From positions 1-39,691 of the IMG/VR virus record IMGVR_UViG_3300017424_000003: 39,691 nt of DNA; one strand, 5' to 3'. The DNA is from a virus. Numbering within the stretch: the stretch's first letter is position 1; each line of letters opens with the position of its first letter. Below are positions 1-39,691 of the stretch, piece after piece. The notes below the pieces were generated by a model. It was not told where the DNA came from. It saw nothing but the letters and a program-made list of their open reading frames with translations, and made no database searches. Position numbers and translations under genes: made by a program.

Positions 1-123
1 CCTGAAGCCGCCCTCTCCAGGCGTTGAGCGGCACGACATCAGCTTGCATTTAACTGCTCCATGACATGGGCAACGGCGTCATCGCCGGTTTCGTCTGTTG
101 ATCTTGCGAGAATATACAGCCCA
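1..123. repeat. Terminal direct repeat, copy 1 (identical to 39569..39691)
   Basis: Read directly: bases 1-123 equal bases 39569-39691 letter for letter. Offset is 39568 bp. Confidence 0.95.
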
Positions 124-368
124 CCGGCTGCGTTAAGAGCGCGTGCGAAATTCTGTTGTTTAGGGCGCCACGCATCACGACCAACCTTGGCCTCTATGCC
201 GATCATGCGTCCGTTAGGCTTAAACGACAGCAGAATGTCAGACGAACCGGGTAGCCCGTAGCGCAGCATGCGGTCATCGACCCGTGCGGCGCCTGTCGCA
301 TTGCTCCATGCTAAACCGTATGGCGATACCGCAAGCAACAGGCGTTTGACTAGATCCCCGTGTGTCAT
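39..368 (-). CDS. VRR-NUC family nuclease
   Basis: ORF 39..416 trimmed to ATG 368, which makes an ATGA overlap with the helicase stop at 365-367. SSDILLSF...IGIEAKVGRD...QQNFARALNAAGGLYILA fits the VRR-NUC PD-(D/E)xK pattern. Confidence 0.8.
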   Translation of the reverse strand: MTHGDLVKRLLLAVSPYGLAWSNATGAARVDDRMLRYGLPGSSDILLSFKPNGRMIGIEAKVGRDAWRPKQQNFARALNAAGGLYILARSTDETGDDAVAHVMEQLNAS

Positions 369-1744
369 CGTGATGCCCTCCACTGCTGGCGTTGCTTCAT
401 TATGTGCCCTGCCCATGCAGCGGGGTGTTTATACTTGCGCGAGCGTCCGAGCGCGATCAGGTCTTCGAGCGTCCTGGCCGATTTAAGCTCGTCCTTCTTT
501 TTCGCACGAATTGCGTCAAGGTCTACCACCTCAAGCTCGCCGTCAACGTATTCCACTTCGCGCCCACCAGTCGGGTAGACATATCCGCAACCCGGGCACT
601 GAGGCTCCGGCGCGTGAACACGATAGCACTCTGGGCATTGCTTAGTCGAAACTTCGGACTTGGCGCCCTTCTTTTTCTTGGGCCTGTCCTCTAGGTTCCA
701 TTCGCGCTCATCATCGGGAAGCCCATGCCGCATAGCGTTTCCAGCATGGTCAAGAATGATAGCGCCGCCACCATCTGGTTTAGGCCTCAATCCTCGACCG
801 ATCTGCTGAAGATGCAACGAAAGCGACTGTGTAGGGCGCAAGAGAATAACAGCCTCCACGGTTGGGACATCGAATCCCTCGCCAAACAGATCGGCGTTGC
901 TAAGCACCTGAATTGCTCCGCTGGTGAAATCTGCCACGATTGCATCGCGCGTTCCCGGGTGCGTGCTGCCATCAACGTGAGCCGCCGATATGCCAGCCTC
1001 GTTAAACTGCTCGGCAACGTGCTTGCTATGCTCGATCGAGACGGCGAACACGATAGCGCGCTTGCCCGCCGCCAGTTTCTTGTAATGACCAACGACATTG
1101 CCAACCACCGAAGGCTTGTCCATTACCTTGGCTAGGTCGTCGCGTTTGAAATCACCGGCCTGCGTGCCAACCTTGCCCACGTCTTCAGTCGATGGCGCGT
1201 AAAGCGTGTAGTCGCACAGCGAACCATTCTCCATGAGGTCCGAAACCGATGGCCCTTGAACCATGCTATCGAACCACTGGCTAAGGCCGCGACCATCCAG
1301 CCTCCAAGGCGTAGCCGTCAGGCCGACGATCTGAGCGCGCGGGAACGCATCATAGATTTGCTGATATTGCGACGCGCCCATGTGATGACACTCGTCAAAG
1401 ATAATCAGATCGGGCGGCGGCAGTTTACCAAGCCGTCGCGCCATCGTCTGCACGGACCCAACCTGCACCATCGCGTCTTTATCGCCAATGGATCCACCCA
1501 TAACCAAAGAATGCGGAATTTCCATCGACCAGAATGTGCGACTAGCCTGCAAGATAATCTCACGACGATGAACCACCCACCAGCAACGACGTCCGCGTTC
1601 TGCTGCTGTCTTAACCATGTACGCGCTTGTGACAGTCTTGCCGCCACCAGTTGCAAGTTGCACCAACACAGTCCGATCCATAGAACGAAATTGCGTGCGA
1701 ATGTCAGTGATAATCTGTTGCTGATAGTCTCTGAGTTCGATCAT
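365..1744 (-). CDS. Superfamily-2 DEAH-box DNA helicase with C-terminal zinc ribbon
   Basis: Walker A ATGGGKT, DECHH box, helicase-C region, and CPECY..CPGCG near the C-terminus. Start trimmed to MIELRDYQ (ATG 1744, ATGA overlap with the primase stop). Confidence 0.9.
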   Translation of the reverse strand: MIELRDYQQQIITDIRTQFRSMDRTVLVQLATGGGKTVTSAYMVKTAAERGRRCWWVVHRREIILQASRTFWSMEIPHSLVMGGSIGDKDAMVQVGSVQTMARRLGKLPPPDLIIFDECHHMGASQYQQIYDAFPRAQIVGLTATPWRLDGRGLSQWFDSMVQGPSVSDLMENGSLCDYTLYAPSTEDVGKVGTQAGDFKRDDLAKVMDKPSVVGNVVGHYKKLAAGKRAIVFAVSIEHSKHVAEQFNEAGISAAHVDGSTHPGTRDAIVADFTSGAIQVLSNADLFGEGFDVPTVEAVILLRPTQSLSLHLQQIGRGLRPKPDGGGAIILDHAGNAMRHGLPDDEREWNLEDRPKKKKGAKSEVSTKQCPECYRVHAPEPQCPGCGYVYPTGGREVEYVDGELEVVDLDAIRAKKKDELKSARTLEDLIALGRSRKYKHPAAWAGHIMKQRQQWRASR

Positions 1745-2664
1745 TGATCCGCCCAATCCGTGCCGACTGTTTCGGGAATAAAAACCTGTATCTTGATCGG
1801 CGTTGGCTTTGTTACCAGACGATTCGCGAGGCCGTAGCTATAGGCGTGGCCTGTGTAGCTGGCGTCGTTGTCGCCGTAGATATTGGTCTGCGTTACTTCG
1901 GGCGGCGGCTCCCACTTCCCCAGGTTGTTTGCGCTGATAAGCGACCAGCATGGTACGGCGAACCGGCGCGAGACAGACAGCGCGGTCTCAATACCCTCGG
2001 CAACGCCCAGAGTTGACGCGATCGGTCCGAGACGGATGGCGCAACCGGCTGGCAAAGGACCCGGCATCATAGCGCGATAGGCTTTCTTGCCCTCATGCAA
2101 AAAGGTTCGGTGGATATTCGTACCATGCCCGTCCGCGTCGTCGACCTTGGCGATCATTGCAGGCAGATACTCAAGCTCGTGCTTGGTCGCGCGCATGCGA
2201 GGCATGAAGCGCAGCACGGGCGGATAGGGTGGCTCGATACCGCGCGACCGGAGATAGGCCTCAGCAAGCGTTCCAGCGATGGGTACGGATGCCGACCAAA
2301 CCTCGCGCATGTCGCGCTTGCACTTCTCATCATCGCGCGCTGGCTTTGATGCAACGAATGTCGCTTCTGGCAGCAACTCACGGACGCGATTAGCCGTGTC
2401 TGGGAAGCTCATTCCCGTAATCAGCATCGCCAGTTTAACGCCGTCACCCGCGCCGCACTGGTTGCAGATCCACGTACCAAAACCTTCTTTGTCGTCGAAC
2501 CGCGCACGGTCCTTGCCGCCGCACAGGGGGCATGCGCGCTGCTTGCCATCAAGGAATGTCGTAGGAACACCAAGCAACGGAAGAATGGAGCGCCATCGCC
2601 CCTTCGCCTGCTCGCGCAGCTCTGGCATCTTGCGGAATGACCCCCGCTGGGCTAAATCAGTCAT
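1741..2664 (-). CDS. DNA primase (P4-alpha-type zinc ribbon + Toprim)
   Basis: CPLCGGKD...CNQCG zinc ribbon, Toprim motifs AEGIETALS and GDNDASY, and an AGGAG SD upstream of ATG 2664. Confidence 0.9.
   Translation of the reverse strand: MTDLAQRGSFRKMPELREQAKGRWRSILPLLGVPTTFLDGKQRACPLCGGKDRARFDDKEGFGTWICNQCGAGDGVKLAMLITGMSFPDTANRVRELLPEATFVASKPARDDEKCKRDMREVWSASVPIAGTLAEAYLRSRGIEPPYPPVLRFMPRMRATKHELEYLPAMIAKVDDADGHGTNIHRTFLHEGKKAYRAMMPGPLPAGCAIRLGPIASTLGVAEGIETALSVSRRFAVPCWSLISANNLGKWEPPPEVTQTNIYGDNDASYTGHAYSYGLANRLVTKPTPIKIQVFIPETVGTDWADQ
2630..2658 (+). promoter_or_regulatory. Candidate sigma70-type promoter for a plus-strand antisense RNA
   Basis: TTGCGG (2630-2635), 17 nt, TAAATC (2653-2658). 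Lies inside the 5' end of the primase CDS on the opposite strand. Confidence 0.3.
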
Positions 2665-2749
2665 GTCGCGCTCCTTACAAGCGGTGATAGTCGGACCGCC
2701 ACAGTCCGCATTTTAGCCCCGGGTCGAGCTAGTCTCCCCGGGGCTTTTT
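2665..2749 (+). ncRNA. Candidate ~85-nt cis-antisense RNA complementary to the primase mRNA leader
   Basis: Bounded by the candidate promoter above and the plus-oriented intrinsic terminator at 2715-2749. Contains CTCCT (2671-2675), the complement of the primase SD. Confidence 0.3.
2715..2749 (+). terminator. Rho-independent terminator-like hairpin, functional orientation plus
   Basis: AGCCCCGG (2715-2722) pairs with CCGGGGCT (2738-2745), followed by TTTTT on the plus strand. On the minus strand the stem is followed by AAAAT. Confidence 0.5.
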
Positions 2750-2777
2750 ACTATAGCGTGGTTTTCGTACGTTGCAA
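2750..2777 (-). promoter_or_regulatory. Candidate promoter of the primase/replication operon
   Basis: Minus strand reads TTGCAA (2777-2772), 16 nt, TATAGT (2755-2750). Located in the 178-bp gap upstream of the primase gene. Confidence 0.5.
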
Positions 2778-2842
2778 GGTTTAGTGTCGCTGCGTGGTAG
2801 CCTGCGCGACGGTCATTACCGGCTTTGCGTGGTGGCGGGGTT

Positions 2843-3061
2843 TCATGCGATGATGCGGTAACCAACGATGTCGCTACCTCCCCCCGTATGCTTCCAAATA
2901 TTAGGCCCCGGCACTGCGTCACCCCAGTATCCAGCAGGAGAGGGGCCATCGTAATCAAATGTTTCTTTGTATCCATCCCTAAAGATTACCAAAACTTTGG
3001 TATCATCAGAAACAGGTTGAGGGCCACCATCATGGTATATCCAGCCGTCCATATCACTCAC
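2843..3061 (-). CDS. Hypothetical small phage protein (WIxHDGG...IVGYR type)
   Basis: 72-aa ORF in an operon context. AT-richer than its flanks. Confidence 0.6.
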   Translation of the reverse strand: MSDMDGWIYHDGGPQPVSDDTKVLVIFRDGYKETFDYDGPSPAGYWGDAVPGPNIWKHTGGGSDIVGYRIIA

Positions 3062-3248
3062 TCCCTCTAGTCAAAAAGTCCCCAGGCACCGCAACCCCGC
3101 GCGATGCCGCCAGCGCAGCAACTCGAGCGCGCCACGGCCATGAGATGCCGCGCGTGGTCCAGTGGTAGACGCTCTTGGTTGTGCGGTTCAGGTCGCGGCC
3201 TACGGATGCACAACCGCCTAGTGCGGCGATGATGTCGCGGTCATGCAT
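3054..3248 (-). CDS. Cro/YdaS-like HTH DNA-binding protein
   Basis: Trimmed to MHDRDIIAALGG...TKSVYHWTTRG, an HTH pattern resembling the Cro/YdaS family. Overlaps the upstream gene by 8 nt. Confidence 0.6.
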   Translation of the reverse strand: MHDRDIIAALGGCASVGRDLNRTTKSVYHWTTRGISWPWRARVAALAASRGVAVPGDFLTRGSE

Positions 3249-3507
3249 CGTCAGGATCCGAAAACACACGGAGGTCTGCAATTGTCTGCTCTATCAGCGG
3301 CAAATACGGATGCCGTTCGAGGTCATCGGCTTTCACGTCATTGCGAATGAACTTGGCATACTGTTCGAGAAGATAAGCAGCCGTAGACAGTTCGGCTTTG
3401 TCAGTAACGTCAAGAATTGCAGCCACAGCCGCCTTCTCGCCATAGTGCGCCAGATCGCCGGGTTCGCGATGCTCGTTAAACAAGGCGCGTGCCTGTTCCG
3501 GTGTCAT
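3241..3507 (-). CDS. Hypothetical protein
   Basis: 88-aa ORF with an ATGA overlap to the upstream gene. Confidence 0.6.
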   Translation of the reverse strand: MTPEQARALFNEHREPGDLAHYGEKAAVAAILDVTDKAELSTAAYLLEQYAKFIRNDVKADDLERHPYLPLIEQTIADLRVFSDPDDA

Positions 3508-4151
3508 TCCCCAGCCTCCCCATCATCAGCCTGTGGCGCAGGCGTCAACTCGGCAATGCGCTGGTCATATGCGTTCATCACGTCAGCATGCAGTTCCGGC
3601 TTGCTGGTGATGAGCTTAGCCATGGCCTTCTCCGCACCCTTCTGAAGCGCGTCTAGGGCATCGGCGTCTTGGGCTTGCCCAACCTCAGCGATGTGGCTTG
3701 CGGCCCATTCCTCTGCGGTCTGACGGGGCTTCGGCGCAGGTTCGGCCTGCTTCTGCTCGATCACCAACGGCTTGACGGTAAACATCGCCTTCTTGCCCTT
3801 GGTCGCGGTCAGGGCGATCACAAGATCGCGCTCCAGGTGCGACATGCGGCTGATACGAACACCGCCGACAGCCATGCCGCCCCACTTCACAGAAGGATCA
3901 AGATACAGTTCAACGTACCGGCCAGCGTAAGCCTTGGCATCCGGTCCCCATGCGAAGACGAGAACGCGGCTCATGCTCTTGCACGGCTTCCACGGCTTGC
4001 CGTCGTCGTCCTCATAGCGGACGGTAACAGGCTGTTCGGTACCGGGCGAGATAAGCACCTCCGTGACACGGATGATGCGAGGCCCTGACAGCAAACTATC
4101 CGCGTTCAGCTGGTCACTTTTAGGGGTTATCACTGAGTTCATGTCGGTCAT
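3504..4151 (-). CDS. Conserved phage protein of unknown function (recombination-module position)
   Basis: 215-aa ORF. The N-terminus ITPKSDQLNADSLL..GPR resembles a recurring phage family whose function I cannot name. Lies beside the exonuclease, so an ssDNA-binding or annealing role is only a guess. Confidence 0.7.
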   Translation of the reverse strand: MTDMNSVITPKSDQLNADSLLSGPRIIRVTEVLISPGTEQPVTVRYEDDDGKPWKPCKSMSRVLVFAWGPDAKAYAGRYVELYLDPSVKWGGMAVGGVRISRMSHLERDLVIALTATKGKKAMFTVKPLVIEQKQAEPAPKPRQTAEEWAASHIAEVGQAQDADALDALQKGAEKAMAKLITSKPELHADVMNAYDQRIAELTPAPQADDGEAGE

Positions 4152-4636
4152 GCTTCATCTCCTGTTGATCTGTGAAACTCGCCAAAATGATGACGAGACG
4201 CTTCTTGGTAGGCCGCTCCGGCTTCGTCTTCCGTTGCAAAGCGACCAAGGTATTTTAGTTTCCCGTTGAGGCGGATTGCCGACCTCCACTGGTTCTTATT
4301 GCGAGTGCCGACAGAGCCGTCAAACCACACTCCCTTATGGACGGATGTGCCGCCCTTTTTAGGAGCACGATTCATCATATTCTGAAGCTGTGTGGCAGTC
4401 CTAAGGTTAGAACGCTGATTGTTGAGGCCATTACCATCCTTGTGATCGGTAACAGAGCCTTCAGGTGTCTCGTTTATAACCCTGTGCATCAGGACTAGTT
4501 TTCCTTGGTCGTGGCGCATCGCATAGAAACTATGACTACCTTTCTGTGCGGACCATTTCCATTGAGATAGCCATTCATAATCGACGTCATCTACGATCGC
4601 ACTCTGCCCCTGCGATAGGGGAATAAGGCTAGGCAT
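4148..4636 (-). CDS. HNH homing endonuclease with AP2 DNA-binding domain
   Basis: HKDGNGLNNQRSNLR is an HNH motif and WRSAIRLNGKLKYLGRFATEDEAGAAYQEA is AP2-like. Two counted 60-nt lines give 47-48% GC, against 63% in a flanking line. Confidence 0.9.
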   Translation of the reverse strand: MPSLIPLSQGQSAIVDDVDYEWLSQWKWSAQKGSHSFYAMRHDQGKLVLMHRVINETPEGSVTDHKDGNGLNNQRSNLRTATQLQNMMNRAPKKGGTSVHKGVWFDGSVGTRNKNQWRSAIRLNGKLKYLGRFATEDEAGAAYQEASRHHFGEFHRSTGDEA

Positions 4637-5312
4637 ACATTTCTTGCTCCACGATACGTTCCGTAGGAACTAGGTCAGCGGCAACGCGCTCATAGATAGC
4701 GCGCTTCTCCACAATCTTTGCTTCGAATGCCGTAGCAGCAGCCACGATAGCATCCTGAACTACTTGGTCGGCGTGGACCCTGATGACAGCGAGAGGCAGG
4801 CCACCGCTGTACGAAATCAGGTCACACCACTTACGCCCCGTCACCAGCATACCGGTCTGGCACTGCATCAGGTAGTCGGGCACAGGCTCGCCAGTTGCGA
4901 CGTTCTCGACGATCGTCTGAACTTGGAAACGCTGGCGACGGCTCTTGCATTCGATAAGCCCTTCATCCCCGACCAGATCGTCAGGCGAGTAGCCTAGCGT
5001 AAAGCCCCACTGGTCGTTTGTGATGAAGCCCATACTCTGCGTGTCGGCGTAATGCTCGCGATATAGATCACGGGCGCGCACTTCGTCGACGTTGCCGCGT
5101 AGCATATCGTCTGAGATATACTGAGGCTCGACGTACCCACTAACGCGCTGTGCAAGTAGCTCCCAGACGTGAGCACGGGTCTTATCGTTGTCTGCAACCT
5201 TGAGCGTCGGGGTGATGATCTTGTGAACCTCAGAAGCAGTCAGAATGCCAAGTCTGGCATCCAACCACGCCTGTTCTCCTTGGATTAAGTCCTTGTGATA
5301 TTTGATCGTCAT
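4629..5312 (-). CDS. YqaJ-like (lambda Exo-type) recombination exonuclease
   Basis: GEQAWLDARLGILTASE..., LIECKSR and the overall YqaJ PD-(D/E)xK layout. GAGGAA SD upstream. Confidence 0.85.
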   Translation of the reverse strand: MTIKYHKDLIQGEQAWLDARLGILTASEVHKIITPTLKVADNDKTRAHVWELLAQRVSGYVEPQYISDDMLRGNVDEVRARDLYREHYADTQSMGFITNDQWGFTLGYSPDDLVGDEGLIECKSRRQRFQVQTIVENVATGEPVPDYLMQCQTGMLVTGRKWCDLISYSGGLPLAVIRVHADQVVQDAIVAAATAFEAKIVEKRAIYERVAADLVPTERIVEQEMYA

Positions 5313-5338
5313 ATCCGTTCCTCATCTCAGGAACCATA

Positions 5339-5367
5339 GATTTAGTCGCCATCTTGGCGAATGTCAA
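5339..5367 (-). promoter_or_regulatory. Candidate promoter of the recombination operon with a palindrome in the spacer
   Basis: Minus strand reads TTGACA (5367-5362), 17 nt, TAAATC (5344-5339). The spacer holds the inverted repeat TCGCCAtctTGGCGA (5346-5360). Confidence 0.5.
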
Positions 5368-5370
5368 CGC

Positions 5371-5398
5371 ATAAAAAAGGGCCGATGTTACCCGGCCC
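5371..5398 (-). terminator. Rho-independent terminator after the GcrA-like gene
   Basis: GGGCCG (5379-5384) pairs with CGGCCC (5393-5398). On the minus strand the stem is followed by TTTTTTAT. Confidence 0.7.
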
Positions 5399-5423
5399 CT
5401 TTGTCATCTCAACCGTGTTCGTG

Positions 5424-6185
5424 TTAAGCTGCCCACCTCTTGCTCATCCGCTCCCGCCGCTCCCGAATCTCAGTAACGCGCTCGATCAACTGCGCATCGG
5501 TCAGAACGCCAGGGACATTCCCGCACAGCCAGAACTTGCCACCCTGAGTAGCCACACGTTCCGCGTTACACCTCACGACCGGTTTATATCCCTCCTTCTG
5601 CAAAAACGCCTGCGCCTCCCCTTCTGGCGACGTATCGCGGCCCGCGCTGATATCCGACACGGCGGTCTTGTAGCGGTCGCGGGTGAACTTTTGGGGCTTC
5701 TCAGGTGCTTTGCGTTCGAAGTCCACTGTGCGGATGTTGCGCCCCTTCGTAGGACGCTTAAGACCCTTTGCAGCAACCCAGCGTCGCATTGTCTTGGCAC
5801 TGACACCGTAATGCTTAGCCAGGAACGACAGCGGGTTGTCGGTCCACATCTCGACGAAGTCATCGGGGATAGGCTTCATCGGCATGCGACGGCTTTGGGG
5901 CGTGCCCTTGCTGAACCGGTTGCGATCGACGGCATTGCAGACGCGCTTACGACCGATGCCCATCTTCTTGGCGATCACGTCGTAGGAGTGGCCCTGCTCA
6001 ACCAACAGCTTGAGGGTGGCCAGTGCTTCCTCTGTCCATGCGCGCTGGTGAACCGACACGCCAGACATACGACGCCAGCGCATGATCGTGTGACGTCCAA
6101 CGCCGTACATCTCCATTTGTGCTGGCACCGTGTTGTGGAGGTGGTCGCGAAAGTCGGCGGGGAGGGGGTTTTTCAGGGGGGTCAT
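5424..6185 (-). CDS. Multi-HTH DNA-binding protein with a GcrA-like segment
   Basis: WTEEALATLKLLVEQGHSYDVIAKKMGIGRKRVCNAVDR resembles the GcrA N-terminus. Two further HTH-like stretches are GVGRHTIMRWRR and YGVSAKTMRRWV. Confidence 0.75.
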   Translation of the reverse strand: MTPLKNPLPADFRDHLHNTVPAQMEMYGVGRHTIMRWRRMSGVSVHQRAWTEEALATLKLLVEQGHSYDVIAKKMGIGRKRVCNAVDRNRFSKGTPQSRRMPMKPIPDDFVEMWTDNPLSFLAKHYGVSAKTMRRWVAAKGLKRPTKGRNIRTVDFERKAPEKPQKFTRDRYKTAVSDISAGRDTSPEGEAQAFLQKEGYKPVVRCNAERVATQGGKFWLCGNVPGVLTDAQLIERVTEIRERRERMSKRWAA

Positions 6186-6484
6186 GACTGGAGGGCCTTC
6201 TTTATAGCTGCACGTGCGGCAATGACTTTGGCTTCATCTTCAGGATCCCAAAAACCGGCATCCCCGCTGTGAACCATCGCGACGTAATCATCAACGAAGA
6301 CCATCAAAGCCTCCAGCAAATCCGGTGCCGCTGCTGCCAAGGTTGCGTTAGCGATGTCATGACCGCCGACAAGGATGTCATCCATACGGGCAGCGTTACC
6401 GGGCCTTGGTGCGCCGATATATACCGGGCCGCTAATTAGACCGCACACGCTCCAAGGCCCCGGCGTTCCCTTAAACTCGCTCAC
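6182..6484 (-). CDS. Hypothetical protein (GTPGPW... phage family)
   Basis: 100-aa ORF with a GTG start at 6484 in a GTGA overlap with the upstream miniprotein. Confidence 0.65.
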   Translation of the reverse strand: MSEFKGTPGPWSVCGLISGPVYIGAPRPGNAARMDDILVGGHDIANATLAAAAPDLLEALMVFVDDYVAMVHSGDAGFWDPEDEAKVIAARAAIKKALQS

Positions 6485-6582
6485 ATCTCATCTCCCGATG
6501 CACGCGCAAATGCGCTGAAAACCAAACCAACAACAATGCTAAGGGCAATCCAGATGATTGCGCCGATAATCCAGGGGTTCAC
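6481..6582 (-). CDS. 33-aa single-pass membrane miniprotein
   Basis: Not in the ORF track because it is under 60 aa. GTG 6582 (GTGA overlap) is preceded by AAGGAG with 8-nt spacing. Translation: VNPWIIGAIIWIALSIVVGLVFSAFARASGDEM. Confidence 0.5.
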   Translation of the reverse strand: MNPWIIGAIIWIALSIVVGLVFSAFARASGDEM

Positions 6583-6806
6583 AACGCATTCTCCTTGGCT
6601 GGTCCATAAATCGTGATGCTGGTTTTGTTGCGACGCACGCTGAACTGCATACCTTCCCAAACCTCTTGGCCTTGCGAGTAGAATGAAATGCAGGCGATCC
6701 CATCATCTGACCAGTTATAGCTAGGTGCAGTCACGATCTTCACGACGCGAGCAACCAGATGATAATCATCTGGGTCTGCGTTTACGATTACCTTCGGCCT
6801 ACTCAT
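6579..6806 (-). CDS. Hypothetical protein
   Basis: 75-aa ORF with 4-nt overlaps at both ends. Confidence 0.6.
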   Translation of the reverse strand: MSRPKVIVNADPDDYHLVARVVKIVTAPSYNWSDDGIACISFYSQGQEVWEGMQFSVRRNKTSITIYGPAKENAL

Positions 6807-7096
6807 GACATCACCTCCCTGACAATCCGTTCATTCTCGTCCTTGACCCAGTTACGGGCCTTTGCGCGCATCCTGTCACCCTGCGCCCGGACCTTCATCA
6901 TCTTGGCCACAGCGGCCTCTAGGGGTGCCTGGAGGGGACCATACGCTACGATATCGCAAAGCTGTGCGCGTAGCTGGTGGTGATCGCCCTCCTGTATCGT
7001 GGCGATGTCTCCAGCGATGCCCCGGATCTGCACCACCACAGGCTTGAAGCCGCCCGTGTATATTGCGTAGTGGTTGGGTTGGAGTGCATTAGACAC
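6803..7096 (-). CDS. Hypothetical protein
   Basis: 97-aa ORF within the operon. Confidence 0.6.
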   Translation of the reverse strand: MSNALQPNHYAIYTGGFKPVVVQIRGIAGDIATIQEGDHHQLRAQLCDIVAYGPLQAPLEAAVAKMMKVRAQGDRMRAKARNWVKDENERIVREVMS

Positions 7097-7286
7097 TGAA
7101 CTTCTCCAGTTCTGTCAAAGCCTTTTCCAACCGACCGATAACCGACCAGCGGGCAGACTCTGGGTTGGTCTTCCACCGTGTGAACGTGGCGGGCGAAACC
7201 TTCACGCTCTCACACAGCTTATAGATGGGAATGCGAACGCCGTTGGCCCGCTCTCGGATTGCCGCGATGGCTTGCTGTTTTTCCAT
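7089..7286 (-). CDS. Small HTH regulator, apparently leaderless
   Basis: ORF 7089..7418 trimmed to its first ATG (MEKQQ..., 7286). IYKLCESVKVSPATFTRWK is HTH-like. There is no SD, and the -10 box ends 7 nt upstream of the ATG. Confidence 0.65.
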   Translation of the reverse strand: MEKQQAIAAIRERANGVRIPIYKLCESVKVSPATFTRWKTNPESARWSVIGRLEKALTELEKFSV

Positions 7287-7293
7287 GACGGCC

Positions 7294-7321
7294 ACAATAC
7301 GCAAAAATAATGTGCTGTCAA
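7294..7321 (-). promoter_or_regulatory. Promoter of the long minus-strand early transcript
   Basis: Minus strand reads TTGACA (7321-7316), 16 nt, TATTGT (7299-7294), then GGCCGTC and the ATG. Confidence 0.55.
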
Positions 7322-7324
7322 CGA

Positions 7325-7353
7325 TTGACGAGCAATAAAATATAGCCCATACC
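7325..7353 (+). promoter_or_regulatory. Divergent promoter of the plus-strand cassette
   Basis: TTGACG (7325-7330), 17 nt, CATACC (7348-7353), the same TTGACG-N17-CATACxCC pattern as promoters at 36900 and 37417. The two -35 boxes form the palindrome GTCAAcgaTTGAC (7317-7329). Confidence 0.45.
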
Positions 7354-7384
7354 CCATCCAACACGCAGCAAGGGAGCCGCTGAG

Positions 7385-7561
7385 ATGAGCAAGCAGTACG
7401 GTACGCCGAATGACGCACAGTGGAACGCAGGCTATGACGCTTTCCGTCGTGGCGCAGTTATCAACGACTGCCCCTATACCGGCGTCAATGTCGATACGCC
7501 CGAATACACCGCATGGTGTGACGGTTGGAACGACGCAAAGCTCGATTGGGAGGACCGCTGA
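7385..7561 (+). CDS. Rmf/CrpP-like miniprotein
   Basis: 58 aa, not in the track. GGGAG SD. GYDAFRRGAVINDCPY...TAWCDGWNDA matches the ribosome-modulation-factor motif GYxAGxxG....CPY......WxxGW. Confidence 0.6.
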   Translation: MSKQYGTPNDAQWNAGYDAFRRGAVINDCPYTGVNVDTPEYTAWCDGWNDAKLDWEDR

Positions 7562-7562
7562 G

Positions 7563-7784
7563 ATGACCCACGACTACGACGCCATGACCCGCGCCATCAA
7601 GGACGCGCAGTTAGGCACACAGCTACGTATCATCCGCCAGATCGTGGAGGCCAAGGACTTCCAGGATTTCACGTCCGACGCGCTGTATATGCTCGACGAG
7701 GCTCTGGACGACATGGATGCGCAGGCGGTGGATATGCTGAGGCAGGAGGATTTGGAACTGCATGGGCCGGAGGTAGAGGCATGA
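7563..7784 (+). CDS. Strongly acidic 73-aa protein
   Basis: Trimmed to ATG 7563 after a GGGAGG SD. Counted 18 D/E against 6 K/R. Confidence 0.6.
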   Translation: MTHDYDAMTRAIKDAQLGTQLRIIRQIVEAKDFQDFTSDALYMLDEALDDMDAQAVDMLRQEDLELHGPEVEA

Positions 7785-8041
7785 GCGGCGGGGATTATGG
7801 GTTTGCAGGAAAGGTTGTGGAAACCCTTACTCCAGAACAAGTCCGCGTAGGTATGCGGGTGATGTCCGCTCCTTTTACCATGCTTGAACTGTGGACCGCT
7901 TTGGGCAATGCGGGTGTGGAGTATTGGTCGCTTGCAGCAGCTTGGGGCCTTGCTTGGCAGGAACGCGATCTAGGCCGTGTAGAATGCCTTGACGTTAGAA
8001 CCGGCAAGTGGGCACCGGTAGTAACACGAGACGCCGCATGA
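7781..8041 (+). CDS. Hypothetical protein
   Basis: 86-aa ORF with ATGA overlaps on both sides. Confidence 0.6.
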   Translation: MSGGDYGFAGKVVETLTPEQVRVGMRVMSAPFTMLELWTALGNAGVEYWSLAAAWGLAWQERDLGRVECLDVRTGKWAPVVTRDAA

Positions 8042-8187
8042 CCCCCCGCCAGATCGGCGCCACCGACTACCAGCGGGGCCGGACGCGGGCACAGAACCCT
8101 TATCGCCTAGCAGGACCGTCACGGGCTGCATGGTTTGGGGGTTGGGATGATGCGCTCAGGGCAGAGAAACAGGAGATGGCAGCATGA
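8038..8187 (+). CDS. Second Rmf/CrpP-like miniprotein
   Basis: 49 aa, not in the track. YQRGRTRAQNPY...RAAWFGGWDDA. ATGA-coupled at both ends. Confidence 0.55.
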   Translation: MTPRQIGATDYQRGRTRAQNPYRLAGPSRAAWFGGWDDALRAEKQEMAA

Positions 8188-8537
8188 CGCGTCGTGAAGA
8201 ATTAATATCTTTGGCAGAGCGCTGCGAAAGTATGGAAGGCGAAGACAGAGGCTTAGACACTTAAATATTTGATGCGCTTAATGGCGGAACAAGAGCAGGA
8301 CGCTTTCTGCTTCCATGGGCGCACCGATACACGTCCTCAGTTGATGCGGCTATGACACTTATTCCAAAGCCTTGGGTGCTGGAAACGCTGTCAGATCATG
8401 GCACGGGAAAATGGGGAGCATGCCTCAATATCCCTATGAAATGGGACTGCGGGGCTTTTGCTCCTACAGCTGCCAGAGCGCTAACCTCCGCGTGCCTTCG
8501 CGCACTTTCTACTGAGGAGTCCAAGCTATGTTCATAA
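8184..8537 (+). pseudogene. Single reading frame interrupted by one in-frame TAA (8262-8264)
   Basis: ATG 8184 and ORF 8352..8537 are in the same frame (168 nt apart). The only stop between them is TAA at codon 27, giving ...EDRGLDT*IFDALNGG... One counted line is 43% GC. Confidence 0.6.
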
Positions 8538-8734
8538 AGACCACCACCCACAAGCGCATCGTAGCGGAGAAGGATGAGGAGATTGCGGGGTTGATGAAGC
8601 GCGTAGCCAGTATGGGCTTCTGTATGGCTCAGGATGAAGACTTCATAGCTAGCCTGCAATCTCAGCTAGCCCCCTTCACCAAGATCCGTAACCGTGACAG
8701 TCGCGGACGCTTCATCAAGGACACCGTGGCATGA
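8528..8734 (+). CDS. Hypothetical protein
   Basis: 68-aa ORF overlapping the previous frame by 10 nt. Confidence 0.55.
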   Translation: MFIKTTTHKRIVAEKDEEIAGLMKRVASMGFCMAQDEDFIASLQSQLAPFTKIRNRDSRGRFIKDTVA

Positions 8735-8829
8735 CTATTGGAGACGGAATAGCAGTAGCAGCCCTCCCTATTGCAATGGCGATAATAGCGTGGGCTTGGG
8801 CTTGGGCACAAAGAGGACAACGCAAGTGA
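8731..8829 (+). CDS. 32-aa membrane miniprotein
   Basis: ATGA-coupled. Translation MTIGDGIAVAALPIAMAIIAWAWAWAQRGQRK. Uses several rare ATA/GTA codons, so uncertain. Confidence 0.4.
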   Translation: MTIGDGIAVAALPIAMAIIAWAWAWAQRGQRK

Positions 8830-8879
8830 TCTACCAGCGCCGCCACTCCCTCCACACCCGCGACAGGGACATTGCCAAC

Positions 8880-8984
8880 ATGCCACTACAGCCCGACCAT
8901 GCAGGCGAATCCTGGTACGTTTCTCTTGCCCTGTGGATCGCAATGGTGCTTGTCATCGTGGCATGCGCTGTGGCATTCGCTTAA
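8880..8984 (+). CDS. 34-aa membrane miniprotein (alternative GTG start 8826)
   Basis: MPLQPDHAGESWYVSLALWIAMVLVIVACAVAFA. An in-frame GTG at 8826 forms a GTGA overlap with the previous stop. Confidence 0.4.
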   Translation: MPLQPDHAGESWYVSLALWIAMVLVIVACAVAFA

Positions 8985-9003
8985 TCCTTTAGGAGATGAT
9001 GAG

Positions 9004-10227
9004 ATGACCGATACGACAGACCAGCAAGCGGTGACGGTTGCGCAGGACGATGAATGGCATCGCGCTCTGGCAATCAAGCGTTACGCCGATCCCGCCGTGC
9101 AGCGCGTGTCCTACCTTCTCGCTTGTCAGCTTGGCTTGCTCGGAAGGGGGAAGTTGATCGACTTCCACGAAGGGCAGTGCGCCATATCGGCAGCCGAGAG
9201 CATGGTGCAGGATGTTCGGCGAGAAGACGCCCGCCTCGCCTCTGTATCATCCGCGAGTGCAGAACTACCGGGTGACGTGCGCGCGCTGGTGGTCGCGGCG
9301 CGCGAGTTTTGGGATGACGAGAACAGCGGGACGGTTCGAAGCCATGCGCTCGATAAGGCTCTGGAAGCGTTTTCCAGCCGCGTCCCCTATGACGGCGAAC
9401 CCTCCCCCGAACCTGTACCCGCGACCAATCAGGCGGGAGAGGTGGAGGGTCTGGACGCTTACGACGCTGGCCTACTCGGTGATGGGGGCGGTGGCGATGT
9501 CGACTGGTGGCAGAACTATATCCGCGACGAGTTGGAGCGCGCGCATGAGTTCTACAGCGATCAGGTCGCGGGCTTAACTGCGCCGGTCACGACAATGCCC
9601 GAAGCCACAGTGTCCATAGTGGCGCGCACGGTTCGTCAGACCTTGCGCGATTACGGTCATGGCACTGCCGAGAGTTCGTTGCCGGAAACGATCGCGAGTG
9701 AAGTTGCCTCCGCCCTCGCTGCCGTACCGACGCCTTTGATAGTGGATGATCTGTCAGATGCGCTTTACGCATTGCGGCGTCACCTGAACCTCGTCGGCTA
9801 CGCAATCAATGACCGCAATTGGCGCGATACCGAATCCGCTTACAACGCACATCGCGATAATCTCGACGGGATTTTAATTAAGAGACGCCGCGCCGCCCTC
9901 GCTACCCAGCCCGCAACGTCGCAGGAGGGGGAATGGGTGACGGTCCCACGCGAGCCAACACAGGACCAGCTTATTGCCGGGAACGGCATGTTCCACACGG
10001 GCGAAGTGCCGCTCAACATTTACCGCGCCATGATCGCCGCCACCCCGACGCCTCCCACCCTATCGGAGGACTTGCGGGATGTTGCGCGGGATGCCTTGGT
10101 CACTCTCGATAATATCGGAATGCAAGCCGGATTGGCAATTTGCGCCGAGGACGGCACGACGGGCGGGGATGTCCTCACAGTCGTCGAACGCCTCCGCGCC
10201 GCCCTCGCACAGGTGAAGGCATCATGA
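9004..10227 (+). CDS. Large acidic hypothetical protein (407 aa)
   Basis: ORF 8872..10227 trimmed to ATG 9004 after an AGGAG. Modular, with no enzymatic motif recognised. Confidence 0.75.
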   Translation: MTDTTDQQAVTVAQDDEWHRALAIKRYADPAVQRVSYLLACQLGLLGRGKLIDFHEGQCAISAAESMVQDVRREDARLASVSSASAELPGDVRALVVAAREFWDDENSGTVRSHALDKALEAFSSRVPYDGEPSPEPVPATNQAGEVEGLDAYDAGLLGDGGGGDVDWWQNYIRDELERAHEFYSDQVAGLTAPVTTMPEATVSIVARTVRQTLRDYGHGTAESSLPETIASEVASALAAVPTPLIVDDLSDALYALRRHLNLVGYAINDRNWRDTESAYNAHRDNLDGILIKRRRAALATQPATSQEGEWVTVPREPTQDQLIAGNGMFHTGEVPLNIYRAMIAATPTPPTLSEDLRDVARDALVTLDNIGMQAGLAICAEDGTTGGDVLTVVERLRAALAQVKAS

Positions 10228-10571
10228 GCGGGGCTGTCGAAGGGGTGGCGCTGCGTGAGGCGCTTATGGCATGGGAGCCGGACGGGGATGATCGGGTTCG
10301 TCCGCTGTTGCTTGCGGAAGCAGACCGTCGCGACGCGCTCGAATACAACCTCACCGACGCAAACCACGTCATCGCGTTCCTGCTGCATCGCCTAGACGCC
10401 TCCCTCACCACACCCCCAGCGCGGTCCTATGCGGCTGCGATCGAGGACGCGGCGAAGGTGGCGGACGATTACGCACTAGGCGCCCTTGAGGGTGGCGAGC
10501 CGTTAATCGAGGCCACTGCGGAGACGATCGCCGCCGCGATCCGCGTCTTGTCGCAGGAACCCCGCGCATGA
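10224..10571 (+). CDS. Hypothetical acidic protein
   Basis: Trimmed to ATG 10224 (ATGA overlap). 115 aa. Confidence 0.65.
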   Translation: MSGAVEGVALREALMAWEPDGDDRVRPLLLAEADRRDALEYNLTDANHVIAFLLHRLDASLTTPPARSYAAAIEDAAKVADDYALGALEGGEPLIEATAETIAAAIRVLSQEPRA

Positions 10572-10972
10572 AAACCCTCCTAACTTACAAGGGCATAAAA
10601 TACCTGTGCATCGCGGCGGCACTGCCAACGACGGCTGTGGTGACGCACAGGAGCCACAAGCAGATCAACCGTGTTGTGGAGCGCGTGCATCCTAAGCCCG
10701 TCCGTAGGTACGTTGCGGAGGTTCGTAAGCCTATCCCGGCCACCGACCTCCCCATTGCACCCGTCGCAGCCATCGCGACTGCTGAGTGTATCCCTGGAGG
10801 TGGCGGGTTTGCTGGTGGCGGCGGATCTGGAGGCTTTATCGGCGTAGGAGGTGGCGTTATCGGCATAACGCCCATCCCCAGCCCCACGTCGCCCGTTCCA
10901 GAGCCGTCCGGTTGGGCACTTATGATTCTGGGGTTTGGTGTTGTTGGTGGTGTTATGCGGAGGAAGGGGTGA
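10568..10972 (+). CDS. PEP-CTERM (PEPxxWA-type) sorting-signal protein, glycine-rich
   Basis: The C-terminus VPEPSGWALMILGFGVVGGVMRRKG is PEP, then a TM helix, then a basic tail. Hydrophobic N-terminus and a GGGGFAGGGGSGGFIGVGGG tract. Confidence 0.75.
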   Translation: MKTLLTYKGIKYLCIAAALPTTAVVTHRSHKQINRVVERVHPKPVRRYVAEVRKPIPATDLPIAPVAAIATAECIPGGGGFAGGGGSGGFIGVGGGVIGITPIPSPTSPVPEPSGWALMILGFGVVGGVMRRKG

Positions 10973-11199
10973 TGCTGATGGTAAGCCCGCACATCTTAGA
11001 TATCAGGTGGCGGATCGCTGCGGAAGAAAAGGCAGGGCGCATGCCGCCTGCTCAATCCCCTTATGGCAACTGGTACGCGCGCAAACTTGACGACCAATGG
11101 GGCATCATCCAGCATATTAGCGACCGCCTCCAGAACGCGCGATTTGTACCAGTCAGCGATGCTGAATTTGCCGAAGTCAATTCACGCTACCGAGACTAA
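10972..11199 (+). CDS. Hypothetical protein
   Basis: 75 aa from ATG 10972, which shares one nt with the upstream TGA. Last gene of the plus-strand cassette. Confidence 0.6.
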   Translation: MLMVSPHILDIRWRIAAEEKAGRMPPAQSPYGNWYARKLDDQWGIIQHISDRLQNARFVPVSDAEFAEVNSRYRD

Positions 11200-11375
11200 C
11201 CCCCCAACCGCTTCCCAACCTGCCGCACACCCTCATTTTTAGCCGCCTCCACCAAAGCATCCTTGGCCGCATCGAGCGTCAGGGGTGCTTTGGGGTTTTC
11301 TACGATCTTGGCGACGGCTGGGATTAGGACGCGCTTGGCGAACCCAGCGAGCAGCTTTCCGAAGTTGATTTTCAT
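11196..11375 (-). CDS. 59-aa amphipathic protein, last gene of the lysis cassette
   Basis: Not in the track. ATGA overlap with the upstream gene and GC-rich third codon positions. MKINFGKLLAGFAKRVLIPAVAKIV... Confidence 0.45.
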   Translation of the reverse strand: MKINFGKLLAGFAKRVLIPAVAKIVENPKAPLTLDAAKDALVEAAKNEGVRQVGKRLGG

Positions 11376-11605
11376 GGTCGTGTCTCCGTGACTGAAACCG
11401 GGTCTGAGGGCGTACCGGCTGGTTCTGTGCCGCCAGTCTTTGGCCTGAAGGTGCCTAGGACGCCTACAAGGCCGGTCGTAAGGCCACCGAAGCCCAATGC
11501 TTCAGCATACCTCCCTGCATATGCCAGAATGGCCGCTATGGTGGCTAAATAGCAAATCGCGCCGACAAGGGTTGAGAAGGCGATCAGCGAGTGGCGCTCT
11601 GTCAC
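11372..11605 (-). CDS. Two-TM membrane protein downstream of the endolysin
   Basis: 77 aa with two hydrophobic helices. Sits at the spanin position but has no canonical lipobox. Confidence 0.6.
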   Translation of the reverse strand: MTERHSLIAFSTLVGAICYLATIAAILAYAGRYAEALGFGGLTTGLVGVLGTFRPKTGGTEPAGTPSDPVSVTETRP

Positions 11606-12189
11606 AGCGGTAAACCCTTATACACACGCATCTCAGCGGCACGGCGATTGACCAGCCCCTGCATCACGCGCCCGCCCGACTTGTTCCAGGCAGGAAATTG
11701 CGCGGCTGCACCGTCATAATCCGCCGCCTTGTGCTTCTTCAGCAGCGTCGACCCCGTGAAGGCACCAACGCCGATGTTATAGGCGAGCGACACCATGGCG
11801 CCCTTCTGCATGGCCGTAGCGGGTGCCCCATCTAGCGCCTTGTCCACGCCTGCCGCAAACTCCAGTACGTGCGCTGCCAGACGCGCGTCAGCCTGTCCCT
11901 GCGTCCACGTAGCGCCGATGCTGATAAGGCGTCCCTGAGGGTCTGACGTTGACCCCCAACCGATCGTGATAGGCTTCCCACCAGTCCCCGGATCCGGGTA
12001 CGCCGTCAGCTTGCACCCCTCAAACTTCTTGATGAGCGACAACGCGAATGGCAACCAACCCTCAGTGTCTCCGCCGCGCGGCAGGCCGAACATATCCGCC
12101 AGATCGTCTATAGCCGTCACCATCGCAGGCGTGAAGCGGTTGCCGGGTGCGTAGCGGCGGGCGTCAACGAATAGCTCTGCACGTGTCAT
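11602..12189 (-). CDS. Endolysin, glycoside hydrolase family 24 lysozyme
   Basis: LIKKFEGCKLTAYPDPGTGGKPITIGWG carries the catalytic E/D/T region. ...AMVSLAYNIG... and ...GLVNRRAAE are also typical. Confidence 0.9.
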   Translation of the reverse strand: MTRAELFVDARRYAPGNRFTPAMVTAIDDLADMFGLPRGGDTEGWLPFALSLIKKFEGCKLTAYPDPGTGGKPITIGWGSTSDPQGRLISIGATWTQGQADARLAAHVLEFAAGVDKALDGAPATAMQKGAMVSLAYNIGVGAFTGSTLLKKHKAADYDGAAAQFPAWNKSGGRVMQGLVNRRAAEMRVYKGLPL

Positions 12190-12509
12190 CCCCGGCTCCT
12201 ATCTTCTTTCCAACGCCCATTCATTGCAGCCATTTGCGCATTGGCGCGATCATGCCGCCATTTACGGTAAGCGGCGCCACTGAGGAACAGCACAACGCCA
12301 TAGGTAAGAAGGGTTATCGACCAACCCTCGAATGGGCTACCGTTGCGCTCCCAGATAATAGCCACGGTCAGAAAGCTACCAGACCCAGCCATCGCCAATC
12401 CGACCCGCTCGACAGCGATCGTCATATGGCGATATTTGGTTATCAGAATGACGGAAACACATGTTAGCAACACGCGGCCTAATGAATTGAGAATATCCCA
12501 AAAGATCAT
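12186..12509 (-). CDS. Holin-like membrane protein (3 TM)
   Basis: 107 aa and hydrophobic. Immediately upstream of the endolysin and ATGA-coupled to it. Confidence 0.65.
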   Translation of the reverse strand: MIFWDILNSLGRVLLTCVSVILITKYRHMTIAVERVGLAMAGSGSFLTVAIIWERNGSPFEGWSITLLTYGVVLFLSGAAYRKWRHDRANAQMAAMNGRWKEDRSRG

Positions 12510-12814
12510 TCCGTCTCCCCCTTCAGGCCGAGCATGAGAATGAGCTTCTTACGTATCAGTGGCATAAGGCCGATGCCGAACGCCGACCCAAAGAATGTCG
12601 TGCCGCAAGCAACGCGTATAGGAGTGATATCGACGTGGAACATATCAGCCACCACCAGAGGAACGCCAAAGACACCAAAAAACGTGCCGACGACTAAAGC
12701 AAAGGCAATCTCTCGCCAATGCATCGCTTTCCATGGGAGGGACCAGACTGACACAATGGCGCCGCCTATAGCTGCCATAGCGATAAGAATGATACGACGG
12801 CTATCTTCATCCAT
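12506..12814 (-). CDS. Holin-like membrane protein (3 TM)
   Basis: 102 aa and hydrophobic. Confidence 0.65.
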   Translation of the reverse strand: MDEDSRRIILIAMAAIGGAIVSVWSLPWKAMHWREIAFALVVGTFFGVFGVPLVVADMFHVDITPIRVACGTTFFGSAFGIGLMPLIRKKLILMLGLKGETE

Positions 12815-13323
12815 TACGACCTAGCCACCTTGCTAACATTTCCCAAGGCTTGTGGGGAAGTGCGCTCCAACCGATAAAGGCCAAGCAGACTACGCAACCG
12901 ATCTGAAACACCTTTACCTCCTAGCAGCAAAAACACCGCCACCTGTGCTAATAGCATTTTGTCCAGCCAAAAGGTGTAATTTTCGTCTGACAATTGGCCC
13001 CGAGATGAATGCATTCCGATTTGTGTCATGCAAAGCATATAGACGGCCCAGCCCCACCAACGGAAACGCCCCGTCACTAGGGCCAGAACGCCCACAGACA
13101 GATCCGCGATCGTCCACAGGTCTACAGCCGATGTAGGAACGCCCTGCGCTCTCAGCCATGCTTGTGGCGAGGCGGCGACGTAAGTCCATTCGACGAAGCA
13201 CCAGTTAAGCACGATCCCCGCTGCAAGAACGAATGCAGCAAGGCGCTGGCCTACCGGGGCATGAACGGCAAACACCACCGCCCCTAAGCATAGCCCCAAA
13301 TAGATCAGCGCCTCGCCGGACAT
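12814..13323 (-). CDS. Polytopic membrane protein of unknown function
   Basis: 169 aa with 4-5 hydrophobic helices. TAATG-coupled. Confidence 0.65.
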   Translation of the reverse strand: MSGEALIYLGLCLGAVVFAVHAPVGQRLAAFVLAAGIVLNWCFVEWTYVAASPQAWLRAQGVPTSAVDLWTIADLSVGVLALVTGRFRWWGWAVYMLCMTQIGMHSSRGQLSDENYTFWLDKMLLAQVAVFLLLGGKGVSDRLRSLLGLYRLERTSPQALGNVSKVARS

Positions 13324-13427
13324 TACTTCGGCGGCACAGTCGGACCGTGCCCACCACTGCGCTGCGTCGATGCGGATTCGCTGTTCGGCTTAATTGGCGG
13401 CTGCGGCTTTTTCGGTTTATCGGCCAT
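13323..13427 (-). CDS. 34-aa Lys/Pro-rich miniprotein
   Basis: Not in the track. GGAG SD 8 nt upstream of ATG 13427. TAATG overlap with the next gene. Confidence 0.35.
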   Translation of the reverse strand: MADKPKKPQPPIKPNSESASTQRSGGHGPTVPPK

Positions 13428-13438
13428 GTTCTATACTC

Positions 13439-15280
13439 CTATCGTGTCGCCAAGACTGAAATGTCATGCGCGGGCACAGCAATATCAGCAGTGGTCATGT
13501 TGGTATAGGTGATCGTTAGCGTTTCAGCAGCCGAAACCTTACCACGAACGAACACGCCATCAGGGAAACCACCAAAGTCCACCGGCTCGACGCGGATGCT
13601 GTCGCCCTGAACGGTGCCGATAACCGGCGTAATCGTCGTGATTTTGGTTTGCCCCGGCGTCAGCGTGCCGATGTTGTTGACAGAGCTGCCACCCGTGCTC
13701 CACCGATGGCCGATGCTGTTGACGGCGAACCCGGTTGCGCTGTTGGGCAGGACGCCGCCCATAGTGGTGTTGGCCTTGAACGCGCCGTTGGTGCCACCGG
13801 TTGCCTTGAACACGTTGCCGCCGATTGCGGAATCCACAACATCGCCGCCCGAGCTTTCATAGAAAGGCGCGGTCCCGGTATTACCGGAAAAGAAATTACC
13901 GTTGATAGCTAGGCCGGACGTGGGCACTGGCTGCATGTCACTACCCAACACAGGACCGCCGCGTGTAACCTCGATCAATGGTTTGTTGGTGGTACCCAGC
14001 CCGTCGCCGTTGTTGCCGATTATAACCAGACCCTGCGCAGAGCGGGCGCGGACGATCTGATTGACCTTCTCAAACGTGTTGTTGGCAATGTTGATGTTGC
14101 GCAACTGATACGGCAGCGTATCGATACCCTCAAAGAAAACAGCGGTACGTGACGGCGACCAGATCGTGTTCTGCGAGGCAATGAAGCCGTCAAGGTTATA
14201 GGCAAGTATGCACTGGACCGCGATACCGTAGAAATCGTTGTCGATCACACGGACGTTGGTTACGAAATCGGACGCCGCACCCGTACCAAATGCGAGACAC
14301 TCCAGCGCGGTAACGTCGAACAGGTTGCCCTGGATTAGAACGTCATCGCCACGCTGGATGTTGATGGCCTTGTTCTGTGGCGTGGCAAACAGGCAGCCTC
14401 GAATGCGGATCGTGTTGCACTGGCCAGCCGCATAGGTGACGTTGACCAGTGATCCACCCGAACCGCCACCACCATTGGCACGAAGCACCATGTTATCGAG
14501 TGCGATCGAGGCGCCCTGCGCGATCGGCTCGACACGGAACAGATCCCGCGATGCGGTCTGCTGCTGGATACGAGCGCCGCTGGAATATTCGCAGTTACCT
14601 TCGCCTACCATGCGCAGGCTGCGGGTGATCTTAATGGCGTCGTCAACAAGGAACAGTCCCTGCGGAAACGTTACCTCGCCAGCGCCAAGGTATGGCGTGT
14701 TGGACGAAAACTGGTCGAAGCGGGTGTTGTACTCGATTTCGCTGACCGCGTCCTGAATTGCATCGGTATCGATCGCAATGCCATTGCCGACCGCACCAGC
14801 GCGTGACAGCGACTTTTCCATGATGCCGGACGTACCAGCGCCACGGTCGAAGATGTCGATCAAGCCCTTCTCGACGGTCGGGCGAACCGTGCTGGCGATG
14901 CCTGTCGCGTTCTGCCGCACAAGCGATCCCGGCACACCAGTAAACAGGCCATCCGCCTCGTTAGGATCGCCCACCAGATAGGCCACCGACAGCCCAGAAC
15001 CCTGCAACGCCAGAACCGTGCTAAACGTGTTCTCAGCCGTCTGCGCACCGGACTGAACCCAGCGGCCCGACTGCAATGGCGTGAAGCCATCGGGGCGGAT
15101 GACGGTCTTGCCGTTGTCGTTGGCAAGCGAACTGGCGTCGAACGTGAAAAGGCCAGATCCCGTTACCAGGATTGCCGCTTCGTCATTCATTTCATACGGT
15201 GAAACACCACGCAGCTCATTGATGCTGCGGACTTGCATAAGGTTCCCAGGGAACCGGAGTGTCGGATTGTTACCAAACAT
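13439..15280 (-). CDS. Tailspike with right-handed beta-helix (pectate-lyase-fold) depolymerase domain
   Basis: 613 aa. Repeated beta-helix rungs: INIQRGDDVLIQGNLF, VRVIDNDFYG, INIANNTFEK, VIIGNNGDG, AINGNFFSGN, IGGNVFKA. Confidence 0.8.
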   Translation of the reverse strand: MFGNNPTLRFPGNLMQVRSINELRGVSPYEMNDEAAILVTGSGLFTFDASSLANDNGKTVIRPDGFTPLQSGRWVQSGAQTAENTFSTVLALQGSGLSVAYLVGDPNEADGLFTGVPGSLVRQNATGIASTVRPTVEKGLIDIFDRGAGTSGIMEKSLSRAGAVGNGIAIDTDAIQDAVSEIEYNTRFDQFSSNTPYLGAGEVTFPQGLFLVDDAIKITRSLRMVGEGNCEYSSGARIQQQTASRDLFRVEPIAQGASIALDNMVLRANGGGGSGGSLVNVTYAAGQCNTIRIRGCLFATPQNKAINIQRGDDVLIQGNLFDVTALECLAFGTGAASDFVTNVRVIDNDFYGIAVQCILAYNLDGFIASQNTIWSPSRTAVFFEGIDTLPYQLRNINIANNTFEKVNQIVRARSAQGLVIIGNNGDGLGTTNKPLIEVTRGGPVLGSDMQPVPTSGLAINGNFFSGNTGTAPFYESSGGDVVDSAIGGNVFKATGGTNGAFKANTTMGGVLPNSATGFAVNSIGHRWSTGGSSVNNIGTLTPGQTKITTITPVIGTVQGDSIRVEPVDFGGFPDGVFVRGKVSAAETLTITYTNMTTADIAVPAHDISVLATR

Positions 15281-15366
15281 TGTCGTTCCTCGGGTATCCT
15301 GATACCGTGTCAGGTATGCGGTTTATCATCAAATGGTCGACGGGGCTATTCCTCATGTATTGGTTC

Positions 15367-18057
15367 CTACCGTCGATTCTGTTTCTTATCTTCCGCTGCG
15401 GCTCTTGTGGGTAGCGCCTGCTGAAGCGCCCGCTGCACGGGAAGGATGTCGTTAGCTATGGCTGGCTCCCGAGCTGCGATAGCCGACAGACGCCGTGCTG
15501 CATTCGCCAAGCCTTCAGGCCCGGATGCAGGCCGAGCAAGCCAGCGAGCGAAGCGCGGTGATGCCAGCAACTGACCAGTCAACATCTGCCCAACAGCGCC
15601 CGCTGCCGCCGATACTGGCGATACAGCCCCGATGCCAAGCAATGCGCCGACGTTGGTAGCGACAGCGCCACCAGTGTTGGAACGGTTCGCGTAGCCCGCC
15701 GCCGCCTTCGTGCCTTCAGTAATACGCGCTAGATCATTCAATGCATCACGCGCCTCGCCACGAAACAGCACATCTTTGGCGCGCGGTGTCATCTGGTTCC
15801 ACTGCGTCAGGAACGCAGCGGGCGAGAATGCCGTACCTTCCGCGTTTTGAGCGCCGTTGGTGGCACGCCCAAGCTGGCTGATGACGGTAGCACGGACGCT
15901 CGCCTGATCTTCAGCAGGTAGCGTATCCATGAACCGGCGTAGCCTAGCGGAATCGCTACGGCTGGCATTCTGTAGGTTCTGATAGACGCGCTCTGGGGCA
16001 TACGCCTTCTCGTTACGTCCACCGATGATCGGCTTGATAACTTCGTCGATCGTTTCGACGCGCTCACGGTGTGCGCGATCCGCTGCCAAGAACCTAGCGC
16101 GTGCGTCTGCTGGCAATCCGTTGGCAATGTCTTCCGAAATGGAATCCAGCACCTGTCCTGCGCGACGCTGAAAGTCCGTGCCGCGAAGTTCGTCAGTCTG
16201 TGCCAGTCCGCGCACGTTGGTGCGAAGACGGCGCAGGCCATCTACCGACAAGCCACCGGGGGCAGTAAGATCCCCGCCCAAGCGCTCCAGCGCGTTAGTG
16301 ACAGGCGCGCTAGTACCCGGCGTTTCTGCCAACTCGCGAAGGTTATTGTCCAGCGTGTCGATTGCCCGCTGTGCCGTAGGGCGAACATCACCAGCCGCAC
16401 TACGCGCCTCGTTATACATTCCTCCAACACGCTCGCGCGATTGACGGATATACGTCGCGGCACCACGCTGCGCGGTTTCGCCCGCCGCGACCGGCTGCTC
16501 TACGGCACCGACACCAGCAGCGACACGATCGCGGGCGGCACCAATCTGGTCAGACACGCGCTGTCCGCCCCGAATAACCGGACCGGACGACAACGGAGCC
16601 TGCGCCGCGCCTGACGTGAAACGCCGCGTCAATGGACCGCCCACGTCGGCTGGCAATGGCTCTACGCCCTGCCGCCCTGCCGCCTCCATAAGCTGCTGAC
16701 CCGGCCCAGGGGGCACCGGACCACCGCCACCACGCCCAGCCAGATACTGAGCCGCACGTCCGCCCGCATAACCCAGCGCGCCACCCGCTAGCGCGTTACC
16801 GCCTGCTGCAATAAGGCGAGAAGAGGTATCGCCGTAGCTGTCATTATAGCCGTAGGCGGCACCGATGCCCGCACCGTTGCGAGCCAAGTTGGCCGCACTG
16901 GTGCCTCCAACGATGGGGACTGCAAGCCCACCGAGAACCTGTCCCCCAAGCCGAGCAACACCGTTGTTCTGTTGGTCATAAAGATCGTATCCCCTGCGTC
17001 GGTTTAGATTTTCGTTATAGGTGCCATCACCGCCTACCGTGTCGACGACTGCGCCAATGCGGTTGACGAGGCCAAGCGAGCCAGCGTTGGCGACACCGCG
17101 CGCAAACGCGCCTGCCGTACCGTCACCGGGATCGACCGGCTTGGCTTCGATGCCCGAATAATCAACGCCGTAGCCCGTGCCCCCGCCTGCGTAATATTCC
17201 GACAGCTTTGCGGCATTCTCCTGTGATAGCTCGCCCGCACCATAAAGCGCGTAACGCTGGCGGATGGCATCAGGCGACGGCTTCGTAAGCAGAAACGCTT
17301 TGTAGTCCGCATCCTGCTGCGGGTTGAGGCGATTGACGCCAGACTGCGTGGGGGCAAGCTGGTCGTTAAAAGCAAGAGTTCCGCGATCTTCAGGTGCGGC
17401 ACTACGCAGAGCATTAACCTGATCCGCACCACGCCCAGCGCCGATACCAAAGCTTTCGATAATGCGCTGTCGTGCGCGACGCTTTTGCTCGATAACCTCT
17501 GGCCCTTCGTTGGGCTGCGGGAAGAACGTCTTTTCCTGCTTGTCAAATTCCTGCGGCGAGATGGCAGCGCCCGATTCATAGCGCAAACTAGCGGCGATGA
17601 AGTCGCGCTTAGCCTGCTCAGCCTTCTGGCGCTCAGGACTAGTGAAAGCGTTGGTAACACCTTCCGGTAGAATGTCTGCCGCAGCCTGACCTAATAGCCC
17701 ACGCGGCTCCGTAGCCACTCCGCTGGCTTCGAAGTCACGGTTGGCACCCAGCGCACGGTTATAGAAAGCGGTTGTCTTGCCTTCATTTTCGGTCAGACGG
17801 GTTTCGTTGGTCAGCTTACGTGCATCCAGAGCAGCCTGTCGCTCTGCCGCTGCTGCCGCACGGTTAGCAGCAGCATCCGCGCGCTGTGCCGACTGATCAG
17901 CTCGCTGGTCGGAATTAACAGAAAGCTGGAAACGCGCCTGCTCCATCGGATCGATAGGCTTCGGACCGCCATAGATACGCGCGGGCGGCTGGCCCTGCTG
18001 CGACTGCTGCGACTGCTGCGCCGGGATAAGGTCTGCGAAAGGATTGTCTTGCGCCAT
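15367..18057 (-). CDS. Large internal virion / DNA-ejection protein
   Basis: 896 aa, Ala/Gly/Gln-rich. Occupies the position of P22 gp20/gp16. Confidence 0.8.
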   Translation of the reverse strand: MAQDNPFADLIPAQQSQQSQQGQPPARIYGGPKPIDPMEQARFQLSVNSDQRADQSAQRADAAANRAAAAAERQAALDARKLTNETRLTENEGKTTAFYNRALGANRDFEASGVATEPRGLLGQAAADILPEGVTNAFTSPERQKAEQAKRDFIAASLRYESGAAISPQEFDKQEKTFFPQPNEGPEVIEQKRRARQRIIESFGIGAGRGADQVNALRSAAPEDRGTLAFNDQLAPTQSGVNRLNPQQDADYKAFLLTKPSPDAIRQRYALYGAGELSQENAAKLSEYYAGGGTGYGVDYSGIEAKPVDPGDGTAGAFARGVANAGSLGLVNRIGAVVDTVGGDGTYNENLNRRRGYDLYDQQNNGVARLGGQVLGGLAVPIVGGTSAANLARNGAGIGAAYGYNDSYGDTSSRLIAAGGNALAGGALGYAGGRAAQYLAGRGGGGPVPPGPGQQLMEAAGRQGVEPLPADVGGPLTRRFTSGAAQAPLSSGPVIRGGQRVSDQIGAARDRVAAGVGAVEQPVAAGETAQRGAATYIRQSRERVGGMYNEARSAAGDVRPTAQRAIDTLDNNLRELAETPGTSAPVTNALERLGGDLTAPGGLSVDGLRRLRTNVRGLAQTDELRGTDFQRRAGQVLDSISEDIANGLPADARARFLAADRAHRERVETIDEVIKPIIGGRNEKAYAPERVYQNLQNASRSDSARLRRFMDTLPAEDQASVRATVISQLGRATNGAQNAEGTAFSPAAFLTQWNQMTPRAKDVLFRGEARDALNDLARITEGTKAAAGYANRSNTGGAVATNVGALLGIGAVSPVSAAAGAVGQMLTGQLLASPRFARWLARPASGPEGLANAARRLSAIAAREPAIANDILPVQRALQQALPTRAAAEDKKQNRR
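17995..18021. repeat. 3 x 9-bp tandem repeat (CTGCTGCGA)
   Basis: ctgctgcga ctgctgcga ctgctgcgc, encoding QQSQQSQQ at the N-terminus of the 896-aa protein. Confidence 0.8.
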
Positions 18058-18338
18058 TATTTACTGCCCCTGCGCCCGAAATACGGGACTTTTCCGTAAC
18101 CCGGCAATGTAACGTGTACGTGATCGCCCTCATCTAGATACCGCGCTTTGTTACCAAAGTAACCACGCAATGCGCCTACCGATGTATTAGCGTAATCGAC
18201 GCCATCGCCTGTTAAGTGGTGCGATGTAGCCACGCCGCCGACTGCGCGATTGCCCGCAACTGTGCGACGACCGCTAGTCATCGTGCCTGGAGCGCCGTTG
18301 ATATCAGGGAAACGTCGCGCCCCCTTGCGAGGGCGCAC
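18057..18338 (-). CDS. Peptidase M15 (zinc D-Ala-D-Ala carboxypeptidase-like) domain, start unresolved
   Basis: [28 protein letters not shown]...DHVHV carries the SxHxxGxAxD / DHxH motifs. Possible starts are GTG 18338 (SD abuts it), ATG 18281, or a +1 shift from the upstream ORF. Confidence 0.65.
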
Positions 18339-19020
18339 CTCCCTGCATCTGACGAAGGCGAGCGTAAACAGCGCTCGGATCTGCACCGGCTGCGATTGCC
18401 TGTGCTGCCATCGCCTCCAGGTTGGCGCTGCCACCGGCTTGTGGGCGAGGCTGGGCTTGCGGCTGCTGCTGTGGCTCACCAGCACCACCCAACGGCACAC
18501 CCTGCGCGTTGAAACCCTGAAGGTAACCACCAGCCGGAATAACCTTGTAATCGACCTGCTGCTGCTTCAGATATTCGCTGGCTTTGCCCGCCTGCGCGAT
18601 GATCGCGGCGCGAGACTCAGGCGAGAACTGCCCGATGAACTTTGCTGCTTCAGGGTGCCCCTGCTGCACATACTGCTGGGCATAGGCGTCCCACTTTTCT
18701 GGCGTGTCGGCCAATAGCGCGATCTGGCCCAAGTCCTCGATCTGCTGGAGGGCCTCCTTGTGTCCGACCTCGCCAGCTTTGGTGGCAAAGCCCGCATAAT
18801 CGAAGTCCCCACCAGCCGCAGCGGTTTGAGCTGCGCCCTGATAGTTACCCTGGCCAAGCTGCTGCGATGCCTGCTGACGCGCAGCTAGAACCTGCTGCAT
18901 CTCCTGCTGCTTCAACGCCATCTGCTGACGCTGCATACCCTGCTGCTGCGCCTGCCCGAACGTCTGCAACGCCTCCAGTGCGTTGAAGCCCGGTCCCTGA
19001 AGCCCCCATTGAACAGCCAT
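18304..19020 (-). CDS. Gln-rich internal virion / ejection protein
   Basis: 238 aa. TAATG-coupled to the upstream gene. Confidence 0.75.
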
Positions 19021-19730
19021 TAGAAGCCCCTAAAATTAAGCATGCCGTTCGGTAGCGTGCTGCCGATAGCTGGACCCTGCGCCTGCTGGCCATAGCTTGA
19101 TGCCAGCCCCCCACCAGCATAAGCGCTGCCGATGTTGGCAAGGTTCTGCAATGCGCCCGACCATGCAGCACCACCAGCGAGCGCGCCATTAGACGCTGCA
19201 TCCGCTGCGTTCTGACTCGACTGGTTGATGTTGTTGACCGTGTTGGTAGCGGCACCGGCAACCTGCCCGATAGCCTGCTGACCCTGGCTAGAGAGGTTCT
19301 GAAGGCCATTCAGCCACGAACCCGACGACTGATCCGCCAGTGCCTGCCCCTTGGCCTGTAGCGCCTTTAGAGTGGCACCAGACGCCCCCAGGCCGCGTGC
19401 ATAGGCGTTGGAGTTAACCGCGCCCTGCCCGGTGTTGAGCAAGTCCTGATACCCGGTCGAGCCGCGATAGGTGGCAAGTGCCGCCTGCGCCCCGCTATCG
19501 CCCTGCGTTCCCAGAAAACCGCCGATAAGATTGCCAGCCGCATTACCGCGATCGATCGTCGGCTGGTTGAGTCCGGTGATATACTGCTGGTTCTGCTGTA
19601 GGCGCTGCTGCTCGGACTGCGCCTGCTGTTGCTGCCTCTTGGATGCCTTGCTAGCAGCACTGGACTGGATGGCCCCACCGATAAGCGACCCGCCTGCTGC
19701 GACGCCTGCTGCAATGACTACTGGTGGCAT
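19020..19730 (-). CDS. Internal virion / ejection protein with N-terminal TM segment
   Basis: 236 aa. MPPVVIAAGVAAGGSLIGGAI, followed by a Gln/Asn/Gly-rich region. Confidence 0.75.
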   Translation of the reverse strand: MPPVVIAAGVAAGGSLIGGAIQSSAASKASKRQQQQAQSEQQRLQQNQQYITGLNQPTIDRGNAAGNLIGGFLGTQGDSGAQAALATYRGSTGYQDLLNTGQGAVNSNAYARGLGASGATLKALQAKGQALADQSSGSWLNGLQNLSSQGQQAIGQVAGAATNTVNNINQSSQNAADAASNGALAGGAAWSGALQNLANIGSAYAGGGLASSYGQQAQGPAIGSTLPNGMLNFRGF

Positions 19731-20159
19731 CTAGAGACCTTCCGTTACGAAATACTGCACATCACCGGCAATCATATCCTTGCCAAAGCCAACAGACTTC
19801 AACCCCATGCGTCTGATATAACAAATCGCAGCGCGGTTGTACACTGACGGTTGCCCCCAGACGGTATGCGCGCCCTCTTTGCGAACATAAGCCAGCATAT
19901 CGCGTCCGGTCTGCATTGCATGGGCGCCACGTGCATCTTTGCGGACCATCAGATGGCACTCATAGATACCCGGCCCACGCCATACGAACATCGCTACAAA
20001 CCCGCCGTCTATCAGGACGATGTTGCGCGGATCTTCGCACCAAGGCGTGAAATCCAGATGGTCGGGCGGATACATTGCGCCAAGGAACATCAGCGCACGC
20101 ACGGACGGATCATTGCCAATCTCGTTTACGCGCTCTGCATCGGTTACGCGCTCGATCAT
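19731..20159 (-). CDS. GNAT-fold acetyltransferase-like protein
   Basis: HLMVRKDARGAHAMQTGRDMLAYV fits GNAT motif A (R/Q-x-x-G-x-G/A), and NRAAICYIRRMGLKSVG is also typical. ATGA-coupled to the needle gene, and TAG-ATG adjacent to the next gene. Confidence 0.65.
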   Translation of the reverse strand: MIERVTDAERVNEIGNDPSVRALMFLGAMYPPDHLDFTPWCEDPRNIVLIDGGFVAMFVWRGPGIYECHLMVRKDARGAHAMQTGRDMLAYVRKEGAHTVWGQPSVYNRAAICYIRRMGLKSVGFGKDMIAGDVQYFVTEGL

Positions 20160-20815
20160 ACTAGCGGCAACTGTTCATCACGCGGGCGCACGAACCCAGG
20201 ACGTTGCGGACCTTCGCCACCCTCAACCGTGCCAGTTGTCGGGATCACGACAGCGCCAACAACGTGCGTCGAATTGGTCTGCGCTGGGGGCGTGGTCGTA
20301 ACTGCGTAGGTGACGTTGCCACCCTCGCGCGGTGCGTCGTTGTATGTCACGTAATCCGTGTCCCCTTCTCCGGTCGCGGTCACCGTTCCGCCCGCTACCG
20401 ATACGCTTGTAGAAGGTCCACCAGTAGCAGACGGATAGATGCGCGTGTGCGGCGCAATGGTGATCGTCGTGGGGCTCGCGCTTAGAACAGACGTTGGATC
20501 GATGTAGCTGGCCTGTAGGGACGCCTCACGGGCGTTTGCAGCAGCTTGAGCCGCCGCCGCCGCCGCTGCTGCCGAGCTGTCCCCCGCCGCTGCATTCGCC
20601 GCGTCTGCCGCTGCCTGTGCGGCCTGCGTGGCTGCGTCCAGATTGGCAAGCGCCTCCTGGATAAATGGCAACTGCTGGATCTGCACGACGGCATCGCCCA
20701 GCGACTTCAGGATGTCGTTAAGCGTGCGCAGGAAGTACGTGGTCGGCTTGCGATCGGTTTCCACGATCGGTTGCGCCTGCGTTAGCGTTGGGATGCGTAA
20801 GGGTTTTAACGCCAT
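20156..20815 (-). CDS. Tail needle / plug-like protein (P22 gp26 position)
   Basis: 219 aa. An Ala-rich coiled-coil segment is followed by a beta-rich C-terminus. Lies directly after the gp10-like gene. Confidence 0.6.
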   Translation of the reverse strand: MALKPLRIPTLTQAQPIVETDRKPTTYFLRTLNDILKSLGDAVVQIQQLPFIQEALANLDAATQAAQAAADAANAAAGDSSAAAAAAAAQAAANAREASLQASYIDPTSVLSASPTTITIAPHTRIYPSATGGPSTSVSVAGGTVTATGEGDTDYVTYNDAPREGGNVTYAVTTTPPAQTNSTHVVGAVVIPTTGTVEGGEGPQRPGFVRPRDEQLPLV

Positions 20816-22134
20816 GCTTGATTCGCAGCAGCACCAGCCAACCGAATGCGCTCCGGTCCGACATGGCTAATCTCAACCGTGCGATAGGGCTGCTCAGGCC
20901 GTCCCAAACGATAGAGCGAGCAAACATCGAACGGCGCACGCACGTCTAGCACGTCGTAATAGTCGGGGTAATCATCCTGACCATCCTTCCACCGAATGCG
21001 GATAGTGGTGTCGCCAGATGCGCCCATGCCCACAGAGATATTATCGTTGCGCTGAGGCTTCCCAAACAGCGCGATCGTGCCGGTAATAACCTTCTCGATC
21101 ATGCGTCCGTCATCCGTGCCGTTAGCTGGATCCAGGCGCCACACAGCGCCATCAACAGACGATCCACAGAATACCGAACCTTGACGGTCATATCCGACAC
21201 GGGCGTCCCATTCGGTACGTCCTGACGTAGCGAACTCGGACCACGCCTGCGTTGATGCGTCGTAAGCAAAAGAACCCTGTCCCGGTATGTTCAGGACGTA
21301 GAACTTGTGGCCGTCTAGACCGAACACCCAGGCGGATAGATCACCCCCCTTCTTACGAATGCGCTCAGCGATGCCGTTATCGCTGACGACTTGGGGAACT
21401 GCGCCACCACGACACACCTCGCCATCATTTGACACCCACATGACCGAATTGTCAAATCGCTTTACCGTGTCCCTCGCTAAACAGCCGCGTTCATAGATGC
21501 GGCCCGTGACGCGCTGGAACGGGGCGTCGACGTCCCCCGTCGACTGCCACGGCTCGATCGTGTCTTCAGAGAAAATCCAGAACTCATCGCCTACACGGCG
21601 GATGGCCACAGCCTTATCCGGCGAAAACTCAGCCGTTGCGAAGTCGAGCGGGTCAACCGTCGTCGCGCCGGGAACCATCCAGTAAAACTTGCCCGAACGC
21701 GTCAGAATCAGCAGGTATTGGTTGATCTGCTCGATATCCACCACCGTGCCCGCATCGTCGGGCAAAGCTAGAGTGGCGATTGTCGTCCCATAAAGGTACA
21801 ACGCCGACCCGCCTAAGATCGCATAAACGAACGTCGTCCCGACCATCGGCGTAATACCTGTGCCAGCGATTGCACCTTTGGCTATACCAGCGGCGTACAA
21901 CTGCCCGCCAGACACCGCCAGATCCTCGTCAGTCGACACCCGGTAGTCCATGCCCCGGATAGGGCCTGAGCCTAATGTGCGGGTGCGCGTGAGACCAGGG
22001 CGCTGGATACGTAGCGTTCCATCGGGCGAGATGCCGGACTCGTCCTTCTCCACATATAAATTGCGCAGGATTGTCTCGGGAACGAAACCGTCCGTGCGCT
22101 GGTAGGATTTCAGGCCGAGTGGGACGATTGGCAT
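20806..22134 (-). CDS. P22 gp10-like tail / packaged-DNA stabilisation protein
   Basis: ORF 20806..22275 trimmed to MPIVPLGLKSY... (ATG 22134). Size, N-terminus and the ...SFAYDASTQAWSEF... region resemble P22 gp10. Confidence 0.8.
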   Translation of the reverse strand: MPIVPLGLKSYQRTDGFVPETILRNLYVEKDESGISPDGTLRIQRPGLTRTRTLGSGPIRGMDYRVSTDEDLAVSGGQLYAAGIAKGAIAGTGITPMVGTTFVYAILGGSALYLYGTTIATLALPDDAGTVVDIEQINQYLLILTRSGKFYWMVPGATTVDPLDFATAEFSPDKAVAIRRVGDEFWIFSEDTIEPWQSTGDVDAPFQRVTGRIYERGCLARDTVKRFDNSVMWVSNDGEVCRGGAVPQVVSDNGIAERIRKKGGDLSAWVFGLDGHKFYVLNIPGQGSFAYDASTQAWSEFATSGRTEWDARVGYDRQGSVFCGSSVDGAVWRLDPANGTDDGRMIEKVITGTIALFGKPQRNDNISVGMGASGDTTIRIRWKDGQDDYPDYYDVLDVRAPFDVCSLYRLGRPEQPYRTVEISHVGPERIRLAGAAANQAWR

Positions 22135-22138
22135 GGAT

Positions 22139-23302
22139 TCAATTCCAAAGGTTCTTGACCGTGCGCCAGAATTCGGTCGCCTTAGTCGCGCTCCAACTGT
22201 CCTTAGCGTATTCCTGCTTGAAGTTATAGGTGTCTGCCCATGCGGAACCGCCACCCCATGCAAGCACGCCTGCAACCGTGTCCGGGTATTCCTTCACCAG
22301 CGCAGTGAATTCCTCCAGCCATGCCTTGCCGTTAAACTCTGGCACGCCGGAGCCATTCGACAGCCAGCCACGCGCACCACCACCTAGGCCAATCTCGGTA
22401 ATCCAGATGCGCAGGCCGCGACGCTTGAACTCGTCAAACATTTCCCTGAAGTTTGCAGCGACAGCCGAACCCTTGATCTGGGGTGCGTTCTTGCCCGTCG
22501 ATGGCTGGTCGTTGCCAGTCGTGGTCGGGTAATGGTGCGCAGAGAACTCCAGCTTTCCCAGAGGATCTATCTCGCCAACAGCGTCCAGTTCGGTCAAGGC
22601 GCGCTTGTATCCACCCACAGCGTTCCAGCCGCCCCAGCCTAGAATGATTGGGTATGTGATGCCCGCCGCACGGATGCCCTGGATAAGTGCCTTGCTGTCT
22701 TCTGCGTAGGTAGGCGACCATCCGCCGCTGCTGGTTTCATTCTGAAGTTCCAGCGTGATAAGGTCGTTCGGGCCGTAGGTATCCATCAGCTTCTTGCTGA
22801 GTGCGGTCCAGAACGGCAGCAGTTCCGGATTGCCCATCGCGGAATAGGTATGATCGTCAATCACAACCGCCACGTCTTCAGCCAGCGCAAAGTCGATGAT
22901 CGTCTTGAGCGCCAGCCACTGCTTAGTAGGGTAGCCGTTGAGCGAAATAGCATCCTGGATCACACCGTCACGCCACAGCAGGCTCCGCTTGATCGGGATG
23001 CGGATAGCCCGCGCACCGCCGTCAAACACGTAAGGCGCGATGAAACGCGGCACGTCCTCGTAGTATCCGTTGCGGCTGTTGCTCAGCGAAGTGCCGTTAC
23101 GCTGCTTTGGCTTAACAGGCGGCACAGGAGTTTCCGCACCCGGCAGACGCTCGCGCCAGTCATTGGTATAGGCATGGCCGCTGGGCGTCAGGCCCAGGTA
23201 GAAAAGGAACTTTCCGCCAAACTTCTCGCGGTTAACGGGAGTGGTGACCGAGATCACATCGTCGCCATCATCGCGGAAGGCTTTTGCTAAGTAGAAGATC
23301 AT
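22139..23302 (-). CDS. Virion-associated glycoside hydrolase family 5-like glycanase
   Basis: Trimmed to MIFYLAK (ATG 23302, AAGGA SD). GH5 landmarks are VVIDDH, LELQNE (acid/base), SAHHY and WITEIG (nucleophile). Confidence 0.75.
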   Translation of the reverse strand: MIFYLAKAFRDDGDDVISVTTPVNREKFGGKFLFYLGLTPSGHAYTNDWRERLPGAETPVPPVKPKQRNGTSLSNSRNGYYEDVPRFIAPYVFDGGARAIRIPIKRSLLWRDGVIQDAISLNGYPTKQWLALKTIIDFALAEDVAVVIDDHTYSAMGNPELLPFWTALSKKLMDTYGPNDLITLELQNETSSGGWSPTYAEDSKALIQGIRAAGITYPIILGWGGWNAVGGYKRALTELDAVGEIDPLGKLEFSAHHYPTTTGNDQPSTGKNAPQIKGSAVAANFREMFDEFKRRGLRIWITEIGLGGGARGWLSNGSGVPEFNGKAWLEEFTALVKEYPDTVAGVLAWGGGSAWADTYNFKQEYAKDSWSATKATEFWRTVKNLWN

Positions 23303-23312
23303 CGGATCATCC

Positions 23313-25730
23313 TTACGCTGCCGTCGCCGTGATGTTGTCGAGCTGACAACCGACCGTTGCGGAAGATGCAGCACTCGACTGACGCCAGCCGATAAGCCCC
23401 GGAGCCGCAAGTGCGGTCTGGGTACCCGCTGCTGGCGAGCCACTGAACACCTGAACCGCAGCGGCCCCGTTGACGCTCACCTTGAGTGTGTGGACCTCCG
23501 ACCCGGCAGCGCCGGTAATGTCCAGCTCATAGTCCAGCGTATCGCCTGCGTTGAACGCCGGAGTGGCGGTCGTCACACCCGCGAAGTTGCTCGCAGTCGA
23601 CGCCACGAAGCTAGCGAGAGTGTGGAAGGAACCGTTAGAACCAGTGCCTGCATAGTAATAGTTTGCAGCATCAACCACGCGATACCGGATATAACAGTTA
23701 CCCGCCTTGGTGTTGACGATGGTCCGCCACTTGATCGTCTGGTTGATCGTCGGGGGCGCATAGCTGAACGTACCCTCACTCGGCACAGTCGTACCAGCCA
23801 GCGCGTTGTTGCGGATTTGGGACACGCCAACCGTCTGTGTAGTCGTATGCCCGCTGTCCGTCGTGTAGCTGGACATCGGCGTGTTATCAGCACCGGTAAA
23901 CGTCGCGTTGAGGCCACCAACGGGCGCAGCGGCAGGCGTGGAGGTTACAACCGTGCTGACAGGCCCGGTTCCGATCGCGTTGACGGCACTGACCCGGAAG
24001 TCATAGGCCGTCGCGTTGGCAAGGCCGGTGACGGTTGCTGTCGTTGCGGTAGACGTGCCATCCGCGAAGGTCAGCCACGTGCTCGACGACGACGCCTTGT
24101 ATTCGACAATGTAGTCCGTGATGGCCGACCGGTTGCTGCTTGGAGCGACCCAGGCAAGCGCGACCTGCCCACTGGACGGCGTTGCGTTAAGCCCCGTGAC
24201 CTGCGCGGGCGCGGTTGGCGCAAGGTTGTTGGCCTTTGCCGTTGCGAGCGCGCTATAATACCTCCCGCCAAAAATGCGCTGGCTCGCCGCATCAAAGTGC
24301 AGGTTATCGCCGCCACTCGTCAGGCCTGTGCTGTCGACGAATGCCGTGAAGGCGACACGGTTGGGCGTGTCAGACAGCGCGGTCGAGATAGCCGTTGTAG
24401 TCTGCGCGCCACCGATAAGCAGCGCGCCTACGATGAAGGGCGAGTTGGTCGCGCCCGTAATGCTGGAGCGCCAGCGAGTGATAAGTGCGTCGAGATCTGC
24501 TGAATACGTGGCCTGTGACGAAGTACGGTCACCCTCGCCCTGGTGCCAGTCCGTCATGATGAACTGGTTGGTGCCACCAGACAGCGCCATTGCAGCGTTC
24601 GCCCGCGCGATGGCCTGCGTGTCGCCGCTTCCGCCCGCACGCCAGAAACCGGTATTGAACGCGGTGTTGCCCATCGCCACAGGCACAAGAAGCACCTTCC
24701 GCCCTGCCGCTAGCTTACCATCAGCGATGTACGCCTTGGCGATCGATAGGCCGGGACCGACCGTATTGGCGCCCTCATCACGGCTATCAAGCGGGTTGGC
24801 TGCAAGCGTGACGGTCTGGGCATCGTAGCCATACTGCATGATCCGGTCGTCGGTCGCATCAAGCGTGCCGTCGATCGGTCCATAACGCCCGACCATATTC
24901 GACTGCCCCGCAAGCAGGATGACATCGTAACCTGCGAAAGCGGTTGCAGCGGACACTGTAACAACCGCGCTAGACGTGCGCGGTGAGCCTATGGCGCCTG
25001 CGAGCGTCTCGGTGATATCCACAGCGCCTGCCGTGGTTGGCGTACCCGTAATGACACCGCCAGCGATCGACAGGCCAGCCGCCCCTGCACCAGAGAGCGC
25101 GATAGAGCTGCCGGACGTGAGTCCAGTGATCGTGCCGCTGTACGACGTGCCAACGGTTGCCACCGATGGCGATACAGTCAGGCTGTTCAAGGTTGGCGTA
25201 GGAGTCGGCGTGGGAGTTGGAGTAGGCGTGACAGTCCCTGCATCAGCAACCGCAACCTGCACAAGCGTTGGGTTCGGGCTGTTGAAATACCCCTCAAGAG
25301 CCTCCGTAAGCGTGATGGCCTTGGATCCTGCCGTCGTGAAAGTACCCGACAATAGCCCGCCAGAGACGTTCAACGTCGTACCATCATCAGCAGTCGCGGT
25401 GATCGTGGAGCCCGGTGTCGCGCCCGCAATGGTCGCGTTGAACATGGTCCCAGCCGTGAATGCCGTGCTGGACAGATAGAGCGCGTTAAGCGAGGGAAGC
25501 GGGTTGCCAGTTGCAGCCTCGACCAAAGCAATCAACCGGGCGTTCTGCGCCGTCAGAGCCTGCACCCGCGCATCGTTGTAGCGCTTGTATTCGTCGAACT
25601 GCTCAGCAGGCGTCGCACCAGCAGTAACCCCGGCACCCGTAACGGACAACGTCCGCCCCTGCCTGGAAACTACGATGCGATCCCCCGGCTGGAGGATATA
25701 GCCATCGGGGTAGGAGTTAATGCGGCTCAT
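23313..25730 (-). CDS. Tail fibre with SGNH/sialate-O-acetylesterase (SASA) domain, Ig-like repeats, Fn3 and C-terminal lectin-like domain
   Basis: LLAGQSNMVG, WHQGEGD and DNLHFD are esterase blocks. A (TP)6 linker is present. Fn3: LAWVAPSSNRSAITDYIVEYK...YDFRVSAVNAIG. Confidence 0.85.
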   Translation of the reverse strand: MSRINSYPDGYILQPGDRIVVSRQGRTLSVTGAGVTAGATPAEQFDEYKRYNDARVQALTAQNARLIALVEAATGNPLPSLNALYLSSTAFTAGTMFNATIAGATPGSTITATADDGTTLNVSGGLLSGTFTTAGSKAITLTEALEGYFNSPNPTLVQVAVADAGTVTPTPTPTPTPTPTLNSLTVSPSVATVGTSYSGTITGLTSGSSIALSGAGAAGLSIAGGVITGTPTTAGAVDITETLAGAIGSPRTSSAVVTVSAATAFAGYDVILLAGQSNMVGRYGPIDGTLDATDDRIMQYGYDAQTVTLAANPLDSRDEGANTVGPGLSIAKAYIADGKLAAGRKVLLVPVAMGNTAFNTGFWRAGGSGDTQAIARANAAMALSGGTNQFIMTDWHQGEGDRTSSQATYSADLDALITRWRSSITGATNSPFIVGALLIGGAQTTTAISTALSDTPNRVAFTAFVDSTGLTSGGDNLHFDAASQRIFGGRYYSALATAKANNLAPTAPAQVTGLNATPSSGQVALAWVAPSSNRSAITDYIVEYKASSSSTWLTFADGTSTATTATVTGLANATAYDFRVSAVNAIGTGPVSTVVTSTPAAAPVGGLNATFTGADNTPMSSYTTDSGHTTTQTVGVSQIRNNALAGTTVPSEGTFSYAPPTINQTIKWRTIVNTKAGNCYIRYRVVDAANYYYAGTGSNGSFHTLASFVASTASNFAGVTTATPAFNAGDTLDYELDITGAAGSEVHTLKVSVNGAAAVQVFSGSPAAGTQTALAAPGLIGWRQSSAASSATVGCQLDNITATAA

Positions 25731-26152
25731 ACGGTAATCCTATAAACTGAAACAGGAATGGTATAGGTCGCACCTAAACCGAGTGCTGGAGTGAAGTACC
25801 CTATGCTAACACTATTAGCTCCAACAGGGTAGGCATTTTGCACTTCGCATCCCGTCGTCGACGTGCCGTTGGGGATGACTACCAGCCTGCCCATGTCAGC
25901 AGTTGTGATGCCTGTTAGCGGCAACGTCATGCGCTTCATACCGAGCGCTAGTGATAGCAGCGTGGTTTCTGTGACGGTGACGTTGCCGACTAGGGTCAGG
26001 CGCCCGTTAGTTGGCGCCGCGGCGGGGATCGTCGGTTTGTCAGTTAGGTCGTTGTAAGAGTGCGTATGAGCCGCTGGCGGGAATGTGTCGGGTTTTCCAG
26101 CAAGGCTCGACCATGTTGCCCTAGGTGGCTGTGCAGGCGCCCTAACAGCCAT
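25727..26152 (-). CDS. Small tail-fibre-like protein
   Basis: The N-terminal motif WSSLAGKPDTFPPAAHTHSYNDLTDKP is typical of phage fibre proteins. Confidence 0.65.
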   Translation of the reverse strand: MAVRAPAQPPRATWSSLAGKPDTFPPAAHTHSYNDLTDKPTIPAAAPTNGRLTLVGNVTVTETTLLSLALGMKRMTLPLTGITTADMGRLVVIPNGTSTTGCEVQNAYPVGANSVSIGYFTPALGLGATYTIPVSVYRITV

Positions 26153-26514
26153 TACGCGCCCGATCCGTAAATCATCACCAGCCGATTCCTGCCGGTGAGC
26201 CCAGAGATAGGCGCCAACGGCTCGTCATCGGCAACAGCGGCAATCCACTGAGGCATCTGAGTGCGGTTCACCTCGACCATTCCAGGCGCGATGTAGTGCC
26301 CCTTCTCCTTGATCGTAGGCATATCGCCCGCGTTGCCAGTCCAGCCCGCATACCAGACCCAGCAGTTGGTCGGGTTGTACATCTTGAACGTGGTAACGCC
26401 CTTGCCGTTCATCGACGGCACAGGAACCGCTACAGGAGCCGTCCCAACCGGGATAAGAACAGGTTCCACCGACAAATTACGGCGGAACGGCTGAAGCATC
26501 GTGTCGTTCGGCAT
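26152..26514 (-). CDS. Hypothetical structural protein
   Basis: 120-aa ORF, TAATG-type coupling. Confidence 0.6.
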   Translation of the reverse strand: MPNDTMLQPFRRNLSVEPVLIPVGTAPVAVPVPSMNGKGVTTFKMYNPTNCWVWYAGWTGNAGDMPTIKEKGHYIAPGMVEVNRTQMPQWIAAVADDEPLAPISGLTGRNRLVMIYGSGA

Positions 26515-26807
26515 TACTGCTTCACCCAGCCGCTATCGGAAGTCTGCACGCCGCCAGAATATGCACTGGAACGAACCCACGTATTCGTGCCGTCTGTAAC
26601 GGTATCCGTCAGCAGATTGCCCGACGTGTCATAAGAATAGGTGTGCGCCTTGTACGTCGGAACAGGGTTGCCATTCGTATCAAGATCGGTTCCGCCACCA
26701 CTGCCGCCGCTCTGATTAGCACCGGCCAGAATCGTCGTAGGATTGCCCAGCACATCAGTGATATAAACCGGCTGTGACTGACCGTTAAGCGATGCACCCT
26801 GCGCCAT
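26514..26807 (-). CDS. Hypothetical structural protein
   Basis: 97-aa ORF, Gly/Thr-rich. Confidence 0.6.
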   Translation of the reverse strand: MAQGASLNGQSQPVYITDVLGNPTTILAGANQSGGSGGGTDLDTNGNPVPTYKAHTYSYDTSGNLLTDTVTDGTNTWVRSSAYSGGVQTSDSGWVKQ

Positions 26808-27511
26808 CAGTAATATACTCCTACTGTTTCACTACGCTCCATACCAAAGCGCGTTACCAGAGAAGTCTTGAAACGCATAGACGCGACCGCCGTTGCTTCT
26901 GGAATATCAGAGCCAAACTGGTCCGATATTTCCACAGCTAGACACGATGCCAACCCATTCAGATCGGCATACGAACGGGGCGCTTCATCATCCAGCGTCA
27001 GCCCGTCGATCGTCTGCCACTTCTTCACCGTGCCATCGTAGAGGTACGTCTGGGTGCGGCCCATGCACATATCGGTGATCGTAATAGCCGAACCATCACG
27101 CGGCGGCTTTATGCACCCCTGATTACGTGGCTGGCGGACCGGATCGGCTAAAATCTCATTGCCGTAGTCGTCCTGGATTGGTGCGCCCGTGTCATCCCAG
27201 ATCGGATCCCACACCAGCGAATTAGTCCCGAAGTCATGCCGCCAGCAGCCATCAACCGAGATTTGCGGGAGGCTCACAAAGCAGGCGTCTTCACTCTCAC
27301 GGATAACGCGCTCATTCGGGCGAGCGCAGTAATCCTCTGTAATAACCACGTCAACGAGCCGCCCCGATGCGCCTGAGGCTATCCACCCCAGATACATCGA
27401 GCGCAGCGCGTTGAGCGTGTCCACCATGTCGGTGGGGCGCGCATCCCTTCCAGACCCAACAACGCCCAGTTTACGCAGGGCGAGGTTACAGACGATGCGC
27501 GCCAATGCCAC
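26807..27511 (-). CDS. P22 gp4-like head-to-tail adaptor
   Basis: The N-terminus IVCNLALRKLGVVGSG...DMVDTLNALRSMYLGW parallels P22 gp4 LVRAALRKLGVASD...AVDDLEAMMAEW. GTG start. Confidence 0.75.
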   Translation of the reverse strand: MALARIVCNLALRKLGVVGSGRDARPTDMVDTLNALRSMYLGWIASGASGRLVDVVITEDYCARPNERVIRESEDACFVSLPQISVDGCWRHDFGTNSLVWDPIWDDTGAPIQDDYGNEILADPVRQPRNQGCIKPPRDGSAITITDMCMGRTQTYLYDGTVKKWQTIDGLTLDDEAPRSYADLNGLASCLAVEISDQFGSDIPEATAVASMRFKTSLVTRFGMERSETVGVYY

Positions 27512-27512
27512 C

Positions 27513-27851
27513 TTACTTGGTCGCGTCTACGAGCTTGCCACGCAGGGTCTCAAGCGAAGGATTACCCTGCACCGTGATACCATACGTGCGAAGCTCAGCC
27601 TTGATAGCAGCCTTCTCGGTGCCCTCTTCGGCACGTTCGCGCTGCTCATCGTCGGTAGGCTCATCGGCCTGCGCGACATTAGCCTTCTCGTTATCGACAG
27701 CGAACGTCGGGTTGTCGTGGATCGCATCGTACATCGCGTGGCCCTTGGGGACAGTCACCGACTGCCCCTTTACGAAGACAAGATCCCCCATGCGGACGAT
27801 CTGCGAGGCTGGATCTTCGTCACCCAGCCACACCGCCTTGAACCCACTCAT
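27513..27851 (-). CDS. Head-associated protein with C-terminal HeH/SAP-like motif
   Basis: 112 aa. The C-terminus is AAIKAELRTYGITVQGNPSLETLRGKL. Confidence 0.65.
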   Translation of the reverse strand: MSGFKAVWLGDEDPASQIVRMGDLVFVKGQSVTVPKGHAMYDAIHDNPTFAVDNEKANVAQADEPTDDEQRERAEEGTEKAAIKAELRTYGITVQGNPSLETLRGKLVDATK

Positions 27852-28282
27852 GCGGGGTTCTCGATGACGCCGTTCAGTTCGGCGGTGATCGAACCCGTTG
27901 CGTTCGTGGTGGCGCCACGCACCGTCAGGATGATATTGGTGAACGCCGTGTTGTTGAAATTACGGCCCTTGACGTCAAGGACTGCAACCTGACCCGCTGC
28001 CGCTGCCGACGTGGCACCGAAATAACGGGTCGAGTCGGCTGCATCACCAAGTTCAACCGTGACACCTGCGCCAAGAGCGTCCCACTTCATGAAGCCGCCC
28101 TTGACGAGGAAGTTGCGGTGGACACGGAACATGAGAACCGTGTCATTGACCGCGATGGCGCCCGCCGACTGTGCGCCGAGCGTGAACGTACCAGAAGCGA
28201 CCTGAAGGCCGCGGCCGTCACCCGTCGGACCCGAAACCGGATACGTGGGTGCGGTCATCTGAAGCGATCGAAACTGAGCCAT
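27848..28282 (-). CDS. Putative head decoration / cement protein
   Basis: 144 aa, immediately downstream of the major capsid gene. Confidence 0.65.
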   Translation of the reverse strand: MAQFRSLQMTAPTYPVSGPTGDGRGLQVASGTFTLGAQSAGAIAVNDTVLMFRVHRNFLVKGGFMKWDALGAGVTVELGDAADSTRYFGATSAAAAGQVAVLDVKGRNFNNTAFTNIILTVRGATTNATGSITAELNGVIENPA

Positions 28283-28295
28283 TATCTAATGCTCC

Positions 28296-29456
28296 TTATG
28301 CGAGGGCCGGAACGGCGGTTACCGAGGTGACGATGCCGTACTGGACGCCGCCGTAGCTGGTCTTCTTGACGCCGCGCAGCTCTTCGATTGCGACGGCAGG
28401 ACGGAAGCCATAATCTTCCGTGTAGTCGGTGCGTGGCTGCGGAGTCTGGCCGATGCCAACCGCGATAGCCGACTGACCGCACAGGAAGCCCATCGCGAGA
28501 TCCGTACCGCCCGAACCAGCACCCGGAAGCAGAAGCTGATCAAGCTCGGGAACTTCGCGAATGATGACCCCGAGGTACATCAGATCGCCGTCCTGGAACA
28601 GCGGGTTGCTGTCCACGCCACCAGCTTCACGCGGGCGCGATGCGGTGTTGATGCTGACGATCGTAGCGTCCTGCGAGAGAAGGCCGAACTCACGGCTACC
28701 CACGAAGTATACGTACCACTCGCGCCCTGCCGTCATGTCGGCACGGAACGGACGAATGTTGGTCGTCATGCCGGTCGGGCCGACAGGAGCGCCGCCAGCA
28801 TTCTTGGCGATGGTCTTCAGCAGGCGGATATGCGCTGCCGACGACTGACCGCTTGCCTGCGACACCGTACCCAGCGACGTTGCCCAGTTGCCCGACGCCG
28901 TGTTGGCGCGTGCGTTACCGAACACGATACGGTCGCTATTGTTGACGAGGTAGGCATTGCGCTGTGCTGCCGTAGAGAAGCCGTAGAGAACGGTCTGATC
29001 GGTGCCGGGAAGGCCCTGATTATCGAGCGCGCCGGGGATGACCACCGATGCAAACTCGTTAATCACATCATCGCGCAGGCTCTCGGTGCACCAGTCGCGA
29101 AGCTGCGGCTTGGCTTCCGAAAGCAGGTTGATTTCCGTGCGAAGCTGCGTCGACTTCGGAACCTTGACGGCGTTACGACGCCAATCGACCGTGACCGCCG
29201 TATTGAACAGGCCCAGATCGGTTTCGTTGCCCTTCAGGATTTCCGAGCCACGAACGCCGCGACCCTTGATGCGGGTGATCATCGGAAAGTTGATCGTATC
29301 CCCGCCCTTGTCCTTGAACTCATTCATCATACGGATGATGCTGGTGTTCTCGGTGCCCATGTAGGGGAAAAGGGCATTTGCACGGATGTATTCGCGCGTA
29401 AGAGTCTCGCTCCACTTCTGGACTGCGAGCGCGCCTGCAAGAACGACTTCTGCCAT
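28296..29456 (-). CDS. Major capsid protein, N4-gp56 family type
   Basis: AVQKWSETL...FPYMGTENTSIIRMMNEFKDKGGDTINFPMITRIKGRGVRGSEILKGNET matches the N-terminal pattern of the N4 gp56 family. Confidence 0.9.
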   Translation of the reverse strand: MAEVVLAGALAVQKWSETLTREYIRANALFPYMGTENTSIIRMMNEFKDKGGDTINFPMITRIKGRGVRGSEILKGNETDLGLFNTAVTVDWRRNAVKVPKSTQLRTEINLLSEAKPQLRDWCTESLRDDVINEFASVVIPGALDNQGLPGTDQTVLYGFSTAAQRNAYLVNNSDRIVFGNARANTASGNWATSLGTVSQASGQSSAAHIRLLKTIAKNAGGAPVGPTGMTTNIRPFRADMTAGREWYVYFVGSREFGLLSQDATIVSINTASRPREAGGVDSNPLFQDGDLMYLGVIIREVPELDQLLLPGAGSGGTDLAMGFLCGQSAIAVGIGQTPQPRTDYTEDYGFRPAVAIEELRGVKKTSYGGVQYGIVTSVTAVPALA

Positions 29457-29462
29457 GGTAGG

Positions 29463-30218
29463 CTACCTTTGAAAGATAGCGCTAAAGTCTGCCGGTGCTG
29501 CTGGCTCCTTGGCGCTGATCGGGCTTGAATCCGATGCGATGGAACGTGGCGGCATGGCGGTCTTTGGCGCCGGTTGTAACGTGGCCGCGACAGGCGCGAC
29601 CGCTGCGGGTGCGGTAAGGCCACGTTTCGCAATCTCCCGTTCGATCAGCTCGTCGAGCGAGCTAACGTCGGTGGGCAACTGCGAATAGAGGCCGTTCCGC
29701 TTGTGCTGCTGGACGATCCAGTCAAAAGGCATAGCCTGCATCGGCATTTCAGCTTCAAGCATTGCGCGGAAACCCGGATCCTTTTGCGCCTTCTCAAGCG
29801 CCCAGTTCCTTGCTTCCTCAACACCATCCTTGCCGTACTTTTCAACGGCCCAGTGGTGGCTCAATTCCATCTTCTGCTGCTGCAAAGCCTGCTGAAGATG
29901 CTGCTGCTGAAAGGCCAGGTAGCCTTCGGGATCGTCATAGGCGTCAGGGATGGCCTGCGGAGCGCTCTGCTGTGCCTGCTCAAGTCGGGCGGCTCGCTCT
30001 TCAGCAGCCTTCCGCTTGTCACGCTCATCCATCATAGCCGCAAGGGGGACGTATCCCGGCTTAGGCTCTTCAGGTGCACGCTCAGTCTGGACTTCGGGTG
30101 TTACCGGCTCGGGCGCTGGTGCCTCTGCTTCAGGTTCCGCAACTGGTATGGGCGTCTCGACTACTTCGGCGTCCTGCGCCTCGTTTTCGGGGAATGCCTG
30201 ATCCAGAAAGTCCGCCAT
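29463..30218 (-). CDS. Scaffolding protein
   Basis: 251 aa, acidic and helical, Ala/Glu/Gln/Pro-rich. Lies between the portal and capsid genes. Confidence 0.75.
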   Translation of the reverse strand: MADFLDQAFPENEAQDAEVVETPIPVAEPEAEAPAPEPVTPEVQTERAPEEPKPGYVPLAAMMDERDKRKAAEERAARLEQAQQSAPQAIPDAYDDPEGYLAFQQQHLQQALQQQKMELSHHWAVEKYGKDGVEEARNWALEKAQKDPGFRAMLEAEMPMQAMPFDWIVQQHKRNGLYSQLPTDVSSLDELIEREIAKRGLTAPAAVAPVAATLQPAPKTAMPPRSIASDSSPISAKEPAAPADFSAIFQR

Positions 30219-30341
30219 TATGACTCCTACTCGGTCGTCTCGTGACCGACATACGCAGCGCCCGGTACAGCGGCGGCCTGTGCAGTGTTACGGTCTGCCA
30301 ACCTATCGCCCTTAACCCATGGCGGCGGGTATTGTGGTATC

Positions 30342-30370
30342 TAAATACCCGTTAATAGGGTTGCTTGCAA
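30342..30370 (-). promoter_or_regulatory. Candidate promoter upstream of the scaffold/capsid genes
   Basis: Minus strand reads TTGCAA (30370-30365), 17 nt, TATTTA (30347-30342). Confidence 0.5.
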
Positions 30371-30392
30371 TAGGTCTTTGTGGTTACTTAAT

Positions 30393-30474
30393 GGTGCTGC
30401 GGGTGCCGATGGGCCCTGCCGATACCCACCAGATCGACGTTGTTCCGTAATTGATCGGAAGCGCCCGCAGCACC
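30393..30474 (-). other. 82-nt structured element with 11-bp closing inverted repeat, directly after the portal stop
   Basis: GGTGCTGCGGG (30393-30403) pairs with CCCGCAGCACC (30464-30474). An internal hairpin is TTCCGtaattgatCGGAA, and TGCCGAT occurs as a direct repeat either side of GGGCCC. Confidence 0.6.
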
Positions 30475-32439
30475 CTAATCCATCAACGCCGCTATCGGAT
30501 TAAGCCCCAACCCCGCATACAACTCAGCCTGTGCAGTATCCGCATCGGCAGCCGTCTTATGCGCGCCTGCCACGGTTGCCAGCGTCTGAGCCTGCTTATG
30601 CTCGACCTCCACAGCCTCCAGCGCCTCACCCTTGGCCTGCTTGGCCTCAAGCGCCTGCGTCAACTGCTGGACCTGCTGGGTTAGCTGCTGGACCTGCGAC
30701 TGCTCGCGTTCCTGCGTGAACTTGTCCAACTTCTCAATGATGCGGGTCTTGTCGTCCAGCGGGCTAATCTCAAGCATCAGCTTGAACTCAGGCGTGGAGA
30801 CAGCGGCCAGACCGCCAGCGTTAGTCACCAGCGAAGTCAACTCCGCCCAAACCTCCTGCTGAAGGTTAGCTGTGTCTGGCGTCGTATCGAGAATGATATC
30901 AACCTGCATCTCAGCAAGCCGGTTCTTATAGCCAACGATACCCTGCGCCATCTGAACCATAGGCTGTCCGGTCATCGGATCCATGGCAGGCTGACCCGTG
31001 GCAGGATCCACCATCATCTGCGGAACCATGCCCATCTCAGGCTCATTCACCTGCAAGAACTGCATCGCCTTTGGATCGTCGGTAGTGCGGACAAACCACG
31101 GCTCATTCTTGAACTGGCGCGCGCGGTCCCACATAGCCCGGTAGCAATCCAGTTCCCACGATGTCAGGCGTGCGAGCGGACGTGCAAGCTCGGTCAACCC
31201 GGCCTGTTGCGATACCAGCCGCGCACGCCCGGACTGCGACGCACCATCCTGCCGACCAAGCACAGCAGGCGTCGGCCCCATACGCTCGATTTCGTTCTTG
31301 GCCTCCTGCATCCGCATCAGGTTGGCGCTGGACTGCTCCGCCGTCGAAACGATTGCCCAGCCAGCCGGAATAACGCCGTCAGCCTTAGCGGCCTCCATGC
31401 GCGCGATGTCCTGATCGACAGGCGGTGCGGACGGATCGGTCTGCTGTACCTGACGACTGTTCATCAGATGCAGCGAGCGCGATCGGCTTGCGTTAACCTC
31501 GTCCTGGATCGGTATCATGTCCTGGATAGGGCCGTACCGCCAGTTCTTCGCGTCAACGTAGCAGCTAACCGCCTTGATCGGGTTGTCAGGCCGCTGCTTG
31601 TCATCGAGATACGGCGACGGACCATATTCCAGCACGCCAGATGCGATGTAGACGATGCGCTTCCACTCGCCGTCGATTACACGATATTCTTCGACCACCA
31701 GCACGCGACGGCGACGGGTATTGATCCAGCCCGCGCCCTCGTCACCCGTGTCCTCGAACTTGTCCGACCCGAATATGCCGACGCCATCGGGCTTCAGCGG
31801 GTCACCTAGTTCATCGATCCTCGCACGCCACTTCTCCATGACCTGTTCGGCGTCCATCCACTTCGCCATGCCCATATATCGAGCGTCGGCAAAGTCGTTA
31901 CGACGGCTGTAGCGGTCTGCGTAGAACTCCTTCCACCGGATCTGCGTGGCAACGATCCTGTCGTCGTCCATCTCGATAATGACGGCGCCCGTGCCTTCCA
32001 CCAGGAACGACTCTGCGACCTCCATTTTCACATCGCCAAAGTCGCAATCGTCTGCAACGTAGCGCAGAACCTTGCTGGCAACGTCCGCGCTGTCCTGGTC
32101 GTCTGGGTTGCGTGGATATGCCTGCGGGTCGCTACGTGCCGCCTCCAACACGCCCAGGATGCCGTTGATGGCTGGGCGGATGCGGTTGGTGTAGATCGCG
32201 GGCTGGTTGCGCGTCTTGAGCGTTGCGCGGACCTCGCTCGACAACTGACCCGGCCCGTCGAAATAATCCCGCGCTTTCTGGTTGCGCTGCGACATGCCAC
32301 CGTCTTCAGCCGCGCGCGCATCGTCGAAACCCTGACGCAACCGTTCGATACTAGGCGGTGTGCCCTTAATGTATTCGGGCAGGGTCTCGGTCACGCCAGT
32401 TAGCGCAATGCCGTCTTTGTTGTCGTCATCAAGGATCAT
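30475..32439 (-). CDS. Portal protein
   Basis: 654 aa, between TerL and the scaffold gene. The acidic/Gln-rich C-terminal coiled coil is typical of podovirus portals. Confidence 0.85.
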   Translation of the reverse strand: MILDDDNKDGIALTGVTETLPEYIKGTPPSIERLRQGFDDARAAEDGGMSQRNQKARDYFDGPGQLSSEVRATLKTRNQPAIYTNRIRPAINGILGVLEAARSDPQAYPRNPDDQDSADVASKVLRYVADDCDFGDVKMEVAESFLVEGTGAVIIEMDDDRIVATQIRWKEFYADRYSRRNDFADARYMGMAKWMDAEQVMEKWRARIDELGDPLKPDGVGIFGSDKFEDTGDEGAGWINTRRRRVLVVEEYRVIDGEWKRIVYIASGVLEYGPSPYLDDKQRPDNPIKAVSCYVDAKNWRYGPIQDMIPIQDEVNASRSRSLHLMNSRQVQQTDPSAPPVDQDIARMEAAKADGVIPAGWAIVSTAEQSSANLMRMQEAKNEIERMGPTPAVLGRQDGASQSGRARLVSQQAGLTELARPLARLTSWELDCYRAMWDRARQFKNEPWFVRTTDDPKAMQFLQVNEPEMGMVPQMMVDPATGQPAMDPMTGQPMVQMAQGIVGYKNRLAEMQVDIILDTTPDTANLQQEVWAELTSLVTNAGGLAAVSTPEFKLMLEISPLDDKTRIIEKLDKFTQEREQSQVQQLTQQVQQLTQALEAKQAKGEALEAVEVEHKQAQTLATVAGAHKTAADADTAQAELYAGLGLNPIAALMD

Positions 32440-32478
32440 GCGAGCGCTCCGGGCGGGTATTCTGGTACCTTTAGCACA

Positions 32479-34074
32479 TCAGCCCCATGCACTACTAGAT
32501 GGCTGCGGGCGTCGTCTGTAGTCACCATCGGGCGGGTTGGTGGATTCAACCTTCACCTTGACGATTGCCGGGTGCGCTTCATCAATCGCGCGACCGATGT
32601 TGGCAGCCGCGTCAATCTCGTCATCCCACTTGCCAGCCGGGAACTTGCGGTATTGATCCAGCACTTCTTCGCCCATCGGTCCGATAGGGATATGTACCTC
32701 GCCCATCGCAGCCTTGGCCTGGAATGCCTGCGCTTTGGTTGCCTTGTCGCCGCCCGCTGTTGATAGCGGCTCGATACGACACAGCACACGGTTACGCCGC
32801 ATTGCAGCCCTGACGAACGGCTCTGCTGACTTCCAGTTGTTGTCGGCTTCAGGAAACCAACATAGCGGCTTCCATTTTTTGATGAGTGGCAACGCACCTG
32901 CATCGGCTAACGTCTGATCGCCCGTGTGTTCGTCGAGCTTCACACCCATCGCCACGTCGATCGTGCCTTGTACACGATAGCCGTCGAGCAACCAGATCCC
33001 TTGGTGCTCATCAATTCCCCATACCCGGAACACGTTAAAGTCGTTCTTCTCGCCGCCTCCAGGTGCATGATCGCTGGTCATGTAAATGTTGAGCGCGCGT
33101 GGACGATCGGCCAGCGAGAACCGCTTGAACCAATCAGTTTTGAAGAACGTACCTTCGTCCGCTGTTGGCTTCTGCTGATACAGGCTGGTCCACGTCCGTG
33201 TGTTGCGCTGGAACGGCGCCCAATGCTCATGACTGAACCACTCAGGCCACAGCGTTTCGCCTATAGCGCGCTCCAGGGGGTCGTCATCACGGTCTGCAAT
33301 GGCGGGCAGACAGATCACCTCCCACCAGCGTCCATCACGTCCGTAGAACGCTCCTGACTGCCCATCCCAGTCTTCAGGCAAGATACGCCCAGCAGGGTCG
33401 TCGGCATGCCACCGTGTCAGGATCATGATCTGCGGCGAACCTGGAATAAGACGCGAGCAGAAGTCATCCGTGTAGGCGTCCCAAGTCGTGTCACGGATTA
33501 CCTGAGACTCTGCCGCCTGCCGCCCCTTGATAGGATCATCGAGCACGCCAAGCGCGCCACGGTTGCCGGTGAGGCCGGACAGGATACCGCCTGCCATGTA
33601 TTCGGAGCCATTCTCCAGCGCCCATTCGTCAGCCGCCGATTGATCGGAACGCAGCGCGCATGACGGGAAAATGCGGTTAAAGCCCGGTGTCTTGATAAGC
33701 TGGCGAGCGCGTCTGCCCTGCTTCTTTGCGATGTCACTGGCATAGCTGGCAAGGATCACGTTGCGCTTGGGCTTGGTTGCCATGAACCACGGGACATAGA
33801 CGACATCCACATAGGTGGACTTGGCAGAACCTGGAGGCATCAGCACCATGAGGTTAGGAACGCTGGCCGTGCCAAGTAGCTGAAGCTTGCGCAACAGAAG
33901 CGCGTGATGGCTCGCAAGCTTGGGCTGGTGCAGGCCTGTAAAGCGTTCCTCGTCGGGATCTTCGCTAACCGGGACAGTTGGAATGTCGACCGAACAGGCA
34001 AAGTCCGCGACATAGCGGCGGGCTAGTTCGTCGCGTGCTGCCTGTACGTCAGCCTGAGTAAGTCTAAGCGCCAC
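32479..34074 (-). CDS. terL: Terminase large subunit
   Basis: Walker A MPPGSAKST, an ATPase domain followed by a nuclease domain, 531 aa. Confidence 0.9.
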   Translation of the reverse strand: MALRLTQADVQAARDELARRYVADFACSVDIPTVPVSEDPDEERFTGLHQPKLASHHALLLRKLQLLGTASVPNLMVLMPPGSAKSTYVDVVYVPWFMATKPKRNVILASYASDIAKKQGRRARQLIKTPGFNRIFPSCALRSDQSAADEWALENGSEYMAGGILSGLTGNRGALGVLDDPIKGRQAAESQVIRDTTWDAYTDDFCSRLIPGSPQIMILTRWHADDPAGRILPEDWDGQSGAFYGRDGRWWEVICLPAIADRDDDPLERAIGETLWPEWFSHEHWAPFQRNTRTWTSLYQQKPTADEGTFFKTDWFKRFSLADRPRALNIYMTSDHAPGGGEKNDFNVFRVWGIDEHQGIWLLDGYRVQGTIDVAMGVKLDEHTGDQTLADAGALPLIKKWKPLCWFPEADNNWKSAEPFVRAAMRRNRVLCRIEPLSTAGGDKATKAQAFQAKAAMGEVHIPIGPMGEEVLDQYRKFPAGKWDDEIDAAANIGRAIDEAHPAIVKVKVESTNPPDGDYRRRPQPSSSAWG

Positions 34075-34399
34075 CCTTTGCCGCCAATTCGCGCAATGTG
34101 GCTTCGGACAAGTCGTCGACAGGCAAGGACTTCACTTCGTGCTGTATTGCCTCGCCATCGGGGCCACTAAGTTCTTTGGGCAAGATAGACGCGACAATCT
34201 TGACGTAATCGCCTGGGCGCTCATCTCTCATGTCGATAATAGCCTTGACGCCGTTAGTGTTCCAATCAGCCAGAAGCGCATCTATGAATGCTTCACCAAG
34301 TCTTGCACGCGCACCTTTGGGGCGTCCGGCTGGATTGCCAGACTGCCCCGGCTTGAAACGGGTATCCCTGATTTTGCCTGTAACTTCAGGATCGTCCAT
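34064..34399 (-). CDS. terS: Terminase small subunit candidate (DUF5681-like)
   Basis: RFKPGQSGNPAGRPKGARARL motif. Trimmed to ATG 34399 (the track start 34408 is GTG). Overlaps terL by 11 nt. Confidence 0.7.
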   Translation of the reverse strand: MDDPEVTGKIRDTRFKPGQSGNPAGRPKGARARLGEAFIDALLADWNTNGVKAIIDMRDERPGDYVKIVASILPKELSGPDGEAIQHEVKSLPVDDLSEATLRELAAKGGA

Positions 34400-34460
34400 C
34401 TCTCTCACTTAACCCCAAACGCCCGAAGCATCAAGTGGGCGGTGCCTTCGTCCTTGGTCT

Positions 34461-34733
34461 TCATGCGGAGGTGGCCAATTCGCGCCCGCGCTTAATAGCC
34501 GCGAGAAGCAACTGCTCATTTAAGCTATCAGAGTTGTAGTGCGCGGCCTCGCCAATCTTGCGCGCTTCAATCAGGTCTGGATCAATTGGCTCGGGCAGTT
34601 CGTTTAGAATTTGTCCAGCCTCATAAACAACGCCGTGACCATTCACGCCAACAACATTTCGATTGCACTGGATGGCCTTGCACAGCGCTCGGATCCTAAC
34701 GACCATTTCCGGTGACACACTCTCGCTCATCAT
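34461..34733 (-). CDS. Hypothetical protein, paralogous to the C-terminal domain of 34878..35483
   Basis: Trimmed to MMSES (ATG 34733) behind an AGGAG. Shares VSPEmV.R.R......NGHG.......EP.D.DLIEAR......AAIKRGR.L with the 201-aa protein. Confidence 0.6.
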   Translation of the reverse strand: MMSESVSPEMVVRIRALCKAIQCNRNVVGVNGHGVVYEAGQILNELPEPIDPDLIEARKIGEAAHYNSDSLNEQLLLAAIKRGRELATSA

Positions 34734-34761
34734 CGTTCTCCTGAAGGTGCGCTCAGACGGC

Positions 34762-34878
34762 TCACCACGGCCGAATCCCCTCATGACAGCCACCCTTAGG
34801 CGTGCAGATGACCCGATCCTTGGCGATTGCGGGGGTTGCGGTAAAGATGATGGCGACGATTAGAATAAGCTTACGCAT
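34762..34878 (-). CDS. 38-aa pre-peptide with signal sequence and a Cys-loop mature part
   Basis: Not in the track. TAATG-coupled to the upstream gene. MRKLILIVAIIFTATPAIA is followed by KDRVICTPKGGCHEGIRPW. Confidence 0.4.
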   Translation of the reverse strand: MRKLILIVAIIFTATPAIAKDRVICTPKGGCHEGIRPW

Positions 34879-35483
34879 TAGATGCAATCCTTCTCAAACT
34901 GTTCCCGAGTCCCAATCGTAACGCCGGTCACTGAGTCGCGCTGAAGCTGGCGACCGCGTTTGATGGCGGCTTTAGCAATGCGAACTTCTGGATAGTGATC
35001 GCAGTCACCCTCTGAAATTCTCCGCAAGAATGTTTCAGACTGATCGCGGCTTTCCAACTGGCCGATAGCAACATTCCGCGCCTCCACCAAATCCACATCC
35101 ACCGGCTCCAAAGCGGCAACGATCGCGCGGGCTTCTTTGATGAATACTGAGCCGATCCCGTGACCATTACTTTCGTCGTCAGCATAGTGGCACTGCGAAA
35201 CAGCATAAGCCAGCTTCCGCATCCTCTCCACCAACTCAGGCGACACAGCCCGCTCATCTGGGGTGGGAGTGGGGGTGGTGACGGCGATGATGTTACGGAT
35301 TGTCCAATTTCCCAAGCGATGCGAGCCGTCTTCATTGAACCAGTTTACATTTCCATCTTCGAGAGCGGGCACGATTCTGCGCGTCATTTCGCCATCGGAG
35401 CAGGGTTCGTATCCCACTAAAGAAACGTCCATTACCCGCCCATCGATATGAACAGCTTCAATTTCCTTATACCAATCAATCAT
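34878..35483 (-). CDS. Two-domain hypothetical protein (N-domain, TPTPTP linker, paralogous C-domain)
   Basis: 201-aa ORF with an AGGGAG SD. Confidence 0.65.
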   Translation of the reverse strand: MIDWYKEIEAVHIDGRVMDVSLVGYEPCSDGEMTRRIVPALEDGNVNWFNEDGSHRLGNWTIRNIIAVTTPTPTPDERAVSPELVERMRKLAYAVSQCHYADDESNGHGIGSVFIKEARAIVAALEPVDVDLVEARNVAIGQLESRDQSETFLRRISEGDCDHYPEVRIAKAAIKRGRQLQRDSVTGVTIGTREQFEKDCI

Positions 35484-35573
35484 CTCAAATCTCCCTATTG
35501 CGTTCGTACACCCAACAACGGTATATGTCCAGCGTCAGCCGCGTTTCATCTCCGCGACACTGGCGCCAATGAT

Positions 35574-35619
35574 CCGGGTTGAGCGGCTTCTCCCTAAGCT
35601 CCCGCTCCCCGGATTTTTT
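35574..35619 (+). terminator. Rho-independent terminator-like hairpin, functional orientation plus
   Basis: CCGGGttGAGCGG (35574-35586) pairs with CCGCTCCCCGG (35602-35612), then A and TTTTTT (35614-35619). No U-tract on the minus strand. Confidence 0.45.
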
Positions 35620-35622
35620 GTG

Positions 35623-35811
35623 TCATTCGCAGAGAGCGTCGCGCTTGGCGTCATCCCAGTGGTTTGCAACGTTGTCGTATCCATCGCACCACGCATCGAA
35701 ATAGAACGTGCCCTTGGGTCGGTTGTTCGTATCACGACGTTTGCCAGCATTAGCAGCTTTTGCACCCGCAACAGCGGCTAAGTGTGCTCGACGATTACTA
35801 ATGTCTGCCAT
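35623..35811 (-). CDS. 62-aa basic miniprotein sharing the AWCDG(W/Y) motif with the Rmf-like proteins
   Basis: Trimmed to MADISNRR (ATG 35811) behind a GGAG. Contains FDAWCDGYDNVANHWDDAK. Confidence 0.55.
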   Translation of the reverse strand: MADISNRRAHLAAVAGAKAANAGKRRDTNNRPKGTFYFDAWCDGYDNVANHWDDAKRDALCE

Positions 35812-35812
35812 C

Positions 35813-35977
35813 TCATTTCTCCTTTCTTGGGCAACCAGCCGCACGCCACGATACAACGGCCTCGATCCAATCCTCAGCCTCTTCCATGGCGCGGATTGAG
35901 GTTTGATATTCGTCCTCAACCTCTCGATCATCCATGGCGTTAAAATCCGCCTCATAACGCTTCCATGCATTTTCCAT
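35813..35977 (-). CDS. 54-aa acidic miniprotein
   Basis: Trimmed to MENAWKRY (ATG 35977) behind a GGGAG. Confidence 0.5.
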   Translation of the reverse strand: MENAWKRYEADFNAMDDREVEDEYQTSIRAMEEAEDWIEAVVSWRAAGCPRKEK

Positions 35978-35978
35978 C

Positions 35979-36158
35979 TCAACTCTCCCTATCAAAAACA
36001 ACCGGCCACACACCCGACCCCAACCGCCGCCAGAGCAAACCGTGCATACCAGCAAGGCTAAGCCCCACCGACCGCGCAGCCTCGTCCCTGTTGGCCCCCA
36101 TGCGAGATAGCGCCAAGAGTTGTGCGTAGCGATCGTTGGCGGCGGTGGTGTGGGTCAT
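35979..36158 (-). CDS. 59-aa HTH-like miniprotein
   Basis: Trimmed to MTHTT (ATG 36158, ATGA overlap). NRDEAARSVGLSLAGMHGLLWR is HTH-like. Confidence 0.5.
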   Translation of the reverse strand: MTHTTAANDRYAQLLALSRMGANRDEAARSVGLSLAGMHGLLWRRLGSGVWPVVFDRES

Positions 36159-36379
36159 GGCATAGCGGCCACAGCAGCTTCGACAGCATCCCATGTCACG
36201 TAAGCAGGATCATCATACTTCCTGCCGTGATTGACGTGATTGTGGACCGCCTCGACCAGATCGTCATACTGCTTGCCGGTAGGATGCGCGCCCCACTCGT
36301 AAGCTGATGCTTCGTCTGCCCCGCGTCGAATGCCTCCAGCGTATACTGCCTTCAGCAGTTTCCAATCTAATTGGTCCAT
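36155..36379 (-). CDS. Hypothetical protein
   Basis: 74-aa ORF. Confidence 0.6.
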   Translation of the reverse strand: MDQLDWKLLKAVYAGGIRRGADEASAYEWGAHPTGKQYDDLVEAVHNHVNHGRKYDDPAYVTWDAVEAAVAAMP

Positions 36380-36473
36380 CTCACATCTCCATTCATGCCC
36401 ATACGGGCGGGTTGGGGGCTAACTGTGGGGCTGGATATACCGTAAAACCGCCTCACAGCCCCGTACAGCTCCT

Positions 36474-36701
36474 TTACAGACTTTCCCCATGTACGGCGCA
36501 CCTAAAGTGTCCAGCGGTGTTCACAGCAGCTTTTAATTCGGCATAGCTGATAATGCCTTCGCGGTGCTGCTTGTTCGCCGTTTCGACAGCCTCGCAATAC
36601 GCGATATCGAATCGCTCTATCGAAGCTGTCAGCGCCGCCATGCTCTCCTTCACCGCCAGCCGATGCTTGGCCGTGCGCTGCGTGGTTGTCTGGGCGGTCA
36701 T
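36474..36701 (-). CDS. Hypothetical protein
   Basis: Trimmed to MTAQTT (ATG 36701, ATGA overlap). Confidence 0.55.
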   Translation of the reverse strand: MTAQTTTQRTAKHRLAVKESMAALTASIERFDIAYCEAVETANKQHREGIISYAELKAAVNTAGHFRCAVHGESL

Positions 36702-36871
36702 GCTGCGTGGGCCTGAGCAAAAGCCCGAGCAACCCAAGCCTGCTCGGTCTCCATGTAAGCCCGACGGCAGATCGTCAGAACCTCGCCAGTGGCCGTGCTG
36801 AAAACCTCCAGGGCCTTCTGCTTGCGGCTGGTGCCATCGTAGGCGGGGACGTTAATGATTTCGTAGTCCAT
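36698..36871 (-). CDS. Hypothetical miniprotein
   Basis: Trimmed to MDYEIINV (ATG 36871) behind an AAGGAG. Confidence 0.55.
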   Translation of the reverse strand: MDYEIINVPAYDGTSRKQKALEVFSTATGEVLTICRRAYMETEQAWVARAFAQAHAA

Positions 36872-36899
36872 GGTGCATCTCCTTGCTGGCGTTGGTTGG

Positions 36900-36928
36900 T
36901 GTATGACACCGTATCGGAATGCCGTCAA
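36900..36928 (-). promoter_or_regulatory. Phage promoter copy A (TTGACGG-N13-TGTCATACACCAA)
   Basis: Minus strand reads TTGACG (36928-36923), 17 nt, CATACA (36905-36900), with TGT as an extended -10. A 20-nt block is near-identical to copy B. Confidence 0.55.
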
Positions 36929-37080
36929 CTACCTTCTGCAATTATTTTCGCGCGCCGACGACGCTGAGCCTCACGCTCCAGCTTTTGCCGACAGATACGG
37001 CAGGATCCGACAGCGCGATCGGTACGGGCCTTGGTGTTGGCCGGGGTTCGCGGATGGCCGCATGGATATAACTCAGCCAC
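36925..37080 (-). CDS. 51-aa zinc-ribbon-like miniprotein
   Basis: GTG 37080 behind GGAGAGGA. CGHPRTPANT...CRIC followed by a basic tail. 8-nt overlap with the upstream gene. Confidence 0.45.
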   Translation of the reverse strand: MAELYPCGHPRTPANTKARTDRAVGSCRICRQKLEREAQRRRRAKIIAEGS

Positions 37081-37231
37081 GGGCCATCCTCTCCAAACGC
37101 CGTGTAAGCGGGTTCTGATGGCCGCTACGAGCCTTGTCTGCCCAAAGCCTATACCAGTACGCCCAGACCGTCCCATCGGCCTTCACGGCCCTGCGCTCGT
37201 AGTGAGCTGCGACCCGTTCCGCGACGGTCAT
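37073..37231 (-). CDS. 52-aa miniprotein
   Basis: Not in the track. ATGA-coupled at 37231. Better GC3 and codon usage than the overlapping 83-aa track ORF. Confidence 0.45.
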   Translation of the reverse strand: MTVAERVAAHYERRAVKADGTVWAYWYRLWADKARSGHQNPLTRRLERMARG

Positions 37232-37389
37232 GCCTTCACCTCCACATAGTCACCGCGACGAAATGCGTTGACGACTTCGGTAGCTGCCGACTGAGCGTAA
37301 TACTCGGTCAGACCGGCGTCAGCGGCGAACTCTGCGCGGATTCGAGCGATGCGGGCTTTCTTGGCGGCGGCGTGTTGTGCGAGGGTCAT
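37228..37389 (-). CDS. 53-aa miniprotein
   Basis: Trimmed to MTLAQHAAAKK (ATG 37389) behind a GGAG. Confidence 0.5.
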   Translation of the reverse strand: MTLAQHAAAKKARIARIRAEFAADAGLTEYYAQSAATEVVNAFRRGDYVEVKA

Positions 37390-37416
37390 CTGGGTTACTC
37401 CGTTGCTGTTGATTGG

Positions 37417-37445
37417 TGTATGACAGTCCTCTGGCGCCCCGTCAA
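37417..37445 (-). promoter_or_regulatory. Phage promoter copy B (TTGACGG-N13-TGTCATACACCAA)
   Basis: Minus strand reads TTGACG (37445-37440), 17 nt, CATACA (37422-37417). Confidence 0.55.
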
Positions 37446-37454
37446 CACCTATTT

Positions 37455-37607
37455 TCACCCCCGCCACAACCGAAGATAGGCGGTGGCGTGATGCGGCTCG
37501 ATCCCATAGCGGGCGGCGAGTTTGGCAGGATCCGCCTTGTCCAGCTTGGTGGGGTCGGCCTTCATCATTTCTATGAGGAATGTTGTTAGGGGCATGGTCT
37601 GTTTCAT
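37455..37607 (-). CDS. 50-aa miniprotein
   Basis: Not in the track. ATGA-coupled to the SLOG gene. MKQTMPLTTFLIEMMKADPTKLDKADPAKLAARYGIEPHHATAYLRLWRG. Confidence 0.45.
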   Translation of the reverse strand: MKQTMPLTTFLIEMMKADPTKLDKADPAKLAARYGIEPHHATAYLRLWRG

Positions 37608-37948
37608 GGCTTGACCTCATGCACCTGAGCCGTTCCAAGCCTGAGACTGGCCTTCCTCACCATATCCCTTGTTCCATTGCCGCCTGGGAATGCGAGGCAG
37701 TGAGTTGGCTTGCCCTCGTCTAACATTTTCGTGTTGCGATCGGGGCCAGCGCGTCCAACCATCGGAAACCCTAGGTTCTTAACGCCACGATCTTCAGCCC
37801 ACTGTTGAGCGTGAAGATCCGCGCCGCCGTATGGACACCGGCCTTCGATTATTGCGGTTATGCCGTGCTTGGCGTGAATGCCGTCTAGCATTCTCCATAC
37901 TCGCGCTTTGTCAGCGTAGTGCCTGCCCCCGCATACCAGCAGCCTCAT
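37604..37948 (-). CDS. SLOG-superfamily protein (DUF2493 / YspA-like)
   Basis: MRLLVCGGR...IIEGRCPYGGADLHAQQWAEDRGV...GPDRNTKML...CLAFPGGNGTRDMV matches the DUF2493 pattern. Confidence 0.75.
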   Translation of the reverse strand: MRLLVCGGRHYADKARVWRMLDGIHAKHGITAIIEGRCPYGGADLHAQQWAEDRGVKNLGFPMVGRAGPDRNTKMLDEGKPTHCLAFPGGNGTRDMVRKASLRLGTAQVHEVKP

Positions 37949-38205
37949 ACCGCCCACACCCTCTTACCGTTCACCCGCCGCAACCGTAATCCCGCCCGTC
38001 TGTTGCGCTCCCTTACCTCCCACAGCGCCTTCAACTTAGTTAGGCGGTAGATCGGATCGGTTGCGTAAAGATCGCGCCGTCTGGTTGCTCGGCGGTCGTT
38101 GTCGAACAGGCGGTAATGGTCGTCTGCTGTCATCTCGACCACGCCTACCACGGTGACCACACCTCTTTTCAAAACATCCGACGACAATACCTGCGCTACC
38201 CCCAT
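37945..38205 (-). CDS. Arg-rich hypothetical protein
   Basis: ORF 37945..38367 trimmed to MGVAQV (ATG 38205) behind GGAGAAGGGG. The upstream part of the track ORF is the iteron region. Confidence 0.55.
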   Translation of the reverse strand: MGVAQVLSSDVLKRGVVTVVGVVEMTADDHYRLFDNDRRATRRRDLYATDPIYRLTKLKALWEVRERNRRAGLRLRRVNGKRVWAV

Positions 38206-38426
38206 ATCCCCTTCTCCAACCTTTTCTTCTATATTTATAACTTTGGGTGTGGTCATTAGTAAAAAGCCCCGGAAAACTGCCAAAAATTGGTGACCACACC
38301 CCTGTGGTTTTAGGGTGTGGTACCACACCAGTTTGGGTGTGGACACGTTAACCACGTTGCGAGTCATTCTTAAAAAAGGGTGTGGTCATCTGCCAAAAGA
38401 CCACACCTGACCGCAGGGTGTGGTCA
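38154..38426. repeat. Iteron / operator array: 9 half-sites of GGGTGTGGTCA, including a perfect 16-bp palindrome
   Basis: Sites: 38154-38163(-), 38245-38255(+), 38291-38301(-), 38313-38322(+), 38321-38329(-), 38335-38345(+, one mismatch), 38378-38388(+), 38399-38407(-), 38416-38426(+). The palindrome GGTGTGGTACCACACC is at 38314-38329. Confidence 0.85.
38234..38263 (-). promoter_or_regulatory. Weak candidate promoter with an iteron in its spacer
   Basis: Minus strand reads TTTACT (38263-38258), 18 nt, TATAAA (38239-38234). The spacer contains TGACCACACCC. Confidence 0.3.
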
Positions 38427-39617
38427 CCCTTCATAGACCCATACGCGCGTCGTTTTGCGGCTCCCGTCGTCCTGCCGCATCTTGGGGGTTTTCTGCACCC
38501 AGCCAAGCCCAGACATGACCGTAGCAATGCGCGTTTTCGTAAAGCCATCCTGCCGATCGAGCGGGATCTTGATGATGTTCGTCAGGATCTGGACAGACGT
38601 GTAGCTCATACCGCGCACGATCGTTTCGCCTACGTGGTCCTGCCACGGATCGATTGAAACGCGCTCGACCTGCTCAGCCCCAGCAAGCACACTGTCGTGC
38701 TCGTTCAGCCACCAACGCTCCTTATCCCGGTAACGCTCGACCGCTTCAGCCCACAACTGGTCGCGCTTTCGGGTCAGCTTCTCCATGTCAATCCGCGTGC
38801 ATGTGACGGGCCAGTAACGCCGGTTGCCGGTCGGGTCACTGAGATAGCCGGTATCTGACTTAGGGTTGACGGACGCGGCTAGGACGCACTGGCGAGGAGT
38901 CTCGACGGTATGCCGTCCGTAGGATGGGCGCACCTTGTCCGTCTGCATCGTGATGATGGCCTTGACCAGATCCACGTCCGCGCGCCGGATCGATGACAGC
39001 TCGGCAAACTCTACAACCCACTTGCCCTGGATCTGCTCGACGAACCGCTTATGGTCTCGCAATTCGTTGACCATCTCGGTAAAGTTATCCGCGCCGAACA
39101 GCACGCGAAGGGCGGTGGACTTACCAAGGTTCTGCGGACCCTCAAGGACAAGCATGTTATCCATCTTGCACCCGGGTTCGTAGATGCGAGCGACAGCACC
39201 GATCATCCATTTAGGACCAATCATCTGCTCGTATTCCGTGTCGGGCGTGCCGAACAGAATAGGCAGAAAGCGGTCCAGTCGGGTTACGCCATCCCACTTC
39301 AAGCTATTGAGATAATCGCGAACCGGGTGATAGCCGTTGTCAATACCGAGACGCGCGACGGCTGTCGGAATGTCGTTCTTGTTAGGCTGAAACCCGGCTT
39401 GTTCGATGATGATCTGAATATCGACGTAATCAGTGTCGCATATTGGGATGCCTCGCCATTCAGTGTTGCCAGTCATTTCGTTGAGGCGGATTGCAGTGCC
39501 CAGACTAGGCAGGTTCCGCAGATAGGTCATAAGATTGTAAAGGGTTTTCTTTTCCCCCTTCGACCCGACCTGAAGCCGCCCTCTCCAGGCGTTGAGCGGC
39601 ACGACATCAGCTTGCAT
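38424..39617 (-). CDS. VirE-family P-loop NTPase (primase-associated replicative helicase-like)
   Basis: YLNSLKWDGVTRLD, KWMIGAVARIYEPGCKMDNMLVLEGPQNLGKST (Walker A), WVVEFAEL, and DPTGNRRYWPV. The ATG at 39617 lies inside the terminal repeat (equivalent to position 49). Confidence 0.9.
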   Translation of the reverse strand: MQADVVPLNAWRGRLQVGSKGEKKTLYNLMTYLRNLPSLGTAIRLNEMTGNTEWRGIPICDTDYVDIQIIIEQAGFQPNKNDIPTAVARLGIDNGYHPVRDYLNSLKWDGVTRLDRFLPILFGTPDTEYEQMIGPKWMIGAVARIYEPGCKMDNMLVLEGPQNLGKSTALRVLFGADNFTEMVNELRDHKRFVEQIQGKWVVEFAELSSIRRADVDLVKAIITMQTDKVRPSYGRHTVETPRQCVLAASVNPKSDTGYLSDPTGNRRYWPVTCTRIDMEKLTRKRDQLWAEAVERYRDKERWWLNEHDSVLAGAEQVERVSIDPWQDHVGETIVRGMSYTSVQILTNIIKIPLDRQDGFTKTRIATVMSGLGWVQKTPKMRQDDGSRKTTRVWVYEG

Positions 39618-39691
39618 TTAACTGCTCCATGACATGGGCAACGGCGTCATCGCCGGTTTCGTCTGTTGATCTTGCGAGAATATACAGCCCA
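39569..39691. repeat. Terminal direct repeat, copy 2 (identical to 1..123)
   Basis: Read directly. See copy 1. Confidence 0.95.

What the first reader, a model, noticed from the sequence alone, without database searches (positions are those of the whole stretch)
10568..10972. Phage-encoded PEPxxWA-CTERM (exosortase substrate) glycine-rich protein
The 134-aa product ends VPEPSGWALMILGFGVVGGVMRRKG. This is a PEP motif, a TM helix and an Arg/Lys tail, with the PEPxxWA spacing I associate with sphingomonad-type alphaproteobacteria. PEP-CTERM proteins need a host exosortase and are linked to exopolysaccharide-producing envelopes. The phage encodes no exosortase, so the protein would use the host sorting machinery. 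The same phage carries three polysaccharide-directed tail enzymes. The protein could therefore remodel or mask the EPS-associated surface, for example for superinfection exclusion or receptor masking. I am not aware of characterised phage-borne PEP-CTERM cargo. It also provides a host clue.
Basis: partly seen in the sequence, partly recalled or inferred. Interest (0 to 1): 0.65.

Follow-up and report, generated by a model that had tools for sequence, protein, structure and literature searches.

The report
Phage-encoded PEP-CTERM sorted envelope protein
A complete 39.6-kb phage genome carries a small, selectively maintained gene whose product has a secretion signal and a bona fide bacterial PEP-CTERM (exosortase) sorting tail, so the phage probably sends one of its own proteins through the host's surface-protein sorting pathway; its function is untested.

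Summary
ORF 10568..10972 (+) encodes 134 aa ending VPEPSGWALMILGFGVVGGVMRRKG. It scores 47.2 bits on NCBIfam PEPxxWA-CTERM (cutoff 35) and passes the generic PEP-CTERM models. The gene is real: its ends overlap both neighbours, and mean dN/dS is 0.17.

The window is a circular 39,568-bp tailed-phage genome. I found no integrase and no exosortase-like multi-TM ORF. It has three carbohydrate-active tail proteins.

The protein belongs to a tiny family, about 30 clusters among 1.84 billion representatives. Every context I inspected is phage-like, across at least three genome architectures. Only this gene is shared between those neighbourhoods, and three close relatives lack it. It is therefore a mobile accessory gene.

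The PEP motif is the best-conserved segment (70% identity to distant members). The basic passenger segment is the least conserved (15%), and the structure model suggests disorder.

Best reading: Sec export, then capture by the host exosortase, delivering about 87 residues to the envelope or EPS layer. This parallels T5 Llp and prophage-borne SasX, which use other host sorting signals. The biological role is inferred: exclusion, surface remodelling or exosortase interference. The sphingomonad host clue is weak, because a control gave a similar taxon mix.

The parts
10568..10972 (+). Gene for the 134-aa PEPxxWA-CTERM protein (stop codon 10970-10972)
   Evidence: ORF list and sequence; HMM hits above the curated cutoffs; 21 homologues; mean dN/dS 0.17.
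10568..10636 (+). Residues 1-23, a predicted Sec signal peptide. The n-region holds K2, K8 and K11. The h-region is L13-A23 (LCIAAALPTTA) and contains the invariant C14. A T-x-A|VV site resembles a signal peptidase I site.
   Evidence: Hydropathy peaks at 1.7-1.9 over residues 14-20. '[GT][TA]A|VV' is conserved across the family. There is no lipobox: K-Y-L precedes C14. This is a heuristic reading; no dedicated predictor was available.
10637..10738 (+). Residues 24-57, a strongly basic segment (pI 11.7, net charge +7). It is the least conserved part of the family.
   Evidence: composition; 15% identity to distant members.
10739..10795 (+). Residues 58-76, an Ala/Pro/Ile-rich hydrophobic segment that includes the family-wide second cysteine, C74 (segment ends C74-I75-P76).
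   Evidence: C74 is invariant in A1 and at least 90% conserved in A3 by alignment column. By eye, every member has a cysteine just before the Gly-rich run.
10796..10867 (+). Residues 77-100, the glycine-rich stretch GGGGFAGGGGSGGFIGVGGGVIGI.
   Evidence: G80 and G83 invariant; G84-86, G92, G94 and G95 at least 90% conserved; 47% identity to distant members; AlphaFold2 pLDDT below 50.
10868..10894 (+). Residues 101-109, the Pro/Ser/Thr linker TPIPSPTSP. It varies in length and sequence between members.
10895..10969 (+). Residues 110-134, the PEPxxWA-CTERM sorting domain: VPEPSGWA motif, hydrophobic helix LMILGFGVVGGVM, and basic end RRKG at the extreme C-terminus.
   Evidence: NF035944 aligns 1-24/24 to residues 110-133. 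P111 and E112 are invariant and P113 is at least 90% conserved across 18 members. 17 of 18 members hit NF035944. This is the most conserved segment of the protein.
10224..10571 (+). Upstream gene of the same operon (115 aa from the ATG at 10224). Its stop overlaps the start of the PEP-CTERM gene (ATGA). It is diverged in relatives (34-38% identity).
10972..11199 (+). Downstream 75-aa gene, the last of the rightward operon. Its start overlaps the PEP-CTERM stop (TGATG). Its 3' end overlaps by 4 nt the 3' end of the convergent lysis-cassette gene 11196-11375.
11196..13323 (-). Context: a convergent lysis cassette. It holds a 169-aa 3-TM protein, the holin (12506-12814), a 107-aa TM protein, the endolysin (11602-12189), a 77-aa TM protein and a 59-aa cationic peptide. 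No Rz/Rz1-type spanin pair was found.
   Evidence: PHROGs hits for endolysin (1e-49) and holin (2.5e-5); TM scan; lipobox scan negative in this region.
13439..25730 (-). Context: a tail module containing three carbohydrate-active proteins, namely a beta-helix/pectate-lyase-like protein (13439-15280), GH5 (22139-23443) and SASA esterase + fn3 (23313-25730).
   Evidence: Pfam; PHROGs tail and connector hits.

Best explanation
The gene is an accessory ('moron'-like) gene that moves among several lineages of tailed phages. It sits in the rightward, non-structural (presumably early) operon, so I infer expression before the late genes.

Proposed route of the product:
1. The 134-aa precursor is exported by Sec, and the 23-residue signal peptide is removed.
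2. The protein is held in the inner membrane by its C-terminal PEPxxWA-CTERM helix.
3. The host exosortase recognises and cleaves that tail, as it does for host PEP-CTERM proteins.
4. A passenger of about 87 residues is released to the envelope or exopolysaccharide layer. It is basic, then Gly-rich, then Pro/Ser/Thr-rich, and largely disordered.

The most likely use is to alter the infected cell's EPS-associated surface. That could block adsorption or entry of further phages, or change how EPS is retained. In this it resembles other phage proteins that carry a host sorting signal.

Shown: a real, selected, phage-borne gene; a sorting domain above the curated cutoffs at the extreme C-terminus; an N-terminus with signal-peptide features; no phage exosortase.

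Inferred: export, processing by a host exosortase, final location, time of expression and biological role.
For: - HMM membership above the curated cutoffs, with the full-length profile aligned at the C-terminus.
- The PEP motif is kept in all 18 diverse members; 17 of 18 hit NF035944. It is the most conserved segment, at 70% identity to distant members, against 15% for the basic passenger segment.
- Purifying selection: mean dN/dS 0.17.
- The N-terminus has three lysines, an 11-residue hydrophobic core with Pro at its end, and a conserved TxA|VV site.
- The window is a complete circular phage genome with terminase, portal, capsid, tail and lysis genes. I found no integrase and no ORF with 4 or more TM segments.
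- The family lies in phage-like contigs of at least three architectures, and only this gene is shared between the neighbourhoods.
- No homologue of the passenger turned up in 185,579 representative bacterial and archaeal genomes. Only 10 cluster representatives matched among 1.84 billion proteins.
- The published working model for PEP-CTERM proteins is Sec export, membrane tethering by the tail, removal by exosortase, and association with EPS (PMC12188702).
- Precedents for phage genes that use host sorting signals: T5 Llp lipoprotein (PMC9586334) and prophage-borne LPXTG protein SasX (PMC7047976).
Against: - The host is unknown, so the presence of an exosortase cannot be checked.
- No experiment shows export or cleavage.
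- Several distant members carry 5-70 residues after the basic cluster (P0019-P0030). This is atypical for a C-terminal sorting signal, and suggests at least some members may act as uncleaved membrane proteins.
- The N-terminal hydrophobic segment, with its invariant Cys14, is unusually well conserved for a disposable signal peptide (51% identity).
- The passenger is low-complexity with no confident fold (pLDDT 48) and no match in Pfam, PHROGs, PADLOC or PDB. Nothing points to a specific surface activity.
- Close relatives lack the gene, and carriers have unrelated tailspikes. That argues against a role tied to this phage's own receptor.
Confidence: 0.5

Rival explanations
1. The protein is an exosortase decoy or inhibitor. 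It engages the host exosortase as a pseudo-substrate, and what matters is the engagement, not the delivered passenger. By competing with or jamming the enzyme, it stops host PEP-CTERM proteins from being sorted. That loosens the attachment of EPS or floc matrix around the infected cell and helps progeny escape.
For: The two membrane-proximal elements are the most conserved parts (PEP motif 70%, TM 54%, N-terminal h-region 51%). The passenger's basic segment drifts to 15% identity and is predicted to be disordered. C14, within the N-terminal hydrophobic segment, is invariant. Members with long C-terminal extensions still keep the PEP motif. PEP-CTERM proteins are reported to stabilise the EPS-cell association (PMC12188702). 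The phage invests in three glycan-active tail proteins.
Against: There is no direct evidence. An 11-residue h-region with a TxA|VV site looks cleavable rather than a stable second anchor. Surface proteins and EPS already in place would persist through a single lytic cycle. The Gly-rich stretch and C74 are also conserved, so the passenger is not free to vary.
Confidence: 0.2
2. It is an inner-membrane superinfection-exclusion or injection-blocking protein that simply uses the C-terminal helix as a permanent anchor, like T4 Imm or P22 SieA-type proteins. The PEP-CTERM resemblance would then reflect ancestry, not current exosortase processing.
For: The gene sits in the non-structural operon, among small ORFs of unknown function. 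It has accessory, mobile distribution. Distant members have cytoplasmic extensions of up to about 70 aa after the helix, conserved between P0021 and P0022. This fits a stable bitopic protein.
Against: A plain anchor would not need an invariant P-E and a conserved Trp three residues after the PEP motif (PEPxxW). Yet 17 of 18 members still score on the PEPxxWA-CTERM model, and this is the best-conserved segment. The window protein ends one residue after the profile, as true substrates do.
Confidence: 0.15
3. It is a lysis accessory protein, either a unimolecular-spanin-like or a holin-like factor. The N-terminal signal and the C-terminal inner-membrane helix would let it act on the envelope at the end of infection. 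This would replace the Rz/Rz1 pair that this phage seems to lack.
For: The gene lies about 220 bp from the end of the lysis cassette, and no spanin pair or lipobox ORF was found there. Its size and its N-terminal signal plus C-terminal TM topology resemble the T1 gp11 u-spanin (from my own knowledge).
Against: There is no lipobox: K-Y-L precedes C14, and the hydrophobic stretch follows rather than precedes the Cys. The gene is on the opposite strand, in the non-structural operon. In L003 and L026 no lysis gene was recognised among the neighbours scanned. Close relatives with the same lysis cassette lack it. A conserved 59-aa cationic peptide at the end of the cassette is a better candidate for outer-membrane disruption.
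Confidence: 0.05
4. It is not a functional gene product of interest. The tail would be a chance PEP + hydrophobic + basic pattern, or the coding frame would be the antisense ORF 10585..10992.
For: An antisense ORF of equal length exists, and GC3 does not discriminate between the two. Antisense frames stay open in the homologues.
Against: The HMM score is 12 bits above the curated cutoff. The sense frame has the lowest dN/dS of six frames, and the antisense ORF shares wobble positions. There is start/stop coupling with both neighbours. The family-wide alignment preserves the signal peptide, both cysteines and the PEP motif.
Confidence: 0.02

Closest known systems
Bacterial PEP-CTERM / exosortase (XrtA/EpsH) substrates, PEPxxWA-CTERM variant (NCBIfam NF035944; TIGR02595; Pfam PF07589)
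   Same: N-terminal signal-peptide-like region. [quoted passage not shown] A Pro/Ser/Thr-rich stretch before the tail. A tripartite tail (PEP motif, hydrophobic helix, Arg/Lys cluster) at the extreme C-terminus that scores above the curated cutoffs.
   Different: It is encoded by a phage, not by a bacterial genome that also carries an exosortase and many paralogous substrates. It is a single copy per genome. The passenger is very small (about 87 aa). The sorting signal and signal peptide are more conserved than the passenger. Distant family members have extensions after the basic cluster.
Phage T5 Llp and similar phage lipoproteins (Cor, TP-J34 Ltp) that mediate superinfection exclusion
   Same: A small phage-encoded envelope protein that carries a host-type sorting signal and relies entirely on host export and sorting machinery. 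For T5 Llp, the phage is virulent and the protein is made shortly after infection (PMC9586334 and bioRxiv 10.64898/2026.03.26.714494). In the window, early expression is inferred only from the gene's position in the non-structural operon.
   Different: The signal here is a C-terminal PEP-CTERM domain (exosortase), not an N-terminal lipobox (Lgt/Lsp/Lol); the lipobox test is not met. There is no sequence similarity. No receptor target is known. The exclusion function is untested.
Prophage-borne sortase substrate SasX (LPXTG surface protein on a staphylococcal prophage)
   Same: Phage-carried cargo with a C-terminal tripartite sorting signal that is processed by a host transpeptidase-type sorting enzyme (PMC7047976).
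   Different: SasX is Gram-positive, uses sortase/LPXTG, and sits on a temperate phage where it serves host colonisation. Here the setting is Gram-negative-type, the signal is PEP-CTERM, and the phage has no integrase that I could find.
Unimolecular spanin (T1 gp11 type)
   Same: Similar size. An N-terminal export signal plus a C-terminal inner-membrane helix. Proximity to lysis genes in this window.
   Different: No lipobox. Opposite strand, in the non-structural operon. Not linked to recognisable lysis genes in the other phage types. Absent from relatives that share the same lysis cassette.

Membership tests
PEP-CTERM / exosortase substrate (PEPxxWA-CTERM variant) | C-terminal tripartite domain (PEP motif, hydrophobic helix, basic cluster) that scores above the family's curated cutoff | tested here: met
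   NF035944 47.2 bits against a cutoff of 35; TIGR02595 19.3 against 16; PF07589 26.6 against 20.7. 17 of 18 family members hit NF035944.
PEP-CTERM / exosortase substrate (PEPxxWA-CTERM variant) | The domain lies at the extreme C-terminus | tested here: met
   The profile ends at residue 133 of 134. This holds for the window clade only. P0019-P0030 carry 5-70 extra residues.
PEP-CTERM / exosortase substrate (PEPxxWA-CTERM variant) | N-terminal Sec signal peptide | tested here: inconclusive
   Three lysines in the n-region, an 11-residue hydrophobic core (hydropathy 1.7-1.9), and a conserved TxA|VV site all fit. No dedicated predictor was run, and the segment is unusually conserved.
PEP-CTERM / exosortase substrate (PEPxxWA-CTERM variant) | An exosortase (Xrt/EpsH) is encoded in the same cell | not testable with these tools
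   The phage has no ORF with 4 or more TM segments. The host is unknown: there is no prophage copy in the GTDB representatives, no tRNA, and tail similarity is not taxon-specific.
PEP-CTERM / exosortase substrate (PEPxxWA-CTERM variant) | Exosortase-dependent removal of the tail and export beyond the inner membrane | not testable with these tools
   This needs an experiment.
Unimolecular spanin | N-terminal lipoprotein signal with a lipobox ([LVI][ASTVI][GAS]C) | tested here: not met
   The residues before the invariant C14 are K-Y-L (K-M-L in distant members). The hydrophobic run follows the Cys.
Unimolecular spanin | Part of the lysis cassette and co-inherited with it | tested here: not met
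   It is on the opposite strand. No recognisable lysis neighbours in L003 or L026. L033, L035 and L036 share the cassette but lack the gene.
Phage superinfection-exclusion lipoproteins (Llp/Cor/Ltp) | Lipobox-dependent sorting, and sequence similarity to a known member | tested here: not met
   No lipobox. No PHROGs, Pfam or PADLOC hit other than the PEP-CTERM tail. The resemblance is functional analogy only.

The most novel reading that the evidence does not exclude
Phages have evolved a dedicated, horizontally mobile mini-protein whose functional core is the exosortase recognition signal itself. It would act as a viral pseudo-substrate that hijacks or blocks the host exosortase. This would rewire how exopolysaccharide and matrix proteins are attached to the infected cell. 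If so, it would be the first viral effector aimed at the exosortase pathway, and a natural minimal (about 87-residue) probe for an enzyme whose chemistry is still unresolved.
Probability: 0.2. Interest if true: 0.8.

Novelty: new variant of a known kind. Interest (0 to 1): 0.55.

Why it matters
Exosortase/PEP-CTERM sorting is widespread in EPS- and floc-forming Gram-negative bacteria. It remains poorly understood: the acceptor, the cleavage chemistry and the route across the outer membrane are all unresolved (PMC12188702).

This phage family is small, selectively maintained and carries a canonical tail. It shows that viruses tap this pathway, as they are known to tap the lipoprotein and sortase pathways.

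It also offers a minimal natural substrate or competitor for experiments. It suggests a way for phages of EPS-embedded bacteria to alter the host surface during infection. And it could serve as a marker that the unknown host has an exosortase system.

Tried and rejected
- **Cultured phages.** Megablast of 8000-14000 and tblastn of the protein against 50,697 phage records found no match. The tailspike found no match. The SASA tail protein matched only through its domain, to actinophage tail proteins, which says nothing about the host.
- **Host via prophages.** A scan of GTDB representative genomes found only a tail-only match in a Rubrivivax MAG.
- **Host via tRNAs.** None in the window or in five related loci.
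- **Host via tail similarity.** The 34-aa tail hit five plasmids, all Sphingomonadales. The second tail type hit nothing. A betaproteobacterial control tail hit 8 of 13 Sphingomonadales plus Burkholderiales and Methylomonas. I therefore rejected this as a specific host signal.
- **Host via capsid.** The capsid protein points loosely to alphaproteobacterial elements: Paracoccus, Caenibius, Rhizobium and Brucella. The nearest cultured phages infect Pseudanabaena, at 36% identity or less.
- **Tail-only search of the 5.8-billion-protein database.** The first query was too short; the second found no candidates. One search was wasted.
- **Structure.** AlphaFold2 with the 22-sequence alignment gave pLDDT 48 and pTM 0.12. 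I ran no fold search, because matches would be meaningless.
- **Passenger homology.** PDB gave only Gly-linker noise. PADLOC and PHROGs gave nothing.
- **Literature.** No paper holds the term PEPxxWA-CTERM, and none mentions the sample accessions. A broad search on PEP-CTERM with viral terms was uninformative.
- **Lipoprotein or u-spanin reading.** Rejected for lack of a lipobox.
- **GC3 frame test.** It did not discriminate between strands. I replaced it with six-frame dN/dS.
Full report
**1. The observation**

The ORF is at 10568..10972 (+). It encodes 134 aa ending VPEPSGWALMILGFGVVGGVMRRKG.

| Model | Score (bits) | Curated cutoff |
|---|---|---|
| NCBIfam NF035944 PEPxxWA-CTERM | 47.2 | 35 |
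| TIGR02595 PEP_CTERM | 19.3 | 16 |
| Pfam PF07589 PEP-CTERM | 26.6 | 20.7 |

- The NF035944 profile aligns over its full length (1-24) to residues 110-133, one residue from the end.
- A six-frame scan for PEP + hydrophobic + dibasic tails finds only this one in the window.

The coding strand needed checking, because an antisense ORF of 135 aa (10585..10992) exists and GC3 does not discriminate.
- The start overlaps the upstream stop (ATGA) and the stop overlaps the next start (TGATG).
- Pairwise dN/dS against six homologous genes is 0.04-0.30 at dS 0.3-0.6, with mean 0.17, the lowest of all six frames.
- The antisense ORF shares third-codon positions with the gene and has mean dN/dS 0.24. It is a shadow ORF.

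**2. The genome around it**

The first and last 123 bases of the window are identical, so this is a circular or terminally redundant genome of 39,568 bp.

Functions found:
- DNA helicase, primase and VapE-like protein.
- YqaJ recombinase and HNH endonuclease.
- Terminase large subunit, portal and major head protein.
- Head-closure and tail proteins.
- Endolysin and holin.

Other points:
- I found no integrase among the ORFs I scanned, and no tRNA.
- No ORF has four or more hydrophobic segments, so the phage has no exosortase, which is a polytopic (multi-TM) membrane protein.
- The phage is distant from cultured phages. There is no nucleotide match. Capsid identity is 36% or less and terminase 46% or less, both to Pseudanabaena phages.

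The gene is the penultimate one in a rightward operon of small, overlapping genes (about 7385-11199). That operon converges on the 3' end of the lysis cassette. The last genes of the two operons overlap by 4 nt, and no terminator-like site lies between them.

**3. The family**

A search of 5.8 billion proteins found 21 homologues, all metagenomic and unnamed, several on contigs of 39-48 kb.

A profile of the passenger alone (tail removed) was read against 1.84 billion cluster representatives. It found only 10 at E <= 1e-3. The family is very small.

Every member has the same layout:
- an N-terminus of the form K..YLC.AA...TAVVTH;
- a basic stretch;
- a second cysteine;
- a Gly-rich run;
- a Pro-rich linker;
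- [VI]PEP[SA].W, then a hydrophobic helix and a basic cluster.

Of 18 diverse members, 17 hit NF035944 and all 18 hit some PEP-CTERM model.

Identity of the window protein to the eleven distant members, by segment:

| Segment | Identity |
|---|---|
| PEP motif | 0.70 |
| C-terminal helix | 0.54 |
| Signal-peptide core | 0.51 |
| Gly-rich run | 0.47 |
| Basic segment | 0.15 |

- AlphaFold2 with the family alignment gives pLDDT 48, which suggests disorder or that the fold cannot be predicted.
- The passenger has no match in Pfam, PHROGs, PADLOC or PDB.

**4. Where the family lives**

- The window type recurs in several contigs with the same lysis cassette (L001, L002, L005-L009).
- P0021 lies in a 47.6-kb contig with a Mu-like portal and a different terminase (L003).
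- P0028 lies in a 53-kb contig densely packed with small same-strand ORFs, plus RecA and a DEAD helicase (L026).
- Between these neighbourhoods the PEP-CTERM gene is the only shared gene.
- Within the window type, the flanking upstream genes are only 28-38% identical or replaced, and the tailspikes are unrelated. The PEP-CTERM gene stays at 70-91%.
- Three relatives with 72-80% identical endolysins (L033, L035, L036) have no copy within 6 kb of the cassette. They were also not picked up by the family-pattern scan of IMG/VR.
- No copy of the passenger occurs in 185,579 representative bacterial and archaeal genomes.

So this is a phage-restricted, mobile accessory gene under purifying selection. 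It is not a recent capture of a host gene.

**5. Anatomy and likely mechanism**

*N-terminus.*
- Residues 1-23 have three lysines, an 11-residue hydrophobic core ending near Pro20, and a conserved [GT][TA]A|VV site.
- This fits a cleavable Sec signal better than a stable transmembrane anchor. No dedicated predictor was available, so this step is inferred.
- There is no lipobox before the invariant Cys14.

*Mature passenger (residues 24-110).*
- Overall pI is 10.4.
- The N-terminal third carries a net charge of +7.
- The remainder is hydrophobic and Gly-rich, followed by TPIPSPTSP.

*Known model.* In the published working model, PEP-CTERM proteins are exported by Sec and tethered by the tail. 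The exosortase then processes them, and they associate with EPS at the cell surface (PMC12188702).

*My reading.* The phage protein follows this route in the infected cell, using the host enzyme. Its purpose is not shown. By analogy with T5 Llp and prophage SasX, a surface or envelope role is the most economical guess: superinfection exclusion, masking, or altered EPS retention.

**6. What does not fit neatly**

- The sorting signal and the signal-peptide core are more conserved than the passenger. This is the reverse of ordinary secreted families.
- Cys14 lies inside the presumed signal peptide yet is invariant.
- Distant members have 5-70 residues after the basic cluster. The extension is conserved between P0021 and P0022.

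These points keep two rivals alive. One is a pseudo-substrate that competes with or blocks the exosortase. The other is a permanently anchored inner-membrane exclusion protein.

A lysis (u-spanin-like) role is unlikely:
- There is no lipobox.
- The gene is on the opposite strand from the lysis cassette.
- No lysis genes were recognised among its neighbours in the other phage types.
- It is absent from relatives that share the same cassette.

**7. Host clue**

- The 34-aa tail hits only five plasmids, all Sphingomonadales, three of them annotated PEPxxWA-CTERM.
- A control tail from the Rubrivivax MAG also hits mostly Sphingomonadales (8 of 13), together with Burkholderiales and Methylomonas. 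Aquabacterium, a member of Burkholderiales, carries an annotated PEPxxWA-CTERM protein. The plasmid database therefore biases the result.
- Capsid similarity to elements in Paracoccus, Caenibius (Sphingomonadales), Rhizobium and Brucella and 58% G+C are compatible with an alphaproteobacterial host.

The host is not established.

**8. Novelty**

- Full-text searches found no characterised phage-borne PEP-CTERM protein. The only mention is a passing domain annotation in a Dehalococcoides mobile element.
- No paper holds the term PEPxxWA-CTERM.
- Phage genes that exploit host sorting signals are known for lipoproteins and sortase substrates.

This is therefore a new variant of a known kind: a new phage protein family that uses a third host sorting pathway. 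Interest is moderate. It would rise if the exosortase-targeting reading proves right.

Noticed in passing
window 1-123 and 39569-39691: The first and last 123 bases are identical. The window is therefore a circularly closed or terminally redundant complete phage genome of 39,568 bp.
   Followed up: yes
window 11196-11375 (-): The last gene of the lysis cassette encodes a 59-aa cationic peptide that looks amphipathic by eye (MKINFGKLLAGFAKRVLIPAVAKIVENPKAPL...). It is 78-95% conserved in relatives, and a 57-aa version is present in L035. No Rz/Rz1-type spanin pair or lipobox ORF was found nearby. It may be a disruptin-like outer-membrane-disrupting peptide.
   Followed up: partly
L026 9172-9582 (+): Two genes upstream of the family member in a 53-kb phage-like contig lies a 136-aa ORF with Pfam Ion_trans_2 and a canonical K+ selectivity filter (TATSTGYGD). 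This is a phage-encoded minimal potassium channel.
   Followed up: no
L035 8989-9696 (-): A close relative that lacks the PEP-CTERM gene encodes, in the equivalent non-structural operon, a 235-aa protein with a clear signal peptide (MKYLFLTLTLLSAPATA|QV). By eye it looks like an outer-membrane beta-barrel protein; I ran no family search. It may be a different envelope 'moron' in the same operon.
   Followed up: no
L008 10001-10222 and L009 2-325 (contig Ga0265798_10001222): The gene spans the two ends of a 40.6-kb contig, so the assembly is circular. The gene combines the N-terminal sequence type of one subgroup with the linker and tail type (PEPSKWALMIFGFGGIGGVMRRRKL) of another. This suggests recombination within the gene between passenger and sorting-signal modules.
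   Followed up: partly
P0021, P0022, P0025 (L003 10001-10624): Some distant members continue for about 60-70 residues past the basic cluster of the PEP-CTERM domain. The extension is conserved between P0021 and P0022 but unrelated in P0025. This would be an added cytoplasmic domain, which is unusual for a C-terminal sorting signal.
   Followed up: partly
window 11196-11199: The rightward operon and the leftward late/lysis operon end in convergent genes whose 3' ends overlap by 4 nt. No terminator-like hairpin lies between them, so transcription from the two sides would collide or read through as antisense.
   Followed up: no
window 10585-10992 (-): There is a 135-aa antisense ORF as long as the gene itself. 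It shares wobble positions with the real frame and stays open in most homologues. It is a shadow ORF of a GC- and Gly-rich gene and could mislead gene callers.
   Followed up: yes
L029 (NZ_CP081845.1, Caenibius sp. WL plasmid p1): This 38-kb circular 'plasmid' of a Sphingomonadales isolate encodes terminase, N4-gp56-type capsid, packaged-DNA stabilisation proteins, an integrase and HicAB. It looks like a phage or phage-plasmid, and is only distantly related (33% capsid identity) to the window phage.
   Followed up: no

Follow-up and report, generated by a model that had tools for sequence, protein, structure and literature searches.

The genome of an uncultivated phage carries a conspicuous non-coding region, densely set with short repeats, directly downstream of a gene for a "virulence-associated protein E" (VapE). 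This raises the question of what the region does and how it is connected to its neighboring gene. The window, i.e. the whole stretch of DNA that was analyzed, is 39,691 nucleotides long. Based on the analysis described below, the region from 38134 to 38426 is very probably the replication origin of the phage and belongs to the rep-ori type known from SaPIs and PICIs.

Bases 1-123 of the window are identical to bases 39569-39691, which indicates a circular assembly with a genome size of 39,568 bp. Nearly all genes are carried by the minus strand. In transcription order, the replication side consists of the genes for an HTH protein, a YqaJ exonuclease, an HNH endonuclease, a primase, an SF2 helicase, a small nuclease and VapE. 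Since the assembly is circular, the genes for primase and SF2 helicase, found at the start of the window, are located directly upstream of the VapE gene. VapE is followed by the non-coding gap, approximately 3.7 kb of small genes and the small and large terminase. According to family searches, the genes for portal, major head protein, tail and lysozyme come after the terminases. The presence of the large terminase, portal, major head protein, tail and lysozyme genes on a circle of 39,568 bp identifies the element as a complete tailed phage and not a satellite. It is neither a small island of approximately 10-15 kb nor devoid of most virion genes and dependent on a helper, as PICIs and other satellites are. 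The relatives of the phage point to an alphaproteobacterial (Sphingomonas-like) host.

A first-pass annotation, made from the sequence alone, had placed a gap of about 220 bp between the VapE stop codon at 38424 and an ATG at 38205. The stop codon was placed correctly but the ATG is not a gene start. At the same position the relative L025 (97% identical) carries AAG. Comparison with the related loci L001, L027 and L025 identified the ATG at 38133 as the start of the next gene, and therefore the gap spans 38134-38423 (~290 bp) and all repeat sites are intergenic, including the one at 38154-38163. A gene caller had additionally predicted an ORF of 140 aa (37945-38367) running across the array. 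We do not regard it as coding, because its frame is lost in L001 and L027 and because real genes reach a divergence of 44% at synonymous sites, compared to only approximately 3% here. Rfam and tRNA scans of the whole window yielded no match, which makes an RNA gene in the gap unlikely as well.

In total, ten copies of GGTGTGGTCA (here named S1 to S10) were found between 38136 and 38426, five of them exact and five with one or two mismatches, in both orientations and with a unit length of 10-11 bp. Nine of these had been listed as half-sites by the first-pass annotation, to which the degenerate site at 38136-38145 was added. The perfect 16-bp palindrome at 38314-38329, the inverted pairs 38379-38387/38399-38407 and 38245-38255/38291-38301 and the A/T-rich tract of 24 nt that it had described were recovered exactly as claimed. 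Eight sites are located on the VapE side of the tract and two, S9 and S10, on the distal side. The coordinates are summarized in Table 1.

Table 1. Positions in the window of the VapE gene, the candidate origin with its elements, and other genes referred to in the text
Feature	Position	Strand	Description
VapE/Rep1-like gene	38424..39617	-	SF3 helicase-initiator, 397 aa, predicted iteron binder; Walker A K166, beta-hairpin R230/Y233/R235
VapE C-terminal domain	38427..38705	-	coding region of residues 305-397; predicted winged-helix origin-recognition domain
Candidate origin, whole	38134..38426	-	non-coding, from VapE stop to next ATG (38133); iterons, AT tract and accessory motifs
Iteron S1	38417..38426	+	GGTGTGGTCA, exact; overlaps VapE stop codon
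Iteron S2	38398..38407	-	GGTGTGGTCT, 1 mismatch; inverted relative to S1 and S3
Accessory motif, copy 2	38390..38398	-	TTTTGGCAG; between S2 and S3
Iteron S3	38379..38388	+	GGTGTGGTCA, exact
Iteron S4	38336..38345	+	GGTGTGGACA, 1 mismatch
Iterons S5/S6	38314..38329		S5 38314-38323 (+), S6 38320-38329 (-); head-to-head overlap, perfect 16-bp palindrome GGTGTGGTACCACACC
Iteron S7	38291..38300	-	GGTGTGGTCA, exact
Accessory motif, copy 1	38277..38285	-	TTTTGGCAG; adjoins S7
Iteron S8	38246..38255	+	GGTGTGGTCA, exact; adjoins AT-rich tract, directed away from it
AT-rich tract	38221..38244		cttttcttctatatttataacttt, 20/24 A/T; candidate DNA-unwinding element; -10-like TATAAA on minus strand
G-run/TATA/G-run element	38199..38211		GGGGATATGGGGG on minus strand; includes false ATG at 38205; conserved
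Iteron S9	38154..38163	-	GGTGTGGTCA, exact; far side of AT tract, orientation opposite to S8
Iteron S10	38136..38145	-	GGCGTGGTCG, degenerate, 2 mismatches; tandem with S9; kept in L025
62-aa protein gene	37945..38133	-	arginine-rich; first gene past candidate origin
Primase gene	1741..2664	-	Zn-ribbon and Toprim; replication-module partner upstream of VapE (family search)
SF2 helicase gene	365..1756	-	ResIII/DEAD; between primase and VapE (family search)
Small nuclease gene	416-39		after SF2 helicase in transcription order
HTH protein gene	5424-6185
Small terminase gene	34064-34408		candidate

The accumulation of the repeat at this locus exceeds what is expected by chance. With up to one mismatch the 10-mer was found nine times in the whole window compared to 2.36 ± 1.68 expected occurrences, and none of 100 shuffles reached nine. 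Seven of the nine matches are inside the array locus and the other two are isolated. The heptamer GGTGTGG was counted 16 times (5.95 expected), with nine counts falling into 273 bp for which approximately 0.04 would be expected. No second cluster of GGTGTGGTCA was found anywhere in the genome. The first-pass annotation had named a similar chance density elsewhere as an argument against its own reading; such a density was not seen. It had also stated that the motif is not a DnaA box, and we agree. The iteron word corresponds to the consensus TTATCCACA at only 6 of 9 positions, its core varies among relatives, and inspection of the sequence of the locus revealed no DnaA box.

The tract between S8 and S9 is the most AT-rich stretch of the whole genome in windows of 24, 30, 40 and 100 nt and the least stable duplex in windows of 30, 50 and 100 bp. 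Relatives carry an AT-rich or TATAAT-like block at the equivalent position. The G-run/TATA/G-run element occurs in relatives as GGGGCTAAGGGGG, GGGGTATATAGGGGG and similar forms in which the ATG is not conserved. The accessory motif is kept in relatives either as TTTTGGCAG or as TTTCGCAG. The cumulative GC skew showed no switch of polarity at the array locus; since nearly all genes are located on one strand, the skew is uninformative here.

The protein encoded next to the array belongs to family PF05272 (E 4e-76). In a phmmer search against the PDB it had a single sequence match, chain 7pds_A (E 9.7e-41), and entry 7PDS is the complex of SaPI1 Rep1 with DNA (PMC9371898). An AF2 model of VapE built from 59 homologues (pLDDT 88.3) matched 7pds over the full chain (Foldseek E 1.6e-28, TMq 0.84), and 7pds ranked well above NrS-1, SaPI5 PriRep5 and poxvirus D5. 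The Walker A lysine K186 of Rep1 aligns with K166 of VapE and the Rep1 residues R248/Y251/K253 align with R230/Y233/R235. K186A as well as triple and single mutants of the hairpin residues R248/Y251/K253 were used in the functional assays of Rep1 (PMC9371898). Over its full length VapE is thus homologous to SaPI1 Rep1, for which the function as an initiator-helicase is proven and the origin is located directly 3' of the gene (PMC9371898).

The model of the C-terminal domain of VapE consists of three helices and a beta wing (H-H-H-beta4, pLDDT 88), and the wing (residues 371-397) is the most variable portion of the domain. A fold search with the isolated domain returned weak matches only (best E 0.075, C-terminal domain of 7pds E 0.42). 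Most of them were winged-helix domains, and the origin-binding domain of P4 alpha was absent among them. The structural alignment of full-length VapE with 7pds extends over the C-terminal domain. Because the matches of the isolated domain are weak, the predicted winged-helix fold is based on the topology and the full-length match.

A blastn search with positions 37000-39617 against cultured phages gave no match, and the comparison of loci therefore relied on metagenomic and prophage relatives. VapE relatives were collected from IMG/VR, metagenomes and genomes and by look-ups of exact proteins. For each locus the copies of one 7-mer in the 415 bp after the VapE stop codon were compared with those in every other window. 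At a VapE identity of at least 65% the 415-bp region ranked first in 17 of 19 distinct loci and tied in the other two, and each of these 19 relatives has its array in this position. Among more distant VapE loci it ranked first in 11 of 37, and about half of the distant loci had no obvious array directly downstream. Within the clade of 65-70% identity, which includes Sphingomonas prophages, the offsets and orientations of the sites are equal while the core of the repeat is GGAC, AGAC, GGCC or AGTC. Arrays after VapE genes recur in many otherwise unrelated contexts, and VapE is the only gene family common to all 24 array-bearing loci that were compared.

This distribution also bears on an alternative proposal, in which the small terminase or a centromere-binding protein would bind the repeats as a packaging (pac/cos) site or as a partition site of the plasmid type. 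Clusters of short repeats are common at sites of this kind, downstream of the array lies a block with the terminase genes at its end, and some of the Sphingomonas relatives are found on contigs of approximately 43-49 kb. However, the array of distant relatives follows VapE regardless of the downstream genes, and the repeat word follows the C-terminus of VapE (see below). The small terminase candidate is 3.7 kb away and none of the family searches returned a ParA/ParB-like match. Taken together, we consider a role in packaging or partition very unlikely.

The comparison with relatives that use the same repeat word allowed an estimate of the constraint on the DNA itself. L025 differs from the phage studied here at 16% of the nucleotides of the VapE gene and at 43.8% of the third codon positions. 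In the gap (294 nt in this comparison) 19 differences were counted, of which 6-7 are located in 38208-38426 and none affects the 96 iteron nucleotides. In the phages with the same word the array has thus diverged by approximately 3% compared to 44% at the third codon positions of VapE, and comparison with L028 gave the same picture. The near-identity to L025 starts at the VapE stop codon; immediately ahead of it, the DNA coding for the C-terminus has diverged as much as the remainder of the gene. A recent transfer therefore explains the pattern less well than purifying selection acting on the DNA. As judged from these alignments, the array is under strong purifying selection at the DNA level.

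That the repeats are functionless, either a product of chance or recombination debris at the junction of mosaic modules, is extremely improbable in view of these data. The locus is indeed a mosaic boundary, as abrupt changes in the identity to L001 and L027 mark both of its edges. But the enrichment was never matched by shuffled sequences, the positions and orientations of the sites are kept across relatives of 65-100% identity, and substitutions are entirely missing from the iterons at a synonymous-site divergence of 44%.

The mosaic boundary itself turned out to be informative with respect to the protein that may read the sites. Relatives with VapE proteins of 97-98% identity share the core GGTC, while the core is GTAC in L001 (92%) and AGAC in L027 (93%). 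The change affects homologous sites in a conserved flanking context. In total, six cores were found in this phage and its relatives: GGTC, GTAC, AGAC, GGAC, GGCC and AGTC. The VapE proteins of this phage, L001 and L027 are 92-93% identical overall and only 76-77% identical in residues 305-397. On the DNA level, identity to L001 and L027 is 28-30 of 30 nt per window until approximately 38734, drops over the part of the VapE gene that encodes the C-terminal domain and over the array, and is back at 29-30 of 30 nt at 38101-37952. Divergence is consequently limited to approximately 38733-38134 with near-identical DNA on both sides, and the diverged unit comprises the C-terminal domain of VapE together with the array.

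Across 18 loci the distance between iteron cores did not correlate with the distance between the N-terminal domains (r 0.08) or the ATPase domains (r 0.02) but correlated with that of residues 371-397, which make up the wing (r 0.25 at p 0.009; as a partial correlation, r 0.34 at p 0.0006). The most informative columns of the C-terminal domain were 376-380. R378 is present in both lineages with the core AGTC, and W377 in four of the five loci with GGAC or GGCC. Part of the covariation could be due to physical linkage rather than recognition, since the codons for the wing lie closest to the array. The best explanation of the aligned sequences is that the C-terminal wing is matched to the variable 4-nt iteron core, as a pair that may be exchanged or co-evolve as one cassette among related phages.

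Two other candidates for the binding protein were considered and rejected. The basic protein of 62 aa hardly varies between phages with three different iteron words, and most of its gene matches L001 and L027 at 29-30 of 30 nt despite the different words of these loci. The HTH protein has a single relative in IMG/VR, and the contig of this relative is not among the VapE matches, which does not fit a conserved binder.

The arrangement was compared with that of SaPI1 Rep1 (PDB 7PDS), SaPIbov1, SaPI5 PriRep5 and the E. coli PICI EcCICFT073. The passages on SaPI origins in PMC9371898 describe 6-12 iterons directly downstream of rep with an AT-rich region near the center, and at least two iterons of opposed orientation on each side. 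The iterons are recognized through the winged helix at the C-terminus, and a separate loader is not required. Gram-negative PICIs are laid out in the same way, and autonomous replication is described for their rep-ori segments (PMC6092414). In these systems the specificity varies among relatives and is located in the C-terminal domain of the initiator (PMC9371898, PMC6092414).

Most of these features are found in the phage as well. The initiator is of the same type, a Rep-type SF3 (AAA+) protein that is a homologue by sequence and predicted structure of a self-loading helicase with a C-terminal winged helix. The candidate origin is located directly 3' of its gene, with S1 even overlapping the stop codon. 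The ten short iterons are within the range of SaPI origins, although the unit of 10-11 bp exceeds the 5-8 bp known from SaPIs. An AT-rich region is flanked by at least two opposed iterons on each side but is off-center, so that the array is lopsided (8 + 2) while SaPI origins have approximately half of the sites on either side. A primase is encoded in the same module upstream of rep, here across the circular junction and separated from rep by two genes, the SF2 helicase and the nuclease, which is a further difference. In addition, the array of the phage contains the overlapping 16-bp palindrome, the relatives suggest an alphaproteobacterial (Sphingomonas-like) host, and the element is a complete tailed phage of 39.6 kb that has genes of its own for terminase, portal, capsid, tail and lysis.

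By analogy to the homologous SaPI system, replication would be initiated as follows. VapE would read the GGGTGT-GGTC-A iterons via the beta-wing of its C-terminal winged-helix domain, and several protomers or hexamers may gather on the eight gene-proximal and the two distal sites. S8 on one side and S9/S10 on the other flank the AT-rich tract and are directed outward in opposite directions. The tract (38221-38244) would melt, and the helicase would load itself in both directions without a separate loader. Subsequently, the Zn-ribbon/Toprim primase of the phage would prime the synthesis. The copying is probably done by a host polymerase, as the family searches (covering a subset of the ORFs) returned no phage DNA polymerase.

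The same region could be read as an operator only, in which case a phage regulator or VapE itself would act as a repressor of a promoter in the AT-rich tract and control the small genes and the packaging genes that follow. The array is located where the replication module borders on the module downstream of it. On the minus strand, S8 is found between a -35-like TTTACT and a -10-like TATAAA, both weak matches by eye, and relatives with two tandem sites have a TATAAT directly after them. With the -10-like box inside the tract and S8 in the would-be spacer, some transcriptional role of the array is conceivable, and the first-pass annotation had considered that the binding protein could autoregulate. 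However, a strict scan of 37800-38800 for sigma-70 promoters and terminators found neither, and the motif is absent from all other intergenic regions. The helicase is the sole partner gene conserved across all array-bearing loci, and the only IMG/VR relative of the HTH protein is on a contig outside the VapE matches. Ten sites over 290 bp with an inverted pair around the weakest duplex of the genome represent the architecture of an origin, and the homologous systems are experimentally proven origins (PMC9371898, PMC6092414). A purely transcriptional function of the array is accordingly unlikely.

The first-pass annotation had regarded the region as a candidate origin or master operator. The homology of VapE to Rep1, the conserved placement of the array, the purifying selection on its DNA and a repeat word that changes with the C-terminal domain of VapE all argue for the first of these readings, and they point to VapE as the probable binding protein, which the first-pass annotation had been unable to name. 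As nearest models it had proposed P4 ori/crr, lambda ori or iteron plasmids. Here our results differ, as the SaPI/PICI pri-rep-ori replicon is closer.

In lambda ori and in iteron plasmids (RepA, pi, TrfA) repeated initiator sites adjoin an AT-rich unwinding element, and in lambdoid phages the specificity of the initiator and the iterons co-vary. However, lambda O and the plasmid initiators are not helicases, and the host DnaB is recruited through P or DnaA. The lambda iterons are located inside the O gene, whereas the sites described here are intergenic and next to an SF3 helicase gene. Plasmid iterons are direct repeats of 17-22 bp to which a Rep protein of the WH1-WH2 type binds, and DnaA boxes are usually present as well. 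The sites of the phage are 10-11 bp long and of mixed orientation, no DnaA box was seen in the locus, and a Rep_3-type protein was not returned by the family searches.

P4 alpha is reportedly a D5/VapE-like SF3 primase-helicase with a C-terminal origin-binding domain (PDB 1KA8) that recognizes 8-bp iterons. P4 needs two iteron clusters in cis, ori and crr, which are approximately 4.5 kb apart. In contrast, only a single cluster is present in the phage, and the primase, which is fused to the helicase in P4, is encoded by a separate gene. Satellite phage P4 is named as a parallel in PMC6092414.

Among true phages the closest parallel considered is the Enterococcus phage Abitsa (Efquatrovirus), for which a SaPI-Rep-like self-loading helicase and approximately seven 10-bp iterons around an AT-rich region have been described as a predicted origin (PMC13517437). 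Both are true phages that combine such a helicase with iterons. The helicase of Abitsa is related to PriRep5 and not to Rep1, Abitsa is a lytic phage of a Gram-positive host, and its origin is a prediction as well. Our literature search retrieved no paper that links VapE, iterons and phage origins for the lineage studied here. The rep-ori design as such is already well documented in SaPIs and PICIs, and the Enterococcus prediction dates from a 2026 paper. The putative origin of this phage adds a new example to a known design and is not a new type of element. With the present comparison the design would also cover Sphingomonas prophages and a family of true tailed phages, and a putative function can be assigned both to the non-coding region and to a gene known as "virulence-associated protein E".

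Furthermore, the relatives form a natural series in which the repeat core and the helicase wing vary together at unchanged positions of the sites. The series can be used to test how self-loading helicases read an origin and to design orthogonal replicons. One may speculate beyond this that wing and 4-nt core are a swappable specificity cassette which gives Sphingomonas-type phages private origins and thereby incompatibility or immunity, and that the array is at the same time the control region of the downstream operon, with helicase loading switching middle or late transcription. We consider this extended proposal rather doubtful. If it were true, the six words and the wing variants at 376-380 would amount to a readable recognition code for self-loading helicases.

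For the annotation of other genomes, scanning the DNA directly 3' of VapE/Rep1-like genes offers a quick way to putative phage origins. At locus L016, for instance, six direct copies of GGTCCCAC are followed by an AT-rich block and six inverted copies. Arrays after the gene were also present in cultured phages with primase-VapE fusions, namely Marinobacter phage PS3, Pseudomonas phage vB_Pae_U5 and Burkholderia phage vB_HM795.

Two accessory elements were found within the candidate replication origin besides its ten 10-bp repeats (iterons), and they are listed together with two protein-coding features of the window in the table below. In the relatives the first of these, a short motif, takes the form TTTTGGCAG or TTTCGCAG(T)TTTC, and in the clade whose VapE proteins are about 70% identical it has the shape of a small inverted repeat (CGCAG-TTTT-CTGCG). 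The motif may be a site for a host factor or a second protein. Next to the second element lies most of the variation between the window and L025, a relative's locus with the same iteron core; here, the majority of differences are grouped at 38181-38207.

Features of the candidate origin and of the window
Feature	Position	Strand	Remarks
134-aa protein with PEP-CTERM sorting signal	10568-10972	+	PF07589
YspA/SLOG-family protein, 117 aa	37604-37957	minus	PF10686, E 2.7e-16; just past the origin-proximal small gene
G-run / TATA / G-run element	38199-38211		Conserved; flanked by the AT tract on one side and by the distal iterons (S9, S10) on the other; GGGGATATGGGGG in the window, GGGGTATATAGGGGG in relatives
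Motif TTTTGGCAG	38277-38285 and 38390-38398	minus	Exactly two occurrences in the genome, each adjoining an iteron

The first gene after the origin encodes a 62-aa arginine-rich protein. Across 37952-38101 each 30-nt segment of its DNA shared 29-30 positions with the relatives' loci L001 and L027, whereas the surrounding genes reached only about 80-90% identity. The stretch could represent a recombination junction framing the origin cassette, or alternatively a DNA or protein element under strong constraint. The YspA/SLOG-family domain is uncommon in the early or middle region of a phage.

The same VapE-origin module was present three times in the genome assembly of Sphingomonas sp. R86520, with the C-terminal domain and the iterons identical among all copies (L079, L080 and L081). 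Two of these are located near either end of a 4.4-Mb contig and the third on a separate contig of 42.8 kb; they may be explained by a prophage that also exists in an excised or episomal state, or by duplication in the assembly. In the more distant relatives L021 (2705-4924) and L082-L084 an N-terminal primase is fused to the VapE domain, which gives a protein length of roughly 730-830 aa; the known primase-helicases SaPI5 PriRep5 and P4 alpha have the same arrangement. The window, by contrast, has a separate primase gene, located two genes upstream of VapE.

Since the two ends of the window (1-123 and 39569-39691) are identical over 123 bp, it is a complete genome of 39,568 bp, circular or terminally redundant. 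The VapE start codon falls within this duplicated stretch. No integrase was seen among the window ORFs searched. The only block of plus-strand ORFs (7410-11199) resembles a moron or accessory region; besides the PEP-CTERM protein it encodes a 451-aa protein without a Pfam family, whose sole hit was an uncharacterised PHROG, matched weakly. A 318-bp gap (6485-6802), located upstream of the HTH gene and the recombination genes, is probably the early promoter region. Three iteron matches with two mismatches (6724, 6806 and 6904) were assigned to this gap, a number at chance level.
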